NCBI GenBank assembly: GCA_964558645.1
Contig: CAZLEV010000002.1
Span: 96,001 to 160,000, forward strand
DNA from: an uncultured archaeon
GTDB taxonomy: Archaea > Asgardarchaeota > Thorarchaeia > Thorarchaeales > Thorarchaeaceae
Direction of reading: 5' to 3'
Length of the DNA: 64,000 bases
Shown here: in pieces, positions 1 through 64,000 of the stretch
Layout of the letters: the number at the start of each line of letters is the position of its first letter
Numbering within the stretch: position 1 is the stretch's first letter
Translations under genes and position numbers: made by a program
Notes under the pieces: generated by a model
What the model was told of the DNA's origin: nothing
The model's database searches: none
What the model saw: the letters and a program-made list of their open reading frames with translations, nothing else

Positions 1-13
1 TGGGGAATTTCAA

Positions 14-997
14 TTGTCATTCGAAGAAAATGTGATGCATTTTGATGAAGATGGTTCAATCAGAGAGAAAGTAGATGAAGGCCTAGAAGTGCTAGAGGAA
101 TTCAGACAAAGATTCCCATTCCATCGCGATTCTCAGGCAATCGAGAACCTGACTGGCGAAGATGTCTATGATCCACGAGTCAGCAAGGACTATTTCTTCT
201 ACTGGCTCGAATACAAGCTAAAACCCCTAGGTAGGATGGCAGTGGGGTCTACACTTGGATATCGTAGTGCCCGTGACCATATCGAAGTGTTCAAGGAACT
301 CCTCAAGAGTGCTGTCACGCCAAATTTGGGGCTTGCTGAGAAGGTGGATTTGGAGTGGGAAGAGCTAAGAGGTTTCGGAAACGAGAAGATAATCGCAAAG
401 AAGATCATATCGGTGTACGACGGTGATGTTCTACCCGTCTGGAAGACATCTCACCTGAAGCATTTCTATGATGCCTTGGTGGGACGTGGCACACTTCCAC
501 GAGACTTTGATAGGCGATCACTGGGACAGAAATACGAAGTATTGATGGATGGTCTTAGAGGAGTGAAGAGGGGCTCTGACGTGACGTCGGGCTGGCATAG
601 TGCATATTTCGTCAAGTTCCTTTACGCGTTCTACTATGAACAGGAAATCACTGTGGAACAGCCTCCTGTTTCAATCGAGGCTGTGAGAAATATCGGTCTC
701 AACAACTACCCCCTGACAGAGATGGATGTTGTCTTCATGTTCTCCAAGCTCCACGAAGAACTCGGCTTCCCCTATATTGTAAAGATGCAGACGGAATATC
801 CAGACATTCAAGCTCTAGATGAACACAACGATATGATTCGTATAGAGGCGGAATACCGAGCCAGTCATTTCATTCAACATGGGCACCAACCTGAAGGTTG
901 TGATGTGGTTGTCTGTTGGGAGAGCGATATTGGTGACGATTGGCCAGATCACTGGCCACAAATCATCTCATTACGTGAATATCTCAGTGAGAAATAG
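14..997 (+). CDS. Restriction-like nuclease: N-terminal domain resembling McrB-type N-termini plus C-terminal PD-(D/E)XK-like domain
   Basis: C-terminal EMDVVFMF...QTEYPDIQA...IRIEAEY...HGH...CDVVVCWE is a PD..ExE variant nuclease core. N-terminal F..RFP...YFFYWLEYK..LG resembles domains seen on McrB-like proteins. TTG start with GGGGA upstream. Confidence 0.6.
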   Translation: MSFEENVMHFDEDGSIREKVDEGLEVLEEFRQRFPFHRDSQAIENLTGEDVYDPRVSKDYFFYWLEYKLKPLGRMAVGSTLGYRSARDHIEVFKELLKSAVTPNLGLAEKVDLEWEELRGFGNEKIIAKKIISVYDGDVLPVWKTSHLKHFYDALVGRGTLPRDFDRRSLGQKYEVLMDGLRGVKRGSDVTSGWHSAYFVKFLYAFYYEQEITVEQPPVSIEAVRNIGLNNYPLTEMDVVFMFSKLHEELGFPYIVKMQTEYPDIQALDEHNDMIRIEAEYRASHFIQHGHQPEGCDVVVCWESDIGDDWPDHWPQIISLREYLSEK

Positions 998-1029
998 GTT
1001 TGAATGAACTCGGCGGGAGGTAAGGCAGA

Positions 1030-2535
1030 ATGGGTGAGGAATTCTTCACTTGGCTCGACAACCAAGTAGCATCAGAACTATCGCGTCAAGAGAAGAAGGG
1101 CATATTAGAGCTTCTCCAGAGAATATACATGGGAAGCCACATACGCGAGGAGGGAGTTAGGCAGGATGAGGATTTCATCAGTCAGAATGAATCGCATCTT
1201 GAAATCCTTTCCTCTTCGGAACTTGTCAAGAGCCGCAAGTGGTATGGGAACAGAGTGGTGGCCCCTACAAACAGAGGTATAGGCTTTGCTAAGACCATCA
1301 TCCAAGAGAATCTTCAGAGGAACTCTGGGGTAATCAAATCATTGATTTCCTCAATCAATGAATCATTGCTTGGGTTCATAGTCAATCACTTGCTGTCGAG
1401 AACGCTTTCACTCGAAGTGTCGGAGGCAGATATTGGGGAGTACTACTGGGATTGGCAAGAAATCATCTTTCTGGACAAGCGGGCCAAGCGAGCGAAAAAT
1501 GAACTCCTTGAAGGTCTAAAAAGTTTGGGACTTTCTGTTTCCGTGCACTACTATGTTTCAACTCGCGGAAAGGAATTGCGTGAACTCAATTACGTCATTG
1601 CACCGGAGATTCGGAGATACCTGCAAGATGAAGTCTGTTTTCCGGAGATATCTTGGCAGATTATCGCAAATCTGAGAGTTGCAGCGGCCCTCTGCAACGG
1701 GTATACATCTGATGAAGAATATGATGTCTTCTTCTCTTTCGATGATGAACCCGAGATACCAGAAAAATACCAACTCGCGGCAGCAAGCAAAGCGTTGATG
1801 GCCTTGCGTGAAAAGAGCGGTTTGAAATATCACACCATCGATAATGAAGGCTTTGAGATTCGTGCGGTAAATCAAGAGTCTGTACATCGGATAGCCAAAG
1901 GAATCGTCACTGAGTGCGTCGACGAGTTGCTATCGCCGGAAGACTCCAAAGAACAGAATCAACTAACAGATGCACAAGAGCATCTCGAGGCTGGAGAGAT
2001 ACCAAGGTTAATCAAAGAGCTTGTCGAAAAGAAAATGCAGTTGTTTCGGGCCTGTGCTCGAGTCCATCAGAAGAGCCTCTTTCGATCCACCCCCTCGACA
2101 GAGCAGATAGTTGTTAGGCTTCAATTATTGCCTCATAATGAAGAGGGTCTGTCTGTCTTCGTTAACCTGCTTCATCATTTCTTGATTGAAGCATCAGATA
2201 TGGTACTGCAATTCAATCAATCCGAAGAAAGAGAGCACAAGCTAATCTACAACTGGCTAGGTTTCAGCATTGGTTCAGAGCGCCGCGAAAAATACAACCA
2301 AGCAGGTATGTTCTTCCGGGAATTAAACAATCTCAGGAACTACTTCAGCCACCTAGAACACCCTGAAACTGTTTCTGTTGCCTGCGACATTCTTGAACAA
2401 TGGACTAGAAACGCATTCCCATATACACGGGAAGAGATTCTTTCTGCAAAGGTCAGAATTCTAAGCCTCGCAAAGAGTGCATTAAGCTCTCTGGAGCATC
2501 TGATACAACAAGACTACCGTGCCGACGTGAAGTGA
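1030..2535 (+). CDS. Hypothetical protein with C-terminal HEPN-like domain (putative RNase effector)
   Basis: 501 aa ORF; helical C-terminus with LNNLRNYFSH (R-x4-H); GGAGGT SD upstream. Confidence 0.55.
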   Translation: MGEEFFTWLDNQVASELSRQEKKGILELLQRIYMGSHIREEGVRQDEDFISQNESHLEILSSSELVKSRKWYGNRVVAPTNRGIGFAKTIIQENLQRNSGVIKSLISSINESLLGFIVNHLLSRTLSLEVSEADIGEYYWDWQEIIFLDKRAKRAKNELLEGLKSLGLSVSVHYYVSTRGKELRELNYVIAPEIRRYLQDEVCFPEISWQIIANLRVAAALCNGYTSDEEYDVFFSFDDEPEIPEKYQLAAASKALMALREKSGLKYHTIDNEGFEIRAVNQESVHRIAKGIVTECVDELLSPEDSKEQNQLTDAQEHLEAGEIPRLIKELVEKKMQLFRACARVHQKSLFRSTPSTEQIVVRLQLLPHNEEGLSVFVNLLHHFLIEASDMVLQFNQSEEREHKLIYNWLGFSIGSERREKYNQAGMFFRELNNLRNYFSHLEHPETVSVACDILEQWTRNAFPYTREEILSAKVRILSLAKSALSSLEHLIQQDYRADVK

Positions 2536-3204
2536 AAGAAAAGGGGGAATCCAACAATGTCCATGGCATCGTAGAGAACGGGAAGTGAGGTGGAGGAAGA
2601 AGCGGCGGGGCTCCCCACATTCACCCCTCCCCCATTCGCGCCGAAGCTCCTTCTGCAGAGAGATCTTGTCGAGCTCTTCCATTGTCTGCTTGAAGTCCTC
2701 GGTCAGCTCGAACTCGGGAATCAGGCGGATCCATTTCACGAGTTTGCCTTCTTCAGCCTTGAAGACATCAGAAACACGAATATCCGCAATCGGGACATAC
2801 TGAGTTTCGAATCCTTTGTCTTGCAGTCTTTTCAAGAGCTCCTCGGCCCTCATCATCCCCAACCTCCGTTCGGTCTCCTGACGCCTAAGGATTCTTATGA
2901 TTTGCTTCTTGATGTCAGGCAACTGCTTCAATTCCTCAGACTCTTCTTCACTGAGTGCACGCAAGAACCAGCGTAACTCCCCAACCTCTACGCCCCTACT
3001 GTCACGGCAATAATCGATTGTCTTGTCGATGAGCCAGTTGTCTAGGGCGTATTGGATGGCCTGATTTGCCAGACTTGGCTTGTTCAGGTCACCCTGAGAT
3101 TCAATCCTGTCTTTGAGAGCTTCTTCCAGGTCCTCAAGAGGTAACCCTCGCTGGCCGCACGTGTCCAGCAAATCCATTAGAATTGCGACAGCTCCATCTA
3201 TCAT
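2482..3204 (-). CDS. Winged-helix-like hypothetical protein, paralog of 16640..17230; C-terminus probably frameshift-extended
   Basis: Shares LANQAI, ALDNWLID, EESEELKQLP, LIPEFELTE and SLQKELRRE with the 16640..17230 product; 28-bp identical DNA at 2696-2723 and 16713-16740. Confidence 0.75.
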   Translation of the reverse strand: MIDGAVAILMDLLDTCGQRGLPLEDLEEALKDRIESQGDLNKPSLANQAIQYALDNWLIDKTIDYCRDSRGVEVGELRWFLRALSEEESEELKQLPDIKKQIIRILRRQETERRLGMMRAEELLKRLQDKGFETQYVPIADIRVSDVFKAEEGKLVKWIRLIPEFELTEDFKQTMEELDKISLQKELRREWGRGECGEPRRFFLHLTSRSLRCHGHCWIPPFLSLHVGTVVLLYQMLQRA

Positions 3205-3463
3205 CTTGTTCTCTCTCAGGTTTCTCCATATGCAATTTCAACTCATTGCCAAGTTCCTCCGACTGCGACTTCAGACAAGCCGCGGACACGATACCGATGA
3301 ATAGAGTCGAGAACACCACGAAGAGGACTAGGCCCCCGATGTTCGCGGAGGCCTCCGGGTATAGGTCAAGGGGGAGCATCGACGCGGTGGTCAGGACCAG
3401 CACGACGCGGAGCACAGCAATGAACCTGAAGAGGGCGACCTTCAGGCCACCATTCTCGGTCAT
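3134..3463 (-). CDS. Small membrane protein (2 predicted TM helices)
   Basis: Two hydrophobic stretches in 109 aa; GAGGTG SD upstream. Confidence 0.45.
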   Translation of the reverse strand: MTENGGLKVALFRFIAVLRVVLVLTTASMLPLDLYPEASANIGGLVLFVVFSTLFIGIVSAACLKSQSEELGNELKLHMEKPEREQDDRWSCRNSNGFAGHVRPARVTS

Positions 3464-3775
3464 GATTCACACACCTCTCATCGTACAATACGGTGTATCG
3501 GTATTGCTTGAATGTTCGGACAGAGAAAGCAGAGAGCGGATAGAGGTATTGGATGCCTTTAGCAGTGTAATTAGAGTTGCTTTATTTAAAAGAGGTAATT
3601 GACCCTTTGTTACCATTTTGGAGCAATATGGCGTGCTATTATTGGCGGCTACTGTATACTAGTGCACGGATTTCGCAATCTAGCTCCTCATTCTCAGGGG
3701 GCATCTCTATTGTCTTTAGTTGATGTTACCTCCAAAACGCCCTTCATCGAAACATCGATTGGGTTTGATAATCAG

Positions 3776-6613
3776 TTAGACGGATGGCGAAGGTGGCCAC
3801 CAGCGAGGGGCGTGCGTTTCAAAGGCCTCTGGTTGGACAATGCCACATCTCGCAAGAACACTCACGAATTCTCTTGAGTCAAGAAGCCCTGAGAGAGCCC
3901 AGACATATAGTAGAGCGAAAGTCGAAGCATCAAGGAGTGTCACACCTCTATCCTTTGCCACAGAATGAAGATTTCTATCGAAAGTAAGCCAACCTACAGT
4001 AATTCTGTGTGTTGACCGCCCTTGACATTTCTGGAGCGGGGAGAGCGCATCGGAATGACTTTCGATTGGCGTTCCGTCAGTCCTAGTCTTTGCTTCAAAA
4101 CAAAGCCTTACCTTACCTCCTGAGGAAACAAGGTATGCTTCCGGCCGAGGTATGTTGGCACCTGCGCCCCGATCACGTACCTGCTGCGATTCAAGCCCAG
4201 GCCAGAACTGCCCAAGCCCGGTAATTGCACTCCGGACTCCTTCTTCAAAAGCATCGGGCCCGTGTAGAAGCTTCTCTACGTTATCTGTGAATTTGCCCAT
4301 GTACTTCGCCAATAATCGGACGTACTCCGCTCTTCGTCTGGTCAAATCCTCGACTGACCAAAGGGCTCGAGCCTTGCAGTCATAGAACTCTCGCGAGCTC
4401 AGCCCAGTATCTCGAGGTGAAAAGTCCTCATAAGGATACTCTAGGAGATCTCTTACTGTCGATATATCCATCCTTCGAAGACTTTGAACAATCTTTCTTC
4501 CATTAACATCGCGCCGAAAGAGACGTATCAGGTCTGCGCTAGCGTGGTCCGACCCGATTTCTAGACTGTCACGAAGTCTCCTGAGGTGTGAAATCAAATG
4601 CCCACAACTGCCGACCTTCTCCGGACCGCATTTGTCAGCTATCGTCAAGTACTGCTGTAGCACTTCCACCGCACTAGGAACTAGCCGCTCAATGACTTCC
4701 TCGGGAGAATGGAACTGTCCTAGCTTGTCGCCTATATCCTTCAGTGACTCTTCCGAAATTGATGAGTCTAAGAGTGATGCACAGAAATACGCTTGTTGAC
4801 GGCGACGTGTTACTTGCACGGTCATTTCACGACCAGAGCTGTCCATATTGGCGATATATCGGCTATACTGCGATTCGTTCGATACTTCATGGCCGAAGAA
4901 GGAGCTGTCGAATCGGCTAGTCAAGCATAGATAGAAGAGGGCAGCCATCCGGTCAAACGCCTTTCCTCTGAAGACCTCCGACGACTCACCTAGGTTTCTA
5001 ATCAGAAGACAGGCATCGCTCGGTATCGCACCACTAGTGATGACCGCCCGCCCCAGGTCTGTACACTCATAGCGGGTTTCCGATTCGTTTCCATCTGAGG
5101 AGATGAACCCATATCTTGTGAGCGCATCAAGAGAATTCTTCAGAGTCAGTTCCGTTCTTCGGTCCATATCAGGGGGAGCAAAACTTCTGGAAAGAGTTAC
5201 CTCGAGTTGCGAGAGAGATCGCATCCCCTGCCAGATCCATGACAGGAGTGCTAACTGAGTTTCCGAAGCGTCGCGGAGAAGATAGGATTCGAGCCGTGGC
5301 TCTGTGTCCAGGATGTATTCGTCCAAAGAGGATTCCATATCCATGGTCGATTCTGTCAGAATCACGCTTTCGCCCTCTTCTTGGAGTCCAGATCGACCGG
5401 CACGTCCAGCCATATTCTTGTACTTGACTGATGATATTGAAGATTGGGCAACTCTGGTATCGTAGAAGTACACACGCGATGCAGGAAGATTGACCCCAAC
5501 GCCCAAGGTGGTTGTCGACACCAATACTATCAGTCGCCGTTGCCTGAACTCAGATTCAATCAAGGATCGGAGGGTCTTTCCAAGACCCGCATGGTGATAT
5601 GCAACTCCAGTTGAGAAGAGCTTGTGGAAGGTGCGGATAGTATTCTCTGATGAGTAGCGAATCTCGTCAAGCAGTTTATGTGAACGAATGATGTCTTCTT
5701 CGGGGAGTTCAATATCTTCAGACGCAATCCTGCCAGCTAGGTGTTTCGAGATGATCTGGGCAAGCCTTCGAGCATCCTTTCGCGTTGGTACAAAGATGAT
5801 AACCTGAGCGCGAATGTCAGTATCACTTTCCAAGTAGTCTAGCACCATGTACACGAGAACTGCATCCTTGTCCAAATCCGACTCGTACTCAAGCTCTTCA
5901 TGAGAGACCAGACTTCCATTCTCATAGAAGTCGATAGTGTGCGTGTCGGGGTCGAGAACTCCTTCACGAAGCGGCGTTGGCCTCCAATGAGACAAGACAG
6001 AGTGCTTTTCGCATTCAAGCCACTGCTCTATCTGGTCAGTGTTTGAAACCACGGAGCAGAGGGCCAGGATCGGAGGACGCTGTGGATTAGCAAGAAGCTG
6101 GGTAATGGCCGCCTCCTGACGAGCTCCTCGCCTGTGTTCTTCGATGAAGTGCAGTTCATCCACGACAACAAGATCTACACTCAGGACTCTCTCCAAACTT
6201 GTCCTCAGCATCAGCTGGAACAGCTCATATGTGAGGACCAGTACGTTGCTCTCCACCAACGGATCTCCATCTATCGCCTCGTCACCTGTCCATATGTTAA
6301 CCTGTCTGCCGAAAGATGTATTCTCGAGAAAGGAGAAGCGCTCCCCGATCTCTCTAGCCATAGCCTTGTACGGCACCAGATATAGAATCAGTCCGTGTAT
6401 ATTCTGGTACAGCTTCTTCATTATCGCTAGTTCAGCTACGAATGTCTTGCCGCTGCCGTGCGGTGCACTCACCAAGAAACTGTCCCACTCGAAATCCAAG
6501 AGACCCTTCTCTATTGCCTCAGCCTGCGCAGGCCAAATCTCATTAAGAGATCTCTCCTTTAGTATTTTCAAGTAACTACTAGGGAAGTACTTACTAAGTT
6601 CTGAAACGTTCAT
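3776..6613 (-). CDS. Ski2/Hel308-like SF2 helicase fused to a C-terminal Mrr-like PD-(D/E)XK nuclease
   Basis: Q motif WPAQAEA, Walker A APHGSGKT, DELH, HHAGL, TTTLGVGVNLPA, MAGRAGR. C-terminal RPEAYL...LCFEAKT...GVTLLD. Start set at ATG 6613 (MNVSEL, GGTGGTG SD) rather than 6733. Confidence 0.85.
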   Translation of the reverse strand: MNVSELSKYFPSSYLKILKERSLNEIWPAQAEAIEKGLLDFEWDSFLVSAPHGSGKTFVAELAIMKKLYQNIHGLILYLVPYKAMAREIGERFSFLENTSFGRQVNIWTGDEAIDGDPLVESNVLVLTYELFQLMLRTSLERVLSVDLVVVDELHFIEEHRRGARQEAAITQLLANPQRPPILALCSVVSNTDQIEQWLECEKHSVLSHWRPTPLREGVLDPDTHTIDFYENGSLVSHEELEYESDLDKDAVLVYMVLDYLESDTDIRAQVIIFVPTRKDARRLAQIISKHLAGRIASEDIELPEEDIIRSHKLLDEIRYSSENTIRTFHKLFSTGVAYHHAGLGKTLRSLIESEFRQRRLIVLVSTTTLGVGVNLPASRVYFYDTRVAQSSISSVKYKNMAGRAGRSGLQEEGESVILTESTMDMESSLDEYILDTEPRLESYLLRDASETQLALLSWIWQGMRSLSQLEVTLSRSFAPPDMDRRTELTLKNSLDALTRYGFISSDGNESETRYECTDLGRAVITSGAIPSDACLLIRNLGESSEVFRGKAFDRMAALFYLCLTSRFDSSFFGHEVSNESQYSRYIANMDSSGREMTVQVTRRRQQAYFCASLLDSSISEESLKDIGDKLGQFHSPEEVIERLVPSAVEVLQQYLTIADKCGPEKVGSCGHLISHLRRLRDSLEIGSDHASADLIRLFRRDVNGRKIVQSLRRMDISTVRDLLEYPYEDFSPRDTGLSSREFYDCKARALWSVEDLTRRRAEYVRLLAKYMGKFTDNVEKLLHGPDAFEEGVRSAITGLGQFWPGLESQQVRDRGAGANIPRPEAYLVSSGGKVRLCFEAKTRTDGTPIESHSDALSPLQKCQGRSTHRITVGWLTFDRNLHSVAKDRGVTLLDASTFALLYVWALSGLLDSREFVSVLARCGIVQPEAFETHAPRWWPPSPSV

Positions 6614-6905
6614 CCCAAACACCACCGATATGGGGCTATGCTCTTCCCGGATTTCAGTCTTTGCTCGCGAGTACCTCGAAGTGACTAAATGAGCTGAATC
6701 GGCCGTTGTCCTGATGTTAGCACAAGAAATCAATGCGGGACCTCCCCGATTTGAAAACCTTCGCCGCCTTTCTTGTTCCGTGCGTAAGAAGAGGCAATCC
6801 CACTAGATTAACCAAAAGAGATCATCATTGCGGCAAACCAGATGGCAGGCCTAAGTCGGCCTTGAAGCTCGATGCAATGAATTTGACAGTGTGCCATGCC
6901 AGATC

Positions 6906-8360
6906 CTATTTCCATGCACGCAATCCTTTGAGGTTTTCTAGGGCTAGGTTCTTTATATCATCAGCGAGTCCTCCACGCGATTTGACTCTGTCGTAGAAGT
7001 TCCTCTTGACCTCGTCTGATATCTTTGCGTCACGAACTGCGAGAATGAATTCCCTTGTTGTTCTATTCAGAGGGTTGGGGTTCTCGGCCAGTTTCTCGTA
7101 CGCCTCATTGGATAGACTATTCCCATCATACTCGCAGGCAAAGGAATAGAACTTCTCACCTAGGGCCGAAGAGGCAGGATAGTACTGCTTCGCGGCTGCG
7201 TTGATCCATCTGACCTTCTCTTCTTCGTCAAGACTGTCAAATGCAGTTCTTAGTAATCCCGCAATGTTAGACCGGTTCTTGTAAGTGCGATTGTCCCCAA
7301 CCGGCTGAGAGAATACAGCTTCGGGCTTGAAGAAGTTGTCCGGTGTGGGAATGAGAGTCAAATTCAGCTCGTCAAATTGACCCGTCATCTCGAACACAGC
7401 CATCAGATTCTCAAACCATCTCTTAAGGCGTTCACAGTTTTCCCCATTGGCCTTCTTGATGGTACACTCAGCAAAGGCACCTTGCCAAGCTGCGAGTAGT
7501 ACATGAGAGGTAGGGGAAACCCGTGACATGGCTTCTCTCATCTCATAGAGAAACCAATCGTACGTGTTGGAAAAGCGGCTCCATTGTCCTGCAGAGGCTA
7601 TCCGTTCTAAATCGCTTGCGGCATCTTTCAGCCGTTCGATGATATTCATTCGTGTTTCCTCCCCGATAGGCGACTCGGTGGGGTGCCAATTTTGCAGTGC
7701 GTCTTTAGCGTAGTCAACAAACGCTATCCGCTCTAGGCGTTGTGTGATTTCTCTTGCAGTTCCTCGCAAAGCTGTGTCGACAATGATCAGAGGCCCAATT
7801 AAAACTGCAAGGGCTAGTATGAGCCAACTGAGGCCTAACAAGTATTCCCACAGAGCAATACTCCAGAGAATGAACAGGATGCCGACACCTGCTCGGCGCT
7901 TGAGTTTCCAGAGCATTTTCTGAACGACCAACGAGTCCATTGCACCCTCGACTATATTGAGTGTGCTTTCAGAAGTAGCAGTCCATGTTGGTTTGTACCA
8001 GTTTGTGACAACCTGGTCTATTGTGGCTACCAGACATTGGAGATCACTGTTGCACTCACGACTGTCCTTCCAGAAGAGTAATGCATCTCGCTTTGAACCG
8101 TACTTGGCCACTCCTTCGATCCACTTGTCAGCTGCCTTGTCAACATTGCTGATGAACAACAGAGCTGTGATGAGTCCAGTGCCTCCACCCAGGATAAGCA
8201 AGGTACTCAACGTGGCAGTTAGGACATCGTCGATCCCCGTTTCAAATAGAGTTGGGAGTAAATCCAGCAACAACGGTGTCAGTAATGCTGTCAAAGAGAA
8301 ACCGATGGCAGTATAAAATCCAATGTGGTCCTCGGATGATAGCATCTGGTTCAGTGACAA
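6906..8360 (-). CDS. Hypothetical membrane protein (about 4 N-terminal TM helices plus a soluble helical C-terminal domain)
   Basis: 484 aa ORF with two pairs of hydrophobic segments; no family recognised. Confidence 0.6.
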   Translation of the reverse strand: MSLNQMLSSEDHIGFYTAIGFSLTALLTPLLLDLLPTLFETGIDDVLTATLSTLLILGGGTGLITALLFISNVDKAADKWIEGVAKYGSKRDALLFWKDSRECNSDLQCLVATIDQVVTNWYKPTWTATSESTLNIVEGAMDSLVVQKMLWKLKRRAGVGILFILWSIALWEYLLGLSWLILALAVLIGPLIIVDTALRGTAREITQRLERIAFVDYAKDALQNWHPTESPIGEETRMNIIERLKDAASDLERIASAGQWSRFSNTYDWFLYEMREAMSRVSPTSHVLLAAWQGAFAECTIKKANGENCERLKRWFENLMAVFEMTGQFDELNLTLIPTPDNFFKPEAVFSQPVGDNRTYKNRSNIAGLLRTAFDSLDEEEKVRWINAAAKQYYPASSALGEKFYSFACEYDGNSLSNEAYEKLAENPNPLNRTTREFILAVRDAKISDEVKRNFYDRVKSRGGLADDIKNLALENLKGLRAWK

Positions 8361-8499
8361 TTTCGCATTCCCCGTGGTCCATTGTCCACGTTTCTGTTCA
8401 CGTCTTTAGGGGAGTTAAGCCAATTATGGTTTTCCATCGGAAGAAGGAACGTCTATGGTGCTTCTTCTCGATTCCTATGGAGGGGTAGTTTCACTCACA

Positions 8500-9036
8500 T
8501 TAGTCTATATGAAGCTCTTCATATCTTCTCATCAGATACCCCAATATCTTGTCGAGGATGACACTGCTTTCCGAGAGAAGGTCCATCTGATCGGTATCCT
8601 TGTAGCCTTTCTCACCATGGACCAAGTTGCATCGGACTTTATACAGCCACATCAAAAGGGTTCTGATAGCCTCTCTTGATTCATCTGAACTGATTGCCTC
8701 CTTAAGCTTCTTTGTGATTGGCAGTCCAGAAGGAGGTCTAGGCCAATACTCCTCTCGATAAATAGGAAGCATATTCAAGTATCGATCTAGACAAGGCCGT
8801 AGCAAGGAAATCAGTTCATCTGGGTCTTCTACCAGATCAATGGTAGCAATTGCTCGTGTAGAATCCCCGCTCGATAGATCAGCTCCTGGATATTTCGTCT
8901 TCTTGTATAGATTGTATAGGATATTGTAGGCTATAAAGACCGAAATGTACCTATTGAAGGCATCGACCTCTTGCTTGGCCTTATGTTGCCATTCCCTTAC
9001 TTTTCCAAGAAACATCTCTCGTTTTTTGTTCTCCAT
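8500..9036 (-). CDS. Stand-alone HEPN-domain protein (ApeA-like)
   Basis: N-terminal RYISVFIAYNILY and C-terminal LYKVRCNLVHGEK (R-x4-H-G-x-K). Start set at ATG 9036 with GGAGTGG SD. Confidence 0.75.
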   Translation of the reverse strand: MENKKREMFLGKVREWQHKAKQEVDAFNRYISVFIAYNILYNLYKKTKYPGADLSSGDSTRAIATIDLVEDPDELISLLRPCLDRYLNMLPIYREEYWPRPPSGLPITKKLKEAISSDESREAIRTLLMWLYKVRCNLVHGEKGYKDTDQMDLLSESSVILDKILGYLMRRYEELHID

Positions 9037-9385
9037 CTGAAATCCACTCCCCTGATATTGCCCACTTGGCGGACGTTGATACATCGTAACAGTATCCCGA
9101 CTTATAAAAGTGCCTTGCTGGCAATCATTGATTATCACATAATACGGCACCTACCCAATTCCCACCATGATAAAACTCAATGCCCGTGAAGCATCCGAAA
9201 CTAGGACCTACACAAACTATCTCAGGATTTTATTGAGAGTGGAGAAGTGAGTAGATTAGCCGGTTCGACCGGATTCAAAGCCAGAGAGGCAAGGGAAATT
9301 GCCGATTGTGACTTCAAGCAGCAGGGAGAAGACTATCCGCGATAGAATAATACGTTCCCGTGTTATCTACTCATAGGCATTTCAA

Positions 9386-10225
9386 TTGAGGCTAACCACT
9401 AGACAGAGAAAGATGATTGAGAATCTTGAAAGAGGGGCAATAGTATGCCGAACTGGATTGCTCTCTAATCCCCTAGTTGGAAAACAGTCGAATTCTCTCG
9501 CGGATTCCATTATCTGTTTCGTTCACAACTATGCCCATGAACGACAGGGCGCCGCCCAAGGATACCGAACACTAGCGGCCCTCTCCGTTGAGAGGGAGAT
9601 TCCGCGGTCGTCCAGATACATCAAACCGTCGGATGTGAGAAGAGTTTGGGAAGTCTACAAGGAACTGGCTGGGAAGTACTTCCCCGATCTCTCACTCAAC
9701 CCCACGAACAATCCTATCAATGAAGACAAGGGTGTCCTGAGTGTTCTGTGTGAAGACAAGACTCCAAACCTTTACGGTCGTGTTACGAATCTTCTGACCC
9801 GCGGCGAAGCGAAAGCAGCGCATGATTTCATTAAACAGATTCGAGGTGTGGGAAACAAGATTGCCGCATTCTATCTTAGAGATATCGTATGCATTGAGAA
9901 AATCCCTGAAGATGAATTAGACACCATACACCTCATACAGCCTGTTGACACGTGGGTCCGACAAGCATATTCCGTGGTTATGGGAAAGAATCTGCCCCAA
10001 GACCAGATTGAAGCGATGAAGGATGTTGCAGATTTGTGCAAAGCAGCACAGTGTTCCCACGTAGAGTTCAATCAGGGAGCATGGGCCTGCGGTAGTCTGC
10101 TCGGCAAGGACATCTACCACCTACGGAGAATAGCAGAAGGATTTGATGACCGGATTCGAGAAAGCTTTGAAGAGGTAAAAAATCTCGCGAAAGGCATGGC
10201 AAAATACTTCGATACAGAGACCTAG
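9386..10225 (+). CDS. HhH-GPD superfamily DNA glycosylase/AP lyase (island-encoded)
   Basis: HhH motif IRGVGNKIAAFYLRD with the lyase Lys, and PVDTWV with the catalytic Asp. Confidence 0.75.
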   Translation: MRLTTRQRKMIENLERGAIVCRTGLLSNPLVGKQSNSLADSIICFVHNYAHERQGAAQGYRTLAALSVEREIPRSSRYIKPSDVRRVWEVYKELAGKYFPDLSLNPTNNPINEDKGVLSVLCEDKTPNLYGRVTNLLTRGEAKAAHDFIKQIRGVGNKIAAFYLRDIVCIEKIPEDELDTIHLIQPVDTWVRQAYSVVMGKNLPQDQIEAMKDVADLCKAAQCSHVEFNQGAWACGSLLGKDIYHLRRIAEGFDDRIRESFEEVKNLAKGMAKYFDTET

Positions 10226-10407
10226 AAATCCCGTCTACGTCGGTATTGACACGCCTAATCAGAAACCCGTTTGATATGGTGTCCACATCCGGTTATCTGT
10301 CCATCGGCATAGTCCTCATCCGGAGCGTAGCTCCAACCTCCATGAGGAACAGACATATCTGTCAAAGTCTACATCTGTGATTAACCGAGAGTTGGGGGTT
10401 CATCTGA

Positions 10408-11499
10408 ATGATCTCTACCCTTTTCTATAGGCCAGAGAGAAGAATCGAGGATATGCTAACCCATTGGTTTCTTGCCTTTCTTGACCGATTAGCTGAACAT
10501 CAATCCCCTGCTTGTAGGGATTTGTTCGAAGAACTGGGGTTCAAGCTCGGAGATAATTGGAAGAAGGATTTCAGAGTTGAAAGCCAAGTCAATATTGGAG
10601 AGGGGCGAAGAATCGATGGACTGATCACTGGTCAGAAATATGTTATCGGGTTTGAAAACAAGATAGATGACAAGCACAAAATGAGCCAGATTCGAGAGTA
10701 CTACAAACTACTCCATGAGAAACATGAGCAAGATTGTGCACTCCTGCTGACGTTCGACTGGAATACTCAAACAAGAAATGAGGTAGAAAAACTGATTCGA
10801 GCGGGAGAGGTCCCCGAAAAGGATGTGAGACTTGCGACTTGGCAAGACGTCCACCAAATTCTCATAGATATTGCAGAGAAAAGCCGCGGCACCGGGTTTG
10901 CCTCATTCCTGTGCCGTGAAATGGCCCGGGTATTGGAGAAAATGAAGATGAAATCATACACTGGAATCAACAAAGAACAGATAAAATCCTATTTTGATGT
11001 AAAGCAGAATCTTTCGGTGCTAGACCAACTAATTAGAGAATCGGTGAAGGCTAAGTTTGACTGGTTATTGGAAGGGAGCGGTTCGGATGGTAGTCTTACA
11101 AGAAAGAGAATCACATTTCCTTTCAGAAAGGGCGAGAAGAGCACGTTTCTTTTCTTTAGGTTGGGTGAGGACTCCCTTCACATTGGCGTTCGATGCCCTA
11201 GGCGGAGTACAGATCTCGAACGACTCAAGGAGAGATTGGATTATCGGTCCCTTCTGAACATACTAGAGAAGTCGAAGGAGTATGAGGTGTATGGTTTCGC
11301 GCCCGCATTGGACAAATCACATGGATATGAGGAGATTAGGCAGTTGGATGGCAAACCGAAACTGCATGATCGGCTCCAAGTTTCGAAAGAAGTGCGCCTC
11401 GAAGAAATGAGTAGAAAAGATTTCAAGGACCACATAAAAGACGAGATAGACTCATTGGAAGGTCTAGTCGTTTTTCTCCATCAAACACTCGTAGAATAG
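10408..11499 (+). CDS. PD-(D/E)XK nuclease superfamily protein (PDDEXK_4-like N-terminus)
   Basis: EDMLTHWF...VESQV...RRIDGLI...VIGFENKI...QIREY...TWQDV pattern. Confidence 0.8.
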   Translation: MISTLFYRPERRIEDMLTHWFLAFLDRLAEHQSPACRDLFEELGFKLGDNWKKDFRVESQVNIGEGRRIDGLITGQKYVIGFENKIDDKHKMSQIREYYKLLHEKHEQDCALLLTFDWNTQTRNEVEKLIRAGEVPEKDVRLATWQDVHQILIDIAEKSRGTGFASFLCREMARVLEKMKMKSYTGINKEQIKSYFDVKQNLSVLDQLIRESVKAKFDWLLEGSGSDGSLTRKRITFPFRKGEKSTFLFFRLGEDSLHIGVRCPRRSTDLERLKERLDYRSLLNILEKSKEYEVYGFAPALDKSHGYEEIRQLDGKPKLHDRLQVSKEVRLEEMSRKDFKDHIKDEIDSLEGLVVFLHQTLVE

Positions 11500-12233
11500 A
11501 CAAACTAGGTCCAGACAGTCTAATGGTGAGCATACAGCTCAATCGTGAGCTGCACACCCTCCAGCCCCACTAAGTGCGACTGAATACCTCGAGAACAGTT
11601 CGCAGAATACTCTGCTCACCGTCGAGCCAATCGGCAATCCATCGGAGCGCCATCGCCGAATCTGTTTCCGAAGTCCAAATCCTGAAGCGAGCCTTGGCTT
11701 TGCCCAGGCCCAAGCGGCGCAGATGACTGCGTACTCCATAATTGACAACAATATTTCTAGAACGAATGCTGGAGTTATGTTAACTACAACCACTGTTCAT
11801 TTCTCGAGCCGCGTGCATGGTCAACAGAGGACTTGTAGCCGCTGCATCATCCCATCCATCATGGTAAGGATTCATTCGTAGAGCCACGATAAAAGAGCTA
11901 CTTGTACGTACTCTTCTACCAGGAGGTCTGGGACATCCATGTCCCAATGAAAAGGACTGGGCTAGCAACCTTTGCTCTGTTCTAGCTCGGGAGAAGAAGC
12001 AACACCGAAAATCTCCTTGATAGAGTTGTTGGAAAACGTGGAGCGCAACTGTATTTGTCAACTATGTTTTCGTTTCCGTGGAATAGTCGATTGTGTGACT
12101 AGGAAAGAAGCGTCCAAGATAGGTCCTGCTTCTATTCATTGACTCTAGAGGAGTTTCTATGCGAAAAGGATTTGAATGATGGCATAGACTAGCCGGTGAG
12201 ATTCCACCGAAGTAGTGAGGGATAGACTATTGA

Positions 12234-13283
12234 CGGCAAGAGGCCAAAAAGCTGCTAAGAGAGATTCTAGAGGATTCCGACGATGAGTCGGTATCAACAA
12301 GTAGTCTTCTCAGAATGGCCTTGAGAGCAGCCGAGCTGCTTGACCCAGAAAGCGATGAGCATGTTTGGATAGCGCTGGAACTCCAAGGCTATCCTCAAGG
12401 AGGTCTACTGAAAGAAGAAGACACTGTTCCGCCGAAATATCGAACCCCACTGTACAGGTGGGCCGATCTCTTGGCAAGTGGTCCAGAACCAAGAATAACC
12501 TACAGCCCGCCCGATTCAGACCTTCTAGAAAGGATACACCGGGCAAATGATGTCAGATCCATCACATTCTTAGTAAGTGAACCAATCGAGGTTCTTGAAG
12601 AGGCAAATACTCCTGTTTTTCGTTCGGATTCCATTGTTCAAGATGATGGTTTCAATAAGACAATCGTAACTTGGGTTGCGACCATGCCCGTGTATCGCAT
12701 GCAGAGTATCGTCAAGGCAGTCAGGTCACGAGTCCACGCTTTCGCACTCACAAAGCTCGTTTCTATCGAGTTCGGAGAAGCGACAAAGCATTTGCTTGAG
12801 GGAAGCAGAGTGTATGTTGCAGAGAAAATGGAAATCCTCAGCCCAGATTTGCTAAGGGAATTGCTTGAAACATTGGAGAAACAAGAGAGTGGAAGAACTG
12901 ACATCAACTCCAGAATAGTGGTTCAGAACTGCCTGACTTTCGTTCAGAGGATAACAGATATACTACTACGCGACAGCATGATTCCCGAGAGTGAATCAAG
13001 ACCCTCAACCGGCCAAACCCGAAACAAACTAAGCCTAATTCTTGCTTGGGCCAAAAAGAATAGTACCAAAAAGCTTGATGAAGAAAGAGAGTTGGTGAAA
13101 AGGACCTTCAATCACTTCTTCTTCTACTCGAAATCTCTTCAGAAAACAATCGATAAACAACGCCACAAGGATCCGATTCTCGTTAGCAAGGATGAAGTGG
13201 ACAGAATCCTCGTCTACCTCCTGACTTGGCTTGCCGACCTACTCAGAATATTAGACCACGCAAACTATGAATGGGAATCCTAG
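12234..13283 (+). CDS. AbiTii-domain protein (abortive-infection associated); 5' end apparently disrupted
   Basis: LLRMALRAAELL...WIALELQGY...VPPKYR matches the AbiTii N-terminal pattern. The frame is open from 12234 (RQEAKKLLREILEDS...), upstream of the first ATG at 12315. Confidence 0.7.
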   Translation, partial: RQEAKKLLREILEDSDDESVSTSSLLRMALRAAELLDPESDEHVWIALELQGYPQGGLLKEEDTVPPKYRTPLYRWADLLASGPEPRITYSPPDSDLLERIHRANDVRSITFLVSEPIEVLEEANTPVFRSDSIVQDDGFNKTIVTWVATMPVYRMQSIVKAVRSRVHAFALTKLVSIEFGEATKHLLEGSRVYVAEKMEILSPDLLRELLETLEKQESGRTDINSRIVVQNCLTFVQRITDILLRDSMIPESESRPSTGQTRNKLSLILAWAKKNSTKKLDEERELVKRTFNHFFFYSKSLQKTIDKQRHKDPILVSKDEVDRILVYLLTWLADLLRILDHANYEWES

Positions 13284-13542
13284 TAGACCTGCAACTGCTA
13301 AGTGAGATGCATGGCAACCAAATCTCTCAATCACGAAGCATACTCTGAAGAGGTATTCACCCGGGCTTTCTCATCGTCCGTTTGTAGTGCACAATCGACT
13401 CATAGACGCATTTCCCGCTCTATCACCCTGTTTGGGGTCTATGTTCCCTTACATTCCCCATCTGGATTCAGACCCGAAGTCGACAGGATGTCGTGAAACC
13501 AAGTTGAGTCCTTTCTTCCGCTTGATCTACACTCCAAAAGAA

Positions 13543-15015
13543 TCACATGTAGAATCTATAGCTTGTTCTTGGCTCTGTTCGAGTTTCCGATTCGGACAAA
13601 AGACCACCAACTGTTCTTGAGAAGCTCAGAGTTATTGGCTCCTTGAGGCAATAGGCGGCCGAGTTCCAGTTCATCTTTGTTAGTCCGAGGATATCTTCGC
13701 ATAGTGCTTGGTTAGGAGAATCTCCGACGTGCTGCAGTAGAGACAAAGGGCGAGGTGTAGAAGGGCCCCAATACTGTCCCATAAACGGCACATATCCCTT
13801 CGTGTAGAGATGTAATCGATTATCGGTCGTAACCGAGTAGGTTCCTCGAATCGGTGGATGATCACCTGCCCTTAGCAGGCGAAAGCCGGATCCTCCAACT
13901 GCAACTAGATCGGATTGCTCAACACTATCTAGAGCAGATAGAACTCCATCGGATTCCTCCTCGCTGAACTTGGAGCTCTTGTGAATGACTACCTTGTGAG
14001 GAGGATGTCCCTCCTGCCGCCTATATGTGTCCAAGACCTGTTCAAGAAGCCTCTTGGCACTCCCCCTCTTCAGGTGTGGTTGGCGATCAGACTCCTCCTT
14101 TCTTGCCTTGCCGCCCTTTAGCACTAAGCCCTCACCACGGTGAGAGAATACCTGAGCAACACTGGTCTTGAGATCTAGATTCGTCTTTGACTCATAGAAA
14201 GAGATGCCGACAAAACACGTTCCGATGGAGGCATTGGCCAGCCGCCACGGATGACCACCAGCCTTGTAACAAAACGCAACAGCCAGATTCCAAGCAACTG
14301 TACACATATCCTGAACATTTGTTCCTAGGAGCGTCGACGGTCTGATAACCTGAGTCGGAATGCCCAATTGCATTCCCTTGGACTTGATCACTCTCCACAT
14401 GGAGCTGAAATGAATCTCTTCAGCCTCCTCTGTCATTACCTCCTCAAGTGCTTCATACTCATCATGAGGGTCAGTCCTGACTTTCCGGCGTTTCTTGGCA
14501 ATTGGCCGGCCGAACCTATCCCAATATTTCGTACATTCTTCTTCGAACTCGGGAGGTAATGCGACGACTACAATCTGAGGTTTCGGCTCCCTTTCAGAGA
14601 AATTCTGCAATTTCTGCTCCAGACAGCCATATGCGAATCTTACTTTCCCGTCGAAGTCCTTCTTTTCACTCAGCTGCTTCAATTCCTTGGCCGTGATTAT
14701 CTGGCAATCGGTCGTACTACATTCGATAGAAAAACCAAGCGGCGAATCCATCGATAGACCCGGGAAGTCTGGCATGAAGCCTTTTGACGGAGGAGACCAA
14801 ATAGGACGCGCAAGTCGTCCTATCAGATTGAGTAGCAAGTCACTTGTTCTCTTGGAGCCAATGACCCCTAGAGAAATGCGCATGGGTATTTCGGTGCCAC
14901 GGGGTAGAATAGGACCAAACAAGCTCAGGCCCGTTCTCTGGTCGATACACCGGTTTCCTCCGCCAAAGAGAAGCTCAACATCGGGAACAATCCCGACTTC
15001 GCTAATTCCAGACAT
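13543..15015 (-). CDS. ago: Short prokaryotic Argonaute (MID-PIWI only, catalytically inactive)
   Basis: ELLFGGG..ID...GLSLFGP N-terminus; MID pocket WRVIK...GIPTQVI...NLAVAFCYKAGGHPW; PIWI TCFVGISFY / VVIHKSS (catalytic Asp residues lost), PPIRGT, ILGLTKMNWN, EPITL; C-terminal YRFYM. Start set at ATG 15015, overlapping the upstream stop. Confidence 0.95.
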   Translation of the reverse strand: MSGISEVGIVPDVELLFGGGNRCIDQRTGLSLFGPILPRGTEIPMRISLGVIGSKRTSDLLLNLIGRLARPIWSPPSKGFMPDFPGLSMDSPLGFSIECSTTDCQIITAKELKQLSEKKDFDGKVRFAYGCLEQKLQNFSEREPKPQIVVVALPPEFEEECTKYWDRFGRPIAKKRRKVRTDPHDEYEALEEVMTEEAEEIHFSSMWRVIKSKGMQLGIPTQVIRPSTLLGTNVQDMCTVAWNLAVAFCYKAGGHPWRLANASIGTCFVGISFYESKTNLDLKTSVAQVFSHRGEGLVLKGGKARKEESDRQPHLKRGSAKRLLEQVLDTYRRQEGHPPHKVVIHKSSKFSEEESDGVLSALDSVEQSDLVAVGGSGFRLLRAGDHPPIRGTYSVTTDNRLHLYTKGYVPFMGQYWGPSTPRPLSLLQHVGDSPNQALCEDILGLTKMNWNSAAYCLKEPITLSFSRTVGGLLSESETRTEPRTSYRFYM

Positions 15016-16540
15016 CGTCTTCTTCCTCCCCGCAACCAAATTCCTGTTCCGTGATTTGATGGTCGTCTACGTCAAAGCTGTATTCTTCGAGCGTTGGCTG
15101 CCTTGCATGATATAGATTACAGACCGGACGTCTGATACGCTCCGAAAGGCGTTTCTGAAAATCTTCAGGAATGCCGAAGCCGACTTGGCAGTCTACAGGA
15201 CTAGCATCGATTTGAATTGGAGGGCCCCCTGTGGCTATTTCCAGAGTGGGTTTTCCCCCTGAAACCAGATTCATCCAAAACATGAGGTCGAATAGAAGGC
15301 GTCTGTTACCGTGTCGAGCCCAAGCTCCGGATGACAACTTCGTCATCAGTCTTGCCTTTACACGATTCTGTCCATCTGTCGTGAAGTAGAATCCGGGCTG
15401 CAGCATTAGGTAGTACTCGTCACCCATCTGCATAAACCGCAGCGAAATCCCCTGATGTTTCCAGAAGGATTTCTTCTCCTTCGTAAGCACCCGTGTTATT
15501 CGTCGCGTTCCAGGCTTCCACTCACAATAGCACTCAAGTCCGTCATCAGACGGAAAGAAGAACATCGGTCGCCCCGACCTACTTCGTTTCCACATTCCAA
15601 GGGACTTAAGATGAGAGTATGCTGATTCATTCAGTAAGTGAGTGAGCCATCTCTTCTTCTCAGAAGTGTCGAAGACCTCGGTAATTGGTTTGAGCCAGAC
15701 CGTATTGTCCGATTTCGCCTCGGCCAATGGGTTTTCAGTTTTGTTCAAATCAGAGAAGGTTAGTATTCTTCGTTCCCGCAAAATGAAAGGGTCAGGTCGC
15801 TCACCTATATCCTCCAGCAAGTCCCTGGCCCATCTGTAGTCAGTTCTGGCAGCATAGATAGACGTGGGAAATTCTAGCACACCATAGAGGTTTGTTACAA
15901 GTGTTTCTTGAAGGGAGGGTATTTCGCCCATTCCAGATAGTGCATCTGCAATCTGCTTTGCCGGAAGAACCAAGCGGGAAAGGGTACTCTGGACAAGCCT
16001 ATTGTCTGACTGAATGAACCGGTCTATTGTCAGAATATCCCCGCAATACACTTCGGATCTTGAAATGAATGACTTCAGGACATCAATATCCAGACCGGAG
16101 AGAGCTTCTGCAGCGGCCTTGTCTTCGCTCCTTGTATTCTTCTGAAGCACTTCTACCGCTCTTCCAAGCAAACCAAGTGCCTCATCCCAGTCGTAGTTCT
16201 CGAATACCTTCTCAAGGAGTTCGTGGTTTGAGAAGGACCGAGCGAAGTATATGAAGCGGAATCGATCTTCAGGCAGGAGCTTGGAGAACTTGAACAGTTG
16301 ACGTCCGAATGGAAGGAGGAAAGTTTCTGAGAAGGGTGAAACTCGCGTATTCTTGCATTCGACTAGGACCTTAGTGTCCTGTCTATCTAGGAAGATGATA
16401 TCTTCGTATGACCCTTCTATCGGGGATTCTACTATCTTAAGAAGCCCTTTCTGTTCCAAGAAACGAGAAACAGCATGGCGGTATTGTTCACCACTGTAAT
16501 GTTGCGCTTCCCGTCCCTTTCCCAGAGTGTAGAAGCCCAA
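15002..16540 (-). CDS. Mrr-like PD-(D/E)XK nuclease-APAZ fusion, effector partner of the short pAgo
   Basis: N-terminal GEQYRHAV...YEDIIF...VLVECKN. C-terminal half ETLVTNLY..LEFPTSIY...WKHQGISLRF...YYLMLQPGFYFTTDG...NRRLLFDLMFW is APAZ-like. Directly upstream of and overlapping ago; TTG start with GGAGGG SD. Confidence 0.85.
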   Translation of the reverse strand: MGFYTLGKGREAQHYSGEQYRHAVSRFLEQKGLLKIVESPIEGSYEDIIFLDRQDTKVLVECKNTRVSPFSETFLLPFGRQLFKFSKLLPEDRFRFIYFARSFSNHELLEKVFENYDWDEALGLLGRAVEVLQKNTRSEDKAAAEALSGLDIDVLKSFISRSEVYCGDILTIDRFIQSDNRLVQSTLSRLVLPAKQIADALSGMGEIPSLQETLVTNLYGVLEFPTSIYAARTDYRWARDLLEDIGERPDPFILRERRILTFSDLNKTENPLAEAKSDNTVWLKPITEVFDTSEKKRWLTHLLNESAYSHLKSLGMWKRSRSGRPMFFFPSDDGLECYCEWKPGTRRITRVLTKEKKSFWKHQGISLRFMQMGDEYYLMLQPGFYFTTDGQNRVKARLMTKLSSGAWARHGNRRLLFDLMFWMNLVSGGKPTLEIATGGPPIQIDASPVDCQVGFGIPEDFQKRLSERIRRPVCNLYHARQPTLEEYSFDVDDHQITEQEFGCGEEEDDVWN

Positions 16541-16639
16541 TTCGTTACAACCCTCCGAGAGGAACAGATGGGGCCATGACTATATGAAGGTATGCCAAAG
16601 AGAGGCAGTTTCTAGAACATGCGCAACGTTCAATGCCCA

Positions 16640-17230
16640 TCACCCTTCCCGCTCGCGCCGAAGCTCCTTCTGCAAGGACATTTCATCGAGCTCTCTCATT
16701 CCCTGGTTGTATTCCTCGGTCAGCTCGAACTCGGGAATCAAATAGTGCCATCTTACTAGTTTGCCATCCTCAGTTGTGAAGAAATCGGCTACATGGCCCT
16801 CGACCATTGGTACAGACTTCGCTTCAACTCCTCTTGCCCTGAGCGTTTCCAGAAGGTTCGTTGTTCTTATCGTTCCAAGATCATCTTCGGTTTCTTGCTC
16901 TCTGAGTATTCTTATGATCTCCTTCTCGATCTCAGGCAGTTGCTTCAGTTCTTCAGACTCTTCCTGTGTGAGCTTCCGGCAGAACCAGATGAGCGGTCCA
17001 ACCTCTACGCCTCTCTCATTGTGGCGATAGTCAATGGTCTGGTCGATGAGCCAATTGTCCAAGGCATGCCGGATAGCCTGATTTGCCAGATTATTGTCGT
17101 CTAAGTCACTCTCGGCACGAATCCTATCAGTCAGAGCTTGTTTCAAGTCCTCAAGAGGTAGTCCTCGTTTGTCGCATGAATCCAACAAATCCATGAGATT
17201 CGCCACAGCTCTATCCAACATCTTACTCAC
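16640..17230 (-). CDS. Winged-helix-like hypothetical protein (last gene of the backbone operon)
   Basis: 196 aa; GTGA overlap with the upstream gene; paralog at 2482..3204. Confidence 0.75.
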   Translation of the reverse strand: MSKMLDRAVANLMDLLDSCDKRGLPLEDLKQALTDRIRAESDLDDNNLANQAIRHALDNWLIDQTIDYRHNERGVEVGPLIWFCRKLTQEESEELKQLPEIEKEIIRILREQETEDDLGTIRTTNLLETLRARGVEAKSVPMVEGHVADFFTTEDGKLVRWHYLIPEFELTEEYNQGMRELDEMSLQKELRREREG

Positions 17231-20200
17231 GAATAGATTCCTCCCTTCTGGATTTTAACTCCTCGTCTAATCAGCTCCGCCCTTATCTGCGACACCTGCT
17301 CGTGTCTCTCTTCCAAGTAACCACTAAGTAGCCTTCTCTTCCTGACATCATTGGGAGGAGCAATGAGAGCCAGCCTGATCATATCGTCGATAGTTCTAGT
17401 GCGAGCATACCATGAAATCGATACCCTATCGCTCTTGCGCATGAGTCTAAGAGTGCCTGGAGAAATGGCCACCTTGACCCCCAGTGTGGCGGCGATGTCT
17501 TGCATGTTCTTTACCAGTCTGTTCGGATTCTGCATGATTTTCTCTGCGATGCTTAGAGCAAGCCTACTAGTGACCCTGTCCGCGGACTTGGCAAGTCTAT
17601 CGATATCACCCCATTCTAGGCTCCAGCATTTTCTCCTCGGTTTTCCAAACTCTTTGATGAGTGCTACCTCCTCGTTGTCGAGGATTGGCTCGAAGTCGTA
17701 GGCCTCCCTCTTGTTCCCTGCATTCAGAGCATTGGAGAATGTCCAAGAGATTGCCCTCGGCAACACCGTGCCATCCTGTGGAATCGAGTCCTCGATGATT
17801 GCGCAGAGAGCCTCCCAAGACTCCCGGAACAGTGAGAGGTCTATCTCCGGATTGTGAATCGTCTTGTCGCCTGTGGGTAGACCAAGTTCCTGTAGTACCC
17901 GTCCAATCACGGCAGGAAGATGAGCGATGTAGCAATTATGGTCTTTCCGCCACTGAGGGTCGAGAAAGACTTCACCTAGCCTCTGTACGGTCCGTTCAAA
18001 GATCTCGATCCGCGCGATTTCAGGCTCATGGTAAGCTACCGCAGCGGTCTTCTTCAGACTCCCATCGCAGACTATCGTCGCGATTACCCTTGCCCAGATC
18101 ACCAACAGGTCCTCTCTAGAGGGAAACTTCGGATTGGGGATACCACCCATCCCATTCTCTGTTGTGATCTTTGAAATCTCGCCCTCAAGATCGCGGATCG
18201 ACCGATTCGATACACTAAGAAGAAACTCAAGATGGTCACCGCGGATTCGCATCTTGGTGATGTTGACTCGCGGGACCTTGTGCGGACCGAATACATCGTC
18301 CATGAGACGCTCGAGTCTCTCAGCAGTGCTCCGCAACTCGCCGCCTCTGTTTCCGGTAAGAGCCTCCTTGACATCCGCGAGCAACGACGCAAAGGAATTG
18401 ATATCGTTGAAGTAGAAGAACTGGTCATGGTACATATGGAGCAGGCTCATCCGATCGGGATTCAGCTCGAACTCGAGAACCTCCCGTTCACTGATTCTGC
18501 GGATATATCGCTCGGTGTTCTCAAGCCTTCCCTCTAGGGGAAGTCTCAGTTTTCTTTGCCGATACCACTCCTCGAGAATGCGCTCCTCCTCCTGTCGCCG
18601 TAGGTCAGAGATGTCACGTGGTTCCGTATCTCGCAGCCACTGACTGATTGTTGTGTCGGACACCTCGTACTTCAGTGCCAAGTCCTTTTGTAGGGTCTCC
18701 GGTTCGGCTAGCACACTGAAGTACTTCTCGCACAGCTCGTAGTCGACCTTCTTTTCCCGCCCGTGTCTGGCCGCCAGTTTCCGTACATCGCCTGTTGACT
18801 CGATACAGACCTCAGGCGGCCCACCATTGGCCCCTACGTACAACCGTTTCAGCTCCAGTCGATGAAGTTCGCTCAGGAAACTAGGGACTTCCTCTTCTCT
18901 TGCCCATCTACGTATCTTCCTCACAGCTATGTTGTGCTCCTCTGCGAATCCCTTTTGATTGACCTTGCCCTGTTCCAGGGACAACTTCAGTTTGAAGAAC
19001 ACGCGCACGTCATTATCTCGATCATCGAAATCCAGTCGAAATCTGAGATGCTGATGCCGTGCAAGGGACTCCTCGTACTGCCGCTCTGTGACAATGATAC
19101 AACGCTTGTCCCAAGAAAGATTCTCAACTGACTCAAGAGGATTCTCTCTCACACCTGCGCCAGAGTTGCCAGAGAGATTGTTGAGCTGACCTAAGAGAAT
19201 CTCTGCCCAACGCCGTTCCACCTCCAAGTTCCAGATGTCCTTCACAAGCTCGGGTGCGTTGGCGTCGTCTGCGAGTTTCTCGAGATTCTCTCTGTCAATC
19301 CCGAGCTCCTCGGACAGCTCATCAAGGCCTTCGGGGTCTTCCAAGTTCTCAAGCGCCTCTCTCACCCGTATGAAAGTCTCTGCATCCCGAATCTTCTCAT
19401 CTTGGTCATCGTCGTCAATCGACTCTCTGTGCATCTTGAGATGCTTCTCTAGGTCTTCTGTCTTCATGGAATCCTTGATTGCATTCCGTATCTGTTCCTT
19501 CTCCTCTTCGGAAAGTTTGTCAAACTCCTCCTTAAGCACCCTCCTGAGGCGTTCCTCTCGCGTTTCGGGGAACATCGACGGCCACACAGGGTCGCCGTCA
19601 GGAAACATAGTTGAGCGTCCTCCGAATCGAGTAGTGTGTTCATTGTGGGTGTTTCTTCTATCCCTGTTAGCCTCGTCCTCGTCGACTGCATCCTCTCTCT
19701 CCGATGTGTTCTCAGTGGGAGCCTCTTCCCTCTCCTCAGTGGCATTCTCGCATTCCGCTACATCAGTCCCAACATCAGGTTCAGGTGATTCTGCCTGCGT
19801 GGCATCATCCCTCGAGTTCTTCTCGGGCTCCATTCCCTCAGGAACTTCCATGCCTTGGGGATTCGGGGTTTGCTTCTCCTTAGACCCCATATCCTCTTCA
19901 ACGGTTCTGATATCGTCTTCCTCGGCCTTCTCCGGTGCTTCCTCCGAAGTGTCTCGTTCTTTCGACCTTTTGTCTCCCTCACTCTCTTCGGATACCTCGC
20001 TCGATATTTCTTCGGAAACCTCTTCACTTGTCTTCTCCTCAGTACCAATCTCTGAATCCTCAGTCTGCAAACGCTTCTCAGTAGCCTCCTCCGGATCTGC
20101 GGTGCTCTCAACCTCCATGGTGACTGTGACCTGCTGGCTCCCCGCATTCTCCTCCACATGGTCTTCATTCCGCTCCGATTGATCAGTGTCTGATTGCTCG

Positions 20201-20640
20201 GGGGTCTCTTCAGGCTCGGCATGAATCCGGCCCTCCCCCTCGTCTGACTCGAGTTTTTCCTTCATTTCTGACCTGTACTGCTCCTGGAGTTGTTCGGAGG
20301 TGTCCTTTATCTGAGAGGCCCTCTCAGATGGTGATTCGCCAGTGTTGTCACCGACATCATCCACCTCGGCTGCGCCACTATTCCCCACATTCTCTTCTTG
20401 CTCCAGTTCCTCCCTGAACTTGCGGACCCGCGCATCAACATCAACTCGTTCCAGTTCCTCCCTGAATTCACGCATCCGTGACTCAAGCTCTTCTTCGGCC
20501 TCGATTTCTCCTCTAAACTCCCTCATCTGATTCTCAACATCGAGCCGATTCTCCCGTATATCCTCAGTATCAGAGTGTTCTTCGTTAGCCTCATTCTTAT
20601 GATACTCCTTGCCTTGCCCGGGGTTGTCGACCACAGCCAC
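17227..20640 (-). CDS. Large protein: acidic disordered N-terminus, about three HTH-like repeats, C-terminal LAGLIDADG-like domain pair
   Basis: About 350 aa E/D/S/T-rich N-terminus. HTH-like LSEELGIDRENL, FAEEHNIAVRKIRRW and LALKYEVSDTTISQWL. LAGLIDADG-like ARVIATIVCDGSL and AIIEDSIPQDGTV. Start probably GTG at 20640 or 20634, just after the ATPase stop. Confidence 0.7.
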   Translation of the reverse strand: MAVVDNPGQGKEYHKNEANEEHSDTEDIRENRLDVENQMREFRGEIEAEEELESRMREFREELERVDVDARVRKFREELEQEENVGNSGAAEVDDVGDNTGESPSERASQIKDTSEQLQEQYRSEMKEKLESDEGEGRIHAEPEETPEQSDTDQSERNEDHVEENAGSQQVTVTMEVESTADPEEATEKRLQTEDSEIGTEEKTSEEVSEEISSEVSEESEGDKRSKERDTSEEAPEKAEEDDIRTVEEDMGSKEKQTPNPQGMEVPEGMEPEKNSRDDATQAESPEPDVGTDVAECENATEEREEAPTENTSEREDAVDEDEANRDRRNTHNEHTTRFGGRSTMFPDGDPVWPSMFPETREERLRRVLKEEFDKLSEEEKEQIRNAIKDSMKTEDLEKHLKMHRESIDDDDQDEKIRDAETFIRVREALENLEDPEGLDELSEELGIDRENLEKLADDANAPELVKDIWNLEVERRWAEILLGQLNNLSGNSGAGVRENPLESVENLSWDKRCIIVTERQYEESLARHQHLRFRLDFDDRDNDVRVFFKLKLSLEQGKVNQKGFAEEHNIAVRKIRRWAREEEVPSFLSELHRLELKRLYVGANGGPPEVCIESTGDVRKLAARHGREKKVDYELCEKYFSVLAEPETLQKDLALKYEVSDTTISQWLRDTEPRDISDLRRQEEERILEEWYRQRKLRLPLEGRLENTERYIRRISEREVLEFELNPDRMSLLHMYHDQFFYFNDINSFASLLADVKEALTGNRGGELRSTAERLERLMDDVFGPHKVPRVNITKMRIRGDHLEFLLSVSNRSIRDLEGEISKITTENGMGGIPNPKFPSREDLLVIWARVIATIVCDGSLKKTAAVAYHEPEIARIEIFERTVQRLGEVFLDPQWRKDHNCYIAHLPAVIGRVLQELGLPTGDKTIHNPEIDLSLFRESWEALCAIIEDSIPQDGTVLPRAISWTFSNALNAGNKREAYDFEPILDNEEVALIKEFGKPRRKCWSLEWGDIDRLAKSADRVTSRLALSIAEKIMQNPNRLVKNMQDIAATLGVKVAISPGTLRLMRKSDRVSISWYARTRTIDDMIRLALIAPPNDVRKRRLLSGYLEERHEQVSQIRAELIRRGVKIQKGGIYS

Positions 20641-20647
20641 GACCCCA

Positions 20648-23600
20648 TCAAGCAGTTCCTTGGATTGCCCGCCGGATGGACTCCGCCATGAGCACATCCT
20701 GTGGAGCATCAAGAATCACCACAGCACGCTCAAACAACCACTTGGCGACATGATGCGCATTGCAGCCCTCAGGGCCAAATTTCTCAGCGAATCGAATCAG
20801 CATACGTCTTATCTTGCCAAAATCCCCATCTACTGCCTCTCTTAGACTCTCGTAGTACATCGACGAAAAGCTATGCGTTTCGATTGCAGCCAAGAAGAAC
20901 CGTTGGGTTTCGGCATCAAGGTCTTGCTCAGTAGGCTGAGCTGTTGGGGCTTCTTCTTGCTCCGCGACCTCAGACGCATTCCATTTCTTCTTGAGAAGTG
21001 CCAGTTCTTCCTGGACGATATCTCGGAAGGGAATGGATATCCGCCTATCAACATGCGAGCTGTACTCGTCAACGACCTTGAGCAGAACTGTGATTCGCTC
21101 TTCGTATAGCTGTTCTTGAAAGTCGAGCTGTCTTCGTCCGAAATGCGCCCACAACTCATCCACCAGTATCTCGTGCCGTGCAGCCTCTGACTCCTCCATG
21201 TTATCAGGACGCAGTACCTGAAGGAACAGGCTCACAAAAGGCTCAGAGATTGAATCTCCTGTTATGCGTTCAAGAACAACCCAGAGCAGTTCGGCTAGCT
21301 TGGTCAGCAATATGATCTTTTTCCGCCGCAGGAAAGGTATGTAGTTCTTTACGAGAAAATCGGAACGAGCAAAACTCACTACATTCCATGCTACTCTGAG
21401 GTCGATCTCAACTGATGCACCGGTCGGTGATTCTGAGGTCTCAAGAAACACGAAGGGATTGCTGAGCCCTACACTGATTGCAGGGTACTCCTTGTAGACC
21501 TGCGCCATGCGTTCTCGTACCCAGTCTCTCAGACTGGTTTTCGTCCCTGCCCTGACTGGTACTCTCTTTGGAGGAGGATGCACCGAGATGTACATGGGTT
21601 GCCCATCACCTGCGAACTTGGCAATAGCATGTCCCACAGGCAGAGAACCGACCATCTTCAGCTGCTCCTCGTTGAGGTCAAGTTTCATCGCTATCGTTCT
21701 CCGGTCTACACCTGTAGACAGACGATGTAAGATGGTGGTGACCGGGAGGCTCATGGCGTGTTCGTCAAGACTAGAGGGAAGTTGATCTAAGATCACAACC
21801 CCCAGACCATTACGACGCGACTCGCGCAGTACCTCCACAATGGAGCGGATGGCATGACTTCGGGCTGCGTGCTCCTCATCCACCGATCGCTCACCAGTTC
21901 GAACAAGAAAGTGATGAGCCTCCTCCAAAACGAGCAGGAACTGCAGAGGTTTCGCCTCAGCCATCTCCAGAGCTTTTGCCTGGAAGTACCGAGCCACATT
22001 GACGACGAGGAGTGAAGCAAAGAGTGCCCGCTCATCTGCGCTTAGACCATCCAATGCTATGATGGTGGGAGCCGAGACCAGCTCCTCGACAGTCATGCCC
22101 GTCAACGTGTTGAATACCCGGTAGAGTGGACCACTCATCAACGACCGGAATCTGCCCCGAAGTGCACCAATGAGGTCCTGGTTCTGCCTGTCACTGTATT
22201 CAAGGACATCGCATTCGAGGTGAACGACAGAATCAAGGAGGTCAGACATAAGGACGGCATGTCCGTGGTCGTTGTGATCGCGGTCGTACTGACATCGTTC
22301 GAAACTGTTGTCTATGCACATCTCCGTGTACTCCCTCACGATTCCAATACTGGGTGCAGAGGCGATGTAGGCCGCCTTGACATCAGCTAGGATGGTATTC
22401 ACCAACACCCCCTCCGAGAATTCATGAGGGTTGAACCGCAGTGGAGCCGTCTGCTCATCGCCGGGAGTGAAGAAGCGCAATGAGGGGATCTTGTCGGCAA
22501 GAGAGACATAGTCATCAGTCAGGGTGGGGGTCAAGACAAGAAACGGTATCTTGGACCCGTTAACAGAACTGAGTATTCGCTTGACAGTGGACGTCTTACC
22601 GCTCCCAGTATCACCGAATACCTCCACATGGCGAACCATGTCTTCAAGCGCGAAGTGAACGGGGCCCACCTTAGCCCCTGACTCATCAAGCTCCGAGCCC
22701 AGACTGAACCGGCCTGCCCCTTGAGGGGGTGTGGTTCTGCGCCGCGGGGTTTCGGCCGGTGGATTCTCCGCAGACTGAGTCTTGCCTGTTACGAATCGCG
22801 CACGATTGACCACCTCCAGGCCAAGATCAATGGGTGGGATGACCATAACAGGAACAATCTCCTCTGGGACCATGAGGGTCCAGTTGGGAGGTTGCCTGCC
22901 ATTTGCCAGTGCCCTGAGAGTGTTGTTGTTCTTCTTGGTCTTGATTGACAGTCCAGTGCGCTCAGATGATGGTCGAACGCGCCCCATGATTGCCGCCAGT
23001 ATATCCCTTGCACACTGCTCTGCAATACTACGGGTATATTCCTCACATGTCACAGAGATCGACGCCTTACACGCATCAGTTGCCTCGTGGCGCCTTATCT
23101 GCATGGTCAGGTCTTTCGCCTCGTTGGACGCATCAATGTCTGTGAAGGTAACAGATTCGTGATTGTTCTGTCGAAGGAGGCCACCACCCGTATGCGAGAC
23201 CGTCCTTGATGCACGGCCTGTCGCGTACTCGAAGTCCCGTTTCAGCCCATTGAGTTTCCACCGTGACGGACGCGCTGGCTCGACCAGGACTTGGATGGAC
23301 CCTGCGCCAATACTTCTGAGGTATCCGATAGCAATAGTCAGTCCATCGGCCGCCTCTTGGCCGACTTGGACGGGAGCAAGTGGACCGTCGAGGTAGGCAG
23401 TGACCTCGGCATCTCGTGGACTTTGCTCGTCAATGACAAGCTCATTGTGCGTTGTCAGAGTAAACCCCTTGAGAGAACTTGACAGTATATTGTGAAGCTT
23501 CCAGACTCTGTTTCGTAGTTCGGACGTGTCCTCAGCATAGGTGAGATAGATGAGACGGAGTTTCCCTACGGTCCGCTTCAACATGAATCCGAAAGGGATT

Positions 23601-24190
23601 CCGCTCATCCGCACGGCCCTGACTATCTGATAGAACATCTCGGCACGATGGATCGCTTCCTCCCTTGTGTCACCGTCCGCCACATACGTGCTGGGTATCT
23701 GCGTCACCTCCACACCTCCAAACACCTTCTTGCTTCTCCCGATGAGAGCTGCAAGCGCCCTGCCAACTCGTTGGAGTATGCTCCTGCCTGTGGTGTCCTT
23801 CGAAGCCGCCAGAATGGAATGCTTGCTGTGTACGTAGAATGGGAAAGAAACCAAAGCGGTTCCCACCCCCAGAGGGGCAGAAACCTTCTGGAATGCGACC
23901 AGACAGTCCAGAACCAATCCATTACTGCGTTCAAGCATCAAGGTTGACAGGAACAACACAGCCGTTAAGGGCGTGTATGTCTGGGCGGTGGGCTTCATGA
24001 GATTTGCTCCACATACCCACTTGTCAGATAACCGAAAGAGTCCGGTCATGACAGACGTATTCCAGAGGGCGGGTGCAAGCGCCAAAAGGGCTACCGCAAT
24101 GCCCATAGCCGCCATCGGGAGCAATCCGGAGAAGAACTGTGCTCTTGCCAGACTATCGACTCTGTCTGGCGTTCCTCGTGGTTTCAACAT
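20648..24190 (-). CDS. Membrane-anchored HerA/VirB4/FtsK-superfamily ATPase
   Basis: N-terminal hydrophobic segments; RHVEVFGDTGSGKT (Walker A), LRFNP, LLVLEEAHH (Walker B), RESRRNGLGVVILDQLPS; GGAGGT SD. Confidence 0.9.
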   Translation of the reverse strand: MLKPRGTPDRVDSLARAQFFSGLLPMAAMGIAVALLALAPALWNTSVMTGLFRLSDKWVCGANLMKPTAQTYTPLTAVLFLSTLMLERSNGLVLDCLVAFQKVSAPLGVGTALVSFPFYVHSKHSILAASKDTTGRSILQRVGRALAALIGRSKKVFGGVEVTQIPSTYVADGDTREEAIHRAEMFYQIVRAVRMSGIPFGFMLKRTVGKLRLIYLTYAEDTSELRNRVWKLHNILSSSLKGFTLTTHNELVIDEQSPRDAEVTAYLDGPLAPVQVGQEAADGLTIAIGYLRSIGAGSIQVLVEPARPSRWKLNGLKRDFEYATGRASRTVSHTGGGLLRQNNHESVTFTDIDASNEAKDLTMQIRRHEATDACKASISVTCEEYTRSIAEQCARDILAAIMGRVRPSSERTGLSIKTKKNNNTLRALANGRQPPNWTLMVPEEIVPVMVIPPIDLGLEVVNRARFVTGKTQSAENPPAETPRRRTTPPQGAGRFSLGSELDESGAKVGPVHFALEDMVRHVEVFGDTGSGKTSTVKRILSSVNGSKIPFLVLTPTLTDDYVSLADKIPSLRFFTPGDEQTAPLRFNPHEFSEGVLVNTILADVKAAYIASAPSIGIVREYTEMCIDNSFERCQYDRDHNDHGHAVLMSDLLDSVVHLECDVLEYSDRQNQDLIGALRGRFRSLMSGPLYRVFNTLTGMTVEELVSAPTIIALDGLSADERALFASLLVVNVARYFQAKALEMAEAKPLQFLLVLEEAHHFLVRTGERSVDEEHAARSHAIRSIVEVLRESRRNGLGVVILDQLPSSLDEHAMSLPVTTILHRLSTGVDRRTIAMKLDLNEEQLKMVGSLPVGHAIAKFAGDGQPMYISVHPPPKRVPVRAGTKTSLRDWVRERMAQVYKEYPAISVGLSNPFVFLETSESPTGASVEIDLRVAWNVVSFARSDFLVKNYIPFLRRKKIILLTKLAELLWVVLERITGDSISEPFVSLFLQVLRPDNMEESEAARHEILVDELWAHFGRRQLDFQEQLYEERITVLLKVVDEYSSHVDRRISIPFRDIVQEELALLKKKWNASEVAEQEEAPTAQPTEQDLDAETQRFFLAAIETHSFSSMYYESLREAVDGDFGKIRRMLIRFAEKFGPEGCNAHHVAKWLFERAVVILDAPQDVLMAESIRRAIQGTA

Positions 24191-24591
24191 GTATACCTAT
24201 ACCTCCTGTAACGGGGAGGGCGGACCCGAGCGGCCCGCATGCCCCGTTTCTCATTCACCACAGCATTCGCGAGGAAAGAGATAAGATGTAGGTCGGATAA
24301 CAAAATGGGTTATCCTCAGCCCTCTCCGAGCCTTAACCGTTAAGACGTCCCCGTTATTTCTATTGAGCGCCAGTAGCTGCTGAAATAGTAGGAATGGCGG
24401 TTATGAGGTTCTTTTCGGAATGTCAATTGGACAAATGTATACAATGAAACACGCCCCGACCGACCTGTTGATTGGCGTCGCTATGGCATACGATCAACAA
24501 TGCCTCACTCCCGTGCGAGCCTCCGTCTATAGCGAACAGGAGTGGCAAGGAACACGGCCATCACACCCGACAGAAACACCAAGAGAATAGG

Positions 24592-24721
24592 TGGCGGGAC
24601 CGCCCCGATTCGAACGGGGGAACCCCAGCTCTCCGCAGACGACTGAAGTCTACCGCAGGCTGGTGCCTTATGTACAGCCCTGGGGGGAAGACCTCCAGAG
24701 ACCATGCTAGACTACGGCCCC
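24592..24721 (-). tRNA. tRNA-Arg(GCG) with two introns (D-loop 24672-24701; canonical 37/38 at 24631-24652), CCA encoded
   Basis: Minus strand reads GGGGCCG TA GTCT AGCATGG[30 nt]ATA AGGC A CCAGC CT GCG G[22 nt]A GCTGG GGTTC CCCCG TTCGAAT CGGGG CGGTCCC G CCA. BHB geometry at the anticodon intron. Confidence 0.93.
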
Positions 24722-24844
24722 GTTTCGAGTCTGCGAGGATTTATCTTATAGATGCTTCGCTGTGAGCCCCCGCTGTCCTACATTCCTCGTTTCTGTTGTC
24801 CTGAATCACAATAGTTAACTCCGACCGGTGTATAGCTCAATGCC

Positions 24845-25228
24845 ATGAACGATGAATCTTCACCGAAGGGAATCCCCGGCCCGACGAACGTGGACGAGTA
24901 TCTAGCCACGCTCTCGGAGGAATCGCAGATTGTGTTAAGGAATCTTCGTCAGACCATCAGATCTATCGTGCCGGATGCTGTTGAGACCATCAGTTACAGG
25001 ATTCCGACCGTCAAGTACAGAGGGAGACCACTGGTGGCGTTCTCGGCAGCCAAGAACCACCTGAGTTTCCACGTCATGAGTCCGTCCGTCCTGGAGGAAC
25101 ATAGGGCCGACCTGGTTGCGTATGGCACTACGGATGCCACGATACACTTCACTCCGGCCCGGCCGCTCCCGCGCTCGCTCCTCGAGAAGCTGATCAGGGC
25201 TCGCATCGAGGAGAACAAAAAGGAGTAG
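24845..25228 (+). CDS. YdhG/DUF1801 family protein
   Basis: VDEYLATL...LRQTIRSIVPDAVETISYRIP...TIHF...LP..LLEKLIRARIEE. Confidence 0.85.
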   Translation: MNDESSPKGIPGPTNVDEYLATLSEESQIVLRNLRQTIRSIVPDAVETISYRIPTVKYRGRPLVAFSAAKNHLSFHVMSPSVLEEHRADLVAYGTTDATIHFTPARPLPRSLLEKLIRARIEENKKE

Positions 25229-25279
25229 GGAGTCCCCTTGGGGCACCGGTGAAACTGCGTGATTCAGAGCGGTCTCAGT

Positions 25280-25489
25280 CTAGTGGAGGAGAACCACCTC
25301 GGCTCTGCCACCCACCTTGGTGACGCGCATGGTGGCCTCGACGGTCTGGATAATGAAGCTCTCACCCTCATCCAGATTCTCGAGGACGTTCCTGCCAGAG
25401 TGGCTGTTGAGATAGCGAGCGAACTTCTCGGCAACCTCGCAGGCGCGCCGTTCAGTCTCCGAGTTTAATAGCGTCATGGGGGTGGTCAC
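25280..25489 (-). CDS. Small hypothetical protein
   Basis: 69 aa ORF with globular composition; TTATAA box upstream (~25515-25520). Confidence 0.5.
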   Translation of the reverse strand: MTTPMTLLNSETERRACEVAEKFARYLNSHSGRNVLENLDEGESFIIQTVEATMRVTKVGGRAEVVLLH

Positions 25490-25707
25490 CGCCGTATTGT
25501 AGCAGATGGAGCGTTATAAAGCACCCAAAACAGAATGAACGGAGGTGTTTTTAGACTCGAACATCGTTAGTCTAACTGGTCGAGAGATGTTCTGAAACCG
25601 TTTGCCGTAAGAGGCGCATGCACATCGCTCTTGATGGGAGATGCCTGAGTTGAAACTCCGGGCATAATCGTCCCAGTACACAAGTGTAATCGCGTAATCG
25701 ATGGTGG

Positions 25708-26169
25708 TTGGTCGAATTGGATGAGGAGGGTACTGTGTCTCAAGATGAGATTGAGTCCGCCCTACGGGGAAAGACTCTGAGAGTGTACTGGTGGCTGCTG
25801 AGTCATCCGGATCCTCATAGCGGTCGCGAGGTCCAACGAGCACTTGGACTCTCAAGTCCCAGTCTGGCAATCTATCATATCGACAAGCTCAAGGAAATCG
25901 GCCTCGTGCGAACTGATAGGGATGGAATGCATCACGTATCGCGGGAGGTGAGTGCTGGCCTCCTGAAGTTCTTTGCCAATCTCGGCCGTTTCGTCTTCCC
26001 TCGCTATCTCTTCTACGCTCTCTTCTACACATCCTGTCTGTTGCTGATGCCCGTCCTCTTTCCCATCTACTTCAGCCCGGTCCTCATCATCTGCTATGTT
26101 GTATTGGGCTTCGGGGCCGTTTCCTCCTGGTACGAAACCGTCAGGACCTGGAGATACCAACCCTTCTAG
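25708..26169 (+). CDS. ArsR-type winged-HTH regulator with two C-terminal TM helices
   Basis: GKTLRVYWWLL...GREVQRALGLSSPSLAIYHIDKLKEIGLV followed by hydrophobic helices. Confidence 0.8.
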   Translation: MVELDEEGTVSQDEIESALRGKTLRVYWWLLSHPDPHSGREVQRALGLSSPSLAIYHIDKLKEIGLVRTDRDGMHHVSREVSAGLLKFFANLGRFVFPRYLFYALFYTSCLLLMPVLFPIYFSPVLIICYVVLGFGAVSSWYETVRTWRYQPF

Positions 26170-26230
26170 TTCTTGTACAAGGCCTTACTAAACATAGGAT
26201 TATGAACATGATTGAGATTCTACCTGACTA

Positions 26231-27403
26231 GTGGTGAAGATGAAACGCAGGGGTTCTGGAGGTCTTGTTGTTGTCGTCATACTGGTCCTCATCTCAGCGA
26301 TATCAACATCGCAGGCTCAGGTAGAAATAGATGGGTTCTACTTCCGGATGAGCACCTATACGCCGGTGAATCAGACAGTTTTCGCATCACTGGTGGCGGA
26401 GGAGAGAGATTTGGCTGTGTATCCAGCAACGTATCAGATAGAGGAAATCCCGGTGTTCAAGATAATCGGGGACTACTCGAAGGATATTGAGGTTTCCGAG
26501 GAGGAGGCTGTGAACACATCAATGGAGTTTATGTCGCGATATCTTCCAGAGAACCTCACAGTAGGACTACGAGTTGCACTCCCCTATGAGGATTACTGGC
26601 CCGGCGCTCCACAACTCATTCTGGACTCTTGGCCCCGCTGGGGACTAACATTGCTTTCTGATTATCTTGAGGCATGGGTCTTCGTCAATGCCATTACGGG
26701 AACTGTTGTTGGTGCTCATCTCCACATTGGCAATTCAGTATTGGAATCTGCAGGGTTCTATCGAGATTCCCCACTGAGCAAGACTGAAGCAGAGCTGATT
26801 GTCAAGGATTTTCTCCTCCTGCAGAACTACACTCTTCCGCCCGATGCCTTCTATTCTGAGATTCCATGGGATATGCCAACAGGAAACAAGAGCTATACAT
26901 TTACTTACGGGATTGCCCTTTGCCAGTTCGTTCAGGGGGTACGCATTCCATGGGGAGAGATCTATGTCGGAGTCCAGTCAGACAGCGGGCTGGTAAGATC
27001 ATTCACCTACAAATGGATTGACATCCAGTCGATTTCACTGCAAGGGATAATCACTGAAGACGAGGCACGAAGTAGAGTCTTGGAAAGCCTTCCAGACCCT
27101 TCCATGGGAAACATCGTCGATTCGATACTTGAGCTGAGGACAAGTACAGTCAATTCCAGCGAAACCGCTTTCGAGATGACATTGGCATACGAGTTGACCC
27201 TTGTCACGACGTGGGGGACGAGATACGTGGTCGATGCCAATACAGGGGTCATCCTCAAGGCCGTTCCACTCTTGGGTGGAGGCCAAGATGTTCTGTTCTA
27301 TTCTCCCTATGCTAGAATCGTCTATCTGTTTGGGGGCTGTCTTGTCATTGCTCTGGCTGGAAATTGCATCGCCCGTCGTCGACTTCTTGTTAGGGAAGCG
27401 TGA
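26231..27403 (+). CDS. Secreted/membrane-anchored protein with PepSY-like segments
   Basis: Basic plus hydrophobic signal peptide; VNAITGTVV and VDANTGVIL PepSY-like motifs; C-terminal TM helix. Confidence 0.6.
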   Translation: MVKMKRRGSGGLVVVVILVLISAISTSQAQVEIDGFYFRMSTYTPVNQTVFASLVAEERDLAVYPATYQIEEIPVFKIIGDYSKDIEVSEEEAVNTSMEFMSRYLPENLTVGLRVALPYEDYWPGAPQLILDSWPRWGLTLLSDYLEAWVFVNAITGTVVGAHLHIGNSVLESAGFYRDSPLSKTEAELIVKDFLLLQNYTLPPDAFYSEIPWDMPTGNKSYTFTYGIALCQFVQGVRIPWGEIYVGVQSDSGLVRSFTYKWIDIQSISLQGIITEDEARSRVLESLPDPSMGNIVDSILELRTSTVNSSETAFEMTLAYELTLVTTWGTRYVVDANTGVILKAVPLLGGGQDVLFYSPYARIVYLFGGCLVIALAGNCIARRRLLVREA

Positions 27404-27437
27404 CAGAATCAGAAGCCTTCCAGACAGCAGAACGAGA

Positions 27438-27546
27438 TGGCGGGACCGTCAGGACTCGAACCTGAGACATCCAGCTCCGGAGGCTGGCGCCTTATGCGCA
27501 CCCCACCGGGGCGAACCCCGGCGGGCCCATACTAGACTACGGTCCC
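27438..27546 (-). tRNA. tRNA-Arg(CCG) with a D-loop intron (27496-27526), CCA encoded
   Basis: Minus strand reads GGGACCG TA GTCT AGTATGG[31 nt hairpin intron]ATA AGGC G CCAGC CT CCG GA GCTGG ATGTC TCAGG TTCGAGT CCTGA CGGTCCC G CCA. Confidence 0.93.
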
Positions 27547-27611
27547 TACAGACCGGCTTCTCAGAAGTTCTTTAAAGATTTGCTCCCGACCGTCCCGACC
27601 CGACCACCACG

Positions 27612-28130
27612 CTACTCGGTGATGTACTCCTCGTTGATAAGCCACCAGGCCCCGCGCTTGCCCTGCACGATTCCGCGCTCGTAGGCCAGTATCGGCACGC
27701 CGATGACCCGCATGGCATTCTCGTTGAGCTTGTCGATGCGGTCCAGTATGGTGCGTCGTTTGTCCTCAGTACCCAGCAGTGCCTCGGAGAGTTCGGGGGT
27801 TGTGGCGCCGCCTTCTCGCATTATGTGAGCCATGATGTCACGTTCCAAGTCATCACGACAGATCTCTCGTTCTAGGGTCTCGTTCATCTTGCCATGGTAC
27901 AGGTCGGTCTCCTGCACGGACTCCAGATGCTCAACTCGGGCACGGAGCTCGGCCACCTCCTCGGAGAGCTCCAACACCACGGGAGGTATCTCCTGGTCCA
28001 GCCGCCAGAGGATGGCCTCGCGGATCCAGTGCTGTCTTCCTCGACTTCCGGCAACCTTGTCGATTCTCTCGAGCAAGTCCTCATCAAGGCGAATCCGAAT
28101 GCTTGTCTTGTCATCTTCACCGGGTGACAT
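27612..28130 (-). CDS. CopG/RHH-family protein with coiled coil and C-terminal wHTH-like domain
   Basis: TSIRIRLDEDLLERIDKVAGSRGRQHWIREAI; start set at ATG 28130. Confidence 0.75.
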   Translation of the reverse strand: MSPGEDDKTSIRIRLDEDLLERIDKVAGSRGRQHWIREAILWRLDQEIPPVVLELSEEVAELRARVEHLESVQETDLYHGKMNETLEREICRDDLERDIMAHIMREGGATTPELSEALLGTEDKRRTILDRIDKLNENAMRVIGVPILAYERGIVQGKRGAWWLINEEYITE

Positions 28131-28267
28131 GTCGCACCAATCTCCTGCACATCCATCTGGGGATGAACTAGACCCTGACATGGCAAAAAGGGTTGTCATG
28201 AAGAAATCCCGACACAGTTATAAAAGAACTTTCAAACCCTCACGCCGAAGCGATGGGGTTAGCACAC

Positions 28268-28501
28268 ATGACCACCGAAAGAACTCTCGAACGAGAACTG
28301 GCACGCTTGCGGAAACGACAGAATCCCACGGTTGTTGATCTCAGACAGATGCGGAAGCTTCGCGCCGCTCATACCAAGTACTGGAAGAGAAAGAAGAGAG
28401 CAGTGAACCGAGGCGAAGAAGCAGTAGAAGTACCGAAGTCAGAGCCAAAGAAAGAGAAGAAGAAGGAGAAAGAGCCCGAACTCGAGGTTCTTGATGAGTG
28501 A
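28268..28501 (+). CDS. Small basic/charged hypothetical protein
   Basis: K/R/E-rich ORF divergent from the RHH gene; TTATAAAA upstream at ~28218. Confidence 0.55.
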   Translation: MTTERTLERELARLRKRQNPTVVDLRQMRKLRAAHTKYWKRKKRAVNRGEEAVEVPKSEPKKEKKKEKEPELEVLDE

Positions 28502-28649
28502 CTTCAACCGGCTAGTGGTCATCAACACCGAAGGCCAGAAGGGCCAAGGCATGGTATTTCGTGACAAGAGCAAGACTTAGGTAAGAGTCCGTGTCCGGTT
28601 ACACCGCCCTTTGTACTGACCGGGTCAGAAGAGAAGATTGGTGTTCGGA

Positions 28650-29483
28650 ATGACGACTCTGAAAGATATTGTAAACCACCTGAACCTGATTGCACCAGAG
28701 AGTTACACGTTTCGCGGTCTGGTGAATAGAGTTGAGATAGGCCCACAGACAGAGAAAGAACAAGACAACACAACAGTGAACCGTGTGTTGGTGGTCACAT
28801 ATCCCTCTGCCCGCGCTGTGACAAAGGCAACTCAAGAGAAAGCAAACCTCATGATATCGCACCATCCAATACTATCCCATCCAACCGACAGACTGGAGGG
28901 CAACAATCTCCTTAGAATCAGGCTACTCACTAAGAACTACATCTCCACATTCGTACTTCAGTCGCCCTGGGTAGCAGCGAGAAACGGTCTCACAGATGCC
29001 TTTGTCGGTGCGCTGGGGCTTGAAACTGAGAAAGACTTCGAGATTCCCGGTGACGTGTCGCCGCTGGTCCCCATCGGCCGAATATGCAGACCACCCAGTG
29101 TTATGAATCACTCAGGGTTCGTGAACTTCTGTGCAAGAAAGATGGAGAGCGAACAGGTTGTGTTCACGGGAGGTCTAGATCAGGATGTTGATAGAATACT
29201 CATCATTGCCGGGTCATCTGTTGATCGGAATGAGGTGAAAGAGGCAAAGAGACTGAACATCTCCACACTGGTCACAGGGGAGTTGACGCCTGAGGTGCGA
29301 TGGTTTGCAAAAGAACAAGATGTCAACACTCTTGAGCTAGGCAGTATCGTAACCGAGGAACCAGGGATGAGACAGCTGAAGGGATACTTGAGTCTGGAGT
29401 TTCCGGACCTGAAGATTGGGTTCTTCGCCTCGGAACCTATCGAAAGGGTCCTGAGACCGTATAGCAAGGATGTGGCCAAGTAG
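28650..29483 (+). CDS. Nif3-like (GTP cyclohydrolase I type 2 family) protein, divergent
   Basis: LKDIVNHLNLIAP...ANLMISHHP...IGRI...LVTGE...TEEPGM. Confidence 0.8.
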   Translation: MTTLKDIVNHLNLIAPESYTFRGLVNRVEIGPQTEKEQDNTTVNRVLVVTYPSARAVTKATQEKANLMISHHPILSHPTDRLEGNNLLRIRLLTKNYISTFVLQSPWVAARNGLTDAFVGALGLETEKDFEIPGDVSPLVPIGRICRPPSVMNHSGFVNFCARKMESEQVVFTGGLDQDVDRILIIAGSSVDRNEVKEAKRLNISTLVTGELTPEVRWFAKEQDVNTLELGSIVTEEPGMRQLKGYLSLEFPDLKIGFFASEPIERVLRPYSKDVAK

Positions 29484-30416
29484 TCATTTCTTCGGCATCC
29501 GGATCAGGACTATGTTCTTGTTCGTGGAAACACCAACATGGTCTGCCACAGTCTCGCACTTTGTGCGCATGATATGGATGATAGGCACAGAGAGATCGAG
29601 TTCGGTGATTGATTCGTAGTTCCCCATGCCTTTTGCAACAATCAGATCTGTCGAGTAGAGCGCATCCTTGAATTCCTCAGAGTTCCGTTCGAGGTTCACG
29701 CCGATTGCAGCTGCACCTGTATCACGTACCTCATCTGCATATTGATCGAGGCCAACGGCTCTTGCATCCTCCATCGTTGCATCATTGAGAATAGGACCTC
29801 CCTTGACATAAGCGATGACGCGGGTGCCAAGATTCCTCATCTCTGAGATGAGTATCATGTCAAGGACTATCTCGCCAGCATTGTCCATCAAGTAGAGGGC
29901 TTCTGTGGCTTCTCTGCACAGCTTCCGGAATTCGTCCACCTGATCCACAGCTAGGTCCTGTTCTACATTGTCCAAGATATGTCTCAGCTCATCGAGACTG
30001 AACTCCCGTCCGGATACGTCGAATTCTATCGCGTTTGCTGCTGCAGCTATCAACGCGGCCCGTCGAAAACGTGCCTCCAACGAATTCTCCTCATCAAGTA
30101 GTCTCTGCAGATCGGGGAGAATGGTGAGCGCCATCTCATTTGACATGACCTTAAGATCAGCATAGGGATCCTTGCCCGTCATCCTCTGAACAAGCAGATC
30201 GCGGTCTGTGCCGATATGGCTGGGTACAGAGTCTTCATTCAAGTGTTCCCCGAGAAACTCAGTCATGGCCGCAATCACTCTCATCTGGAGTTCTGGATCA
30301 TCGGTGGCCAGCTTGACCTGCTTCACAGCTCGTTCCAAGAGGCAATGTGCGCACTGCAGAGATACCTTCAACTCAATCGCCACTCGGTCGATGAACTGGC
30401 CCGTGAAAAATAGCAC
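29484..30416 (-). CDS. DUF89/ARMT1-like damage-control phosphatase
   Basis: C..C N-terminus, DPYADLK..SN, YLMDNAGEI, PILNDAT, AKGMGNYE; true start probably TTG ~30371. Confidence 0.9.
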   Translation of the reverse strand: MLFFTGQFIDRVAIELKVSLQCAHCLLERAVKQVKLATDDPELQMRVIAAMTEFLGEHLNEDSVPSHIGTDRDLLVQRMTGKDPYADLKVMSNEMALTILPDLQRLLDEENSLEARFRRAALIAAAANAIEFDVSGREFSLDELRHILDNVEQDLAVDQVDEFRKLCREATEALYLMDNAGEIVLDMILISEMRNLGTRVIAYVKGGPILNDATMEDARAVGLDQYADEVRDTGAAAIGVNLERNSEEFKDALYSTDLIVAKGMGNYESITELDLSVPIIHIMRTKCETVADHVGVSTNKNIVLIRMPKK

Positions 30417-30425
30417 GGAAGAGGA

Positions 30426-31696
<1,271 letters not shown>

Positions 31697-31818
31697 TACA
31701 ATACATTCTCCTTACTCAAATGTCATATCTTCCGTCAATGTCACTGCATGTCGGTGAATACGCATTCGCCTATGGGATGGATGCTTCCCGGCATAGAAAA
31801 ACTTAGCTCAGTTGTACA

Positions 31819-32052
31819 CTACTGAGGAGAGGGTTGGACTTCAGAATTGGCCTCTAAATCAACGAGTTGCTCCAGCTGAGCAATGAGAGGGAGAGAGCTT
31901 GTCTGCCTCTTCTCGCCCCATAGTTCGTCAACAAGAAGGTCTCGAATCGCTATGCGAATCACTTCGCTTCGATTGGGGTACATGCCTTTCTTGATTAGTT
32001 TGTCCACTCCATCAACATAAGACTCGGGCATGCAGATTGTGACAACTTTCAC
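31819..32052 (-). CDS. Ribbon-helix-helix (CopG/Arc/MetJ) regulator
   Basis: MKVVTICMPESYVDGVDKLIKKGMYPNRSEVIRIAIRDLL. Confidence 0.9.
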   Translation of the reverse strand: MKVVTICMPESYVDGVDKLIKKGMYPNRSEVIRIAIRDLLVDELWGEKRQTSSLPLIAQLEQLVDLEANSEVQPSPQ

Positions 32053-32223
32053 TTTTCTCGCCAGTCTATCAAGAACAAATGAGTCTAATATAGGGGTGTA
32101 GGATTACCGTGCGTACCCAGATAATACTCGCTTGATGAAGAAACCTGTTCGGAATTGAACAGATTTAACAACAGTTGTGGGACTCTCGACAGCGTCATTT
32201 GCGACCGTATCGAGTTGATAACT

Positions 32224-32508
32224 ATGGGAAACAAAGGGAAAGTACGAGCCAGCCACATTCTTGTCCAGAAGCACAGTGATGCATTGAAAATCATCAGTAG
32301 ACTAAACGAGGGCGAGGACTTCAAGAAACTCGCCAAGGAATTCAGCGAGTGTCCCTCCCGAAAGAAAGGAGGGGACCTGGGATGGTTTGCACGAGGACAG
32401 ATGGTCAGGGAATTCGAGTCCGCTGTCTACAACATGAATGTGGGCCAGACAACACATGATCCTGTCAAGACAAAATTCGGATATCATGTGATCCGTAGAA
32501 CCGGTTAG
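32224..32508 (+). CDS. ppiC: Parvulin-type peptidyl-prolyl cis-trans isomerase
   Basis: RASHILV...FKKLAKEFSECPS..KGGDLGWF..GQMV.EFE...VKTKFGYHVI. Confidence 0.95.
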   Translation: MGNKGKVRASHILVQKHSDALKIISRLNEGEDFKKLAKEFSECPSRKKGGDLGWFARGQMVREFESAVYNMNVGQTTHDPVKTKFGYHVIRRTG

Positions 32509-32612
32509 AACGAGAAATAGCAGTGTGCCAGTAAGCAGGGCCAACTGCGGGATATCAAGATAGCAAAAATGAAGGATGAAGCAAGGACAGGTTCCTTGCT
32601 TCATGATATCTC

Positions 32613-33770
32613 TTATTCTACGGATGACTCTTCTTCTTTCTTAGATTTCTTCTCAGGGACTATCTCTTCCTCAGTAAAACGAGCTCCACACTTGTCGAGA
32701 ACCCGTGGAAGTGTTGTGTATTCCATATCAAGGTCATGCAGTCTGTGAGGCATGAATGGCCCATGACGGCGTAGATAGTCCACTGTCTCCATTGCGCGCT
32801 GTCGAGTGATATCAAAGGCTACGTCCTCGAAGAAGTCGATTGGACCAATGAGTTCTCCATTGGATATCTGGAAGCCTAATCCGATCACTCGCGGCGGGCC
32901 GTCGAAACGAGTACAACGTGAGTCCTTGATTGCAACCGGCATTAGTGGCCCGATGTGGGAGCCACGCATCCATCCTGAAACCATGTGTGGGAGAGTGAAG
33001 GCCTCAAGCACCTCGCCCATGGCAGGAAGACCAGAATGCGCCCTTACTATGGCCACGGGGTCATCCTTCCCGATGTATTTGCCAGCAATCTGATGAAGCT
33101 TGTCGGTGCTGACTGCTGCGGCAATCATTCCATCACGGCGATATATCTTCTTGATTGTATAGCGACCGGTGCTGCCAAGAAGTGCGAGAAGGTCGTACAT
33201 GTCTTCAGGGCACACCATATCTACGTAGCAGGGTACTTCCTTCTTGATATCCTGAATGATGAATCGGAATCCTTGATGCAGATTAGGATCAATGACCAGC
33301 CCTGCAGTACAAAACGGATCTGCAAACATTCGGAAGAGCGGGAAGTTGAATGCACCAGGTTCGGTCTTGTCTGCCATGAATATGGCAAAGGGTTCAGATT
33401 TGCGTTCTTCGATGGTCATCTCGGCTGACCCTGGACCTTGCCCCTTCACATTCCCACTGAAAGTGTCGGCAAGAATGTCCTGACCGGCTGCATAGATCTT
33501 CTTCTTCCGGCCTAACTCCGCGCCTTCGAGGAAAGTATCCCAAGCCAATTGATGAACTTCCTCATTGTCCTCGCCCTTGTCATGAGTCATAATCAGCTCC
33601 AGGTCATCACCCGCGTGAGTCACATAGAAGTCTTTGATAGTCTTCTCATTGACTGCTTCTTTCAGTCGCTTCCTCGCTAATTCCAAGAGAAAGTCCGGAA
33701 CAATCACGTGGCCAGCAAGAGAACCTATGTCTGCTTTTATTACGCTAATAGTGGTCTCAACCATTCTCAA
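32613..33770 (-). CDS. fbp: Bifunctional fructose-1,6-bisphosphate aldolase/phosphatase (class V FBPase)
   Basis: ISVIKADIGSLAGH, GDDLELIMTH, AGQDIL.DTFSGNVKGQGPG, ADKTEPGAFN, YIGKDDP, RFDGPP, MEYTTLP. Confidence 0.97.
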   Translation of the reverse strand: MRMVETTISVIKADIGSLAGHVIVPDFLLELARKRLKEAVNEKTIKDFYVTHAGDDLELIMTHDKGEDNEEVHQLAWDTFLEGAELGRKKKIYAAGQDILADTFSGNVKGQGPGSAEMTIEERKSEPFAIFMADKTEPGAFNFPLFRMFADPFCTAGLVIDPNLHQGFRFIIQDIKKEVPCYVDMVCPEDMYDLLALLGSTGRYTIKKIYRRDGMIAAAVSTDKLHQIAGKYIGKDDPVAIVRAHSGLPAMGEVLEAFTLPHMVSGWMRGSHIGPLMPVAIKDSRCTRFDGPPRVIGLGFQISNGELIGPIDFFEDVAFDITRQRAMETVDYLRRHGPFMPHRLHDLDMEYTTLPRVLDKCGARFTEEEIVPEKKSKKEEESSVE

Positions 33771-33798
33771 CTTGCTCCTGATTCGATATACTTGATCT

Positions 33799-33897
33799 GA
33801 GAGCTGAGCATTGCTCCCGTGGGGACGTCGGACCCGAGAGTCCCGCCTAATAGGCGTGTCGGAAGCTCACCGACTCTTTTCGCCCTCACAGGGCGAA
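33799..33897 (-). ncRNA. Candidate structured 5' leader or ncRNA upstream of fbp
   Basis: Five short hairpins in ~100 nt: TTCGCCCT/AGGGCGAA, GTCGG/CCGAC, CGCCT/AGGCG, GGAC/GTCC and GAGC/GCTC. Confidence 0.5.
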
Positions 33898-33914
33898 CTG
33901 TTATACACCCATAT

Positions 33915-33934
33915 AATAGTTTTCAGAAACTATT
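33915..33934. promoter_or_regulatory. Perfect inverted repeat AATAGTTT-N4-AAACTATT overlapping the putative BRE/TATA of fbp
   Basis: aatagttt tcag aaactatt; the minus strand reads GAAAACTATTATAT (BRE/TATA-like). Confidence 0.45.
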
Positions 33935-33946
33935 GTTAAACAGAGG

Positions 33947-34834
33947 TCATCCATTGCGCATAAGATTCTTGAGTTCCTTCGTGATACGCAGGGCATCCTC
34001 CCACTCGCGCTGCCAGAGATTACGCCCGAAGATCAGACCGGTAGCTCCCTGTTCTAGGCAAGTTCTGGCTCGGTGAAGGAGATCCTCATCCCCCAGTTTG
34101 CTGCCTCCTGAAAAGAGAACCAGCGTTTTCCCTGCTGAGTCAACCACCTTGCGGACCCGCTCTGCATATGTGAGTTCTAATTCATCATAGGGTGCAGGTT
34201 GCTCTGAACGTCGTTCAGGATCATCCTTGGGAACATTGAGTTTCACAACATCAGCACCGAGTTCACAGGCAACCCGCGCAGCATAGTCAACCGCGTAGAG
34301 CGAGTCACGGCCCCCCTTCTTTGCAATTGCCTCTCCACGGGGATAAGACCACATGATAACGGGCATACCAAATCTTTCTGCTTCTGCTCTCACGCTCTTG
34401 AACTGCATAATATCGGTATGCTGATTGGGACTTCCTACATACAGAGTATAGCCCACTGCATCTGCCCCTATCCTCACTGCATCCTCAACGCTAGCCGTCA
34501 GAGGAGAGAGAGCATGACTATCGGACGGGATGCGAGTCTTCCCGTTGACCTTGAGAACTATAGGTACCTGACCCGCATATTTCCGCGCATACTTCTCGGC
34601 CAGCCCGATGTGCAGCGCAATGCCCGAATATCCACCTTCTTTGGCCAGTCGAAACTGAAAGTCCGGGTCCGCAGACACTGGATTGGGGAAGAAATCAACA
34701 GGACCATGTTCAAGACCTTGGTCGATAGGGAGAATCAGCATGTGGCCGTTTCCAGGGCCATAGTCGTACAGCAGCCTCTGAAGACGTACTCTCTTTCCAA
34801 GACTCAAGTGCTCTAACTCATCAAGTTTCTTCAT
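33947..34834 (-). CDS. fba: Class I (DhnA-type) fructose-bisphosphate aldolase
   Basis: LPIDQGLEHGP, VGYTLYVGS, WSYPRG, YAARVACELGADVVK (Schiff-base Lys), FSGG, GLIFGRN. Confidence 0.93.
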   Translation of the reverse strand: MKKLDELEHLSLGKRVRLQRLLYDYGPGNGHMLILPIDQGLEHGPVDFFPNPVSADPDFQFRLAKEGGYSGIALHIGLAEKYARKYAGQVPIVLKVNGKTRIPSDSHALSPLTASVEDAVRIGADAVGYTLYVGSPNQHTDIMQFKSVRAEAERFGMPVIMWSYPRGEAIAKKGGRDSLYAVDYAARVACELGADVVKLNVPKDDPERRSEQPAPYDELELTYAERVRKVVDSAGKTLVLFSGGSKLGDEDLLHRARTCLEQGATGLIFGRNLWQREWEDALRITKELKNLMRNG

Positions 34835-34940
34835 GGTTGTCCATCAAGTGGTATCTACATGACTACTTATGTGCTATGCAGTCCCTCTGTATAGCAGAAA
34901 GCCACAAATGACACCTACACCATAGTACCAGTGATTCATA

Positions 34941-35777
34941 ATGAATGATGATAGAGTATCGGCAACCAGACCAGAGACCCCTGACCGGCTTCAGTATCAT
35001 CTGGAGGTTGGAGAGGATGATGTGGCTCACATTGCCCTATTACCCGGAGACCCTCAACGTGTGAGGAGGATAAGCTCCTTCTGGGATGAAAGCGTTGAGG
35101 TCGCACACCATCGACAGTTTGTGACTCATACTGGCACCTACAGAGGCGTTCCGATATCAGCATGTTCCACCGGCATTGGAGGACCAGGTGCGGCCATAGT
35201 TATGGAGGAGCTTGCAAACGTTGGAGTTAGAGATTTCATCAGAGTTGGATCCTGTGCCACTCTCAAGGAAGACATCGAGATTGGAGACATCATCATATCA
35301 ACAGCTGCTGTCAGACTGGAGGGCACGAGTCGGCAGTACGTTCGGCCAGAGTTCCCAGCATCAGCATCTCACGAGGTCGTCCTGGCCATGATGGAGGCTG
35401 CTGACAGTCTCGGCTACAATTATCATCTTGGCATCACCGCCTCTACTGACTCGTTCTATCTGGGTCAATCTCGACCGGGATTTGGCGACTATATGCAGGA
35501 TGAGAGCCGCGAGTTGATTGACTACCTGACCAGAGCGAACGTCGCCAATTTTGAGATGGAGGCTGCAACCATCTTCACCTTGGGCAATATCTATGGCTTC
35601 AGAACCGGAGCGGCATGTGCAGTCTATGCCAATCGCGTCAAAGACGAGTTTACGGTAAAAGGGGAGGATGCCGTAATCAAATGCGGCAACGAAGCAGTGC
35701 GAATACTTGCGGAGATGGATGAAGAGAAAGAGACCTCCAAGAAGGAATACTGGCATCGCGGACTAGCACGCAAGTAA
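34941..35777 (+). CDS. udp: Uridine phosphorylase
   Basis: QYHL, LLPGDPQRV, STGIGGP, IRVGSC, RLEGTS, TDSFYLGQ, NFEME. Confidence 0.93.
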   Translation: MNDDRVSATRPETPDRLQYHLEVGEDDVAHIALLPGDPQRVRRISSFWDESVEVAHHRQFVTHTGTYRGVPISACSTGIGGPGAAIVMEELANVGVRDFIRVGSCATLKEDIEIGDIIISTAAVRLEGTSRQYVRPEFPASASHEVVLAMMEAADSLGYNYHLGITASTDSFYLGQSRPGFGDYMQDESRELIDYLTRANVANFEMEAATIFTLGNIYGFRTGAACAVYANRVKDEFTVKGEDAVIKCGNEAVRILAEMDEEKETSKKEYWHRGLARK

Positions 35778-35780
35778 CAT

Positions 35781-37595
35781 CTACTTGCCAACATAGTAGT
35801 AATTGCCTGCGGCCTTCTGCTCTTGGTCCAGCCGAGAGCCTCTCTTGTTGACCCTTGGTCGACCTGTCTGCGGGTCCCTCCTGAAGGTCACACCCATACG
35901 CTTCAGAAACATGTTCATTCCTGTCTTCAGAGTGAGAACAGAGGAGGCAACACCCCGTTTTCCTGGAGTGCCATCGAAGACTACCATGCTGTCACTCATA
36001 TAGTCAGCCATCAAAATAGAGTGCTCAACCACAAAAGCGGTACTCAATTTGGCCTGAATCGTGCGCCTGATAGCACTTGAAGTTGCCAGACGCTGTTCGA
36101 TGTCAAGGAAGGCTGACGGCTCGTCAAAGAGATAGATATCTGCATTCTTCGCAAGACATGCAGCAATGGCAGCTCTCTGGAGCTCTCCTCCGCTCAGATC
36201 AGCAACGGCATGATCCAGAAGGTGGTCCAACTGGAGCTTGTTGACTACTGATGTCTTGAAATCAGGGCTATCTGCCGTGGGTCCCCCGGCGTCACGCAGG
36301 TAGAGCCTGACGGTGCCGGGATACTCTTGGCTGATATACTGCGGTTTGTAGCTCACTTTCAAATCGAAGCCGCTTGCCGTTCGGGTGGGAATCTCACCCT
36401 CATCAGGCTGCAGTTCTCCAGCCAGCATCTTCACGAAGGTCGTCTTCCCGATACCGTTGGGGCCTAGTATGCCTACGAGCTGTCCCTTGGATATCTTACC
36501 GCCTCTCACTTTGAGTTCAAAGTCATCGAACCGTTTGATTATGTCCCCGTACTCCACCAGAGTCTCCGTGCCCCTGAACTCCTGATCTTCACCTGTCATG
36601 CCCTTGAAAGAGATTGACGTGTCGCGAAACCGCATGTTTTCGTCTGGGATGTAGCCGTCAAGGAAGATGTTCACACCCACTCTGGTGCTATGAGGATGCG
36701 AAACAATGCCGTACACGCCCGGGTCGCCATAGAACATGCAGACAAGATCAGAAACATAGTCCAGGATAGAGAGATCGTGCTCGACCACAACAACCGTCTT
36801 CCCCCGATCAGACAGGTCACGTATCGCACGGGCCACTCGGAGTCGCTCACGCACGTCTAGGTAGGCTGTCGGTTCGTCAAAGAAGTAGATGTCGCCATCA
36901 CGGACGATTGCAGCAGTTATGGCCACACGCTGAAGCTCGCCCCCGCTCAAGTGTCTGACCTCCCGATCCCAGATGTCACCGAGGTTCATGTCTTCCTTCA
37001 GTTCGTCAAGACGGTCGCTCTCGTCTGTCGATTCAAGCAGATCCCTGATGGGCTGTCCTGCAATAGACTTCAACTTCGGAAGCTCTGTGATGGTCTGTGG
37101 TTTATGTATGGCCTTTATGTCCCCCGACTGCATCTTCTCGAAGAAGGGCTGCAGCTCTGACCCGCGGTATTCTAGGATTATCTCGTCCCAATCCGGAGGG
37201 TCATCGATCCGACCAAAATTGGGGCGGATTTCTCCTGCGAGAATGCGGATGGCAGTGGTCTTGCCGACTCCATTGGGGCCGATGAGTCCCAGCACTTGCC
37301 CCTCCTTTGGGATAGGCAGTCGGAACAACTGGAATGCGTTCTTGCCGTATCGATGACTGGCATCAGTCTGGAGTTTCTCGGGGAGGTTAACTACACTGAT
37401 AACATGATAGGGACACTTCTTCACGCATATCCCCTCACCAGAACAGAGCTCTTCCACTATAACAGGAGGTTTGTCTGGCCCGTCGGGAAAGACCACTGTT
37501 TCATCACCAGTACGGACTCTCGGGCAGAATCTCCTGCACTCGTGTGTACAATCCTTTGGCCTGCATCTATCCCGGTCGATGACGGCAATTCGCAT
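35781..37595 (-). CDS. rli1: Ribosome recycling ATPase ABCE1/Rli1
   Basis: MRIAVID..C.P..C..EC...CP Fe-S domain; two ABC domains (GPNGVGKTT, GPNGIGKTT, LSGGELQR); TFRRD..TGRPRVNK. Start set at ATG 37595. Confidence 0.98.
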   Translation of the reverse strand: MRIAVIDRDRCRPKDCTHECRRFCPRVRTGDETVVFPDGPDKPPVIVEELCSGEGICVKKCPYHVISVVNLPEKLQTDASHRYGKNAFQLFRLPIPKEGQVLGLIGPNGVGKTTAIRILAGEIRPNFGRIDDPPDWDEIILEYRGSELQPFFEKMQSGDIKAIHKPQTITELPKLKSIAGQPIRDLLESTDESDRLDELKEDMNLGDIWDREVRHLSGGELQRVAITAAIVRDGDIYFFDEPTAYLDVRERLRVARAIRDLSDRGKTVVVVEHDLSILDYVSDLVCMFYGDPGVYGIVSHPHSTRVGVNIFLDGYIPDENMRFRDTSISFKGMTGEDQEFRGTETLVEYGDIIKRFDDFELKVRGGKISKGQLVGILGPNGIGKTTFVKMLAGELQPDEGEIPTRTASGFDLKVSYKPQYISQEYPGTVRLYLRDAGGPTADSPDFKTSVVNKLQLDHLLDHAVADLSGGELQRAAIAACLAKNADIYLFDEPSAFLDIEQRLATSSAIRRTIQAKLSTAFVVEHSILMADYMSDSMVVFDGTPGKRGVASSVLTLKTGMNMFLKRMGVTFRRDPQTGRPRVNKRGSRLDQEQKAAGNYYYVGK

Positions 37596-37728
37596 GGTAT
37601 TCACTGCTCCTATGTGTGGTCCGGAGTGTGTTGACTTCGAATCGTATATAGCGCTTTGGCTCTGGTGGGAAGTGCTGAATCGGAAACCCTTTTGTGAGTA
37701 AACTGAAGTCTTGATGGTGAGTTTCACA

Positions 37729-37956
37729 ATGAGTCTACTTGACAGATTACTGAGTCTATTCGGTCGGGGGCCGGGGGAAGTTCTTGGTGCAGTTTCACAG
37801 CCAGCTGACCTTCTAGATTTTGTGTATCGTGTCAGAAATCAGACCTATCAAAGGATCACCGGAAAGAGTATTCCACCGTTCTATGTTCCCGGGCTGAAGC
37901 AGAAGCAAGAGACTGGAACGAGTCTGTCACACCTTAGAAGGGTGATCAGAAGATAG
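37729..37956 (+). CDS. Small hypothetical protein
   Basis: 75 aa ORF with GGTGAG SD, divergent from rli1. Confidence 0.45.
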   Translation: MSLLDRLLSLFGRGPGEVLGAVSQPADLLDFVYRVRNQTYQRITGKSIPPFYVPGLKQKQETGTSLSHLRRVIRR

Positions 37957-38045
37957 TCAATGCCAGATGACAGCATCTCTCTTTTGTGTATACATCGTGA
38001 AACTAATGTGTACGTAGAGTAGTTCTTCAACGAGGCGGTATACCC

Positions 38046-38456
38046 TTGAGTGACTTCGTGTGTAATCACAACGGCAAATGTGATCATGTGAGGGTCTGCT
38101 GCACCGAGACCGAGATGACACTGACTCAAGAGGATATCGAACGGATAGAGGGACTAGGGTATTCGCGTCATGACTTCATCGTCGATGCAGATGACGGATT
38201 CTCAGAACTGAGAAACGTGGATGGATTGTGCTTTTTCTATGACCCGGAGAAGCACAAATGCCGCATCTACAAGCATCGGCCCGAGGGTTGCCAGTACTAC
38301 CCAGTGGTGTACGATTTTCGCAAGAAGAAGTGTGTTGTTGACAGAGATTGCCCCTCCTGGGAGACCATGGACGAGGCAACAATAGAGAGAATCTGTCCCA
38401 AGGTCAAATCACTTGTCGAGAAACTGGTCAAGGAGGCGACCCAGACTGAAGAATAG
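38046..38456 (+). CDS. YkgJ family Cys-cluster (Zn/Fe-S) protein
   Basis: C..C...CC..T.M.LT..DI.RI and CFFYD....CRIY..RP.GC..YP. Confidence 0.9.
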   Translation: MSDFVCNHNGKCDHVRVCCTETEMTLTQEDIERIEGLGYSRHDFIVDADDGFSELRNVDGLCFFYDPEKHKCRIYKHRPEGCQYYPVVYDFRKKKCVVDRDCPSWETMDEATIERICPKVKSLVEKLVKEATQTEE

Positions 38457-39315
38457 AGCAGATCTTCATACTCACTCCAATGTTTCAGATGGAGTTGACC
38501 CACCTCCAAGACTGGTCGAGATGGCACATAGGATGGGCTTGGGAGCTGTTGCACTCACAGATCATGACACGCTCGATGGGCTGGGAGAGTTTCTTGGTGC
38601 AGGTAATCATGAAGGCTTGAAACTCATTCCAGGTGTAGAAATCAGCACATCCTACCGCGGAAAAGAAGCACATCTGCTGGGCTATTTTACACCGCCAGAT
38701 GCGACCAGACTGCAGAAGAGACTGAAGTGGCTCGAAGATGTTAGAAAGCGAAGATTCCCTAAAATGCTGGATAGACTTGAGGAGCTTGATATCGAGTTCT
38801 CAGAAAAGCAGATTGACGATATTATGGAGGGGGTACAGACGCCCGGTCGCCCTCATCTGGCGAGACTTTTGGTGGAGAGTGGAGTTGTGGAGGACACCGT
38901 TGAGGCCTTTGATCAATATCTTGGAAAGGGAAAGCCCGCCTATGTGAGGAAAGACCTGATGGATATCAAGGAGGGTATAGCACTTCTTCGGGAGGCGGGA
39001 AGCGTACCCGTGCTTGCACACCCGTTCACTGTGAAACTTGACAACCTGTATGAAGATCTGAGAGAGCTAAAGCAGAGCGGAATGCTGGGTGTAGAGGTCA
39101 ACTACGAGTATGGTCATCTTCACATCGATGCAGACAAGGAAGAACTGGCTCGCACCGCGGATAGATTGGACCTGATCAAGACAGGGGGCAGTGACCATCA
39201 TGGAGATGAGGCAAGGCACATGATGGGGAGCGTGACTGTTGCTATTGAGGTGGTGGAGAGTCTATCCATTGCTTCAATTGAGCTGGGCGGAGAGGGACTT
39301 GAAACGGGGCGGTGA
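38413..39315 (+). CDS. PHP-family phosphoesterase (TrpH/YciV-like)
   Basis: DLHTHS..SDG, ALTDHDT, GVEIS, HLLGY, GRPHLA, VLAHP, GGSDHHG. Confidence 0.93.
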   Translation: MSRNWSRRRPRLKNRADLHTHSNVSDGVDPPPRLVEMAHRMGLGAVALTDHDTLDGLGEFLGAGNHEGLKLIPGVEISTSYRGKEAHLLGYFTPPDATRLQKRLKWLEDVRKRRFPKMLDRLEELDIEFSEKQIDDIMEGVQTPGRPHLARLLVESGVVEDTVEAFDQYLGKGKPAYVRKDLMDIKEGIALLREAGSVPVLAHPFTVKLDNLYEDLRELKQSGMLGVEVNYEYGHLHIDADKEELARTADRLDLIKTGGSDHHGDEARHMMGSVTVAIEVVESLSIASIELGGEGLETGR

Positions 39316-39318
39316 TTC

Positions 39319-39810
39319 ATGACCAGATTTGTGGTGGATGCAATGCTGGGTAAGGTCGCACTCTGGCTCAGATTGACGGGGAACGATACATTCTACTCTA
39401 CTGATGCTGAGGACGAGGATTTACTCACTCTGGCCGAAGAAGAAGGCCGTGTACTGCTGACTTCAGACGGGGACCTCCACAAGAGAGCTATGAAGCAGGA
39501 TCTAAAGAGCCATCTTCTCAGAGGATCTGTGGACGAGAAGGTTGCAGAAGTCTTCGAGACCTTCGACATCAGGCCAAGAGTAGACCCCTCCACTGCCAGA
39601 TGCTCCAAGTGTAACGGCAATCTGAGAGAGCTTGAGGGCCAAGAAAAGAGCATCATAAAGGACAAGGTGTATCCACGGACGTACAACCACTATGACGTGT
39701 TCTGGTTATGCGAGGATTGCGGAAGCGTATACTTCCAGGGTGGATACTGGAAGAATGTTGTGGAATACATGAACAGAATTGACCAGATGATGAACCAAAG
39801 GCATGCTTGA
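39319..39810 (+). CDS. Mut7-C RNase (PIN-like) domain protein
   Basis: RFVVDAMLGKVALWLRLTGND...LLTSD...RCSKCNG...C..CG.VY..G. Confidence 0.93.
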   Translation: MTRFVVDAMLGKVALWLRLTGNDTFYSTDAEDEDLLTLAEEEGRVLLTSDGDLHKRAMKQDLKSHLLRGSVDEKVAEVFETFDIRPRVDPSTARCSKCNGNLRELEGQEKSIIKDKVYPRTYNHYDVFWLCEDCGSVYFQGGYWKNVVEYMNRIDQMMNQRHA

Positions 39811-39825
39811 TTGTTCGGAGTTCTA

Positions 39826-40275
39826 TTATCTCTCTCTTACCTTGATGGCATACTCTATCGGAATGCAGTCTTTGGTCGACCTAGTGAGAGGACAGTATTT
39901 CTTGGCCAGCTCGACGCATCGCTCACCGAGATAGAGAGCATCCTCACCAACTTCCACTTCTCCTGTGACCAGCAGTTTCGTGATGGAATATCCCTCTCCA
40001 TCGAACTGAACGATAAGCTTCCCCTCCAGAGAGAAGGAGATCAGCTCCAGCTCCGAACGCCGCTTGACATCGAGGAAGGTATTGTTGAGGCAGCCGAGCA
40101 CGCCTGCGATGAATAACCTATAGGGACATAGTCCCTGACCTCGACCACCGTATGTTTCTGGAGTGTCAAAGACTAGCTCTGACGCCCTGAGCCTGGCAAT
40201 GCCACCGGTCTTGCCGTCCCATTCCGTACTAGCGACGTATTCCATCGTTTCAGGGTACTTGGGTCTCGACTTCAA
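39826..40275 (-). CDS. OsmC/Ohr family protein
   Basis: DTP...GG.G.G.CP..LF...V.GC and AKKYCP. Confidence 0.88.
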   Translation of the reverse strand: MKSRPKYPETMEYVASTEWDGKTGGIARLRASELVFDTPETYGGRGQGLCPYRLFIAGVLGCLNNTFLDVKRRSELELISFSLEGKLIVQFDGEGYSITKLLVTGEVEVGEDALYLGERCVELAKKYCPLTRSTKDCIPIEYAIKVRER

Positions 40276-40388
40276 AACTGAGTCCTCAAGCGCGAGGTCT
40301 CGAATGTCACATTAAGGGTTTTGGTTAGTACTGGCGCCGAGCAATCAATTTATACAACACAATCCAGAAACCGAGTAAGGGATATACT

Positions 40389-41432
40389 GTGAGTCCGAAG
40401 ATGAAAGCCGCGATGTTCTATGATGTGGGAGATGTAAGATACATCGAAACAGACATACCTCAGATAGGCCCCCGAGAGATACTCATCAAAGTGCATGCCG
40501 CCCTCACATGTGGAACTGATGTCAAGACATACAAACGAGGACATCCGCTCCTGCTCCAGAATGCCCCCTCTCTCTTTGGTCACGAGTATGCGGGAACAGT
40601 GGAAAGAACCGGAGATGAAGTAGAGGAGTTTCAACCAGGGATGAGAGTCGTGGCAACAAACTCGGCACCCTGTGGCACCTGTTTCTTCTGCAAACGAGGA
40701 AGGCCCAATCTCTGTCCCCAGCTGAAGAGGACACTTGTCAACGGAGCCTTTGCCGAGTATATCAGGGTCCCCGAGGCTGTTGTGAGATGGAACACCCATC
40801 AGATTCCGGATACCCTTTCATTCAGAGATGCAGCCCTCACCGAGCCCTTGGCCTGTGTTGTTCACGGCATAGAAGAGGCGGGTATCAGACTCGGCGATAC
40901 CGTTGCCATCATCGGAGCGGGACCCATAGGTCAGATGATGATAATGCTTGCGAAGAAGAGCGGTGCGTCTACCGTCGTGGTATCAGATCTTGTAGAGCTC
41001 CGGAGAGAGATGGCCCTTAAGTCGGGAGCAGACCGTGTGATCGACCCGGGTGTAGAAGACCCTGTGGCTGTAGTCAAGGAGATCACGGATGGTTATGGAG
41101 CAGATGTGGCAATTGAGGCCGTAGGACTGCCAAAGACCTGGGAGCAGGCAGTAGAGATGACAAGAGATGCGGGTACAACCGTCTTGTTTGGTGGTGCGGC
41201 ATCGGGCTCGAAGTTCGAGATTGACACGGGGCGCTTCCACTACGGACAGCTCACCATAAAGGGCGTCTTCCATCTGACCCCAAGACATGTGAAACAGGCG
41301 TTACGACTCCTCATTGCAGGGGATATCGACCCGGATATTCTCATTTCTCACGAGATGCCTCTTAGCAGAATCAAAGAAGCATTAGAGATGATGGGTCGGG
41401 GCGAGAGTATGAAGATAGCAATCAAGCCGTAG
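40389..41432 (+). CDS. Zn-dependent alcohol dehydrogenase (threonine/sorbitol dehydrogenase-like)
   Basis: CGTD, GHE, C..C..C.......C, EPLAC, GAGPIG. Confidence 0.93.
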   Translation: MSPKMKAAMFYDVGDVRYIETDIPQIGPREILIKVHAALTCGTDVKTYKRGHPLLLQNAPSLFGHEYAGTVERTGDEVEEFQPGMRVVATNSAPCGTCFFCKRGRPNLCPQLKRTLVNGAFAEYIRVPEAVVRWNTHQIPDTLSFRDAALTEPLACVVHGIEEAGIRLGDTVAIIGAGPIGQMMIMLAKKSGASTVVVSDLVELRREMALKSGADRVIDPGVEDPVAVVKEITDGYGADVAIEAVGLPKTWEQAVEMTRDAGTTVLFGGAASGSKFEIDTGRFHYGQLTIKGVFHLTPRHVKQALRLLIAGDIDPDILISHEMPLSRIKEALEMMGRGESMKIAIKP

Positions 41433-41436
41433 AGTA

Positions 41437-41898
41437 TTGGTGGTAGGATTGAACGACTGCCCACAGAACGGGAGAGATGACTCCATCAAAAAGCTGGAAG
41501 AGAACGAGCGGGAGCTACTTGAACTTCTTGAACGGCTTGATACCGAGTATCCCGAGATTCTGATCGTGGTCGAGGGAACTCGCGACGAGGACATCCTACG
41601 AGACTTAGGAGTCAAATCTAAGATTATCAGAACCCAGTCAGGTAGACCCCGTCCCGAATTGATACAACACATCATAGATGAGTCAAGCCCGAATCGTCCA
41701 ATTCTCATACTCACAGACTTTGATCGCGAAGGTCGCCAGATGGCAAAGCTGATCCGGAGAGAACTTGAGATACGAAAGATTCAGACTCTGCATCGTGTTC
41801 GAAGACGAATAGGAAACTTGATGTCAAATCTGCGATGTATCGAGGAATTGGTCAGTCTTCTAAAGAGACGAGACTTTCCAGGTCGTCCTTATCTATGA
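41437..41898 (+). CDS. Stand-alone Toprim protein (RNase M5-like)
   Basis: IVVEGTRD...LG and ILILTDFDREG. Confidence 0.88.
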   Translation: MVVGLNDCPQNGRDDSIKKLEENERELLELLERLDTEYPEILIVVEGTRDEDILRDLGVKSKIIRTQSGRPRPELIQHIIDESSPNRPILILTDFDREGRQMAKLIRRELEIRKIQTLHRVRRRIGNLMSNLRCIEELVSLLKRRDFPGRPYL

Positions 41899-43711
41899 GG
41901 ATATCTGGAGGGCGTTTCCGTAACCAAGTCTCCAGCACTATGAGGGCAGGAACAGCTGTGAGGAGAAGATAGACTCCGATTCCGTCATGTATCATCGCAA
42001 GACCTCCAGTCAGTGCAAAGAATCCGATGAAGAGGAGATACATGATCACTATTACAGCCATGAGAGGGATCCACAGCACAAGAGTGAGTTTCAGTGGAGC
42101 GTCACGACGAAATAACGAGAGGGAGATGATTATGCTAATCATAATCATGATACTGGGAACGAACCAGCCGCTTATTCCGAATACCGAACGATAGATCTCA
42201 ATAAAGTCCAAGAAACTCAGGACTGCGCGACCTGAGATTGCGAAGAAGGGTGTGACTAGGCCGAGACCTAACATAGTGATGCCTACGAAGATGGGCAGCT
42301 CGTCAGCGATTTTGCGAAGCGATGGGCGCCATAACTTATTGAGGAAGAGGAAGATGAGAGTGAGAGAAGATGTCAACAGAAGAGCCGGAAACAGGAAGCT
42401 GCCACCCCAGCTTACCTCGACTTCGCTAGACCAACCAGGAGTGCGGTCTGGAGAAGTGCAGATGAAGAACCATACTGATCCGAGGTTGGTTGGGGACAGC
42501 ACAGCCTCATACCCAGTTTCAGAGGGGGCCATTTTCGTAGCAACCCAAGAGGCCCCGGGTTCGTCTGTTCTCCACACTGCATAGAGAGAGCCCTCATAAT
42601 CAGTGCTCACTTCAACACTAAGACCATAGCCTATGGGTGAGAGTGCCATTTCATGCCAGACGTCAAACTGAGGAGTATCTAAATCATCTGTGAGTTTCGC
42701 ATGTATCCACTGGCGAATCAAGACGTTGCGCTCAGGTACCAAATCATGGCCAGAGTTGGGAACGATGTTTAGCGTGACATCAGACGCAACCTCCTTGTAT
42801 GTGCTGATGAAGCTGGTGATTGGAAAGAACTCGTCGCCAGTGCCAAAAAGCATGAACACCGGACATTCGATCTGACGGGCATAACCAATCGGGTCAAACC
42901 ACCGAACAAGTCGTGCCATCATCTCGGAGTCTGCCGTATATGCTGGATTGATGACCGTATTCAGAAAAGAACCGGATGCTATACTGTTCATGAAATTTCC
43001 GCATGCATCGATGGGAACAGCAGCATCCACACGACCATCTATTGCGGACAGTATGAAAGTCTGAAGTCCGCCCATAGATGCCCCGAGTACAACAGATCGT
43101 TCATCATCAACATACTCCAATCTCTCCAGAAGGCCCACCGCTCGCGATGCCGCCCAGACAGAGTGGTAGATGTGAGCATCTTGAGGACTGGAGGTCACAT
43201 TGAAGAGAGTTCGCGGATTCAGAGGCAACGTCATCGATGACTGGCCGCATCCTGGAGCATCAATGGCCAATGCCACAAATCCATTCACCACGAATTCAAG
43301 CATCATGGGAACGAAATCGCTGGCCTGACTTCCGTAACCATGGAGAAACAAGACGGAAGGCATGGGTTCTGAGTGGTTCGTGGGCGACATGAGTATGGAA
43401 CCGATTCGCAAGGGACTTCCAGAGTAGTTCTCGCTGAAAAAGGTGAAACGCCAATCCAACATCGGAATCTGCTCCCCCTGATAAGAAACATTGCGGACTC
43501 TAGATGATATGTTCTGCAGATTATAGGGGGCATCTTCTACGGTGTCCAGGTTCCAGAACGAGATGTCATACTCCTCTACGTCGCCCGCAGGGACAAGAGC
43601 ATGAGGATAACTGAACGCGGTGGAGAAGAGAATGGCAATCAGACTGCCTATCAGTATCAGCACAGCAGTGAAGGTGATAATCCGACTCTTCTCGAGTATC
43701 ATGGGTAGCAA
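41852..43711 (-). CDS. Membrane-anchored alpha/beta hydrolase (esterase/peptidase S9-like)
   Basis: VLFLHGYG, GASMGG nucleophile elbow, GTGDEFF, GH; N-terminal and several C-terminal TM helices. Confidence 0.85.
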   Translation of the reverse strand: MLPMILEKSRIITFTAVLILIGSLIAILFSTAFSYPHALVPAGDVEEYDISFWNLDTVEDAPYNLQNISSRVRNVSYQGEQIPMLDWRFTFFSENYSGSPLRIGSILMSPTNHSEPMPSVLFLHGYGSQASDFVPMMLEFVVNGFVALAIDAPGCGQSSMTLPLNPRTLFNVTSSPQDAHIYHSVWAASRAVGLLERLEYVDDERSVVLGASMGGLQTFILSAIDGRVDAAVPIDACGNFMNSIASGSFLNTVINPAYTADSEMMARLVRWFDPIGYARQIECPVFMLFGTGDEFFPITSFISTYKEVASDVTLNIVPNSGHDLVPERNVLIRQWIHAKLTDDLDTPQFDVWHEMALSPIGYGLSVEVSTDYEGSLYAVWRTDEPGASWVATKMAPSETGYEAVLSPTNLGSVWFFICTSPDRTPGWSSEVEVSWGGSFLFPALLLTSSLTLIFLFLNKLWRPSLRKIADELPIFVGITMLGLGLVTPFFAISGRAVLSFLDFIEIYRSVFGISGWFVPSIMIMISIIISLSLFRRDAPLKLTLVLWIPLMAVIVIMYLLFIGFFALTGGLAMIHDGIGVYLLLTAVPALIVLETWLRKRPPDILIDKDDLESLVSLED

Positions 43712-43762
43712 GAATTCCTCACAGGTTCTTATTAAAGGTGCACAGAGGCCTCTAACAGCCCA

Positions 43763-44779
43763 TCACTGAATGGTAGAACCACAGTTGGGGCAGATGTAGC
43801 TGCCTCCGGGGATATTCTCGCCACATACCCTGCAGATTCGTTCCTTCCTGAGACGAACAGTATCTACGACGGCGCCAGTCTGAGGTACCAGAATGAACCT
43901 GTTGTCCTCAAATGATATCCTGAACTCCTTTGGGTTACCGGCCTTTTGAAGCAAGTCAGTCGGCATTGGCAGACGGTCGTTGTTATCGAGTCGAACTATA
44001 CGGGTATCATCAAGCATGTCAAGGTCGATACCCATCTGATGGAATCCTGAAATGATTCCGTCTCGAATCTCTACTGTGATGTCGGCCTTGGATGCAACCT
44101 GCTGACTGTGGGTCACGATGAAGAATGATGTCCCGAGCGTTTCATTCAGCTCCTGAAAGAGCTCCAGAATTCGTTCGGCAGTCTCAGGGTCAAGGTCTCC
44201 GGTGGGTTCATCACAAAGGACCAGCCCCTTGCCTTCGGTATCGATTAGGTTGACCAGCGCACTGGCAATGGCAACCCGTGACCGCTCGCCGCCGCTCAGA
44301 GTGGTGGCTTTGTTACGCTTCCGTTCCTCCAGACCAACCATCTTGATGAGTCGGTCAACGCGTTCGTGGCGTACCTTTCTGGGCACACCTGCAATACGAG
44401 CCGCCAGCTCTACATTCTGCCATGCATTCAGATGAGGCAGCAAGTTCGCGACCTGAAACACGAAACCGATGAAATTGCGACGTGCCTCAGTCAACGTTCT
44501 CTCACCTAGCTTGGTGATATCGGTGCGCAGATTTGCCCAGTAGACTTGACCCACGGTCGCCTTCGTAATCCCACCGATGATGTTCGTCAGGGTTGTTTTT
44601 CCAGAACCGCTCGGACCAACAACGCACATAATCTTCCCTTCGATGATCTGAAGAGACACACCGCTGAGAGCAACCACCTCTAGGTCATTGGTCTTGTAGA
44701 TCTTGTAGACATTTTCAGCGGAAACCACTACGTCATCCGGATAATTGGAGTAGATGTCGATTTCTTCTGCGGTCACCAT
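43763..44779 (-). CDS. LolD/MacB-type ABC ATPase with C-terminal AbrB-like segment and zinc ribbon
   Basis: GPSGSGKTT, LSGGE, CDEPTGDLD; C-terminal VRLDNNDRLPMP and CRVCG...CPNCG. Start set at ATG 44779 (AGGAGTGA SD). Confidence 0.9.
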   Translation of the reverse strand: MVTAEEIDIYSNYPDDVVVSAENVYKIYKTNDLEVVALSGVSLQIIEGKIMCVVGPSGSGKTTLTNIIGGITKATVGQVYWANLRTDITKLGERTLTEARRNFIGFVFQVANLLPHLNAWQNVELAARIAGVPRKVRHERVDRLIKMVGLEERKRNKATTLSGGERSRVAIASALVNLIDTEGKGLVLCDEPTGDLDPETAERILELFQELNETLGTSFFIVTHSQQVASKADITVEIRDGIISGFHQMGIDLDMLDDTRIVRLDNNDRLPMPTDLLQKAGNPKEFRISFEDNRFILVPQTGAVVDTVRLRKERICRVCGENIPGGSYICPNCGSTIQ

Positions 44780-44885
44780 GGTGAAATCACTCCTGTTCGC
44801 AATTGACATTCTGATAAGGTTATGGAGTGGCGCATTTCGCGTTTCTGAACGGCTGTACTCAAGACTGCTCTCATTCACTCTCACC

Positions 44886-47813
44886 TCATAGGTTTCGCAG
44901 GACATACGCCGGATCCACGGAACCAGCACTTCGAGCCGGGAAGTAGCAAGCACCAAGCATCACCAGACTCTCCAGTGAGAGGATCAGGGCCATCAATGTC
45001 ACGGGAAGTGCCAGAACCTCGCCCAGAAGCGGCGAGAATGGTGATATGCCCAGTGTGAGCACGCTCATCGAGTAGCCAAAGACAAGCCCAAGGAGTATAC
45101 TGACTGTGATGGATGCAATCACGGTCCCGGCAAATTCACCGAACACCATGGAGACCACCTGTCTTCGTGTCCCGCCTAGTGCTCGAAAAATGGCATATTC
45201 CTGTTTGCGCTCCAGAACTGCAGAGCCCAGAAAGAGGGCAATTGTAGAGAGGCCCATGATGGCACAGAGGATGAAGGCAATCATGGTAAGACCCTCGATT
45301 CCCGAGAGAAAGAGCCTGATTGAATATGACTCTTCGGCCAGGTCATAGGTCTCAGCTGAGTAAGCCGTGACTCCATAGACAGAACTGATCTCGTTGACTA
45401 CTTCGGTCATATTGGCGAAACTGACAACATCAGCAAGGAACAGCTTCGCAGTCTCTATCTGAGTAACGTTCTGGAGATGGTCGAGGTTGACCAGCGCGAA
45501 CCCGCCGCGAAGCACTTGGAAGCCTGTCTGGGCTGCAAAGGTCATACCGACCTGGTCCTCGGTGGATGCAAACCCGAAGCCAGGGGCACTCTTCGCTATA
45601 CCGACTATCTGGAAATCTAGAGAGACACTTCCGCCTTTGGTTCCGAGCAACACCTTCACAGTCTCTCCCACCTTCCTGTTCCAGAGCTCGGAGTATCTCT
45701 GACTGATGATAATCCCATCTGAGGTATTAGCTAGCGCAGCTAGGACGCCGGCAGGTGAGCCACTCACGAAACTCTCGGATACGAATCCACCGATGGTATA
45801 GTACTGCTGGGGGTCTATACCCTCCAAGAAGAACGCATTGCTTCCCACAGTGGCCCAAGTCTCAAGCACGGGTGTGGTCCTGTAGATCCCAGGTACGCGA
45901 AGGATGTTCTGGGTGTAGTTGAGAGGCAGTGCGTCGCCTTCAACTCGCACATCAGCCCCGATTGCATATGCAAGTTCGTTGTCAACGGTTGCTTTGAAAC
46001 TGTTGGACTGAATCAGCATCATCGATGTTGTTGTCAATGTCAGGGTGAGAATGACTAGCATAGGAATGAACTGAGACCGTCTCTTCCTCAGGCTCTGACT
46101 CAAGTACAGGCTCTTCTCGCCGAAGAGAAAACTTGTCTCCACTGACAGGCGAGCGGTCACAAGGCGCATCCCTCTAGAACCAAGATAGGCGGCCACAAAG
46201 AGAATCAGGGTCGCGAGAATAATCTGCCCCATAGCCATGATACCGCGAGGAGAGAATATCATGGGCATCACGAGGAGTCCAGAGAGCACAGCAGCTAACC
46301 CCAGACCGTATCTCCAGCCACTAGTCGAATCAGCAGTTTCTTCGTCAGGCAGAGTGGCAGAGGGTTGACCAACCTCAGAGACGTCTATACGTCTGGCAAC
46401 ATGAAGAAGATATGCAGCCGGGAGATATAGTGCTATAGCCGCTCCAATGACTATTGCCAGGGGCGGAATAGATAGGTGTTGCATGAATGAAGAGTAGAGG
46501 GCTGTATCAAACAGGAACAGCCCAACTGTAGAACCAATGAGAGGGGCCATGGCGAAGGCCATCAGTAGTCCTATGATGAAGCCTGCAATCGAGAGAAACA
46601 ATGACTCCCACATGAAGGTAGCAAAGACTTGGTTGAAAGAAGCACCCTTTGCCCGAAGTGCACTGATCTCTCCTTTTCTTCTGGACACTGAGGTCTCCGA
46701 GGTAAACACAGTGAGCATCAGGCTCATAATCAGTACAGGGAATACTATCACGGTGAGAATCTGGCTCTGAAGATACGTGTTGATGGTGCCCGTTAAAGCC
46801 CAGATCTCAGATAGGCCGCCAATTGTCACCTTCAAGAACTGCTCTTGGACGGACTCCTGTACTGAAACCAGGTGCCCCCCAATAGATGCTGCTCCAGCCT
46901 CTAAGAGGTCTTCGACTGATGAACGGATGTATCCGACGGGCTCGTTAAAGCCCCGGTTTGCAACTTCGGACACAACATCAGGACCAACTTCGTCTTGAAG
47001 AATCATCACGGAATCAGCAAGTCCCAAGACGGCATTGCTGGACAGGGCCATGGGATCCCAATTCTTCCGGTAGACCGAGAGAATTGTCCTAGTAAGGATT
47101 GTACGTATTGGTTTGTGTTCATATATCCCCACGACTTCGAGGCCCGTGAGCGCAAGGGCACCGAGGTCTTCAGGTGTGCTGGGACTTGGAGACCCCGGTC
47201 TGTCATTCCGTGCCGCGTATCTCAGCAAGTCTAGGTCAATGGTGCTTCCTACACCTATCTGCATTCCATGACAATCTTCTGTATAGTCGACAAAACCCTG
47301 CGATACCAGAATCTTACCAGTGGTGAGAGAGAAATTCCCACTGTAGGTAAACTCCGAAACCCAAGTATCGAGCATCTCATCTGTGACGAGCATAATCCTG
47401 CCATCTTTGATACCATAGGCATAGTTTGTTCGATATCTTGAGTAGTCTGACCAGCTTGGTATTGACTCGCCTTGAAGGATTCCGACAGTCGATGGGAGAA
47501 GGTCAACACGCTCGACGTACTTGTGATTCTCAAGCCAGGCAATGGCCCCAGCCATATTTGACGAGGTGTACGACTCGCCAGATCCAGGTCTGAGATATAG
47601 CTGGTATATGTTCTCGTTGAAGTAATCGCTTACAACTAGCTGGGTTCCCGAAGAGGTCCAGACGAACACTGTTGTTGGCAGAGCAACTCCAAGAGAGAGA
47701 ACAAGTGCAATACCCATGTTGCGGAGAGGATAGTTCTTCAACGATGTGAGAGCATAAGACACAGCCCACCACGGGTTGCCCTTGAGAAGTTTTGGCTGTC
47801 TTTGGGAAGTCAT
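44886..47813 (-). CDS. FtsX/MacB-type ABC permease (duplicated architecture)
   Basis: RRKGEISALRAKGAS and ERKQEYAIFRALGGT; C-terminal DPAYVLRNL. Confidence 0.9.
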   Translation of the reverse strand: MTSQRQPKLLKGNPWWAVSYALTSLKNYPLRNMGIALVLSLGVALPTTVFVWTSSGTQLVVSDYFNENIYQLYLRPGSGESYTSSNMAGAIAWLENHKYVERVDLLPSTVGILQGESIPSWSDYSRYRTNYAYGIKDGRIMLVTDEMLDTWVSEFTYSGNFSLTTGKILVSQGFVDYTEDCHGMQIGVGSTIDLDLLRYAARNDRPGSPSPSTPEDLGALALTGLEVVGIYEHKPIRTILTRTILSVYRKNWDPMALSSNAVLGLADSVMILQDEVGPDVVSEVANRGFNEPVGYIRSSVEDLLEAGAASIGGHLVSVQESVQEQFLKVTIGGLSEIWALTGTINTYLQSQILTVIVFPVLIMSLMLTVFTSETSVSRRKGEISALRAKGASFNQVFATFMWESLFLSIAGFIIGLLMAFAMAPLIGSTVGLFLFDTALYSSFMQHLSIPPLAIVIGAAIALYLPAAYLLHVARRIDVSEVGQPSATLPDEETADSTSGWRYGLGLAAVLSGLLVMPMIFSPRGIMAMGQIILATLILFVAAYLGSRGMRLVTARLSVETSFLFGEKSLYLSQSLRKRRSQFIPMLVILTLTLTTTSMMLIQSNSFKATVDNELAYAIGADVRVEGDALPLNYTQNILRVPGIYRTTPVLETWATVGSNAFFLEGIDPQQYYTIGGFVSESFVSGSPAGVLAALANTSDGIIISQRYSELWNRKVGETVKVLLGTKGGSVSLDFQIVGIAKSAPGFGFASTEDQVGMTFAAQTGFQVLRGGFALVNLDHLQNVTQIETAKLFLADVVSFANMTEVVNEISSVYGVTAYSAETYDLAEESYSIRLFLSGIEGLTMIAFILCAIMGLSTIALFLGSAVLERKQEYAIFRALGGTRRQVVSMVFGEFAGTVIASITVSILLGLVFGYSMSVLTLGISPFSPLLGEVLALPVTLMALILSLESLVMLGACYFPARSAGSVDPAYVLRNL

Positions 47814-47822
47814 CTGGTAACC

Positions 47823-50711
47823 TCATAGATTTCTCAGTACGATAGCGGGGTCGGTCTTGGCAGCTTCCCTTGCAGGGAAGTAAGAACCCCCGATCATGGC
47901 CATCACTTCCAAGAGAAGCACCACAGTGAGGAGTCCGGTTGGGAAAGTTATGGCTGCAGGAAGGGCTCTAGAGAACGGACTCATGGAGAAGATCACCACG
48001 CTCATGATAAAACCGAAGATTGCACCAAGAACCAGGCTCAACGTCACAGATGCAAGAACCACGCCCGAGAATTCAGCCACCACAACGCGAATGATCTGTT
48101 TCTTTGAACTGCCCACAGCCCGCAGGATTGCATAGTCTCGCTTTCTCTCTCTGACGACAGATCCGAGGAAGAGGGTGAGCGCGAAGATGCTCAATAGAAA
48201 TGACATGGCGAACCCAATCGAGAACAGCCCCTCGACGGTGCTGAGGAAGAGAGCTGTGCCGAAGGATCTTCTCCGAAGATCGAATGAGTCTGGTGTGGTA
48301 GCGGATACCCCCGGCAGGTCACCCAGTGCTCGAAGTAGGAAGTCTTCATTCAACACGCTAACGAGATCTGCCAGAAAGAGAGTTGCGGTTGTGATCTCGG
48401 TCTGCTCAGAGAGGTATTCTATATTCACTAGAGCAAAGCCTGAATGTGGGGCCTGAAGGCCAAAGCCAGCACCGAGGCGGGACTTGGGAATGTCTGTTTC
48501 AGCTGCATAGCCTAGACCAGGTGCGGTATAGACAAAACCTGTGATTCTGAAGGTTACCTGCACTGGCCCAAGACGCCCACCCACAGCAAGCATGAGGTCA
48601 TCACCAATACTCTTGTTCCATCGGCGGGCATGGTACTCACTTAGTACAATCCCATTCTCCACCTTATCCAGTGCGGAAAGCACCTGTTCATGAGCACGAT
48701 CTCCAAAGCTAGTATCATCAAAGTGGCCTATCTGCGCGTATTCAATCGGTTCAAGCCCCGCAACAGTGATTCTCTCTTGCCCCAGCTGACCATAAGTTCT
48801 CAAGATCGGCACAGCACGCTTGACGCCAGGATACTCCTTGATAGTACCGTTAAATGAGAAGGGTTGGCCTGTACACGTGACTCTCAGGTCTGCGCCAAGT
48901 GAGTAGTCTATCTCTTGTGCTAGGTCTTGCTGAAAGCTATAAGCCTGTACTGTGAATGCGATGGTTGAGGATAAGGTCAGGGCGAGAACCACCATCAGAG
49001 GAACAATCCGCCCCTTTCTCATCTTCAAATTGCCCGCAGCAATGACATTCTTCTCGCCCAACACGAAGGATATCTTTGAAGCCAAACGTGCAAAACCAAG
49101 TCGGGAGTATCTCGATCCATTGTATGCAAGGAAGAACCAAGCTGCAGTACCCAGTCCTAGTTCAATCATGAGCATAGTAGGATTGGCCGGTAGGAACAGA
49201 ACGGCACCAAGAACCATAGCCAACAGGACAATAGAAGCTCCGATAGTGAAACCATATGCACCCGCCTCTTCGCTCACGGGTTCAGCCGTCTCAACGAGTG
49301 TTGACCCAATCTCGGTCCGAGCCGCTTTCCGCGCTGAGTTCAGGATGAAGAGCAAAGGAGGAACAAGACAGATGAGAACGGTATAGACAAGAGCCTCGGG
49401 CTTGATGACCGTGTTAGAGAAGTAGTAGACATAATCCTGTGCATTGAACGTCATGAAGCCGGTCGTTGCAGGCATCAGAGCTGCAAAGAGTACGCTGAGC
49501 ACTAGTCCCAGAATCATGCTCACGATGGCCATGACTACTGCTTCCGAGATGAATATCCCATAGATCTGTGAGGAACTGGCACCCTTTGCACGGAGAGAAC
49601 TCACTTCTGGCTTTCGTGCAGTCATGAACGTTTCAGCCGCAAACACTGAAAGAAAGAGTGCTAGGATGAAGATGGGAAGATTGAGCATGACGAGCGGCGT
49701 CGATGACATGTACGTGTCAACGAGAGATTGGAGATACAGCACCTCAGACAGACCTTGAACCGTGAGGTCGAAACGCTGATCCATCTGTGTCTTGAGGTTG
49801 ATGAGATTTTCAGAAATGCTACCCGGGCCAAGACTGACAAGTGCAGTCGATGAGGCGCGGATGAATGTCCTGGGGCCGAAGAATCCCTCCTCAGCAACAT
49901 CGTCTAACTCGATACCCTCTGAGAGAACTATGATGCTGTCACGAATGCCCAGCACCGGGCGATCATACAACAGGTAGTCATAGTTTGACCGCATCTTGGA
50001 TGGAAAAGCAGTTTCTATGAGGCCCTCGTATCCCCTGACCTCGTAGATGCCAGCTATGGTCAGGGACTCTAGACTCATTCGGCCCAAGTCGCCAATTGGT
50101 GCCTCCGAACCCGAGGGGGCCCTCATGAGCAGCTCGATACTGAAGGTGGAATTGAGAGTAAGAGTGATTCCGAAGACCTCACGAACGTACCCCACAAACT
50201 GCCAAGAAACCAGCGCCTGTCCAGAATCGAGGGAGAACTCACCCTCATAATCGAAATCGCGCCGCATCTCGTCAAGAAGAGGTCCATTAGCGAATAGGAC
50301 CTGACAGTCTTTGAGCCCATACGTATAGATCGGGTTGTCTATGCCGTATACGACGCTATCGGGTAATTGGGTTCCGTAGACGAGTCCCACCGTAGAGTTG
50401 ACACGTCGTACGCTTTCGATGAGGGGGCTATCGCGAGCAAACTGCTCAGCAAGATCCATCTCTGTCGTAGGACCAACAGGAGTTTGCATCATCATCTGAT
50501 AGGCACGGGAATCGAAATACTCAGATACACTGACTTGGACACCTGTGTCGGCCCAGATGAACATAGACCCAACGAGGGACACGCCAAGACTGAGTGTGAG
50601 AGCAAGGCTGAGAGCCCTGAAGGGGTATGCCCTCATGGAACTCAGCGCGTAAGAGAACGCATAGAGAGGGTTCCCAGTGGATGAGCCATTCCTTGCTGAC
50701 CTAGCAACCAC
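47823..50711 (-). CDS. FtsX/MacB-type ABC permease (paralog)
   Basis: RKPEVSSLRAKGAS and ERKRDYAILRAVGSS; C-terminal DPAIVLRNL. Confidence 0.9.
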   Translation of the reverse strand: MVARSARNGSSTGNPLYAFSYALSSMRAYPFRALSLALTLSLGVSLVGSMFIWADTGVQVSVSEYFDSRAYQMMMQTPVGPTTEMDLAEQFARDSPLIESVRRVNSTVGLVYGTQLPDSVVYGIDNPIYTYGLKDCQVLFANGPLLDEMRRDFDYEGEFSLDSGQALVSWQFVGYVREVFGITLTLNSTFSIELLMRAPSGSEAPIGDLGRMSLESLTIAGIYEVRGYEGLIETAFPSKMRSNYDYLLYDRPVLGIRDSIIVLSEGIELDDVAEEGFFGPRTFIRASSTALVSLGPGSISENLINLKTQMDQRFDLTVQGLSEVLYLQSLVDTYMSSTPLVMLNLPIFILALFLSVFAAETFMTARKPEVSSLRAKGASSSQIYGIFISEAVVMAIVSMILGLVLSVLFAALMPATTGFMTFNAQDYVYYFSNTVIKPEALVYTVLICLVPPLLFILNSARKAARTEIGSTLVETAEPVSEEAGAYGFTIGASIVLLAMVLGAVLFLPANPTMLMIELGLGTAAWFFLAYNGSRYSRLGFARLASKISFVLGEKNVIAAGNLKMRKGRIVPLMVVLALTLSSTIAFTVQAYSFQQDLAQEIDYSLGADLRVTCTGQPFSFNGTIKEYPGVKRAVPILRTYGQLGQERITVAGLEPIEYAQIGHFDDTSFGDRAHEQVLSALDKVENGIVLSEYHARRWNKSIGDDLMLAVGGRLGPVQVTFRITGFVYTAPGLGYAAETDIPKSRLGAGFGLQAPHSGFALVNIEYLSEQTEITTATLFLADLVSVLNEDFLLRALGDLPGVSATTPDSFDLRRRSFGTALFLSTVEGLFSIGFAMSFLLSIFALTLFLGSVVRERKRDYAILRAVGSSKKQIIRVVVAEFSGVVLASVTLSLVLGAIFGFIMSVVIFSMSPFSRALPAAITFPTGLLTVVLLLEVMAMIGGSYFPAREAAKTDPAIVLRNL

Positions 50712-50718
50712 CAGTCAT

Positions 50719-51504
50719 TCACCTCATAGCCGTAGATTCATCCGGCCGGCCTGAGGTTCCACCCGGTGTTGACACATCGACCTTGCTCGCCTTGAAGAAG
50801 GCACTGATAAGCTCTTCAACGAGCTGGCCATCCCGCAGAAGCATGATCTTGTCTGCCATTCGGGCAACTTCAGGATCATGTGTCACGACAAGTACTGCTC
50901 TCTTCTGTTTCTTTGCCAAGTCTTTCATGAGTTTGATGATCTCTCCCCCTGTCTTGTGGTCAAGGTCCCCGGTAGGTTCATCACACAGCAAGACGGCAGG
51001 GTCATTGGCCAAGGCACGGGCCAGGGCAACTCGGGAACGCATTCCACCTGAAAGCTCGTGGGGCATGTGATGTGCCCGGTGATCCACACCCACCGCCTCT
51101 AACAGCTTCATCGCCTTCTCCTCTCGAATCTTCCGCCGTACCTCATTGAGAAGCATTGGAACCTGAACGTTCTCAGTAGCTGTGAATACAGGCAAGAGGT
51201 GCTGATCTTGGAAGAGGATTCCTATCTTATCACGGCGCATTCGTGATAGTTCATCGTCATTCAAGGGGGTGATCTCAATCTGGTCAACCAAGATAGCTCC
51301 ACTGTTCGGACGGTCTAATCCTCCAATGAGGTTGAGAAGAGTTGTCTTCCCAGAACCCGAAGCTCCAACAATGGCCACGAAGTCGCCTTTGTAGACTTTC
51401 AGGTCGGTTCCTCTCAGGACATCGATGGTCCGCGTGCCGTCCTGAAATGATCTGTGAACATCGATGCATTCGACCGCAATTGAGTCATCACTAGCCATTG
51501 CCAT
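50719..51504 (-). CDS. LolD/MacB-type ABC ATPase
   Basis: GASGSGKTT, LSGGM, ALANDP, CDEPTGDLD, VVTHD; start probably ATG 51504 or 51498. Confidence 0.93.
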   Translation of the reverse strand: MAMASDDSIAVECIDVHRSFQDGTRTIDVLRGTDLKVYKGDFVAIVGASGSGKTTLLNLIGGLDRPNSGAILVDQIEITPLNDDELSRMRRDKIGILFQDQHLLPVFTATENVQVPMLLNEVRRKIREEKAMKLLEAVGVDHRAHHMPHELSGGMRSRVALARALANDPAVLLCDEPTGDLDHKTGGEIIKLMKDLAKKQKRAVLVVTHDPEVARMADKIMLLRDGQLVEELISAFFKASKVDVSTPGGTSGRPDESTAMR

Positions 51505-51694
51505 TGTCTCCGAGAGGTTATCCATTAGGTACCGATTTTTAAGGTTGCTACAAGAGCAAGCGGTACTACTGGTGCAATGCCACATTCAAGAGATATACTT
51601 CTAGTGGATTATGCATCAATGGGGGCATAATGGTCACGCTGACTGATTCGTATCATGGCGCACTTCAAAACCTTAATCTGGAGCCCCACAGCCA

Positions 51695-53713
51695 GTGCGG
51701 TACATGAGTCGGGTCAAACCATGCACCTGCCTAGCGGTCATGCTGCTGTTCATCATAGTAATGGCGCCACTAGTAGAGGAGCCCTATGAGCTGACAGACA
51801 AGACTCTGTACGACCCCGACTCGCTGATGAAGACCAGTGCCACACGGTCCGTGGTAGACGTATGGAAATCCATCTTCAATAATATCAAGCAAGAGAACAT
51901 CGAAGACATTGTGAAGACCCTCAGTCTCAACTACTCAGGCCGAATATGGGACTCCGGAAGCAAGGAGCCATCCCCGGTTCTTTCAAGTGCCTGGGATTAC
52001 GCCAATACGACACTATCAAATTTCACAGCTGGAGAAGTCACCTTCAGGCTTGTGACAGATGAAAAGAACCTCGTTGCCGTCATGAACGGGACAGCATCCC
52101 AACGAACACCCATCATCATCAGCGGCACGATTGCATCGTTAGAGAATCAGGGAGCCAATGGCTATGCAGCCTCTACTGCTGCGGTCCTCGAGTGTGCCCG
52201 ATTGCTCTCAACGGTGAGCATGACAAATGATGTAATGTTCGTGTTATCGAACACTATCCTTGGTGGGATTGGAGGAGAAACCAGAGGAAATGTGGGATTG
52301 CGTGCACTTCTGGACCATCTTGAGGACCAGAGAAGAGAACCAGCCGCAGTCTTCTGGCTCTCGGCCCTTCTCTTTGATTCAGAAGAGGCAGATGGCGACC
52401 ATATCGGCTTGCGTTCAGACTATCCCACACTTCATCTTGAAGCAACCAATCTTATCGGCTACATGGTCGAGAGAGCATCTGAGGCGGGCTCTGAGATTGG
52501 AATCGGTACGGATGTTGACCTGATACAAGGGACGGATATAATATGGCTCCACTCAGGAGCACAGGAGGCAGCAGGAAGGGGAATACCCAGTTTCTGCGTG
52601 GCTCAGAGAAACGGTGACCCCCTTCTGAAGACCAGTGATGATGTCTGGAACCATCCGCATTATGATTACGAGATGGCCGTTGAAGCAGTGGGGATTGTCA
52701 CCTCGGTTGTCTGGCTACTGGGCAACATGGGTGGCGGAGACCAGCTTACTATGACTGGATCAATCTTCGTACCGGATATGCGGTCCAGAAATACTTCACT
52801 CGCTCTGGCAGGTCAAAGCCTTCTCATCGTCAATGTAGACTGGGATGAGAATCAGACACTTGTGACGAGATTGGTCGATGACACGGGCGAGACCGTGGTA
52901 ACTCGATGGGATGATGACGGAGACCTTACGCTCTCCTATCAGATATCTTATCCCTCGTGGTATACACTGGTCTTTGAAAACGAAGGCGAGGAGAACATGG
53001 TGGTCTCGTATAGCTACTTGTTCTATTACGACTATGATCGCGACGGACTGAATGACTACGAAGAGAGCCAGTTCGGTACGGACAGCCTATGTGCAGACAC
53101 CGACGGGGATGGGCTGGATGACCCTGTCGAGAGAGAACTGGGCACCAATCCCCGAAGGATGGATACGGACTTGGATGGGTTGCCTGACGGACTTGAGATT
53201 GAATACGGTTGCTCACCACTGATTGCAGACACGGACGGCGACGGGCTCTTAGATGGTTTTGAGGTCGATTATGGACTTGACCCCACACATAGAGACACAG
53301 ATAGAGACTTCCTGGATGACGGCCTAGAGTTCGAATACGGAACGGACCCGCTAAACCCAGATACCGACGGAGACGGCCTTTTCGATGGATACGAGATTGG
53401 CAACTCAACAGACCCGCTAAATCCCGATACGGACGGGGACGGGCTGACGGACCTCTTTGAAATTCTGAATGGTCTCGACCCACTCTCAAATGACACAGAC
53501 GGGGATGGGCTGACAGACCTATATGAAGTGGAGAATGGGCTCCTTCCATTCAACAACGATACGGACGGGGACGGGATAATCGACTCGTTGGATTGGGCAC
53601 CAGAGTCCCATTGGATGAACTCGATACCGGGCGTGATGGTGGGAGTCTTTGCGTTGTCTTTTATCGTGTTGCTTGTCGTGAAGAAACGAAGATACGACCG
53701 GGGGGAGCAGTAG
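51695..53713 (+). CDS. Surface protein: degenerate M28 peptidase-like domain, Ca-binding DTDGDG repeats, C-terminal TM anchor
   Basis: Signal/TM N-terminus; [17 protein letters not shown] (M28-like); repeats DTDGDGLxDxxExxxGTDP; C-terminal TM helix followed by KKRR. Confidence 0.75.
53028..53595 (+). repeat. About nine tandem 22-aa (66-bp) Asp-rich Ca-binding repeats (thrombospondin type 3-like)
   Basis: Repeated GA(C/T)AC(C/G/A)GA(C/T)GG.GA(C/T)GG coding units, e.g. gacccgctaaa(c/t)cc.gatac.gacgg. Confidence 0.85.
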
Positions 53714-55804
53714 ATGACAAAGACAGACAGAAACGGTGACTGCGTCCGTGATAATCAGTCTAGCAATGACAGGAGCAGGACTCCGTCCATGCCTGGCGGC
53801 TCGAAACGCAAGATCCTGTTCGTCATGGGTCTCATCTTCCTCTTGCAGTCGGCTCTCATGCCAGTCACTCAGAATGCCCCTCAAGAAAGAAACAGCGGTT
53901 TAGTACTGAACTCCAGCAGCCAGATAGCAGAAGGGGGATACACCAATATCACAGCAACCTGGGAGGAGGTCTTCAAAGCCACGTCAAAAGCAAGAATAGA
54001 GAACCACACGCGAGTCATATCACAGCAGTTCTCGAATCGCATCTGGTATGAAAACATGACCCCCACACAGAAACTCCAAGATGCTTGGACTTGGGCGAAC
54101 ATAACACTTGGTGAGAACACCGATGGCGAGCTCTCCTTCCAGCAGGTCACGGAATACCAGACGCTTGTGGCAGTGAAGAACGGAACTCTTCCAGAGCCCA
54201 GGACAGGAGTCATCATCGCTGGAATCATCGACAGTGTTGAAACGCCCGGGGCAAATGACATGGGTGTCAGTGTTGCAGCAGTATTGGAATGTGCCAGAAT
54301 CCTGCATGACTTCAGTCTGGGGTTCGATGTATATTACGTCCTGACAAACGGCCATAACCTTGACCCTGACTATGACCTAGGTGCCAGGGCTTTTGCTGAG
54401 TGGCTGGAAGAGAACGCAATTCAGACTCTGACCGCCTTTACGTTCACGCGGCTTCTCTTTCATCGAGTGCAGTACCTATATGGAACCAAGATATCGCTTC
54501 GTACCTACGACAAGACGACGGACTATCATGAGACCCTTCGGATGCCCGATCTTCTGGTCTCGATATCTGCATCATATGGCTCGTCGCGACTCCAGCATGT
54601 ATCAGACCATGGCGTCGCCAGAAAGTCTCTCGCATACGAGATGTGGGAGAGAGGGAGGACTGCGCTCCATGTTGCACAGGGCTATTGGCATGAATCCTAC
54701 AGCGCTTCACCTGCCGATGTCTGGAACTCGGGCGATTACAACTATTTCAAGGCAACAGAGGCAGTAGCATCAGTTCTTGCAGGGATTGCCTATATCGGAC
54801 AGATGCATGAGGGGGACAATCCTGCATTCTATGAAAAGGGAGAACTAGGAAACTCATCCACAACTCAGCAGATTCTCTCACTCACCATAGGTGGGTATGT
54901 CAATGCCACAGTATGGTGGGATGCCAATGTGACGCTGAGAGCAGAGATTCAAAGAGATGACACAGCGAGTGTGGTGTATCGGCGTACAGAGGACGACGGT
55001 CTCATCAAACTTAGGTATCTAAGTTCTACCATCGGCACATATAGACTCGTCATCAGAAACCTGGGATCCGAGCCCACAGCGTTCGGGTTCAACCTCACAC
55101 ACCTCTCCGACTGTGACGGTGATACGCTCTCTGACGCTTACGAAGCGATACTGGGTACCAACCCCTACTCTCTGGATAGCGACGGTGATGGACTGACAGA
55201 CGATTTGGAACTCGAAATCGGAAGCGATCCGCTGTCGGAAGATACAGACAATGATGGGGCACTAGACGGGATGGAGTATGCAATCGGTTCAAGTCTTGTT
55301 CTGAATGATACTGATCACGATGGACTCCTCGATGGGGTAGAACTGGAACTGGGTACGAGTCCACTTCTGGCAGATACTGATGCCGACGGGCTCACCGACT
55401 ATGAAGAAGTCTATATCTATTTCACAGACCCAACTCATCCGGATACTGACCGGGATGGACTGGAAGACGGTATTGAGGTGCAGTTCGGTCTTGATCCGCT
55501 CTCACCAGACTCGGACAATGATACTCTGAGTGACTTGTTTGAGATACTGATTGGGACGAACCCGCTAAATCCAGATACCGACGCGGACGGCTGGGGCGAC
55601 GCCTACGAGGTCGAATACGGTATGCAGCCTGACAATGCCGATACCGATGGTGACTTCTTACCGGATGGCTGGGACTGGAATCCACGAGAGCACTGGGTCA
55701 ATGAGATTGCACCTATCAGCCTTCTCAGCACCGTCATGCTCCTAGGCATCTATGCTCTGATGAAATACAGGGCCTACAAGAGGATAGAAGAGGAGACTGG
55801 CTGA
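53714..55804 (+). CDS. Paralogous surface protein: degenerate M28-like domain, DTD repeats, TM anchor
   Basis: [17 protein letters not shown]; same domain order as 51695..53713. Confidence 0.75.
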   Translation: MTKTDRNGDCVRDNQSSNDRSRTPSMPGGSKRKILFVMGLIFLLQSALMPVTQNAPQERNSGLVLNSSSQIAEGGYTNITATWEEVFKATSKARIENHTRVISQQFSNRIWYENMTPTQKLQDAWTWANITLGENTDGELSFQQVTEYQTLVAVKNGTLPEPRTGVIIAGIIDSVETPGANDMGVSVAAVLECARILHDFSLGFDVYYVLTNGHNLDPDYDLGARAFAEWLEENAIQTLTAFTFTRLLFHRVQYLYGTKISLRTYDKTTDYHETLRMPDLLVSISASYGSSRLQHVSDHGVARKSLAYEMWERGRTALHVAQGYWHESYSASPADVWNSGDYNYFKATEAVASVLAGIAYIGQMHEGDNPAFYEKGELGNSSTTQQILSLTIGGYVNATVWWDANVTLRAEIQRDDTASVVYRRTEDDGLIKLRYLSSTIGTYRLVIRNLGSEPTAFGFNLTHLSDCDGDTLSDAYEAILGTNPYSLDSDGDGLTDDLELEIGSDPLSEDTDNDGALDGMEYAIGSSLVLNDTDHDGLLDGVELELGTSPLLADTDADGLTDYEEVYIYFTDPTHPDTDRDGLEDGIEVQFGLDPLSPDSDNDTLSDLFEILIGTNPLNPDTDADGWGDAYEVEYGMQPDNADTDGDFLPDGWDWNPREHWVNEIAPISLLSTVMLLGIYALMKYRAYKRIEEETG
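55108..55680 (+). repeat. About nine tandem 22-aa Asp-rich Ca-binding repeats
   Basis: DCDGDTLSD, DSDGDGLTD, DTDNDGALD, DTDHDGLLD, DTDADGLTD, DTDRDGLED, DSDNDTLSD, DTDADGWGD, DTDGDFLPD. Confidence 0.85.
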
Positions 55805-56027
55805 GTCCCTTTCAGCGACTTCTTAGCTATCTATGTCGACATGCCTAATTGTCGGGTCATGAGTCAATAGACAGCCTGACCAGAATCGATGGTTCAGACA
55901 ATCTATGGCTATCATCCCTGTCAGGTTGCCAGAGGAGGCGAAAATCTCCGAGGATAGAGCAACAGAGAGAGCTCCGTTTTGCTTTCCCCATTGACCTACG
56001 TCCTAGCACAATACTCATGTTCTCTCC

Positions 56028-56906
56028 GTGGTGCTACATGATGAGATGCGGCAGGTATCTACGAACCGATTCGACTTGACTGATACCTTGGAGTGTGGTC
56101 AGACCTTCACGTGGCAGAGGTGCGGGCAAGGCTATGTGAACTCGGACATTGGTCAGGTGGTATATGTCGAGCAGAAAGGGACCAGGCTCCTCTATGAGAG
56201 CTCAGCCTCGGATGTCCCTATCAATCAGATGTTCCGACTTGATGACCCTTTGGACTTGATACAACAGGAGATTGCCAAGGACGAGCTGATACGCAAAAGC
56301 ATCTCCTTTGCCCCAGGACTCCGAGTCATATCAGACGATTTCTTCCCGTGCCTGATCTCCTTCATCTGTTCCACCTTCAACAATATTCCTCGAATACAGG
56401 GAATGGTGAAGACGCTACGGGAGAGGTATGGTTCCACCTATGAGTTCAGAGGACAGAAGTGGCACGGGATGCCCACTCCCGAACAACTTGCCGCTGTAAC
56501 CCCGAATGAGCTGAGATCTCTCGGCTTTGGCTGGCGGGGAGAGTTCATAGCGAAGTCAACGCAAGCAGTCCTGAGGAAAGATATCATCCCTGAGGAACTC
56601 TCCGAGATGCAATATCCTGAAGCGCATCGTCGCCTCAAGACACTACATGGAGTCGGGAACAAGGTCGCAGACTGTGTATGTCTTTTCTCGTTGGGTTTTC
56701 TGGAGGCCTTCCCTATTGATGTCTGGATCGAACGAGTGATTCAGGAGGAATATGGCATATTTGCCGACACAGGGAAATCATACGCCAAGAAATCTGCTGT
56801 TGCCCGAGAGTACTTCGGGCCCTACGCAGGCTACACTCAGCAATACCTGTTCCACTATGTACGATGCCGTGCGCGGCAGAAGTGCAATGAGAATGCCACA
56901 GAATGA
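56028..56906 (+). CDS. ogg1: 8-oxoguanine DNA glycosylase/AP lyase (OGG1 type)
   Basis: TLECGQTFTW, GLRVI, LISFICS..NNIPRI, GVGNKVADCVCLF, FPIDVW, YAGYTQQYLF. Confidence 0.93.
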   Translation: MVLHDEMRQVSTNRFDLTDTLECGQTFTWQRCGQGYVNSDIGQVVYVEQKGTRLLYESSASDVPINQMFRLDDPLDLIQQEIAKDELIRKSISFAPGLRVISDDFFPCLISFICSTFNNIPRIQGMVKTLRERYGSTYEFRGQKWHGMPTPEQLAAVTPNELRSLGFGWRGEFIAKSTQAVLRKDIIPEELSEMQYPEAHRRLKTLHGVGNKVADCVCLFSLGFLEAFPIDVWIERVIQEEYGIFADTGKSYAKKSAVAREYFGPYAGYTQQYLFHYVRCRARQKCNENATE

Positions 56907-56936
56907 CACGAACACTAGGCTGACAATCAATGACTC

Positions 56937-58064
56937 TTACCGCAGATGTTGCCTCTTTTTCTTTTTGCGGGCGTACCATGAATGGTCCTGCACTCCTTTT
57001 GACATCTCCCAGGCTCTGGTCTCATAGAAACTCAGGGGATGAGAGATATACTCGCATAGCGGATCAAATGCCTCGCCTAAGTAGACAGGGCAGAGACTGT
57101 CTGACTGCAATTTCCTACAACTGGGAGGTGTATAGGCATCCCGGCCCCCTCGCTCCCCCGCGATATGCTTGACCTGATACTCGGCCAGACTATTGACATA
57201 GTCCCGTGCTGCACGAAAGACATCGACTACTTCGGGCACCGACATTCCAATGTTGAGCAGGAAGGATGCCAGGGCGAACCTTGCACTATGAGACAGGTTC
57301 TTGCCAGCCAGCGTGTCCTTGTGCATCTGAGAGATGCAGGGAGGGAAGGCATCTACACTCTCTTCAGTGAGCTCTACTGGGCCGGTTGATTTGATCTTCC
57401 TGCTGAGCTCACTCTCAATACGCTGAATACTCTCTGCAAGGCGCCGAGGTAATGGTGGTACACTGATATGGCTACTCAGAATGATCTGGTTGAACTTACC
57501 GGAGATAAGACGGGAGAGCTCCGACTTCTGAACGGGAACCCAGCCACTGTCCAGATATCGATTGACCAGTTTCCATACTGGTTCATGGAAATCAGGTGCC
57601 ACCTCCAGAAAATCCTGGAACTGAATCTTGAACTCATAAGTTCGGAGTTCAGGGGGTAGACGCGCTCTCTGGGTGATATTTCCCATTGACTTGACATGCC
57701 ATCCAAAAGAGTCGCTGGCAAGTTCCATGATGAACTCATCATCTTCCTTACCGAGAAACTTGTTTACCGCCTTCGATTCAATCTCGGCTTGGTATTCTTT
57801 CAGTCGGCTGTTACCTATCGCTTCAACAATCAACCGTGCAGTGGGGTAGATGAGAAAATCCCGATCGTCGTTAGTATTCACCAACTTGATCTCTGATTTG
57901 TCAAGAGCGGCTGCTACCCGGGCCTCTGCATGCTCTACGATATGCTCATTCTCGTCCTTGTCAAGGAGTTTCACCAATTCTCCGACATCACGAGCCACGG
58001 AACTGGATAGCTCTCTTGCATGGCGAGAGAAGGGGTATCTGAGCATCTGAGTCCGCGTTACCAT
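56937..58064 (-). CDS. priL: DNA primase large subunit
   Basis: RYPF, WKLVNR.L..GWV, FPPCI, LSHSARF.LASFL, YQVKHI.G, YTPPSC, C...HPL. Confidence 0.95.
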   Translation of the reverse strand: MVTRTQMLRYPFSRHARELSSSVARDVGELVKLLDKDENEHIVEHAEARVAAALDKSEIKLVNTNDDRDFLIYPTARLIVEAIGNSRLKEYQAEIESKAVNKFLGKEDDEFIMELASDSFGWHVKSMGNITQRARLPPELRTYEFKIQFQDFLEVAPDFHEPVWKLVNRYLDSGWVPVQKSELSRLISGKFNQIILSSHISVPPLPRRLAESIQRIESELSRKIKSTGPVELTEESVDAFPPCISQMHKDTLAGKNLSHSARFALASFLLNIGMSVPEVVDVFRAARDYVNSLAEYQVKHIAGERGGRDAYTPPSCRKLQSDSLCPVYLGEAFDPLCEYISHPLSFYETRAWEMSKGVQDHSWYARKKKKRQHLR

Positions 58065-58148
58065 TTTTACTCCTCAATCAACGATACTACAGGAGACCTA
58101 ATGACCTAAACTAAAGTCTGGGCTATAACTGTCTGCTTCTTCATGATG

Positions 58149-58811
58149 TCAACCTGAGCTTTTGAGTCCTATCACGATGGCTACGAAGTCGGTCACCATC
58201 ACATATTGTGAGGAGTGATAGTTCGCATCGTGGAAGAAACTCTGGATGTCTTCTACGCTATGCTTGCACATGTGCGGGTATTTCTTTCTCGCACGTTTTT
58301 CGTCCATGCCTCGTGCTATCATTCCCTCAACAAAGGCCTCTTCGTCGCCAGACACAAAGTCGTAGATAGCATAGACACCATTATTCTTCAACAGCTTGCA
58401 GGCAGACTGGATGTGCTCGAATGGTGCTGAGATCTCATGCAAGAGGTATCCAGAGAAGGCCAGGTCAGCAATCCCGGGCTCGAAGGGAATCGTGTCAGTA
58501 TCAAGATTGAGCTGAATCAGGGTGAACTGCGTGGGGCTGAGTACTCTGGATAGAAACATCTTGGCTTGCTCAATCATCTCAGTGCTCTCATCGATTCCAT
58601 AGACTCTACTCGCACCAAGCCTCTTGACGGCATCAACCAGAAACAGCCCAGGCCCCGAGCCGAACTCCAAGACGTCGCTCACCGACATGGATTTCATCAG
58701 CTTGGAGAACGCTCTCCAGAATGGTTCGCCATATCGTTCCCCGTAAGACTCTGACAGGCTTTCAACCCGCTCAGAATCGCTCCAATCTGCCTTTCCCAAG
58801 TGCGGCATCAC
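58149..58811 (-). CDS. Class I SAM-dependent methyltransferase
   Basis: VLEFGSGPG, YGIDES.EM, LLHE. Confidence 0.88.
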   Translation of the reverse strand: MMPHLGKADWSDSERVESLSESYGERYGEPFWRAFSKLMKSMSVSDVLEFGSGPGLFLVDAVKRLGASRVYGIDESTEMIEQAKMFLSRVLSPTQFTLIQLNLDTDTIPFEPGIADLAFSGYLLHEISAPFEHIQSACKLLKNNGVYAIYDFVSGDEEAFVEGMIARGMDEKRARKKYPHMCKHSVEDIQSFFHDANYHSSQYVMVTDFVAIVIGLKSSG

Positions 58812-59350
58812 TTGTTACGTCCCAAGATGTAGTCCCCACGGAGAATCATATCCAGGAACTCTCCTAGGCTCTGGCGCAGTATCTCAGGGTCACCATAGAG
58901 CTTCCTGAGTTCTTCTCGACGTTCGTCTACAGAGCCATTCGGAATCTCATTCATTACCTTGTAGGCCGCATTGGGGCGCTCAACCCAGCGCAGCAGCTCC
59001 TCATTCTCACTGTTCAAAAATAGCACGACGGGTGTCTTTCTCTTCCCGTTCACTGTGAAATTCTGATGAAAGCGTGCATTCTTATCGCTGTCAATGATGC
59101 GAAGATTCAGGGTAGGTGCGATCGAAACGATTCTGGCGAGCACCGGTAGATTCCCTGCCGTGTCGTTACAGCGGTCTGTCCCGATGACCAGAATATTCAT
59201 CTCGTTCTCTATGCTCCGAAGGAGGTCTATCTCTTCCTCGTTGATCATCAAATCGTTGAATCTGGCCTTCATGAGCTCGACGTTTTCGCGGGCAGACCCT
59301 ATGAATTCGTCGTACTCGATAGCCTCATCCCACTCTGAGATACCTGACAT
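58808..59350 (-). CDS. Thioredoxin-fold protein (Thioredoxin_9-like), single Cys
   Basis: ILVIGTDRCNDT...PVL..I and NGKRKTPVVLFL...RWVERP. Confidence 0.8.
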   Translation of the reverse strand: MSGISEWDEAIEYDEFIGSARENVELMKARFNDLMINEEEIDLLRSIENEMNILVIGTDRCNDTAGNLPVLARIVSIAPTLNLRIIDSDKNARFHQNFTVNGKRKTPVVLFLNSENEELLRWVERPNAAYKVMNEIPNGSVDERREELRKLYGDPEILRQSLGEFLDMILRGDYILGRNK

Positions 59351-59499
59351 TTTTGATCACTTCAATCAGCTAAGAACTCTACTGTATCAGACAGCAGGAA
59401 CCTCTTTCACTTCTATGAATAAAAGGATTCTCCGGTGATAGGTAGAGTCAAGAGAATATATCATCATTTGATACTAAGACTCTTACGATTGAAGAAGGA

Positions 59500-59868
59500 T
59501 TGTCTATGACAACCACTGCAGCCAAGAACATCATGAGAATCTTGCGTGAGAATGCCGATGCGAAGCAGGCTGCACAGAGTGCTAGTTATCTGAAGACATC
59601 GGACCTGGAGTTCCTCGATGCGAAACTCCCTGGAATCCACTCTGCAATGAGGGAAAGCACCAGGGGGCTCGAATTCAGAGAGCTTGAACAGACTGTGTCA
59701 GACCTCTAGCATGAGGAGATCTATGAGTTCTTTATGGCAAAAGCAGTGGGCTGGGTGTTAGGAGAACTGAGCAAGCGAGAGCCAGGGATTGCCTGGAAGT
59801 TCATAGAGAAAAACCGGGATGTGATGTCTGCATTGGCAATCCGTGAGGGGAGCAAGAAACTGAGATGA
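59500..59868 (+). pseudogene. AlkD-like DNA alkylation repair enzyme remnant
   Basis: AlkD-like N-terminus (A..A.....YLK....F), in-frame TAG at 59707-59709, then directly the C-terminal motif EFFMAKAVGWVLGELSK...AIREGSKKL. The central part of the protein is missing. Confidence 0.8.
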
Positions 59869-59951
59869 TCCGCCTGGTGGAGGGAGTACTTTCGGCCACC
59901 TGTTGTGCTTATTTTTCCTCTGTGTAGCATACACACGGAGCAGATCCCAGA

Positions 59952-61076
59952 TTGAAACGTTCAGGCGTTGCGGACCTCAAACTTCACCCGGGCAAAGCAC
60001 CACACTGGCTCATCAAGCGAATGATGCCCATGGCCAGTGCAGTCTGCGAGTTCATTGTGGAAGAATATGGGACACTAGAGCTGCTCAAGAGGTTATCCGA
60101 CCCCATCTACTTCCAGGCCCTGTCAAATGCGTTAGGTTATGACTGGGACAGCTCGGGTTCAACAACCGTGACCTGTGGAGTCCTCAAGTCAGTCCTGAGC
60201 TTTGAGAAACACGACATGATTGCTGTCGGGGGCAAGGGAAGGGCCTCCCTCAAGACACCACAGCAATTGCTTGCACTTCATGACTTTGGGATGGATGGTG
60301 CAGGTCTGGCAGACTGCAGTAAGATCATCGCCAAAGTAGACAATGCAGCCATCCAGGATGGATACCAGCTCTATCAGCACGTCTTCTTCGTGGATACAGA
60401 GGAGAATTGGACCGTCGTACAGCAGGGTATGAATGATGGTACCGATGACGCGCGGAGGTATCACTGGTCATCAGAGAATGTGAAGAGCTTCATAGAAGAG
60501 CCGCACACAGGAATGATTTCAGGAGAGATTGGGAACACCACACTTGACATGACCGCCAAGGTGTCCGATGAGTGCAGAAAGACCAGTGTCGATGTGGCAC
60601 AGGAAGACCCACTGAGAGTACGCAGGCACTTCGACAATCTGAAGCCCTATGGAGAAACAACTCTGTTGCCATGGCTAGAGGAGGGAGGCAATGTTGTCGA
60701 GCTCCCTGCGTACAAGGTGATTCCTCGAAGAATGGACTGGAGAGCAGTCAGGAAGGCCTACGAGAGGCAGCCTCGTGACTATGAACAACTCGTCAGAATA
60801 AATGGGATTGGACCGGCCACTGTCAGAGGACTGGCGCTTATCTCTGAGATGATCTACGGCTCACCCCCCTCATGGTCCGATCCCGTTCGAATGACGTTTG
60901 CCTTTGGTGGTAAAGACGGCGTTCCCTTTCCTGTACCGAAGAAAGCGTATGACCAGGCAATCCAGTTCATGGAGGAGGCCCTTCAAGAGAGTAGGCTCGG
61001 GCGACCAGACAAGATTCGTGCATTGAAACGACTCAAGAAGTATGCGCCACCATTCATCAAACAGAATGCCACGTAA
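59952..61076 (+). CDS. DUF763 family protein
   Basis: G.ADL.LH.GKAP.WL..RM, DWDSSGSTT, AKVDNAAIQDGYQLY, ARRYHW, FAFGGKDGVPFPV. Confidence 0.93.
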   Translation: MKRSGVADLKLHPGKAPHWLIKRMMPMASAVCEFIVEEYGTLELLKRLSDPIYFQALSNALGYDWDSSGSTTVTCGVLKSVLSFEKHDMIAVGGKGRASLKTPQQLLALHDFGMDGAGLADCSKIIAKVDNAAIQDGYQLYQHVFFVDTEENWTVVQQGMNDGTDDARRYHWSSENVKSFIEEPHTGMISGEIGNTTLDMTAKVSDECRKTSVDVAQEDPLRVRRHFDNLKPYGETTLLPWLEEGGNVVELPAYKVIPRRMDWRAVRKAYERQPRDYEQLVRINGIGPATVRGLALISEMIYGSPPSWSDPVRMTFAFGGKDGVPFPVPKKAYDQAIQFMEEALQESRLGRPDKIRALKRLKKYAPPFIKQNAT

Positions 61077-61083
61077 GACTCCT

Positions 61084-62223
61084 CTAGTCCTTCCTTCTCA
61101 TTGAGAACCTGTCACGGAAGCTCCGCGTTGCTTTCTCGTGCTTGCGCCGCTCGCGTTCTGCCTTCTTCTGCTTGGAACAATTGATACGGGCAGTACGATG
61201 CAGCTCGTGCATTCGATCGGCCGCCTTCTTCTCCCCTTTCTTACGAAGCAGCTTTCGTGCTTGTTCCCATGCATCAGCTGCTGCACAGAAGTCATTGAGG
61301 CGAGCATAGGTGGTGGCTGCTGCGTTCCAGATACTGGGGTCATCCTTGACCAGACGGGTCAGCCTTCTGAAGGCCTTCCGAGCCTGTTCCCACTCCTCGA
61401 GCTCAACACTGATGAAGCCTAAGTTCTTCAGGGCAGGAGCATAGTCATGCTTCTTGACAAGGGCCCGTTTGAAGTGTTTAGTGGCCTCTCGTTCCATCCC
61501 CTTCCTGAACGCAGCCATGCCCATGGTATTCTCTATTGTGGGGTCTTCCGGGTCCAGGTGTGCTGCCTCCTTCAGAGCCTTCATGGCGGGTCCGAACTTG
61601 TCGGCCCGCAGATAGATATCCCCAAGAGCCCGCCATGGCTCAAGCCCATCAGGAGCCAACTCTGTGGCGCGCTTTGCGGAATCGATTGCTTCACTCCATC
61701 TCTCATCCAATGAGAATGCAATACCTCGGTGAACGAGAGCAGGAACTGCATCGGGATTTAGTTCCAATGCTCGATTATAGCTCTCAACACTCTGTCGAGT
61801 GTGTCCAAGCTCCAGTTCGATATCTCCACGCCGTATCCAGATACCCCACTCATCAGGAGCCTTCTCGAGAAGGCGGCGGATTGTCTCAAGCTCCTCTTTT
61901 GACTTGCCAGCGATACGCAGTGCAAATGCTTTGTCCTTCAGGGCTTGAACGTTCCCAGGAGAGAGCTCCAGTGCAGTATCAAAGGAGTCGAGTGCCTTGT
62001 CCGCATTCTCTGGTCCGATGGAGAGCAATACACGACCACGGTTGGTGTAAGCCTCAGCAAGCTCAGGATTTAATCGAATAGCCCGGTCGAGGGCTCGAAT
62101 GGCAGCGCCAAAGTCCTTCATCTGTGCAAGAAGGACACCTTTGCTGTTCCAAGCAGAAGCATCATTGGGACTCTCCTTCAAGTGCTTCTCTATTTCATTG
62201 AGGGCTTCCTGAACTGAGGGCAT
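61084..62223 (-). CDS. TPR-repeat protein
   Basis: Repeated AW..KG..L....A...DRA..LNP units. Confidence 0.9.
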   Translation of the reverse strand: MPSVQEALNEIEKHLKESPNDASAWNSKGVLLAQMKDFGAAIRALDRAIRLNPELAEAYTNRGRVLLSIGPENADKALDSFDTALELSPGNVQALKDKAFALRIAGKSKEELETIRRLLEKAPDEWGIWIRRGDIELELGHTRQSVESYNRALELNPDAVPALVHRGIAFSLDERWSEAIDSAKRATELAPDGLEPWRALGDIYLRADKFGPAMKALKEAAHLDPEDPTIENTMGMAAFRKGMEREATKHFKRALVKKHDYAPALKNLGFISVELEEWEQARKAFRRLTRLVKDDPSIWNAAATTYARLNDFCAAADAWEQARKLLRKKGEKKAADRMHELHRTARINCSKQKKAERERRKHEKATRSFRDRFSMRRKD

Positions 62224-62318
62224 CGTGTCTCAGGGGATACCCCACAAGAGATACAGAAAAGGATTGACATGAGCACATCTGACAATAGAGTGATAAGTGG
62301 AGTCGAGGTCGCTCAGAA

Positions 62319-63071
62319 GTGAGAGTCATGCGTCTGGCTAACCATAGAGCAGTCATATTCGATCTTGGAGGTACGTTGTATGAGCCAGCAGGAGAGTTCT
62401 GTGGAGTCATCAGAAGGTTTCTGGAAGAGATAGGTGTCGGCCTCGATGACGAGGTGAGCGACGAGGAACTATCTCAGACCCTTGCAAGTAGCGCAGAGAG
62501 GTGGCTCGAAGAGTACATGGTGTCCGAGGGCGTAGGGCAGTACTGGGAACCATCGCGAGATATCTGGTTGGAGTATGACAAGAAGTTTCTATCAGCACTG
62601 GGAATAGAGGGCGACCTCGATGACCTGGCACACCAGTACCAGAACAGATGGGACAGGTTGATACAGGGGCTCACTGCCACGCTTCTTCCCAAGGTGAAGG
62701 AGTCCCTTGAGACCCTACGACAGGGCGGTTTGCGCCTTGCCATAGCCTCCAACAGATTCGGTGATCCATCGGGCTACCTCGAGCGAGATGGAATCACAGA
62801 CCTCTTCGAGACCGTCGAATACACAAACGTCCCAGGATATCGCAAGCCGTCGCCGTTCATGCTGTTGAAGGTGGCATCCACGCTTGGTCTCAATCCCAGA
62901 CTCTGCATGTATGTCGGAAACATGGTTCAGTACGATGTGGCAGCTGCTGAGAGAGCAGAGATGACATCGGTTCTGCTAACGTGGGTTGACACCGAAGAAG
63001 TTGATAAGGCACCGTCCACTACGCATGTTTTCGACAGCATTGGTGCCTTTGTTGATGCCATTGCGGAATAG
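62319..63071 (+). CDS. HAD-superfamily hydrolase
   Basis: IFDLGGTL, IASN, RKPSP, MYVGN...DV. Confidence 0.9.
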   Translation: MRVMRLANHRAVIFDLGGTLYEPAGEFCGVIRRFLEEIGVGLDDEVSDEELSQTLASSAERWLEEYMVSEGVGQYWEPSRDIWLEYDKKFLSALGIEGDLDDLAHQYQNRWDRLIQGLTATLLPKVKESLETLRQGGLRLAIASNRFGDPSGYLERDGITDLFETVEYTNVPGYRKPSPFMLLKVASTLGLNPRLCMYVGNMVQYDVAAAERAEMTSVLLTWVDTEEVDKAPSTTHVFDSIGAFVDAIAE

Positions 63072-63083
63072 GAGAGCAGCGAG

Positions 63084-63428
63084 ATGAAGCCACCAGACGA
63101 AGAGATCATAGAAGTGAAATGTGCCAAAGACAGGGCCGAGGTGACCGTCTCCGTTGGCCAGCTGTTCTGCCACTGGTGGACACGACATGGCTCGGTCGGA
63201 GTGGACAAGGACTTCACCATCATCGACGAGGATATTGTTGCTCTTCAAGGCAGTGAGTGCGAGTACTTGTATCCTGAGAGGATGAAGCCAGGCTGGACTG
63301 GGGGCGACAAGGAGCGCTGCAGATGGATCTTCAAGGCCCTCAGAACTGGAACAACTGAGATCATCTTTCGGGATATATTCAGATTTGAGGTAGAGGACCA
63401 GTGCACTCTGAAGGTCCAAGTCGAGTAA
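63084..63428 (+). CDS. Chagasin/I42 protease-inhibitor-like protein
   Basis: Ig-like size; PG..GG......WIFKAL.TG.TEI.F. Confidence 0.6.
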   Translation: MKPPDEEIIEVKCAKDRAEVTVSVGQLFCHWWTRHGSVGVDKDFTIIDEDIVALQGSECEYLYPERMKPGWTGGDKERCRWIFKALRTGTTEIIFRDIFRFEVEDQCTLKVQVE

Positions 63429-63447
63429 TCGCATCCAGACCGATGCT

Positions 63448-64000
63448 CTAGGAGATATGCTGTGCCACAGTGTGAATCCCTGCACGTAGACCCTCGACAA
63501 GGTCACCCTTGGTTCCCCAGACGAAGGTATAGCGCGGGGTGTAGATGAGCCGTTGATCCGAATGGATGACTTCTCGGAGTCTCGCAAGACCCTCGTTGTA
63601 TTGCTCCTGCGTGATTTTGTGTAGCATCGAGTAGCCCCGCTTCTGTACGGTCTCGAGGTATGCCTCTCCAAGGTCGACTGTTGGGAACTCGTACGTATCC
63701 GACCGAACCTTCACGAAGTGATTGTCCAGCATTGCGGCCTCGATGTTTCTGATTCTTGGATATCTGCTCTTGTCAATCTTCACAGTCGCAGGAAAGAAAC
63801 GTGAAGTAACTCGACTGTCGATCTGCGCATGAGACTGCGTGACGACACAGAGCTGGCCGTGGTTGCGCAACACCCTGTTTGCTGCTGCGATTGCGGTACG
63901 GAAGTCAGGCAGGTGATGGATCACCTCAGTCATGTAAGTGAGATCAAACGAGCAGGTCCTGAAGGGCATCAAGTCAGCCGAAGACTGGATGAGGTTGAGC
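63448..64000 (-). CDS. Class I SAM-dependent methyltransferase (5' end beyond the window)
   Basis: PF...SFDL.Y...VIHHLPD...RVLR..G; frame open to the window edge. Confidence 0.85.
   Translation of the reverse strand, partial: LNLIQSSADLMPFRTCSFDLTYMTEVIHHLPDFRTAIAAANRVLRNHGQLCVVTQSHAQIDSRVTSRFFPATVKIDKSRYPRIRNIEAAMLDNHFVKVRSDTYEFPTVDLGEAYLETVQKRGYSMLHKITQEQYNEGLARLREVIHSDQRLIYTPRYTFVWGTKGDLVEGLRAGIHTVAQHIS

Follow-up and report, generated by a model that had tools for sequence, protein, structure and literature searches.

A short Argonaute and a PD-(D/E)xK-APAZ partner in a Thorarchaeota genome: a probable guide-triggered nuclease defence system of a catalogued archaeal branch

The window analysed here, a 64,000-nt stretch of a contig from an uncultured archaeon, encodes a short prokaryotic Argonaute (pAgo) and, overlapping it, a partner protein in which a nuclease domain is fused to an APAZ domain. 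The pair belongs to a catalogued branch among the SPARDA/SPARHA-type guided nuclease systems, and we read it, with a probability of roughly 0.7, as a two-protein short-Argonaute defence system in which a guided match triggers indiscriminate DNA cleavage upon oligomerisation. Nuclease action triggered by a guide is the most plausible mechanism for such a pair; the type of guide, the type of target, the oligomerisation and the collateral cutting are what we infer about it. The host is an Asgard archaeon, as a previous sequence-only reading of this DNA had suspected, its RLI protein being 92-96% identical to those of Thorarchaeota MAGs. The coordinates of the operon and its surroundings are collected in Table 1.

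Table 1. Features of the operon and its surroundings (positions in the 64,000-nt window; residues are those of the partner protein)
Feature	Position	Strand	Details and basis
Nuclease-APAZ partner gene	15002..16540	minus	512 aa, TTG start, stop 15004-15002; ORF list
PD-(D/E)xK nuclease core, residues 1-105	16226..16540	minus	Modelled secondary structure, conserved motif, fold matches
Helical lobe and linker of the effector domain, residues 106-205	15926..16225	minus	Helices 106-160 and 169-205
APAZ domain, residues about 206-483	15092..15925	minus	PADLOC, phmmer, Foldseek
Disordered acidic C-terminal tail, residues 484-512	15005..15091	minus	pLDDT <50
Short pAgo gene (MID-PIWI)	13543..15015	minus	490 aa from ATG 15015; ORF open from TTG 15039
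Overlap of partner and Argonaute genes, 14 nt	15002..15015	minus	Read off sequence
GGAGG 5' of the Argonaute ATG	15029-15025	minus	Read off sequence
Spacer 5' of the partner gene, 99 nt	16541..16639	minus	Read off sequence
GGAGGG, 10 nt ahead of the partner TTG	16556-16551	minus	Read off sequence
AT-rich TTCATATAG in the 99-nt spacer	16588-16580	minus	Read off sequence
Variable block with the operon, 13.4 kb	3205..16639		Absent from same-genus genome G001
Two small paralogous genes bracketing the block	2482-3204 and 16640-17230		63% identical
tRNA-Leu(CAG)	24592-24681		Sole tRNA

Both genes are real and intact. The earlier description of an operon of two overlapping genes, with an upstream protein of 512 aa and a MID-PIWI Argonaute of about 490 aa, holds in every part, including the fusion of APAZ to an effector. 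The N-terminus of the partner agrees with its relatives, the homologue alignment beginning at residue 1, and its AlphaFold2 (AF2) model has a pLDDT of 85. The AT-rich TTCATATAG and the spacer that contains it are a putative promoter.

The Argonaute matches the PADLOC profile pAgo_I (455 positions) over 17-498 with an E-value of 1.4e-130. It comprises MID and PIWI domains only and aligns end to end with SPARDA Argonautes (482-485 aa) and SPARTA Argonautes (507 aa). Bit scores were highest against SPARDA (213 and 201) and SPARHA (199), followed by SPARTA (155) and SPARSA (92); by similarity, the protein appears closest to the SPARDA and SPARHA Argonautes and is clade S2B-like. Pfam did not detect a Piwi domain in it and NCBIfam gave nothing of use, although close homologues have weak precomputed Piwi matches. 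Two motifs noted earlier, GISF (residue 270) and IHKSS (residue 344), occupy columns that we take to be the Asp positions of catalytically active Argonautes. S272 and K346 stand in these columns; among 60 short pAgos the serine recurs in 54 and the lysine in all 60, and both recur in the SPARDA Argonautes of the alignment. The DEDX tetrad thus appears lost, and the protein is predicted to be non-cutting. In the MID pocket, K211, Q222 and K251 do not vary among the 60 short pAgos. Four residues before the pocket lysine lies a tryptophan (W207), where the closest Argonautes have Y and SPARDA-like Argonautes R or H, so that recognition of the guide end may differ. The 'long charged insert' that had been proposed in MID is an ordinary stretch: from the conserved P154 to the conserved K211 it measures 58 aa, less than the median for the 52 other short pAgos compared (65.5 aa), and it aligns with a similar stretch of the SPARDA Argonautes.

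The C-terminal half of the partner had been called APAZ-like, and this is borne out by profiles and by structure. The PADLOC profile Aga_REase-PNTD1-PNTD2 matches it with an E-value of 2.5e-30, and the APAZ (PNTD1-PNTD2) profiles span residues 207-464. Among solved chains, the closest APAZ by sequence is that of the HNH-APAZ protein of Acidithiobacillus caldus SPARHA (9om4_A; phmmer, 1.5e-15 over 211-499). Foldseek superposed the domain on solved APAZ domains, SPARHA and SPARDA ones among them, with TMt values of 0.79 (9om4_A, rmsd 4.2), 0.82-0.83 (9vx1) and 0.74-0.76 (9qbl and 9qcc). The last 25 residues of the protein carry a net charge of -10. An acidic tail is found family-wide, with a median net charge of -5 and 45 of 86 members at -5 or more negative; in SPARDA, an acidic C-terminal tail is known to be auto-inhibitory (bioRxiv 10.1101/2025.04.08.647717).

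Heterodimer modelling, a check proposed beforehand, supports an interface between the Argonaute and APAZ. The predicted complex reached an ipSAE of 0.82, with 0.01 for the best control; of 80 solved complexes, 58 attain this ipSAE mark, as do 2 of 110 mismatched pairs. Model runs shared at least 66% of their contacts, with a partner pLDDT of at least 77, and the predicted contacts with the Argonaute involve partner residues 205-220, 356-416 and 449-466. Because complexes of SPARTA, SPARDA and SPARHA have already been solved, the score may reflect structures that the predictor had already learnt.

The N-terminal domain of the partner is, from its modelled core and conserved residues, a member of the PD-(D/E)xK superfamily. 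The model (pLDDT 89) has the canonical alpha-beta-beta-beta-alpha-beta core: a helix at 10-30 containing E11, strands at 34-38, at 48-51 following D47 and at 57-67 with E61-x-K63, a helix at 72-86 and a strand at 95-103. The E..D..ECK motif read from the sequence is conserved in 73-86 relatives, with E11, D47 and K63 invariant and E61 nearly so (at least 90%). The top seven structure matches are all PD-(D/E)xK nucleases, as are most of those with Z of at least 5. They include the Avs3 nuclease (Z 9.1), Cap4 (8.0), AF1548 (7.9), HamA (7.5), NucS (7.3) and FokI (7.1), values in a range (7-9) that the tool rates as common for PD-(D/E)xK cores. Foldseek likewise retrieved NucS and LmuA, both at 5e-4. 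The best of these matches, Avs3, Cap4, LmuA and HamA, are defence nucleases switched on by oligomerisation.

The alignments with Avs3 (residues 5-205) and Cap4 (9-189) extend beyond the core into the helical lobe. This lobe had been described as an extra helical segment of about 130 aa; it measures about 100 aa, is kept family-wide (F158 hardly varies) and lines up with the helices of the Avs3 and Cap4 nuclease domains. The segment is a conserved portion of the nuclease domain rather than an addition to it.

The label 'Mrr-type' for this domain was an overstatement, although the E...D...ExK motif and the fold are compatible with Mrr. Its support consists of faint matches of Mrr_cat (PF04471) in 3 of 73 relatives (best 0.006; none in the partner itself at E-values up to 1) and of a language-model lead, the nearest Atlas feature cluster being 99% Mrr_cat (score 0.93, 156 shared features). 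The Atlas SMEK_N cluster, likewise a lead only, scored 0.87. Pfam returned no family match for the partner at E-values up to 1, and hence no nuclease family, SMEK_N included; NCBIfam, run on the partner and on 8 relatives, yielded neither a nuclease family nor SMEK. The DREN chains of SPARDA are absent from the best 50 structure matches of the domain, which says nothing about whether the folds differ.

The partner matches an existing PADLOC profile, Aga_REase_Archaea (PDLC02417), over residues 38-411 (E-value 9e-19, profile positions 11-350 of 416), so that systems of this kind are already catalogued. It is a divergent member, scoring 66 bits where typical members reach 245-330. All ten relatives scanned, which were taken from the N-terminal profile, match Aga_REase_Archaea with E-values down to 7e-99. 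The proposal of an uncharacterised system therefore stands with regard to the bench, as the literature searched contained no experimental study of any Aga_REase_Archaea member and nothing relevant on SPARMA or Mrr-APAZ, but not with regard to the catalogue. A word-based homologue search gave only two full-length relatives of the partner, and an exhaustive profile search gave 127 cluster representatives; a locus search of genome contigs with one alignment (A1) recovered no relative. The Argonautes paired with this type of partner form one clade (SH-aLRT 100), in keeping with co-evolution of the two proteins, and those of the small subclade that holds our partner are 45-55% identical to the Argonaute described here. 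In a neighbouring clade, the partner at locus L099 has no Pfam match, and profile-profile comparison with the N-terminal family detected no relation (probability 0.5%). The overlapping gene order recurs in five metagenomic contigs (L001, L002, L081, L084 and L097). The module was found in 12 of the 400 Asgard genomes searched, and in all 11 other Asgard-genome matches the Argonaute and partner genes are adjacent.

The two-gene architecture is that of Aga_REase_Archaea with a class I pAgo, and the nearest systems studied experimentally are SPARDA and SPARHA. SPARDA, known from Novosphingopyxis, Xanthobacter and Enhydrobacter, combines a short pAgo with a DREN (DUF4365)-APAZ protein and provides the closest solved Argonautes (9qbp_B and 9qbl_B; 5e-62 over the full length, about 35-40% identity). 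It has in common with our pair the non-catalytic Argonaute residues, the APAZ fold, the acidic C-terminal tail and an effector of the PD-(D/E)xK superfamily. Its effector, however, is of a different family: phmmer against three DREN-APAZ chains aligned only APAZ residues 348-470. The guide pocket also differs, with W/Y here and R in SPARDA, and the host here is archaeal. Membership of SPARDA itself was considered and rejected by sequence comparison, given matches confined to APAZ, no Pfam match and a match to Aga_REase_Archaea instead. Of the earlier assignment to a clade-S2, SPARDA-like system, the similarity to nuclease-bearing S2B Argonautes is retained and the SPARDA effector is not. DREN itself has been described as Hjc-like. 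In SPARHA, a filament-activated collateral nuclease (PMC12738770), the effector is an HNH nuclease, in contrast to the PD-(D/E)xK domain found here.

The Mrr-like (SMEK)-APAZ systems of clade S2B likewise fuse a restriction-type nuclease to APAZ beside a short pAgo, but SMEK has no detectable sequence match in the partner. Cap4, Avs3 and LmuA (Lamassu) are the best structure matches, helical lobe included, at middling Z (Avs3 over 177 residues, Cap4 over 144), and no relationship to the nuclease domain was detected at the sequence level. They are activated by oligomerisation, and what controls them is not an Argonaute but cyclic nucleotides, STAND ATPases or SMC-like proteins. Among archaea, the non-cutting SiAgo of Sulfolobus islandicus brings about abortive infection via partner proteins (PMC11788926). 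Its partners are Aga1 and the membrane effector Aga2, whereas in our pair the nuclease is soluble and the APAZ fusion canonical; SiAgo is classed as a SiAgo-like pseudo-short pAgo, distinct from the known short pAgos.

In the mechanism that we favour, the non-cutting Argonaute would hold a small 5'-phosphorylated guide, by analogy probably RNA, in the conserved K-Q-K pocket and would heterodimerise with the APAZ half of its partner. At rest, the PD-(D/E)xK domain would be inactive, with the acidic C-terminal tail probably lying in the nucleic-acid groove. Pairing of the guide with complementary invader DNA would cause heterodimers to join into higher-order oligomers, bringing the nuclease domains together and turning on indiscriminate DNA cleavage. 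Death or arrest of the cell would then stop the plasmid or virus.

It is possible, though doubtful, that the Asgard subclade departs from this scheme in its mechanism. Its Cap4/Mrr-like nuclease with a helical lobe of its own may assemble in a manner unlike DREN tetramers or HNH filaments, and the Y/W-K-Q-K pocket, against R/H in the sampled SPARDA-like Argonautes, may select another class of guide, such as 5'-phosphorylated DNA or a different 5' nucleotide. Were this the case, the system would be a new programmable collateral nuclease and a data point on Asgard archaea as a source of S2B systems.

We think it unlikely that the pair is instead a split programmable nuclease, in which the Argonaute would find the invader, the tethered PD-(D/E)xK domain would cut only the bound target or adjacent DNA and the cell would survive. 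Site- or structure-directed enzymes are indeed among the fold matches (NucS/EndoMS, the FokI cleavage domain and type II enzymes), but the top matches, Avs3, Cap4 and LmuA, are non-specific effectors, and every APAZ system studied in depth (SPARTA, SPARSA, SPARDA and SPARHA) is indiscriminate once triggered. Nor is SMEK, by the NCBIfam and Atlas results above, detectably the same domain.

SPARDA and SPARHA are recent discoveries, and programmable DNA sensors are being developed from such systems. The archaeal effector family considered here, restriction-like in character, is catalogued, and the present copy is an intact, well-modelled Asgard representative with clearly recognisable catalytic residues, a model of the heterodimer interface and a defined genomic insertion. 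Conceptually, little would be gained unless the guide preference or the activation geometry turns out to be different. The system has no direct bearing on the origin of eukaryotic Argonautes, since it is sporadic in distribution and its short pAgo is of the S2B, bacterial type.

The operon lies at one end of the variable block. In genome G001, of the same genus, the block is missing and the orthologues of the two bracketing paralogues, a tandem pair, overlap by 4 nt; from 24824 to 16640 the window is collinear with G001 at 88% nucleotide identity. The island had been described as tRNA-anchored. The operon, however, sits in an insertion 8 kb from the tRNA, and the tRNA-proximal genes are common to the congener that lacks the operon. 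No direct repeat of tRNA-Leu(CAG) was found within 1-30 kb, and the ends of the insertion showed no terminal direct or inverted repeats. Other genes of the block are defence-like and resemble a HamB helicase, a PDC-S26 nuclease and AbiTii.

This setting bears on the possibility that the pair is non-defending cargo, in decay or retained as an addiction or competition module to the benefit of the block and not of the host. The insertion is missing from the same-genus genome, and a search of 85 other genomes from the host family did not recover the module. Because defence genes typically occur sporadically and on islands, this patchy distribution is equally compatible with defence. Such systems do decay, as one relative (L083) shows, in which the partner gene is broken into three ORFs. 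Here, however, both frames are intact, all conserved catalytic, pocket and interface residues are kept, and the same DNA occurs at an identity of at least 99% in a sample of a second marine-sediment study, so that we regard the cargo reading as very improbable. No RNA run was listed among the public runs that contain this DNA.

The Y-K-Q-K pocket is typical of long and eukaryotic Argonautes, and the great majority of PD-(D/E)xK domains of the Cap4, Avs, Lamassu or restriction type act as DNases. Least probable of all is that the effector mainly degrades RNA or that the Argonaute senses RNA targets, with dormancy following from transcript loss rather than DNA destruction: the Y/W-type pocket here resembles the Y-K-Q-K pocket, and SPARDA, which owes its DNase/RNase label to the cleavage of both RNA and DNA in vitro (PMC12205087), lends this some plausibility, but the DNase character of the matched domains and the sensing of DNA targets by the closest Argonautes (SPARDA and SPARHA) speak against it.

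The 196-aa gene adjoining the operon spacer (16640-17230) was considered as a third component and set aside. It is not beside the operon in L001, L002, L081 or L084, and both it and its paralogue on the far side of the block are present in G001, which has no operon.

Two overlapping genes encode the candidate defence pair (Table), a nuclease-APAZ protein (hereafter the partner) and a short prokaryotic Argonaute (Ago). The partner's start codon is the earliest possible in its frame, has a GGAGGG motif 10 nt ahead of it and is matched by homologues, whose N-termini align to residue 1. Within the Ago frame, an ATG at 15015 follows a GGAGG at 15029-15025; a start there gives 490 aa and, with the partner's stop codon at 15004-15002, the 14-nt overlap already described in the sequence-only reading.

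The partner had no Pfam or NCBIfam match, and a word-index search turned up just two relatives of full length (38-39% identical). When its N-terminal 212 residues were used in an exhaustive profile search of 1.84 billion proteins, 127 cluster representatives were detected. About a third of these were shorter fragments; since the full-length ones are mostly 460-520 aa and the domain begins at or near residue 1 in nearly all, it is, in those of full length, an N-terminal domain of APAZ-sized proteins. A single PADLOC profile, Aga_REase_Archaea, also covers this domain (residues 38-411, 9e-19). Given that all 10 scanned relatives match it (up to 7e-99), the partner is, by sequence similarity, a divergent member of this already catalogued family. 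Alignments of 73-86 members show E11, D47 and K63 to be invariant and S39, E61, F94 and F158 nearly so.

Modelled alone (pLDDT 89), the N-terminal domain contains a helix (10-30), three strands (34-38, 48-51 and 57-67), a helix (72-86) and a strand (95-103), a predicted PD-(D/E)xK core that is followed by helices up to residue 205. PD-(D/E)xK nucleases predominate among its structural matches, including the Avs3 N-terminal nuclease (Z 9.1 over 177 residues), Cap4 (Z 8.0), AF1548 (Z 7.9), Hachiman HamA (Z 7.5), NucS (Z 7.3), the FokI cleavage domain (Z 7.1) and Lamassu LmuA (Foldseek 5e-4). Because Z values of 7-9 are common with this tool, we read these matches as a PD-(D/E)xK fold of Cap4/Mrr-like type, not as family membership. 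The earlier label "Mrr-type" is weakly supported, by faint Mrr_cat matches in 3 of 73 relatives (best 0.006) and a lead from the nearest language-model cluster (Mrr_cat family, 0.93). The helical segment once regarded as extra is not: residues 106-205 are conserved in the family and lie inside the Avs3 and Cap4 alignments, and they therefore belong to the effector domain.

In PADLOC, APAZ profiles (PNTD1-PNTD2) from several classes of effector match the C-terminal half (residues 207-464, best 2.5e-30), and sequence likeness to solved structures is limited to it: 1.5e-15 over residues 211-499 for the SPARHA HNH-APAZ chain 9om4_A, and 1e-6 to 1e-3 over residues ~348-470 for SPARDA DREN-APAZ chains. 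An AlphaFold2 model built from 86 family members (mean pLDDT 85) superposes this half on the APAZ domains of NbaSPARDA (TMt 0.82-0.83), SPARHA (TMt 0.79, rmsd 4.2 A) and XauSPARDA (TMt 0.74-0.76), and a structure search matched it to SPARTA chains at E ~1e-17. The upstream protein thus has the APAZ fold proposed for it. Its C-terminal 29 residues form a disordered, strongly acidic stretch (net -10 over the final 25), a trait of the family that resembles the auto-inhibitory acidic tail occupying the duplex groove in apo SPARDA (bioRxiv 10.1101/2025.04.08.647717).

The Ago matches the PADLOC class I pAgo profile at 1.4e-130. Its closest solved proteins are SPARDA Agos (9qbp and 9qbl at 5e-62, 9jsb at 3e-58, full length), followed by those of SPARHA (1.4e-57), SPARTA (~1e-44) and SPARSA (3.5e-25), an order that fits the nuclease-bearing S2B clade of the literature. 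GISF and IHKSS do occupy the catalytic sites; S272 is common to 54 of 60 short pAgos and K346 to all 60, and both occur in SPARDA Agos. The guide pocket residues K211, Q222 and K251 are invariant across these 60. The 5'-end pocket (residues 207-211, W-R-V-I-K; window 14383-14397) begins with W, four residues ahead of K211, where the seven closest relatives carry Y and the other sampled sequences (SPARDA-like Agos) carry R (39) or H (11); this W could change the guide 5'-end preference. The supposed charged insert in MID is no insert: at 58 aa, the stretch is shorter than the median for other short pAgos (65.5 aa).

Several observations connect the two proteins. The overlapping gene order is kept on five metagenomic contigs with the closest Agos or partners, one of them from a Thorarchaeota assembly, and an Ago frame lies directly downstream of the nuclease-domain gene in all 11 other Asgard genomes having it. 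A tree of 60 short pAgos places the Ago in an 8-member clade (SH-aLRT 100) whose identified partners all belong to this nuclease-APAZ family, as does the one identified partner of its sister pair (SH-aLRT 94); in a neighbouring clade the partner's N-terminal domain is unrelated. Models of Ago with partner residues 205-512 reached ipSAE 0.82 in three runs, against 0.01 for the best control (58 of 80 solved complexes score this high, as do 2 of 110 mismatched pairs), with at least 66% of contacts agreeing between runs and partner pLDDT of at least 77. The models support binding of Ago to the APAZ half, as a likeness to the SPARTA, SPARDA and SPARHA complexes rather than as independent proof, since those have been solved.

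By homology with SPARDA and SPARHA, the guide-loaded heterodimer would sense complementary invader DNA, target-bound heterodimers would oligomerize, and oligomerization would switch the PD-(D/E)xK domain on to cleave DNA indiscriminately. We consider this guide-triggered sequence the most likely mode of working, inferred past the heterodimer step. Less probably, cutting by the complex might be restricted to the target. The pair could also be a decaying or selfish cargo module: one relative (L083:7496-9062, Ago 47% identical) has its nuclease-APAZ gene broken into three ORFs (206, 146 and 143 aa), whereas both frames are intact here. RNA-directed action is a further, less likely rival.

Among the proteins encoded in the window are archaeal RLI/ABCE1, PriL and FBP aldolase/phosphatase. 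The Asgard assignment of the host holds, as its RLI is 92-96% identical to that of two MAGs, one labelled Thorarchaeota, and 71-79% identical to that of ~50 further MAGs, mostly so labelled. The system is sporadic: the nuclease-APAZ family was found in 12 of 400 genomes searched in the host phylum, and the search detected no copy in the 85 others from the host's family, two of which share its genus. Contigs from an independent, second marine-sediment study also contain the whole stretch (at least 99% identity), which is therefore no artefact of a single assembly. Archaeal REase-APAZ with short pAgo already has its PADLOC profile and falls inside the range of S2B systems described since 2018-2023, and Asgard Argonaute surveys list many subclades, some near or within short pAgos; our literature search found no paper characterizing the Aga_REase_Archaea effector family. 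The pair is thus a good candidate for biochemistry and no conceptual surprise.

Features of the window surrounding the Ago operon
Feature	Position	Strand	Remarks
Small paralogous gene	2482-3204	minus	63% aa identity to the 196-aa gene; no family match
Insertion	3205-16639		13.4 kb
484-aa gene, then HamB-like helicase	3776-8360	minus	484-aa gene without family match; helicase 985 aa, Hachiman HamB profile 3.6e-45
PDDEXK_4 / PDC-S26-like nuclease	10408-11499	plus
AbiTii-like protein	12315-13283	plus	weak likeness
Short pAgo frame	13543-15039	minus	intact
Nuclease-APAZ partner	15002-16540	minus	intact; 512 aa; TTG start
196-aa gene	16640-17230	minus	no family match
tRNA-adjacent tight module	16640-24190	minus	HerA-like ATPase (1180 aa), 1161-aa protein, 196-aa gene
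tRNA-Leu(CAG)	24592-24681		only tRNA

The operon is not anchored at a tRNA, as had been thought, the only one being 8 kb away. From 24824 to 16640 the window is collinear, at 88% nucleotide identity, with a same-genus genome that lacks the operon; this stretch holds the tRNA, the HerA-like ATPase, the acidic HTH protein of 1161 aa and the 196-aa gene. Collinearity ends precisely with the stop codon of the 196-aa gene, whose orthologue there overlaps by 4 nt that of the small paralogous gene, so the intervening block was inserted between two tandem paralogues. A search of its ends detected no terminal repeats. A 90-95% relative from a microbial-mat run also has a different junction immediately behind the stop codon at 16640. 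Besides the Ago pair, the block carries the HamB-like helicase and the PDC-S26-like PD-(D/E)xK and AbiTii-like proteins; with the latter two in the same block as the Ago pair, several defence-like genes travel together. The 484-aa gene and the helicase may form a Hachiman-like pair with an unrecognized HamA.

No integrase was seen in the tRNA-adjacent module. Its 1161-aa protein has a very acidic N-terminal third and weak HTH and homing-endonuclease-like matches. In L083, the split partner adjoins an E2-CBASS/JAB/ThiF (ubiquitin-like conjugation) cluster and an HD-domain gene. On the closest long contig (L081:1-19497, Ago 53% identical), the operon lies near an SNF2-NOV_C helicase, an SLFN_AlbA_2 protein, two large genes of unknown kind, ThiF and two GH3 genes, a defence-island-like setting with no neighbours in common.

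Follow-up and report, generated by a model that had tools for sequence, protein, structure and literature searches.

Monomeric LAGLIDADG endonucleases of archaea, such as I-Tsp061I, I-DmoI and the intein-borne PI-PfuI and TliVMA endonuclease, have in common a double alpha-beta-beta-alpha-beta-beta-alpha fold, in which an acidic residue ends each LAGLIDADG helix. HerA-clade motors are encoded beside a nuclease or effector, with which they presumably work jointly, in HerA-NurA and in the anti-phage pairs SIR2-HerA, DUF4297-HerA and TdpAB. The Thermus thermophilus element ICEth1 is bounded by tRNA-Ile-end repeats, and its membrane-associated HerA/FtsK-like ATPase TdtA and the adjacent nucleases are required for DNA donation (PMC5365140). 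CedD, which combines transmembrane (TM) segments, an N-domain and a HerA-like ATPase, is essential for DNA import (PMC11868833), and toxin export by type VII secretion systems (T7SS) is driven by ATPases of the FtsK/HerA superfamily (PMC3482391).

The window, a 64,000-nucleotide stretch of DNA from an uncultured archaeon of the Thorarchaeaceae, carries three minus-strand genes that show likeness to each of these systems. The trio has the following elements:

16640..17230, minus strand: gene of small protein S, 196 aa, GTG start
17227..20712, minus strand: gene of the giant nuclease protein, 1161-aa ORF from TTG, likely ~1137-1139 aa
17230..18480, minus strand: conserved ~415-aa C-terminal domain of the nuclease protein, alpha/beta lead-in plus double LAGLIDADG core
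17287..18123, minus strand: double LAGLIDADG core, residues ~864-1142, with acids D883 and D980 in the catalytic positions
18478..19335, minus strand: helix-turn-helix (HTH) array region, residues ~460-745
19183..20625, minus strand: acidic N-terminal region of low complexity, residues ~30-510, with D+E reaching 37% per 100 aa
20648..24190, minus strand: gene of the membrane-anchored HerA-clade ATPase, 1180 aa

The small and the large gene share 4 nt (GTGA overlap), and 401 bp lie between the ATPase start and the 3' end of an ARAGORN tRNA-Leu(CAG) call, which verifies the tight coupling and the spacing of ~400 bp given in a preliminary description of this DNA. The true start of the large gene is probably a GTG near 20640; the ortholog is called at 1139 aa.

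In the ATPase, TM segments (~20-125) are followed by an N-domain (~150-480), a P-loop core (~500-860) and a variable helical C-domain (~900-1180). The core contains a Walker A motif (GDTGSGKTS, 526-534) and a Walker B/acid motif (VLEEAH, ~753-758), in which G526, G531, K532 and E757 are invariant among the relatives, most of which also have ~4 N-terminal hydrophobic helices. Pfam DUF87 matches at 30.5 bits (cutoff 23.2), and a profile of 19 relatives matches PDB HerA chains at 4e-17 to 1e-9; the protein thus is the TM-anchored HerA-like ATPase it had been taken for. The TM anchor, N-domain and HerA/VirB4-like ATPase layout is shared with CedB/CedD and VirB4, but unlike CedB/CedD the trio ATPase has an extra ~280-aa C-domain and a nuclease partner, and no CedA/VirB6-like channel or pilin genes are found nearby. 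With TdtA its sequence kinship is at superfamily level only, and TdtA has no TM helices; the HerA proteins of HerA-NurA and of the anti-phage pairs are soluble.

The C-terminal domain of the large protein is predicted to adopt a double LAGLIDADG fold (pLDDT 94), with Z scores of 17.7 to I-Tsp061I, 17.0 to PI-PfuI and 14.6 to I-DmoI; 163-193 residues superpose at an rmsd of 2.3-2.8 A. D883 is conserved in 43 of 44 sequences and the D980 position is D or E in all 44, so the paired motifs noticed earlier are confirmed by fold and by conserved catalytic acids. The Pfam LAGLIDADG_3 similarity is marginal (9 of 44 family members, best E 0.0011). Because of the Z scores of up to 17.7 to homing endonucleases and the conserved D883/D980 pair, the nuclease domain is probably active. 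A search of the large protein for Hint/intein Pfam domains gave no match, in line with the lack of splice motifs reported before. The trio nuclease differs from the archaeal endonucleases in lying outside an intron or intein, in having an acidic tail of ~480 aa, an HTH array and a lead-in of ~120 aa ahead of its core, and in being translationally coupled to the genes of a membrane ATPase and a predicted inhibitor. Two HTH motifs are clear (~579-606 and ~672-698; weak HTH_28, HTH_3 and LacI matches, those to HTH_28/HTH_3 at 581-606 and 675-698); a third candidate near residues 470-495 was seen by eye only, so that two of the about three proposed repeats have Pfam matches. Relatives give strong HTH_23/Sigma70_r4 matches. 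The acidic N-terminus, likewise proposed earlier, recurs in 16 of 21 ATPase-linked partner proteins and is absent from both free-standing LAGLIDADG copies of this genome.

The small protein is a tandem winged helix with a C-terminal helix, which sharpens its description as wHTH-like. Its predicted complex with the nuclease domain reached an ipSAE of 0.83 (best control 0.00); 58 of 80 solved complexes reach the mark applied, as do 2 of 110 mismatched pairs. The prediction runs had at least 91% of the contacts in common, with a partner pLDDT of at least 87. The predicted interface comprises residues 139 and 236-238 (D883, D980), 204-207 (K950 motif) and the second beta-saddle, placing the small protein on the DNA saddle and active site of the nuclease in the model. 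Neither an acidic tail nor a tandem winged-helix inhibitor occurs in HerA-NurA or the anti-phage pairs, whereas the trio has both, the inhibitor role being predicted; nor are the partners in those pairs site-specific homing-type nucleases.

All three genes are real, since their same-genus orthologs are conserved (90/85/69% identity for ATPase, nuclease and small protein) with low dN/dS (0.28/0.24/0.15). Within the genus the trio lies in fixed synteny, and the dS values of the ATPase (0.18) and the nuclease gene (0.33) are near those of flanking core genes (0.2-0.4); it was therefore inherited vertically since the species split. The small gene (dS 1.24) diverged far faster than its neighbours. 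The preliminary description had taken either fixed core-genome synteny or a lack of co-occurrence elsewhere to speak against its reading: fixed synteny is seen within the genus, and the genes are found together widely. The ATPase and a large downstream gene (590-1900 aa; overlap or gap of at most ~25 nt) form a pair at 23 of 23 mapped Asgard loci, and ~30 ATPase matches have a LAGLIDADG-domain match directly downstream. The small gene was detectable at only ~10 of the loci examined. Within the family the ATPase is present in at least 37 of 76 genomes. Another trio lineage shares synteny (ZIP transporter, tRNA-Glu/Met) across several genera.

Judged by sequence, the ATPase partner is always a homing-type nuclease. 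Seventeen of 23 partners belong to the same LAGLIDADG family; of the others, that at L036, the scanned member of a cluster with L034, has HTHs and a Pfam LAGLIDADG_3 match (2e-7) and that at L037 has seven NUMOD3 motifs and an HNH domain. The nuclease tip is thus swapped between loci, among LAGLIDADG subfamilies and NUMOD3-HNH. ATPase-linked and free-standing LAGLIDADG domains intermix in the tree in a random-looking manner (12 label changes, shuffled mean 12). Eighty of 301 Asgard genomes encode the domain, with up to 6 copies per genome, and many copies have stops or lie at contig ends; like the known archaeal endonucleases, the family is multi-copy, patchy and often pseudogenised. Most free-standing copies have no small gene beside them.

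The trio is part of an island whose further elements are these:

24592..24719, minus strand: tRNA-like gene, with the ARAGORN tRNA-Leu(CAG) call at 24592-24681
24587..24615, minus strand: proximal tRNA 3'-end repeat, running from the T-loop through CCA and a few nt beyond
6735..6757, minus strand: second direct tRNA 3'-end repeat, distal boundary of the trio-bearing segment
3269..3463, minus strand: ATPase remnant from another trio, 65 N-terminal aa with two TM helices, just upstream of S2
2482..3204, minus strand: S2, orphan paralog of the small gene, 63% aa identity, frameshifted tail
C2:95829, 93381-93409 and 91639-91664: three more repeat copies, left of the window

The repeat unit corresponds to the last ~25 nt of the tRNA-like gene, and five direct copies delimit a tandem array of four segments over 29 kb. 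As in ICEth1, tRNA-3'-end direct repeats bound the island and a membrane-associated hexameric ATPase of the HerA/FtsK superfamily lies beside nuclease genes; ICEth1 is bacterial, its nucleases are NurA-like and type IIG (Tth111II), and it has no inhibitor gene. Whether the gene at the repeat is a genuine tRNA, as had been noted, is uncertain: ARAGORN calls it, but the Rfam tRNA model gave no match even at E<=10, the D-arm is poor, and canonical features are confined to the T-arm and the 3' end of the acceptor. By eye, a better-pairing 5' acceptor strand lies ~38 nt upstream of the call, beginning near 24719. Another tRNA-Leu(CAG) is present at C2:19567.

The next island segment holds a decayed second trio. 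Its remnant is 74% (aa) and 88% (nt) identical to the ATPase start of locus L017; the remainder of that ATPase gene and the nuclease gene have been lost. Small genes outlast the ATPase and nuclease at two places, and orphan or paralogous copies follow trios downstream (S2 and S3 in this genome; S1+S2 in L023, S3+S1 in L017). Elsewhere in the genome, a second full trio lies between the copies of a perfect 27-bp direct repeat; it is partly deleted in the sister genome. Direct repeats lie on both sides of the pair at seven further loci. The island also contains a short pAgo operon, an AbiTii-like gene and a PD-(D/E)XK nuclease gene. It has no integrase: the genome has one tyrosine and no serine recombinase gene, none inside the island, and in 81 family genomes no contig with a listed trio locus has a PF00589 match. 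The suggested association with integrases thus failed on these contigs, and tRNA adjacency is not a general rule, as a tRNA lies beside the pair at few of the 23 loci.

Direct repeats of tRNA 3' ends are the classic footprint of tyrosine integrases. Such an enzyme, now lost or unassembled, might have built the island with the trio as mere cargo, and the repeats are textbook att-like sequences in a MAG of 93% completeness. We consider this highly doubtful, as many trio-bearing family genomes have no PF00589 match at all, and the only conserved content of such loci is the trio, not any cargo gene. Anti-virus or anti-plasmid defence of the HerA-plus-effector kind, with the small protein as an inhibitor released on infection, is distinctly improbable. 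Anti-phage HerA proteins (8j4u, 8xau, 8wet) are among the nearest relatives of the ATPase core with a solved structure, PADLOC HerA models match it at best at 7.5e-16, and the trio heads a defence-rich island; these matches, however, are partial and generic to HerA, and neither the nuclease nor the small protein has a PADLOC match. Long-site homing-type nucleases with HTH/NUMOD arrays suit defence poorly, and flanking repeats and swapping with free-standing homing-type genes suggest mobility.

A domesticated, host-serving system of DNA exchange or repair, in which the nuclease would make a defined break and the membrane motor export or import DNA for inter-cell recombination, would have a parallel in Thermus transjugation or in the Ced system of Sulfolobales. 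It is favoured by the trio's vertical descent in one fixed place, by purifying selection (dN/dS 0.24-0.28), by the synteny of the other lineage and by the best NCBIfam match of the ATPase, CedD (4.5e-15), with its similar layout; but this match has 55 bits against an equivalog cutoff of 600, channel and pilin genes are missing nearby, and a patchy distribution with multiple diverged copies, pseudogenes and deletions makes the idea improbable. We regard it as unlikely that the trio acts in inter-cellular conflict, the ATPase exporting the nuclease into neighbour cells, its acidic unstructured N-terminus possibly threaded, with the small protein as immunity and the orphans as guards against relatives' toxins. 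The T7SS offers a similar set, in which the membrane ATPase EssC, of the FtsK/HerA superfamily, goes with the large nuclease toxin EsaD, the small immunity protein EsaG that binds it, and orphan copies of the small gene. The predicted capping, the surviving and paralogous small genes, the fast divergence of the small gene and the swapped tips fit this reading. EssC, however, has several FtsK-type P-loop domains and substrates with WXG/LXG, none of which was detected in the trio; the nuclease types differ, the ATPase core is closer to DNA-translocating HerA than to EssC, and neither a signal peptide nor a channel component is present. As homing nucleases, LAGLIDADG and NUMOD3-HNH enzymes act on long sites; LAGLIDADG has 0 mentions among the toxin domains of a 2012 polymorphic-toxin survey, and the HTH arrays suggest a single, specific target on DNA. 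The nuclease domain is better conserved between lineages (77%) than the ATPase N-domain (46%) and C-domain (38%), the opposite of polymorphic toxins, and most free-standing copies lack the small gene. Of the toxin-immunity alternative of the preliminary description, the inhibitor or immunity role gained ground, but no evidence for secretion was found.

We tentatively favour the reading that the trio serves as the conserved engine of a site-specific mobile gene island without an integrase, an engine consisting of a homing-type nuclease, a DNA motor and a safety-catch inhibitor. Five tRNA-end copies with no recombinase in the island or on the listed trio contigs argue for site-specific accretion without an integrase, and the decayed trio, the 27-bp-flanked second trio, the sister-genome deletion, the seven repeat-flanked loci and the multi-copy, decaying LAGLIDADG family for turnover. 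The DNA-transfer or mobilisation alternative proposed earlier gains partial support from tRNA-end repeats, repeats flanking other loci, accretion, decay and nuclease swapping, without its link to integrases. Against the engine reading, the trio's fixed within-genus locus, with dS comparable to the flanks, gives no sign of recent movement; the repeats could be the work of an integrase that acted in trans, has been lost or is encoded on unassembled DNA; the small gene is seen at few loci, and homing needs no membrane anchor. Classical homing, moreover, destroys its own target and requires no inhibitor.

In the engine reading, the HTH array and double-LAGLIDADG domain would recognise a single long site on the chromosome and cut it, in this island at or beside the 3' end of the tRNA-like gene. 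Repair from an island-bearing copy would insert the island, the gene end displaced by it would persist as a direct repeat, and repeated rounds could have produced the observed tandem array. The HerA-type hexameric membrane motor, encoded immediately upstream, would move or process DNA, either pushing or pulling it through the membrane between cells, like TdtA of ICEth1 or CedB/CedD, or resecting ends, like the HerA-NurA pair; through its acidic tail the nuclease may attach to the motor. The small protein, predicted to bind the nuclease, would be a safety catch where cleavable copies remain, and the short pAgo, AbiTii-like and nuclease defence genes would ride as cargo. As first supposed, the combination has no name in Pfam, NCBIfam, PADLOC or PHROGs and no description was found in the literature searched; the trio makes up the conserved core shared by an undescribed family of gene islands that lack an integrase.

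The three genes announced in the preliminary description were recovered by ORF calling on the minus strand:

20648-24190, minus strand: ATPase gene, ORF of 1180 aa
17227-20712, minus strand: large nuclease gene, 1161 aa counted from TTG
16640-17230, minus strand: small gene, ORF of 196 aa

The GTGA coupling was also found as described, the GTG start of the small gene overlapping the TGA stop of the large gene by 4 nt. The start of the large gene lies either within the ATPase gene or 4-8 nt past its end (GTG near 20640); an ortholog of its product was called at 1139 aa. The spacing of about 400 bp to a tRNA gene is correct insofar as the ATPase gene starts 401 bp from the tRNA-Leu(CAG) called by ARAGORN at 24592-24681. 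The identity of this tRNA is doubtful: its D-arm is poor, and Rfam matched no tRNA to it with E allowed up to 10. Approximately 38 nt upstream of the call is a 5′ acceptor strand that fits better, GGGGCCG (tRNA-like gene, 24592-24719, minus strand), which suggests that the gene is degenerate or has an unusually placed intron. In the sister genome G131 the supposed anticodon arm is completely different and both ends are conserved. The source genome, a Thorarchaeota MAG (3.63 Mb, 37 contigs, 93% complete), has a second tRNA-Leu(CAG) on the contig of the window (contig C2, 19567-19654); the window corresponds to positions 96001-160000 of that contig.

The ATPase matched the Pfam family DUF87, the central domain of HerA, at 5e-7 (30.5 bits, cutoff 23.2). 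A profile built from 19 ATPase relatives retrieved HerA-clade chains from the PDB at 4e-17 to 1e-9, headed by 8yho (4e-17) and 4d2i (2e-16); the matches include Sulfolobus HerA and the HerA proteins of SIR2-HerA, DUF4297-HerA and TdpA, whereas FtsK, EccC and DotL were matched through the P-loop only. Walker A, Walker B and other motor residues (G526, G531, K532, E757) are invariant among the relatives. By the sequence of its P-loop core, Walker A and Walker B/catalytic Glu, the protein is assigned to the HerA clade of the FtsK-HerA superfamily. It also holds an N-domain of about 330 aa and a variable C-domain of about 280 aa. Most full-length relatives have approximately four hydrophobic helices within the first 130 residues; the ATPase of the window has one strong helix and two or three weaker ones.

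NCBIfam matches of the ATPase (CedD, HerA, anti-phage HerA) were partial only. The order of transmembrane segment, N-terminal domain and ATPase domain is like that of CedD/CedB/VirB4 (PMC11868833). Membership in that group was rejected: the CedD model scored 55.3 bits against an equivalog cutoff of 600, and the alignment was confined to the C-terminal half of the ATPase. A type VII secretion system was rejected as well, the ATPase having a single P-loop domain and an EccCb match of just 0.043; Pfam search of the trio proteins detected no WXG or LXG family. The trio matched no known anti-phage system of PADLOC, which returned partial matches to generic HerA models and none for the nuclease or the small protein. 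The interpretation as a provirus or packaging module was dropped because the PHROGs matches were merely generic (ATPase, HTH); capsid or other viral genes were detected at none of the mapped loci.

Residues ~30-510 of the large protein are acidic and of low complexity, and residues ~460-745 contain two clear HTH motifs (Pfam) and a likely third, recognized by eye. The last ~415 residues constitute a domain that occurs in 292 cluster representatives, nearly always at the C-terminus and behind very different N-termini. The homologs' cluster names are all 'hypothetical', a word-based homolog search found only 4 proteins, and sequence-only PDB searches with this domain and with the small protein gave no real match. 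The LAGLIDADG assignment of the preliminary description was borne out by structure prediction: the domain is modelled as a double LAGLIDADG fold (pLDDT 94.2, alignment of 44 sequences), in which two alpha-beta-beta-alpha-beta-beta-alpha half-domains form a saddle. The matching structures include I-Tsp061I (2dch, Z 17.7), the TliVMA intein endonuclease (17.4), PI-PfuI (1dq3, 17.0), WhiA (8dy9_I, 15.3) and I-DmoI (2vs8, 14.6). Ranks 1-20 are all of the LAGLIDADG fold, with Z ≥ 8 in 15 chains, and Foldseek agrees (7qsu, 5e-6).

The acid closing each LAGLIDADG helix is kept: D883 in 43 of the 44 sequences, and at position 980 Asp in 33 and Glu in 11. K/R950, N954 and K1125 are likewise conserved. 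Given this conservation, the domain looks catalytically competent, unlike WhiA. WhiA-type factors have a degenerate LAGLIDADG domain, which lacks the catalytic acids and is followed by a C-terminal HTH. A transcription factor of this type would fit the fold, but was rejected because here the catalytic acids are conserved and the HTHs are N-terminal. The reported lack of intein splice motifs was confirmed (no Hint/intein Pfam family at E ≤ 1); moreover, the protein stops about 19 residues past the LAGLIDADG core and has HTH and acidic sequence on the N-side. An intein was therefore rejected.

Homologs of the small protein were found in close Thorarchaeota relatives only. Its supposed wHTH-like character agrees with the predicted structure (pLDDT 89), in which a long C-terminal helix follows two winged-helix domains. 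The structural matches of residues 1-88 are winged helices, with Z ~10, and the weak full-length Foldseek matches are tandem winged-helix proteins, e.g. Nse3 and ScpB; a protein atlas search gave nothing useful (best score 0.87). When the small protein was co-folded with the LAGLIDADG domain using custom alignments, ipSAE values of 0.86, 0.83 and 0.83 were obtained, as opposed to 0.00 for three controls; among solved complexes 58 of 80 attain this ipSAE mark, among mismatched pairs 2 of 110. The runs have at least 91% of contacts in common, with partner pLDDT ≥ 87. On the nuclease side the predicted interface comprises domain residues 139 and 236-238 (both catalytic acids), the GDK motif (204-207) and the beta-hairpins of the second half-saddle (336-358); on the other side it comprises the two wings and the C-terminal helix. 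The model supports binding between the two proteins, and we read the small protein as a putative cap over the DNA-binding face of the nuclease, i.e. an inhibitor.

The same genome contains a second, diverged full trio (contig C2, 298409-305846) with 4-nt overlaps, whose proteins of 1020, 1242 and 217 aa are 24-29% identical to those of the first. The LAGLIDADG domain was found in 80 of 301 Asgard genomes and in 46 of the 76 of the family, with up to six copies per genome, many of them with internal stops or at contig ends. The ATPase is present in at least 49 of the 301 genomes, a lower bound set by scoring two candidates per genome, and approximately 30 ATPase matches have a LAGLIDADG-domain match directly downstream on the same strand. 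Co-occurrence of the ATPase with a large gene was seen at all 23 mapped loci, where a gene for 590-1900 aa directly follows the ATPase gene. The partner belongs to the LAGLIDADG family of the window at 17 of these loci. The partner in L036 has HTH arrays and Pfam LAGLIDADG_3 (2e-7), and that in L034 is its cluster-mate, L036 being the one of these two that was scanned with Pfam. One mapped partner has an HTH array and an end without assignment, the L042 partner (1696 aa) has no Pfam match, and the L037 partner combines an HNH nuclease with seven NUMOD3 motifs. With this partner (L037:10644-12500, genome G103, contig C10; 618 aa) a homing-type nuclease of another kind takes the place of the LAGLIDADG protein, and the locus lies between 358-bp direct repeats that are 84% identical. 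From the partner types at the 23 loci we conclude that the constant is a membrane HerA-type motor with a modular, homing-type site-specific nuclease.

An acidic N-terminus was found in 16 of 21 ATPase-linked partners; it is missing in the free-standing LAGLIDADG copies of the source genome and in most of about 15 further ones. In a maximum-likelihood tree of 35 LAGLIDADG domains, ATPase-linked and free-standing copies intermix as if random: there are 12 label changes, at least 10 of them forced by supported branches, and the shuffled mean is 12. The free-standing label rests on 3-5 kb of flanking sequence and may therefore be mistaken in some cases; L047, first labelled free-standing, is a full trio. 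The small gene is detectable at ~10 loci, two of which have no nearby ATPase; the other loci have unrelated small ORFs or none. Adjacency to a tRNA gene did not hold as a rule, since only at few of the 23 loci is a tRNA found close to the pair. In L032 (genome G081, contig C140) a tRNA-Ala(GGC) at 12289-12365 abuts the stop codon of a LAGLIDADG gene, 3′ end to 3′ end, and an inverted 166-bp copy of this junction lies 1.2 kb away. Conserved neighbours beyond the trio were rejected: the recurrent ones (ZIP transporter, beta-helix surface proteins, a membrane protein) look like host synteny.

The island is flanked by genes for an M24 peptidase, a hexapeptide protein, thioredoxin and a DEAD/MZB helicase on one side and DUF1801 on the other.

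Divergence of the trio and the flanking core genes from the sister genome G131 (protein identity, dS, dN/dS)
ATPase: 90%, dS 0.18, dN/dS 0.28
Nuclease: 85%, dS 0.33, dN/dS 0.24
Small protein: 69%, dS 1.24, dN/dS 0.15
Flanking core genes: 94-96%, dS 0.2-0.4

The dS and dN/dS values of the trio, compared with the flanking core genes, indicate vertical inheritance under purifying selection since the species diverged. A recombining zone has its edge at the small gene. The interval from the tRNA-like gene to the M24 peptidase gene measures 29 kb here and 14 kb in G131, and in the lineage of loci L017/L016 less than 2 kb lies beyond the trio before the M24 peptidase gene; the cargo differs in all three. 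The last ~25 nt of the tRNA-like gene are present in five direct copies (19-29 bp each; window 24587-24615 and 6735-6757, contig C2 95829, 93381 and 91639), which split the 29 kb into four segments, and degenerate copies occur at matching places in the other genomes. All displaced copies have TCAAAT where the gene-proximal copy has TTCGAAT; three of the four in the source genome have TTCAAAT. The segment adjoining that of the trio contains a decayed trio: of an L017-type ATPase (74% identical) residues 1-65 are left, and about 30 codons further, in a different frame, lies the start of S2, the orphan paralog of the small gene. No empty site or allele was found in the genus, all three genomes carrying the trio or breaking at it.

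The second trio has a perfect 27-bp direct repeat on both sides, one copy in the 3′ end of its small gene and the other in an upstream fragment of a small-gene 3′ end; in the G131 counterpart the ATPase and nuclease genes are deleted and the small gene is kept. A common recombination site within the small gene was rejected, as the 28-bp identity between S2 and the small gene of the first trio and the 27-bp repeat of the second trio lie at different gene positions. At seven other loci direct repeats bracket the pair; in many cases the last gene of the module has one of the copies at its 3′ end.

Several single loci deserve description. In L027 (genome G146, contig C10) a 196-bp direct repeat of the nuclease gene 3′ end (7520-7715 and 14515-14710, 99% identical) surrounds the pair and looks like a very recent duplication or insertion. 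L035 (genome G087, contig C49, 786-16950) has an array of 27-57-bp direct repeats around the pair, at ~786, 9745, 11185, 13053, 13781, 16503 and 16876, one of which overlaps the nuclease gene at its 3′ end; the array resembles that of the tRNA-end repeats in the window. Long internal repeats at L023:1-1265 (G131, contig C10), with units offset by 72-216 bp and ~80-86% identical, fall within an ORF of 754 aa that lies upstream of the island flank and probably encodes a surface protein rich in repeats. The trio is directly followed by two coupled minus-strand genes (13543-16540; 512 and 498 aa) with no Pfam match; a homolog of the 498-aa protein is encoded upstream of the pair in L026. Other cargo of the trio-bearing segment (9386-13283) includes a PD-(D/E)XK_4 nuclease (10408-11499) and an AbiTii-like protein just below the Pfam cutoff (12315-13283). 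Large DEAD/Helicase_C proteins are encoded inside the island (window 3776-6733, minus strand, 985 aa), starting right at a tRNA-end repeat, and at L021:263-2953 (896 aa), beside a free-standing LAGLIDADG copy of the same genome.

The source genome has one tyrosine recombinase (PF00589, contig C1, off the island) and no serine recombinase (PF00239), and Pfam scans of the island ORFs detected no recombinase. The suggested association with integrases was not upheld: across 81 family genomes no PF00589 match lies on the contig of a listed trio locus. PF00589 is present in only 28 of the 81 and absent in many trio-bearing genomes; several family genomes more than 95% complete have no PF00589 match at all. 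As regards the hallmarks of integrative elements and ICEs, direct repeats of the target 3′ end are found at the boundaries and a recombinase gene in the element is not.

We tentatively favour, at somewhat less than an even chance, the interpretation that the trio is the engine of an integrase-free, site-specific mobile island. Its best-supported parts are the nuclease, the HTH array and the inhibitor. The role of the motor is inferred from the ATPase family, since HerA moves dsDNA and membrane-associated relatives such as TdtA and CedB/CedD take DNA out of or into cells (PMC5365140, PMC11868833); the homing route is suggested by the type of nuclease, the arrangement of the repeats and the lack of recombinases. 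What weighs most against this interpretation is that no empty site was found, that the repeats look exactly like integrase att sites and that the genus is without sign of recent movement. It is very unlikely, in our estimate, that the trio is mere cargo of an element that has lost its integrase, and improbable that it is a domesticated DNA-exchange system. A defence system of the HerA-effector kind seems quite improbable too. An exported nuclease toxin with its immunity protein is an unlikely explanation, though less so than these three: the predicted cap, the orphan small genes and the swapping of nuclease tips between loci speak for it, but the nucleases are of the homing type with long sites, conservation of the tip exceeds that of the ATPase ends, there is no secretion signal, and LAGLIDADG is not among the catalogued toxin tips.

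The components of the trio fall in known superfamilies, and the combination of HerA-type motor and nuclease has precedents. The module is not described in Pfam, NCBIfam, PADLOC, PHROGs or the literature searched, which gave analogues. With regard to the mobile island, we consider it possible, though doubtful, that nuclease, membrane DNA motor and inhibitor define a new class of archaeal mobile element that has neither integrase nor transposase. In such an element the giant homing nuclease would cut the end of a host gene, the self-encoded membrane motor would unite donor and recipient DNA in a built-in conjugation or DNA-pumping step, and the dedicated inhibitor would restrain the nuclease in its own host; by their joint action entire defence islands would be driven into one and the same site in related Asgard genomes.

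If the toxin interpretation were correct instead, the trio would represent a new kind of archaeal contact weapon based on a HerA/FtsK-type ATPase. If the mobile island is real, the module would offer long-site nucleases with a natural protein off-switch, and would be a new use of LAGLIDADG/HNH homing enzymes outside introns and inteins. Little is known of the ways in which genes pass between cells of the Asgard archaea, the closest known relatives of eukaryotes, and integrases are scarce in this family; a recurrent module of membrane motor and swappable homing nuclease, heading integrase-free islands of defence genes, would account for the formation and spread of such islands.
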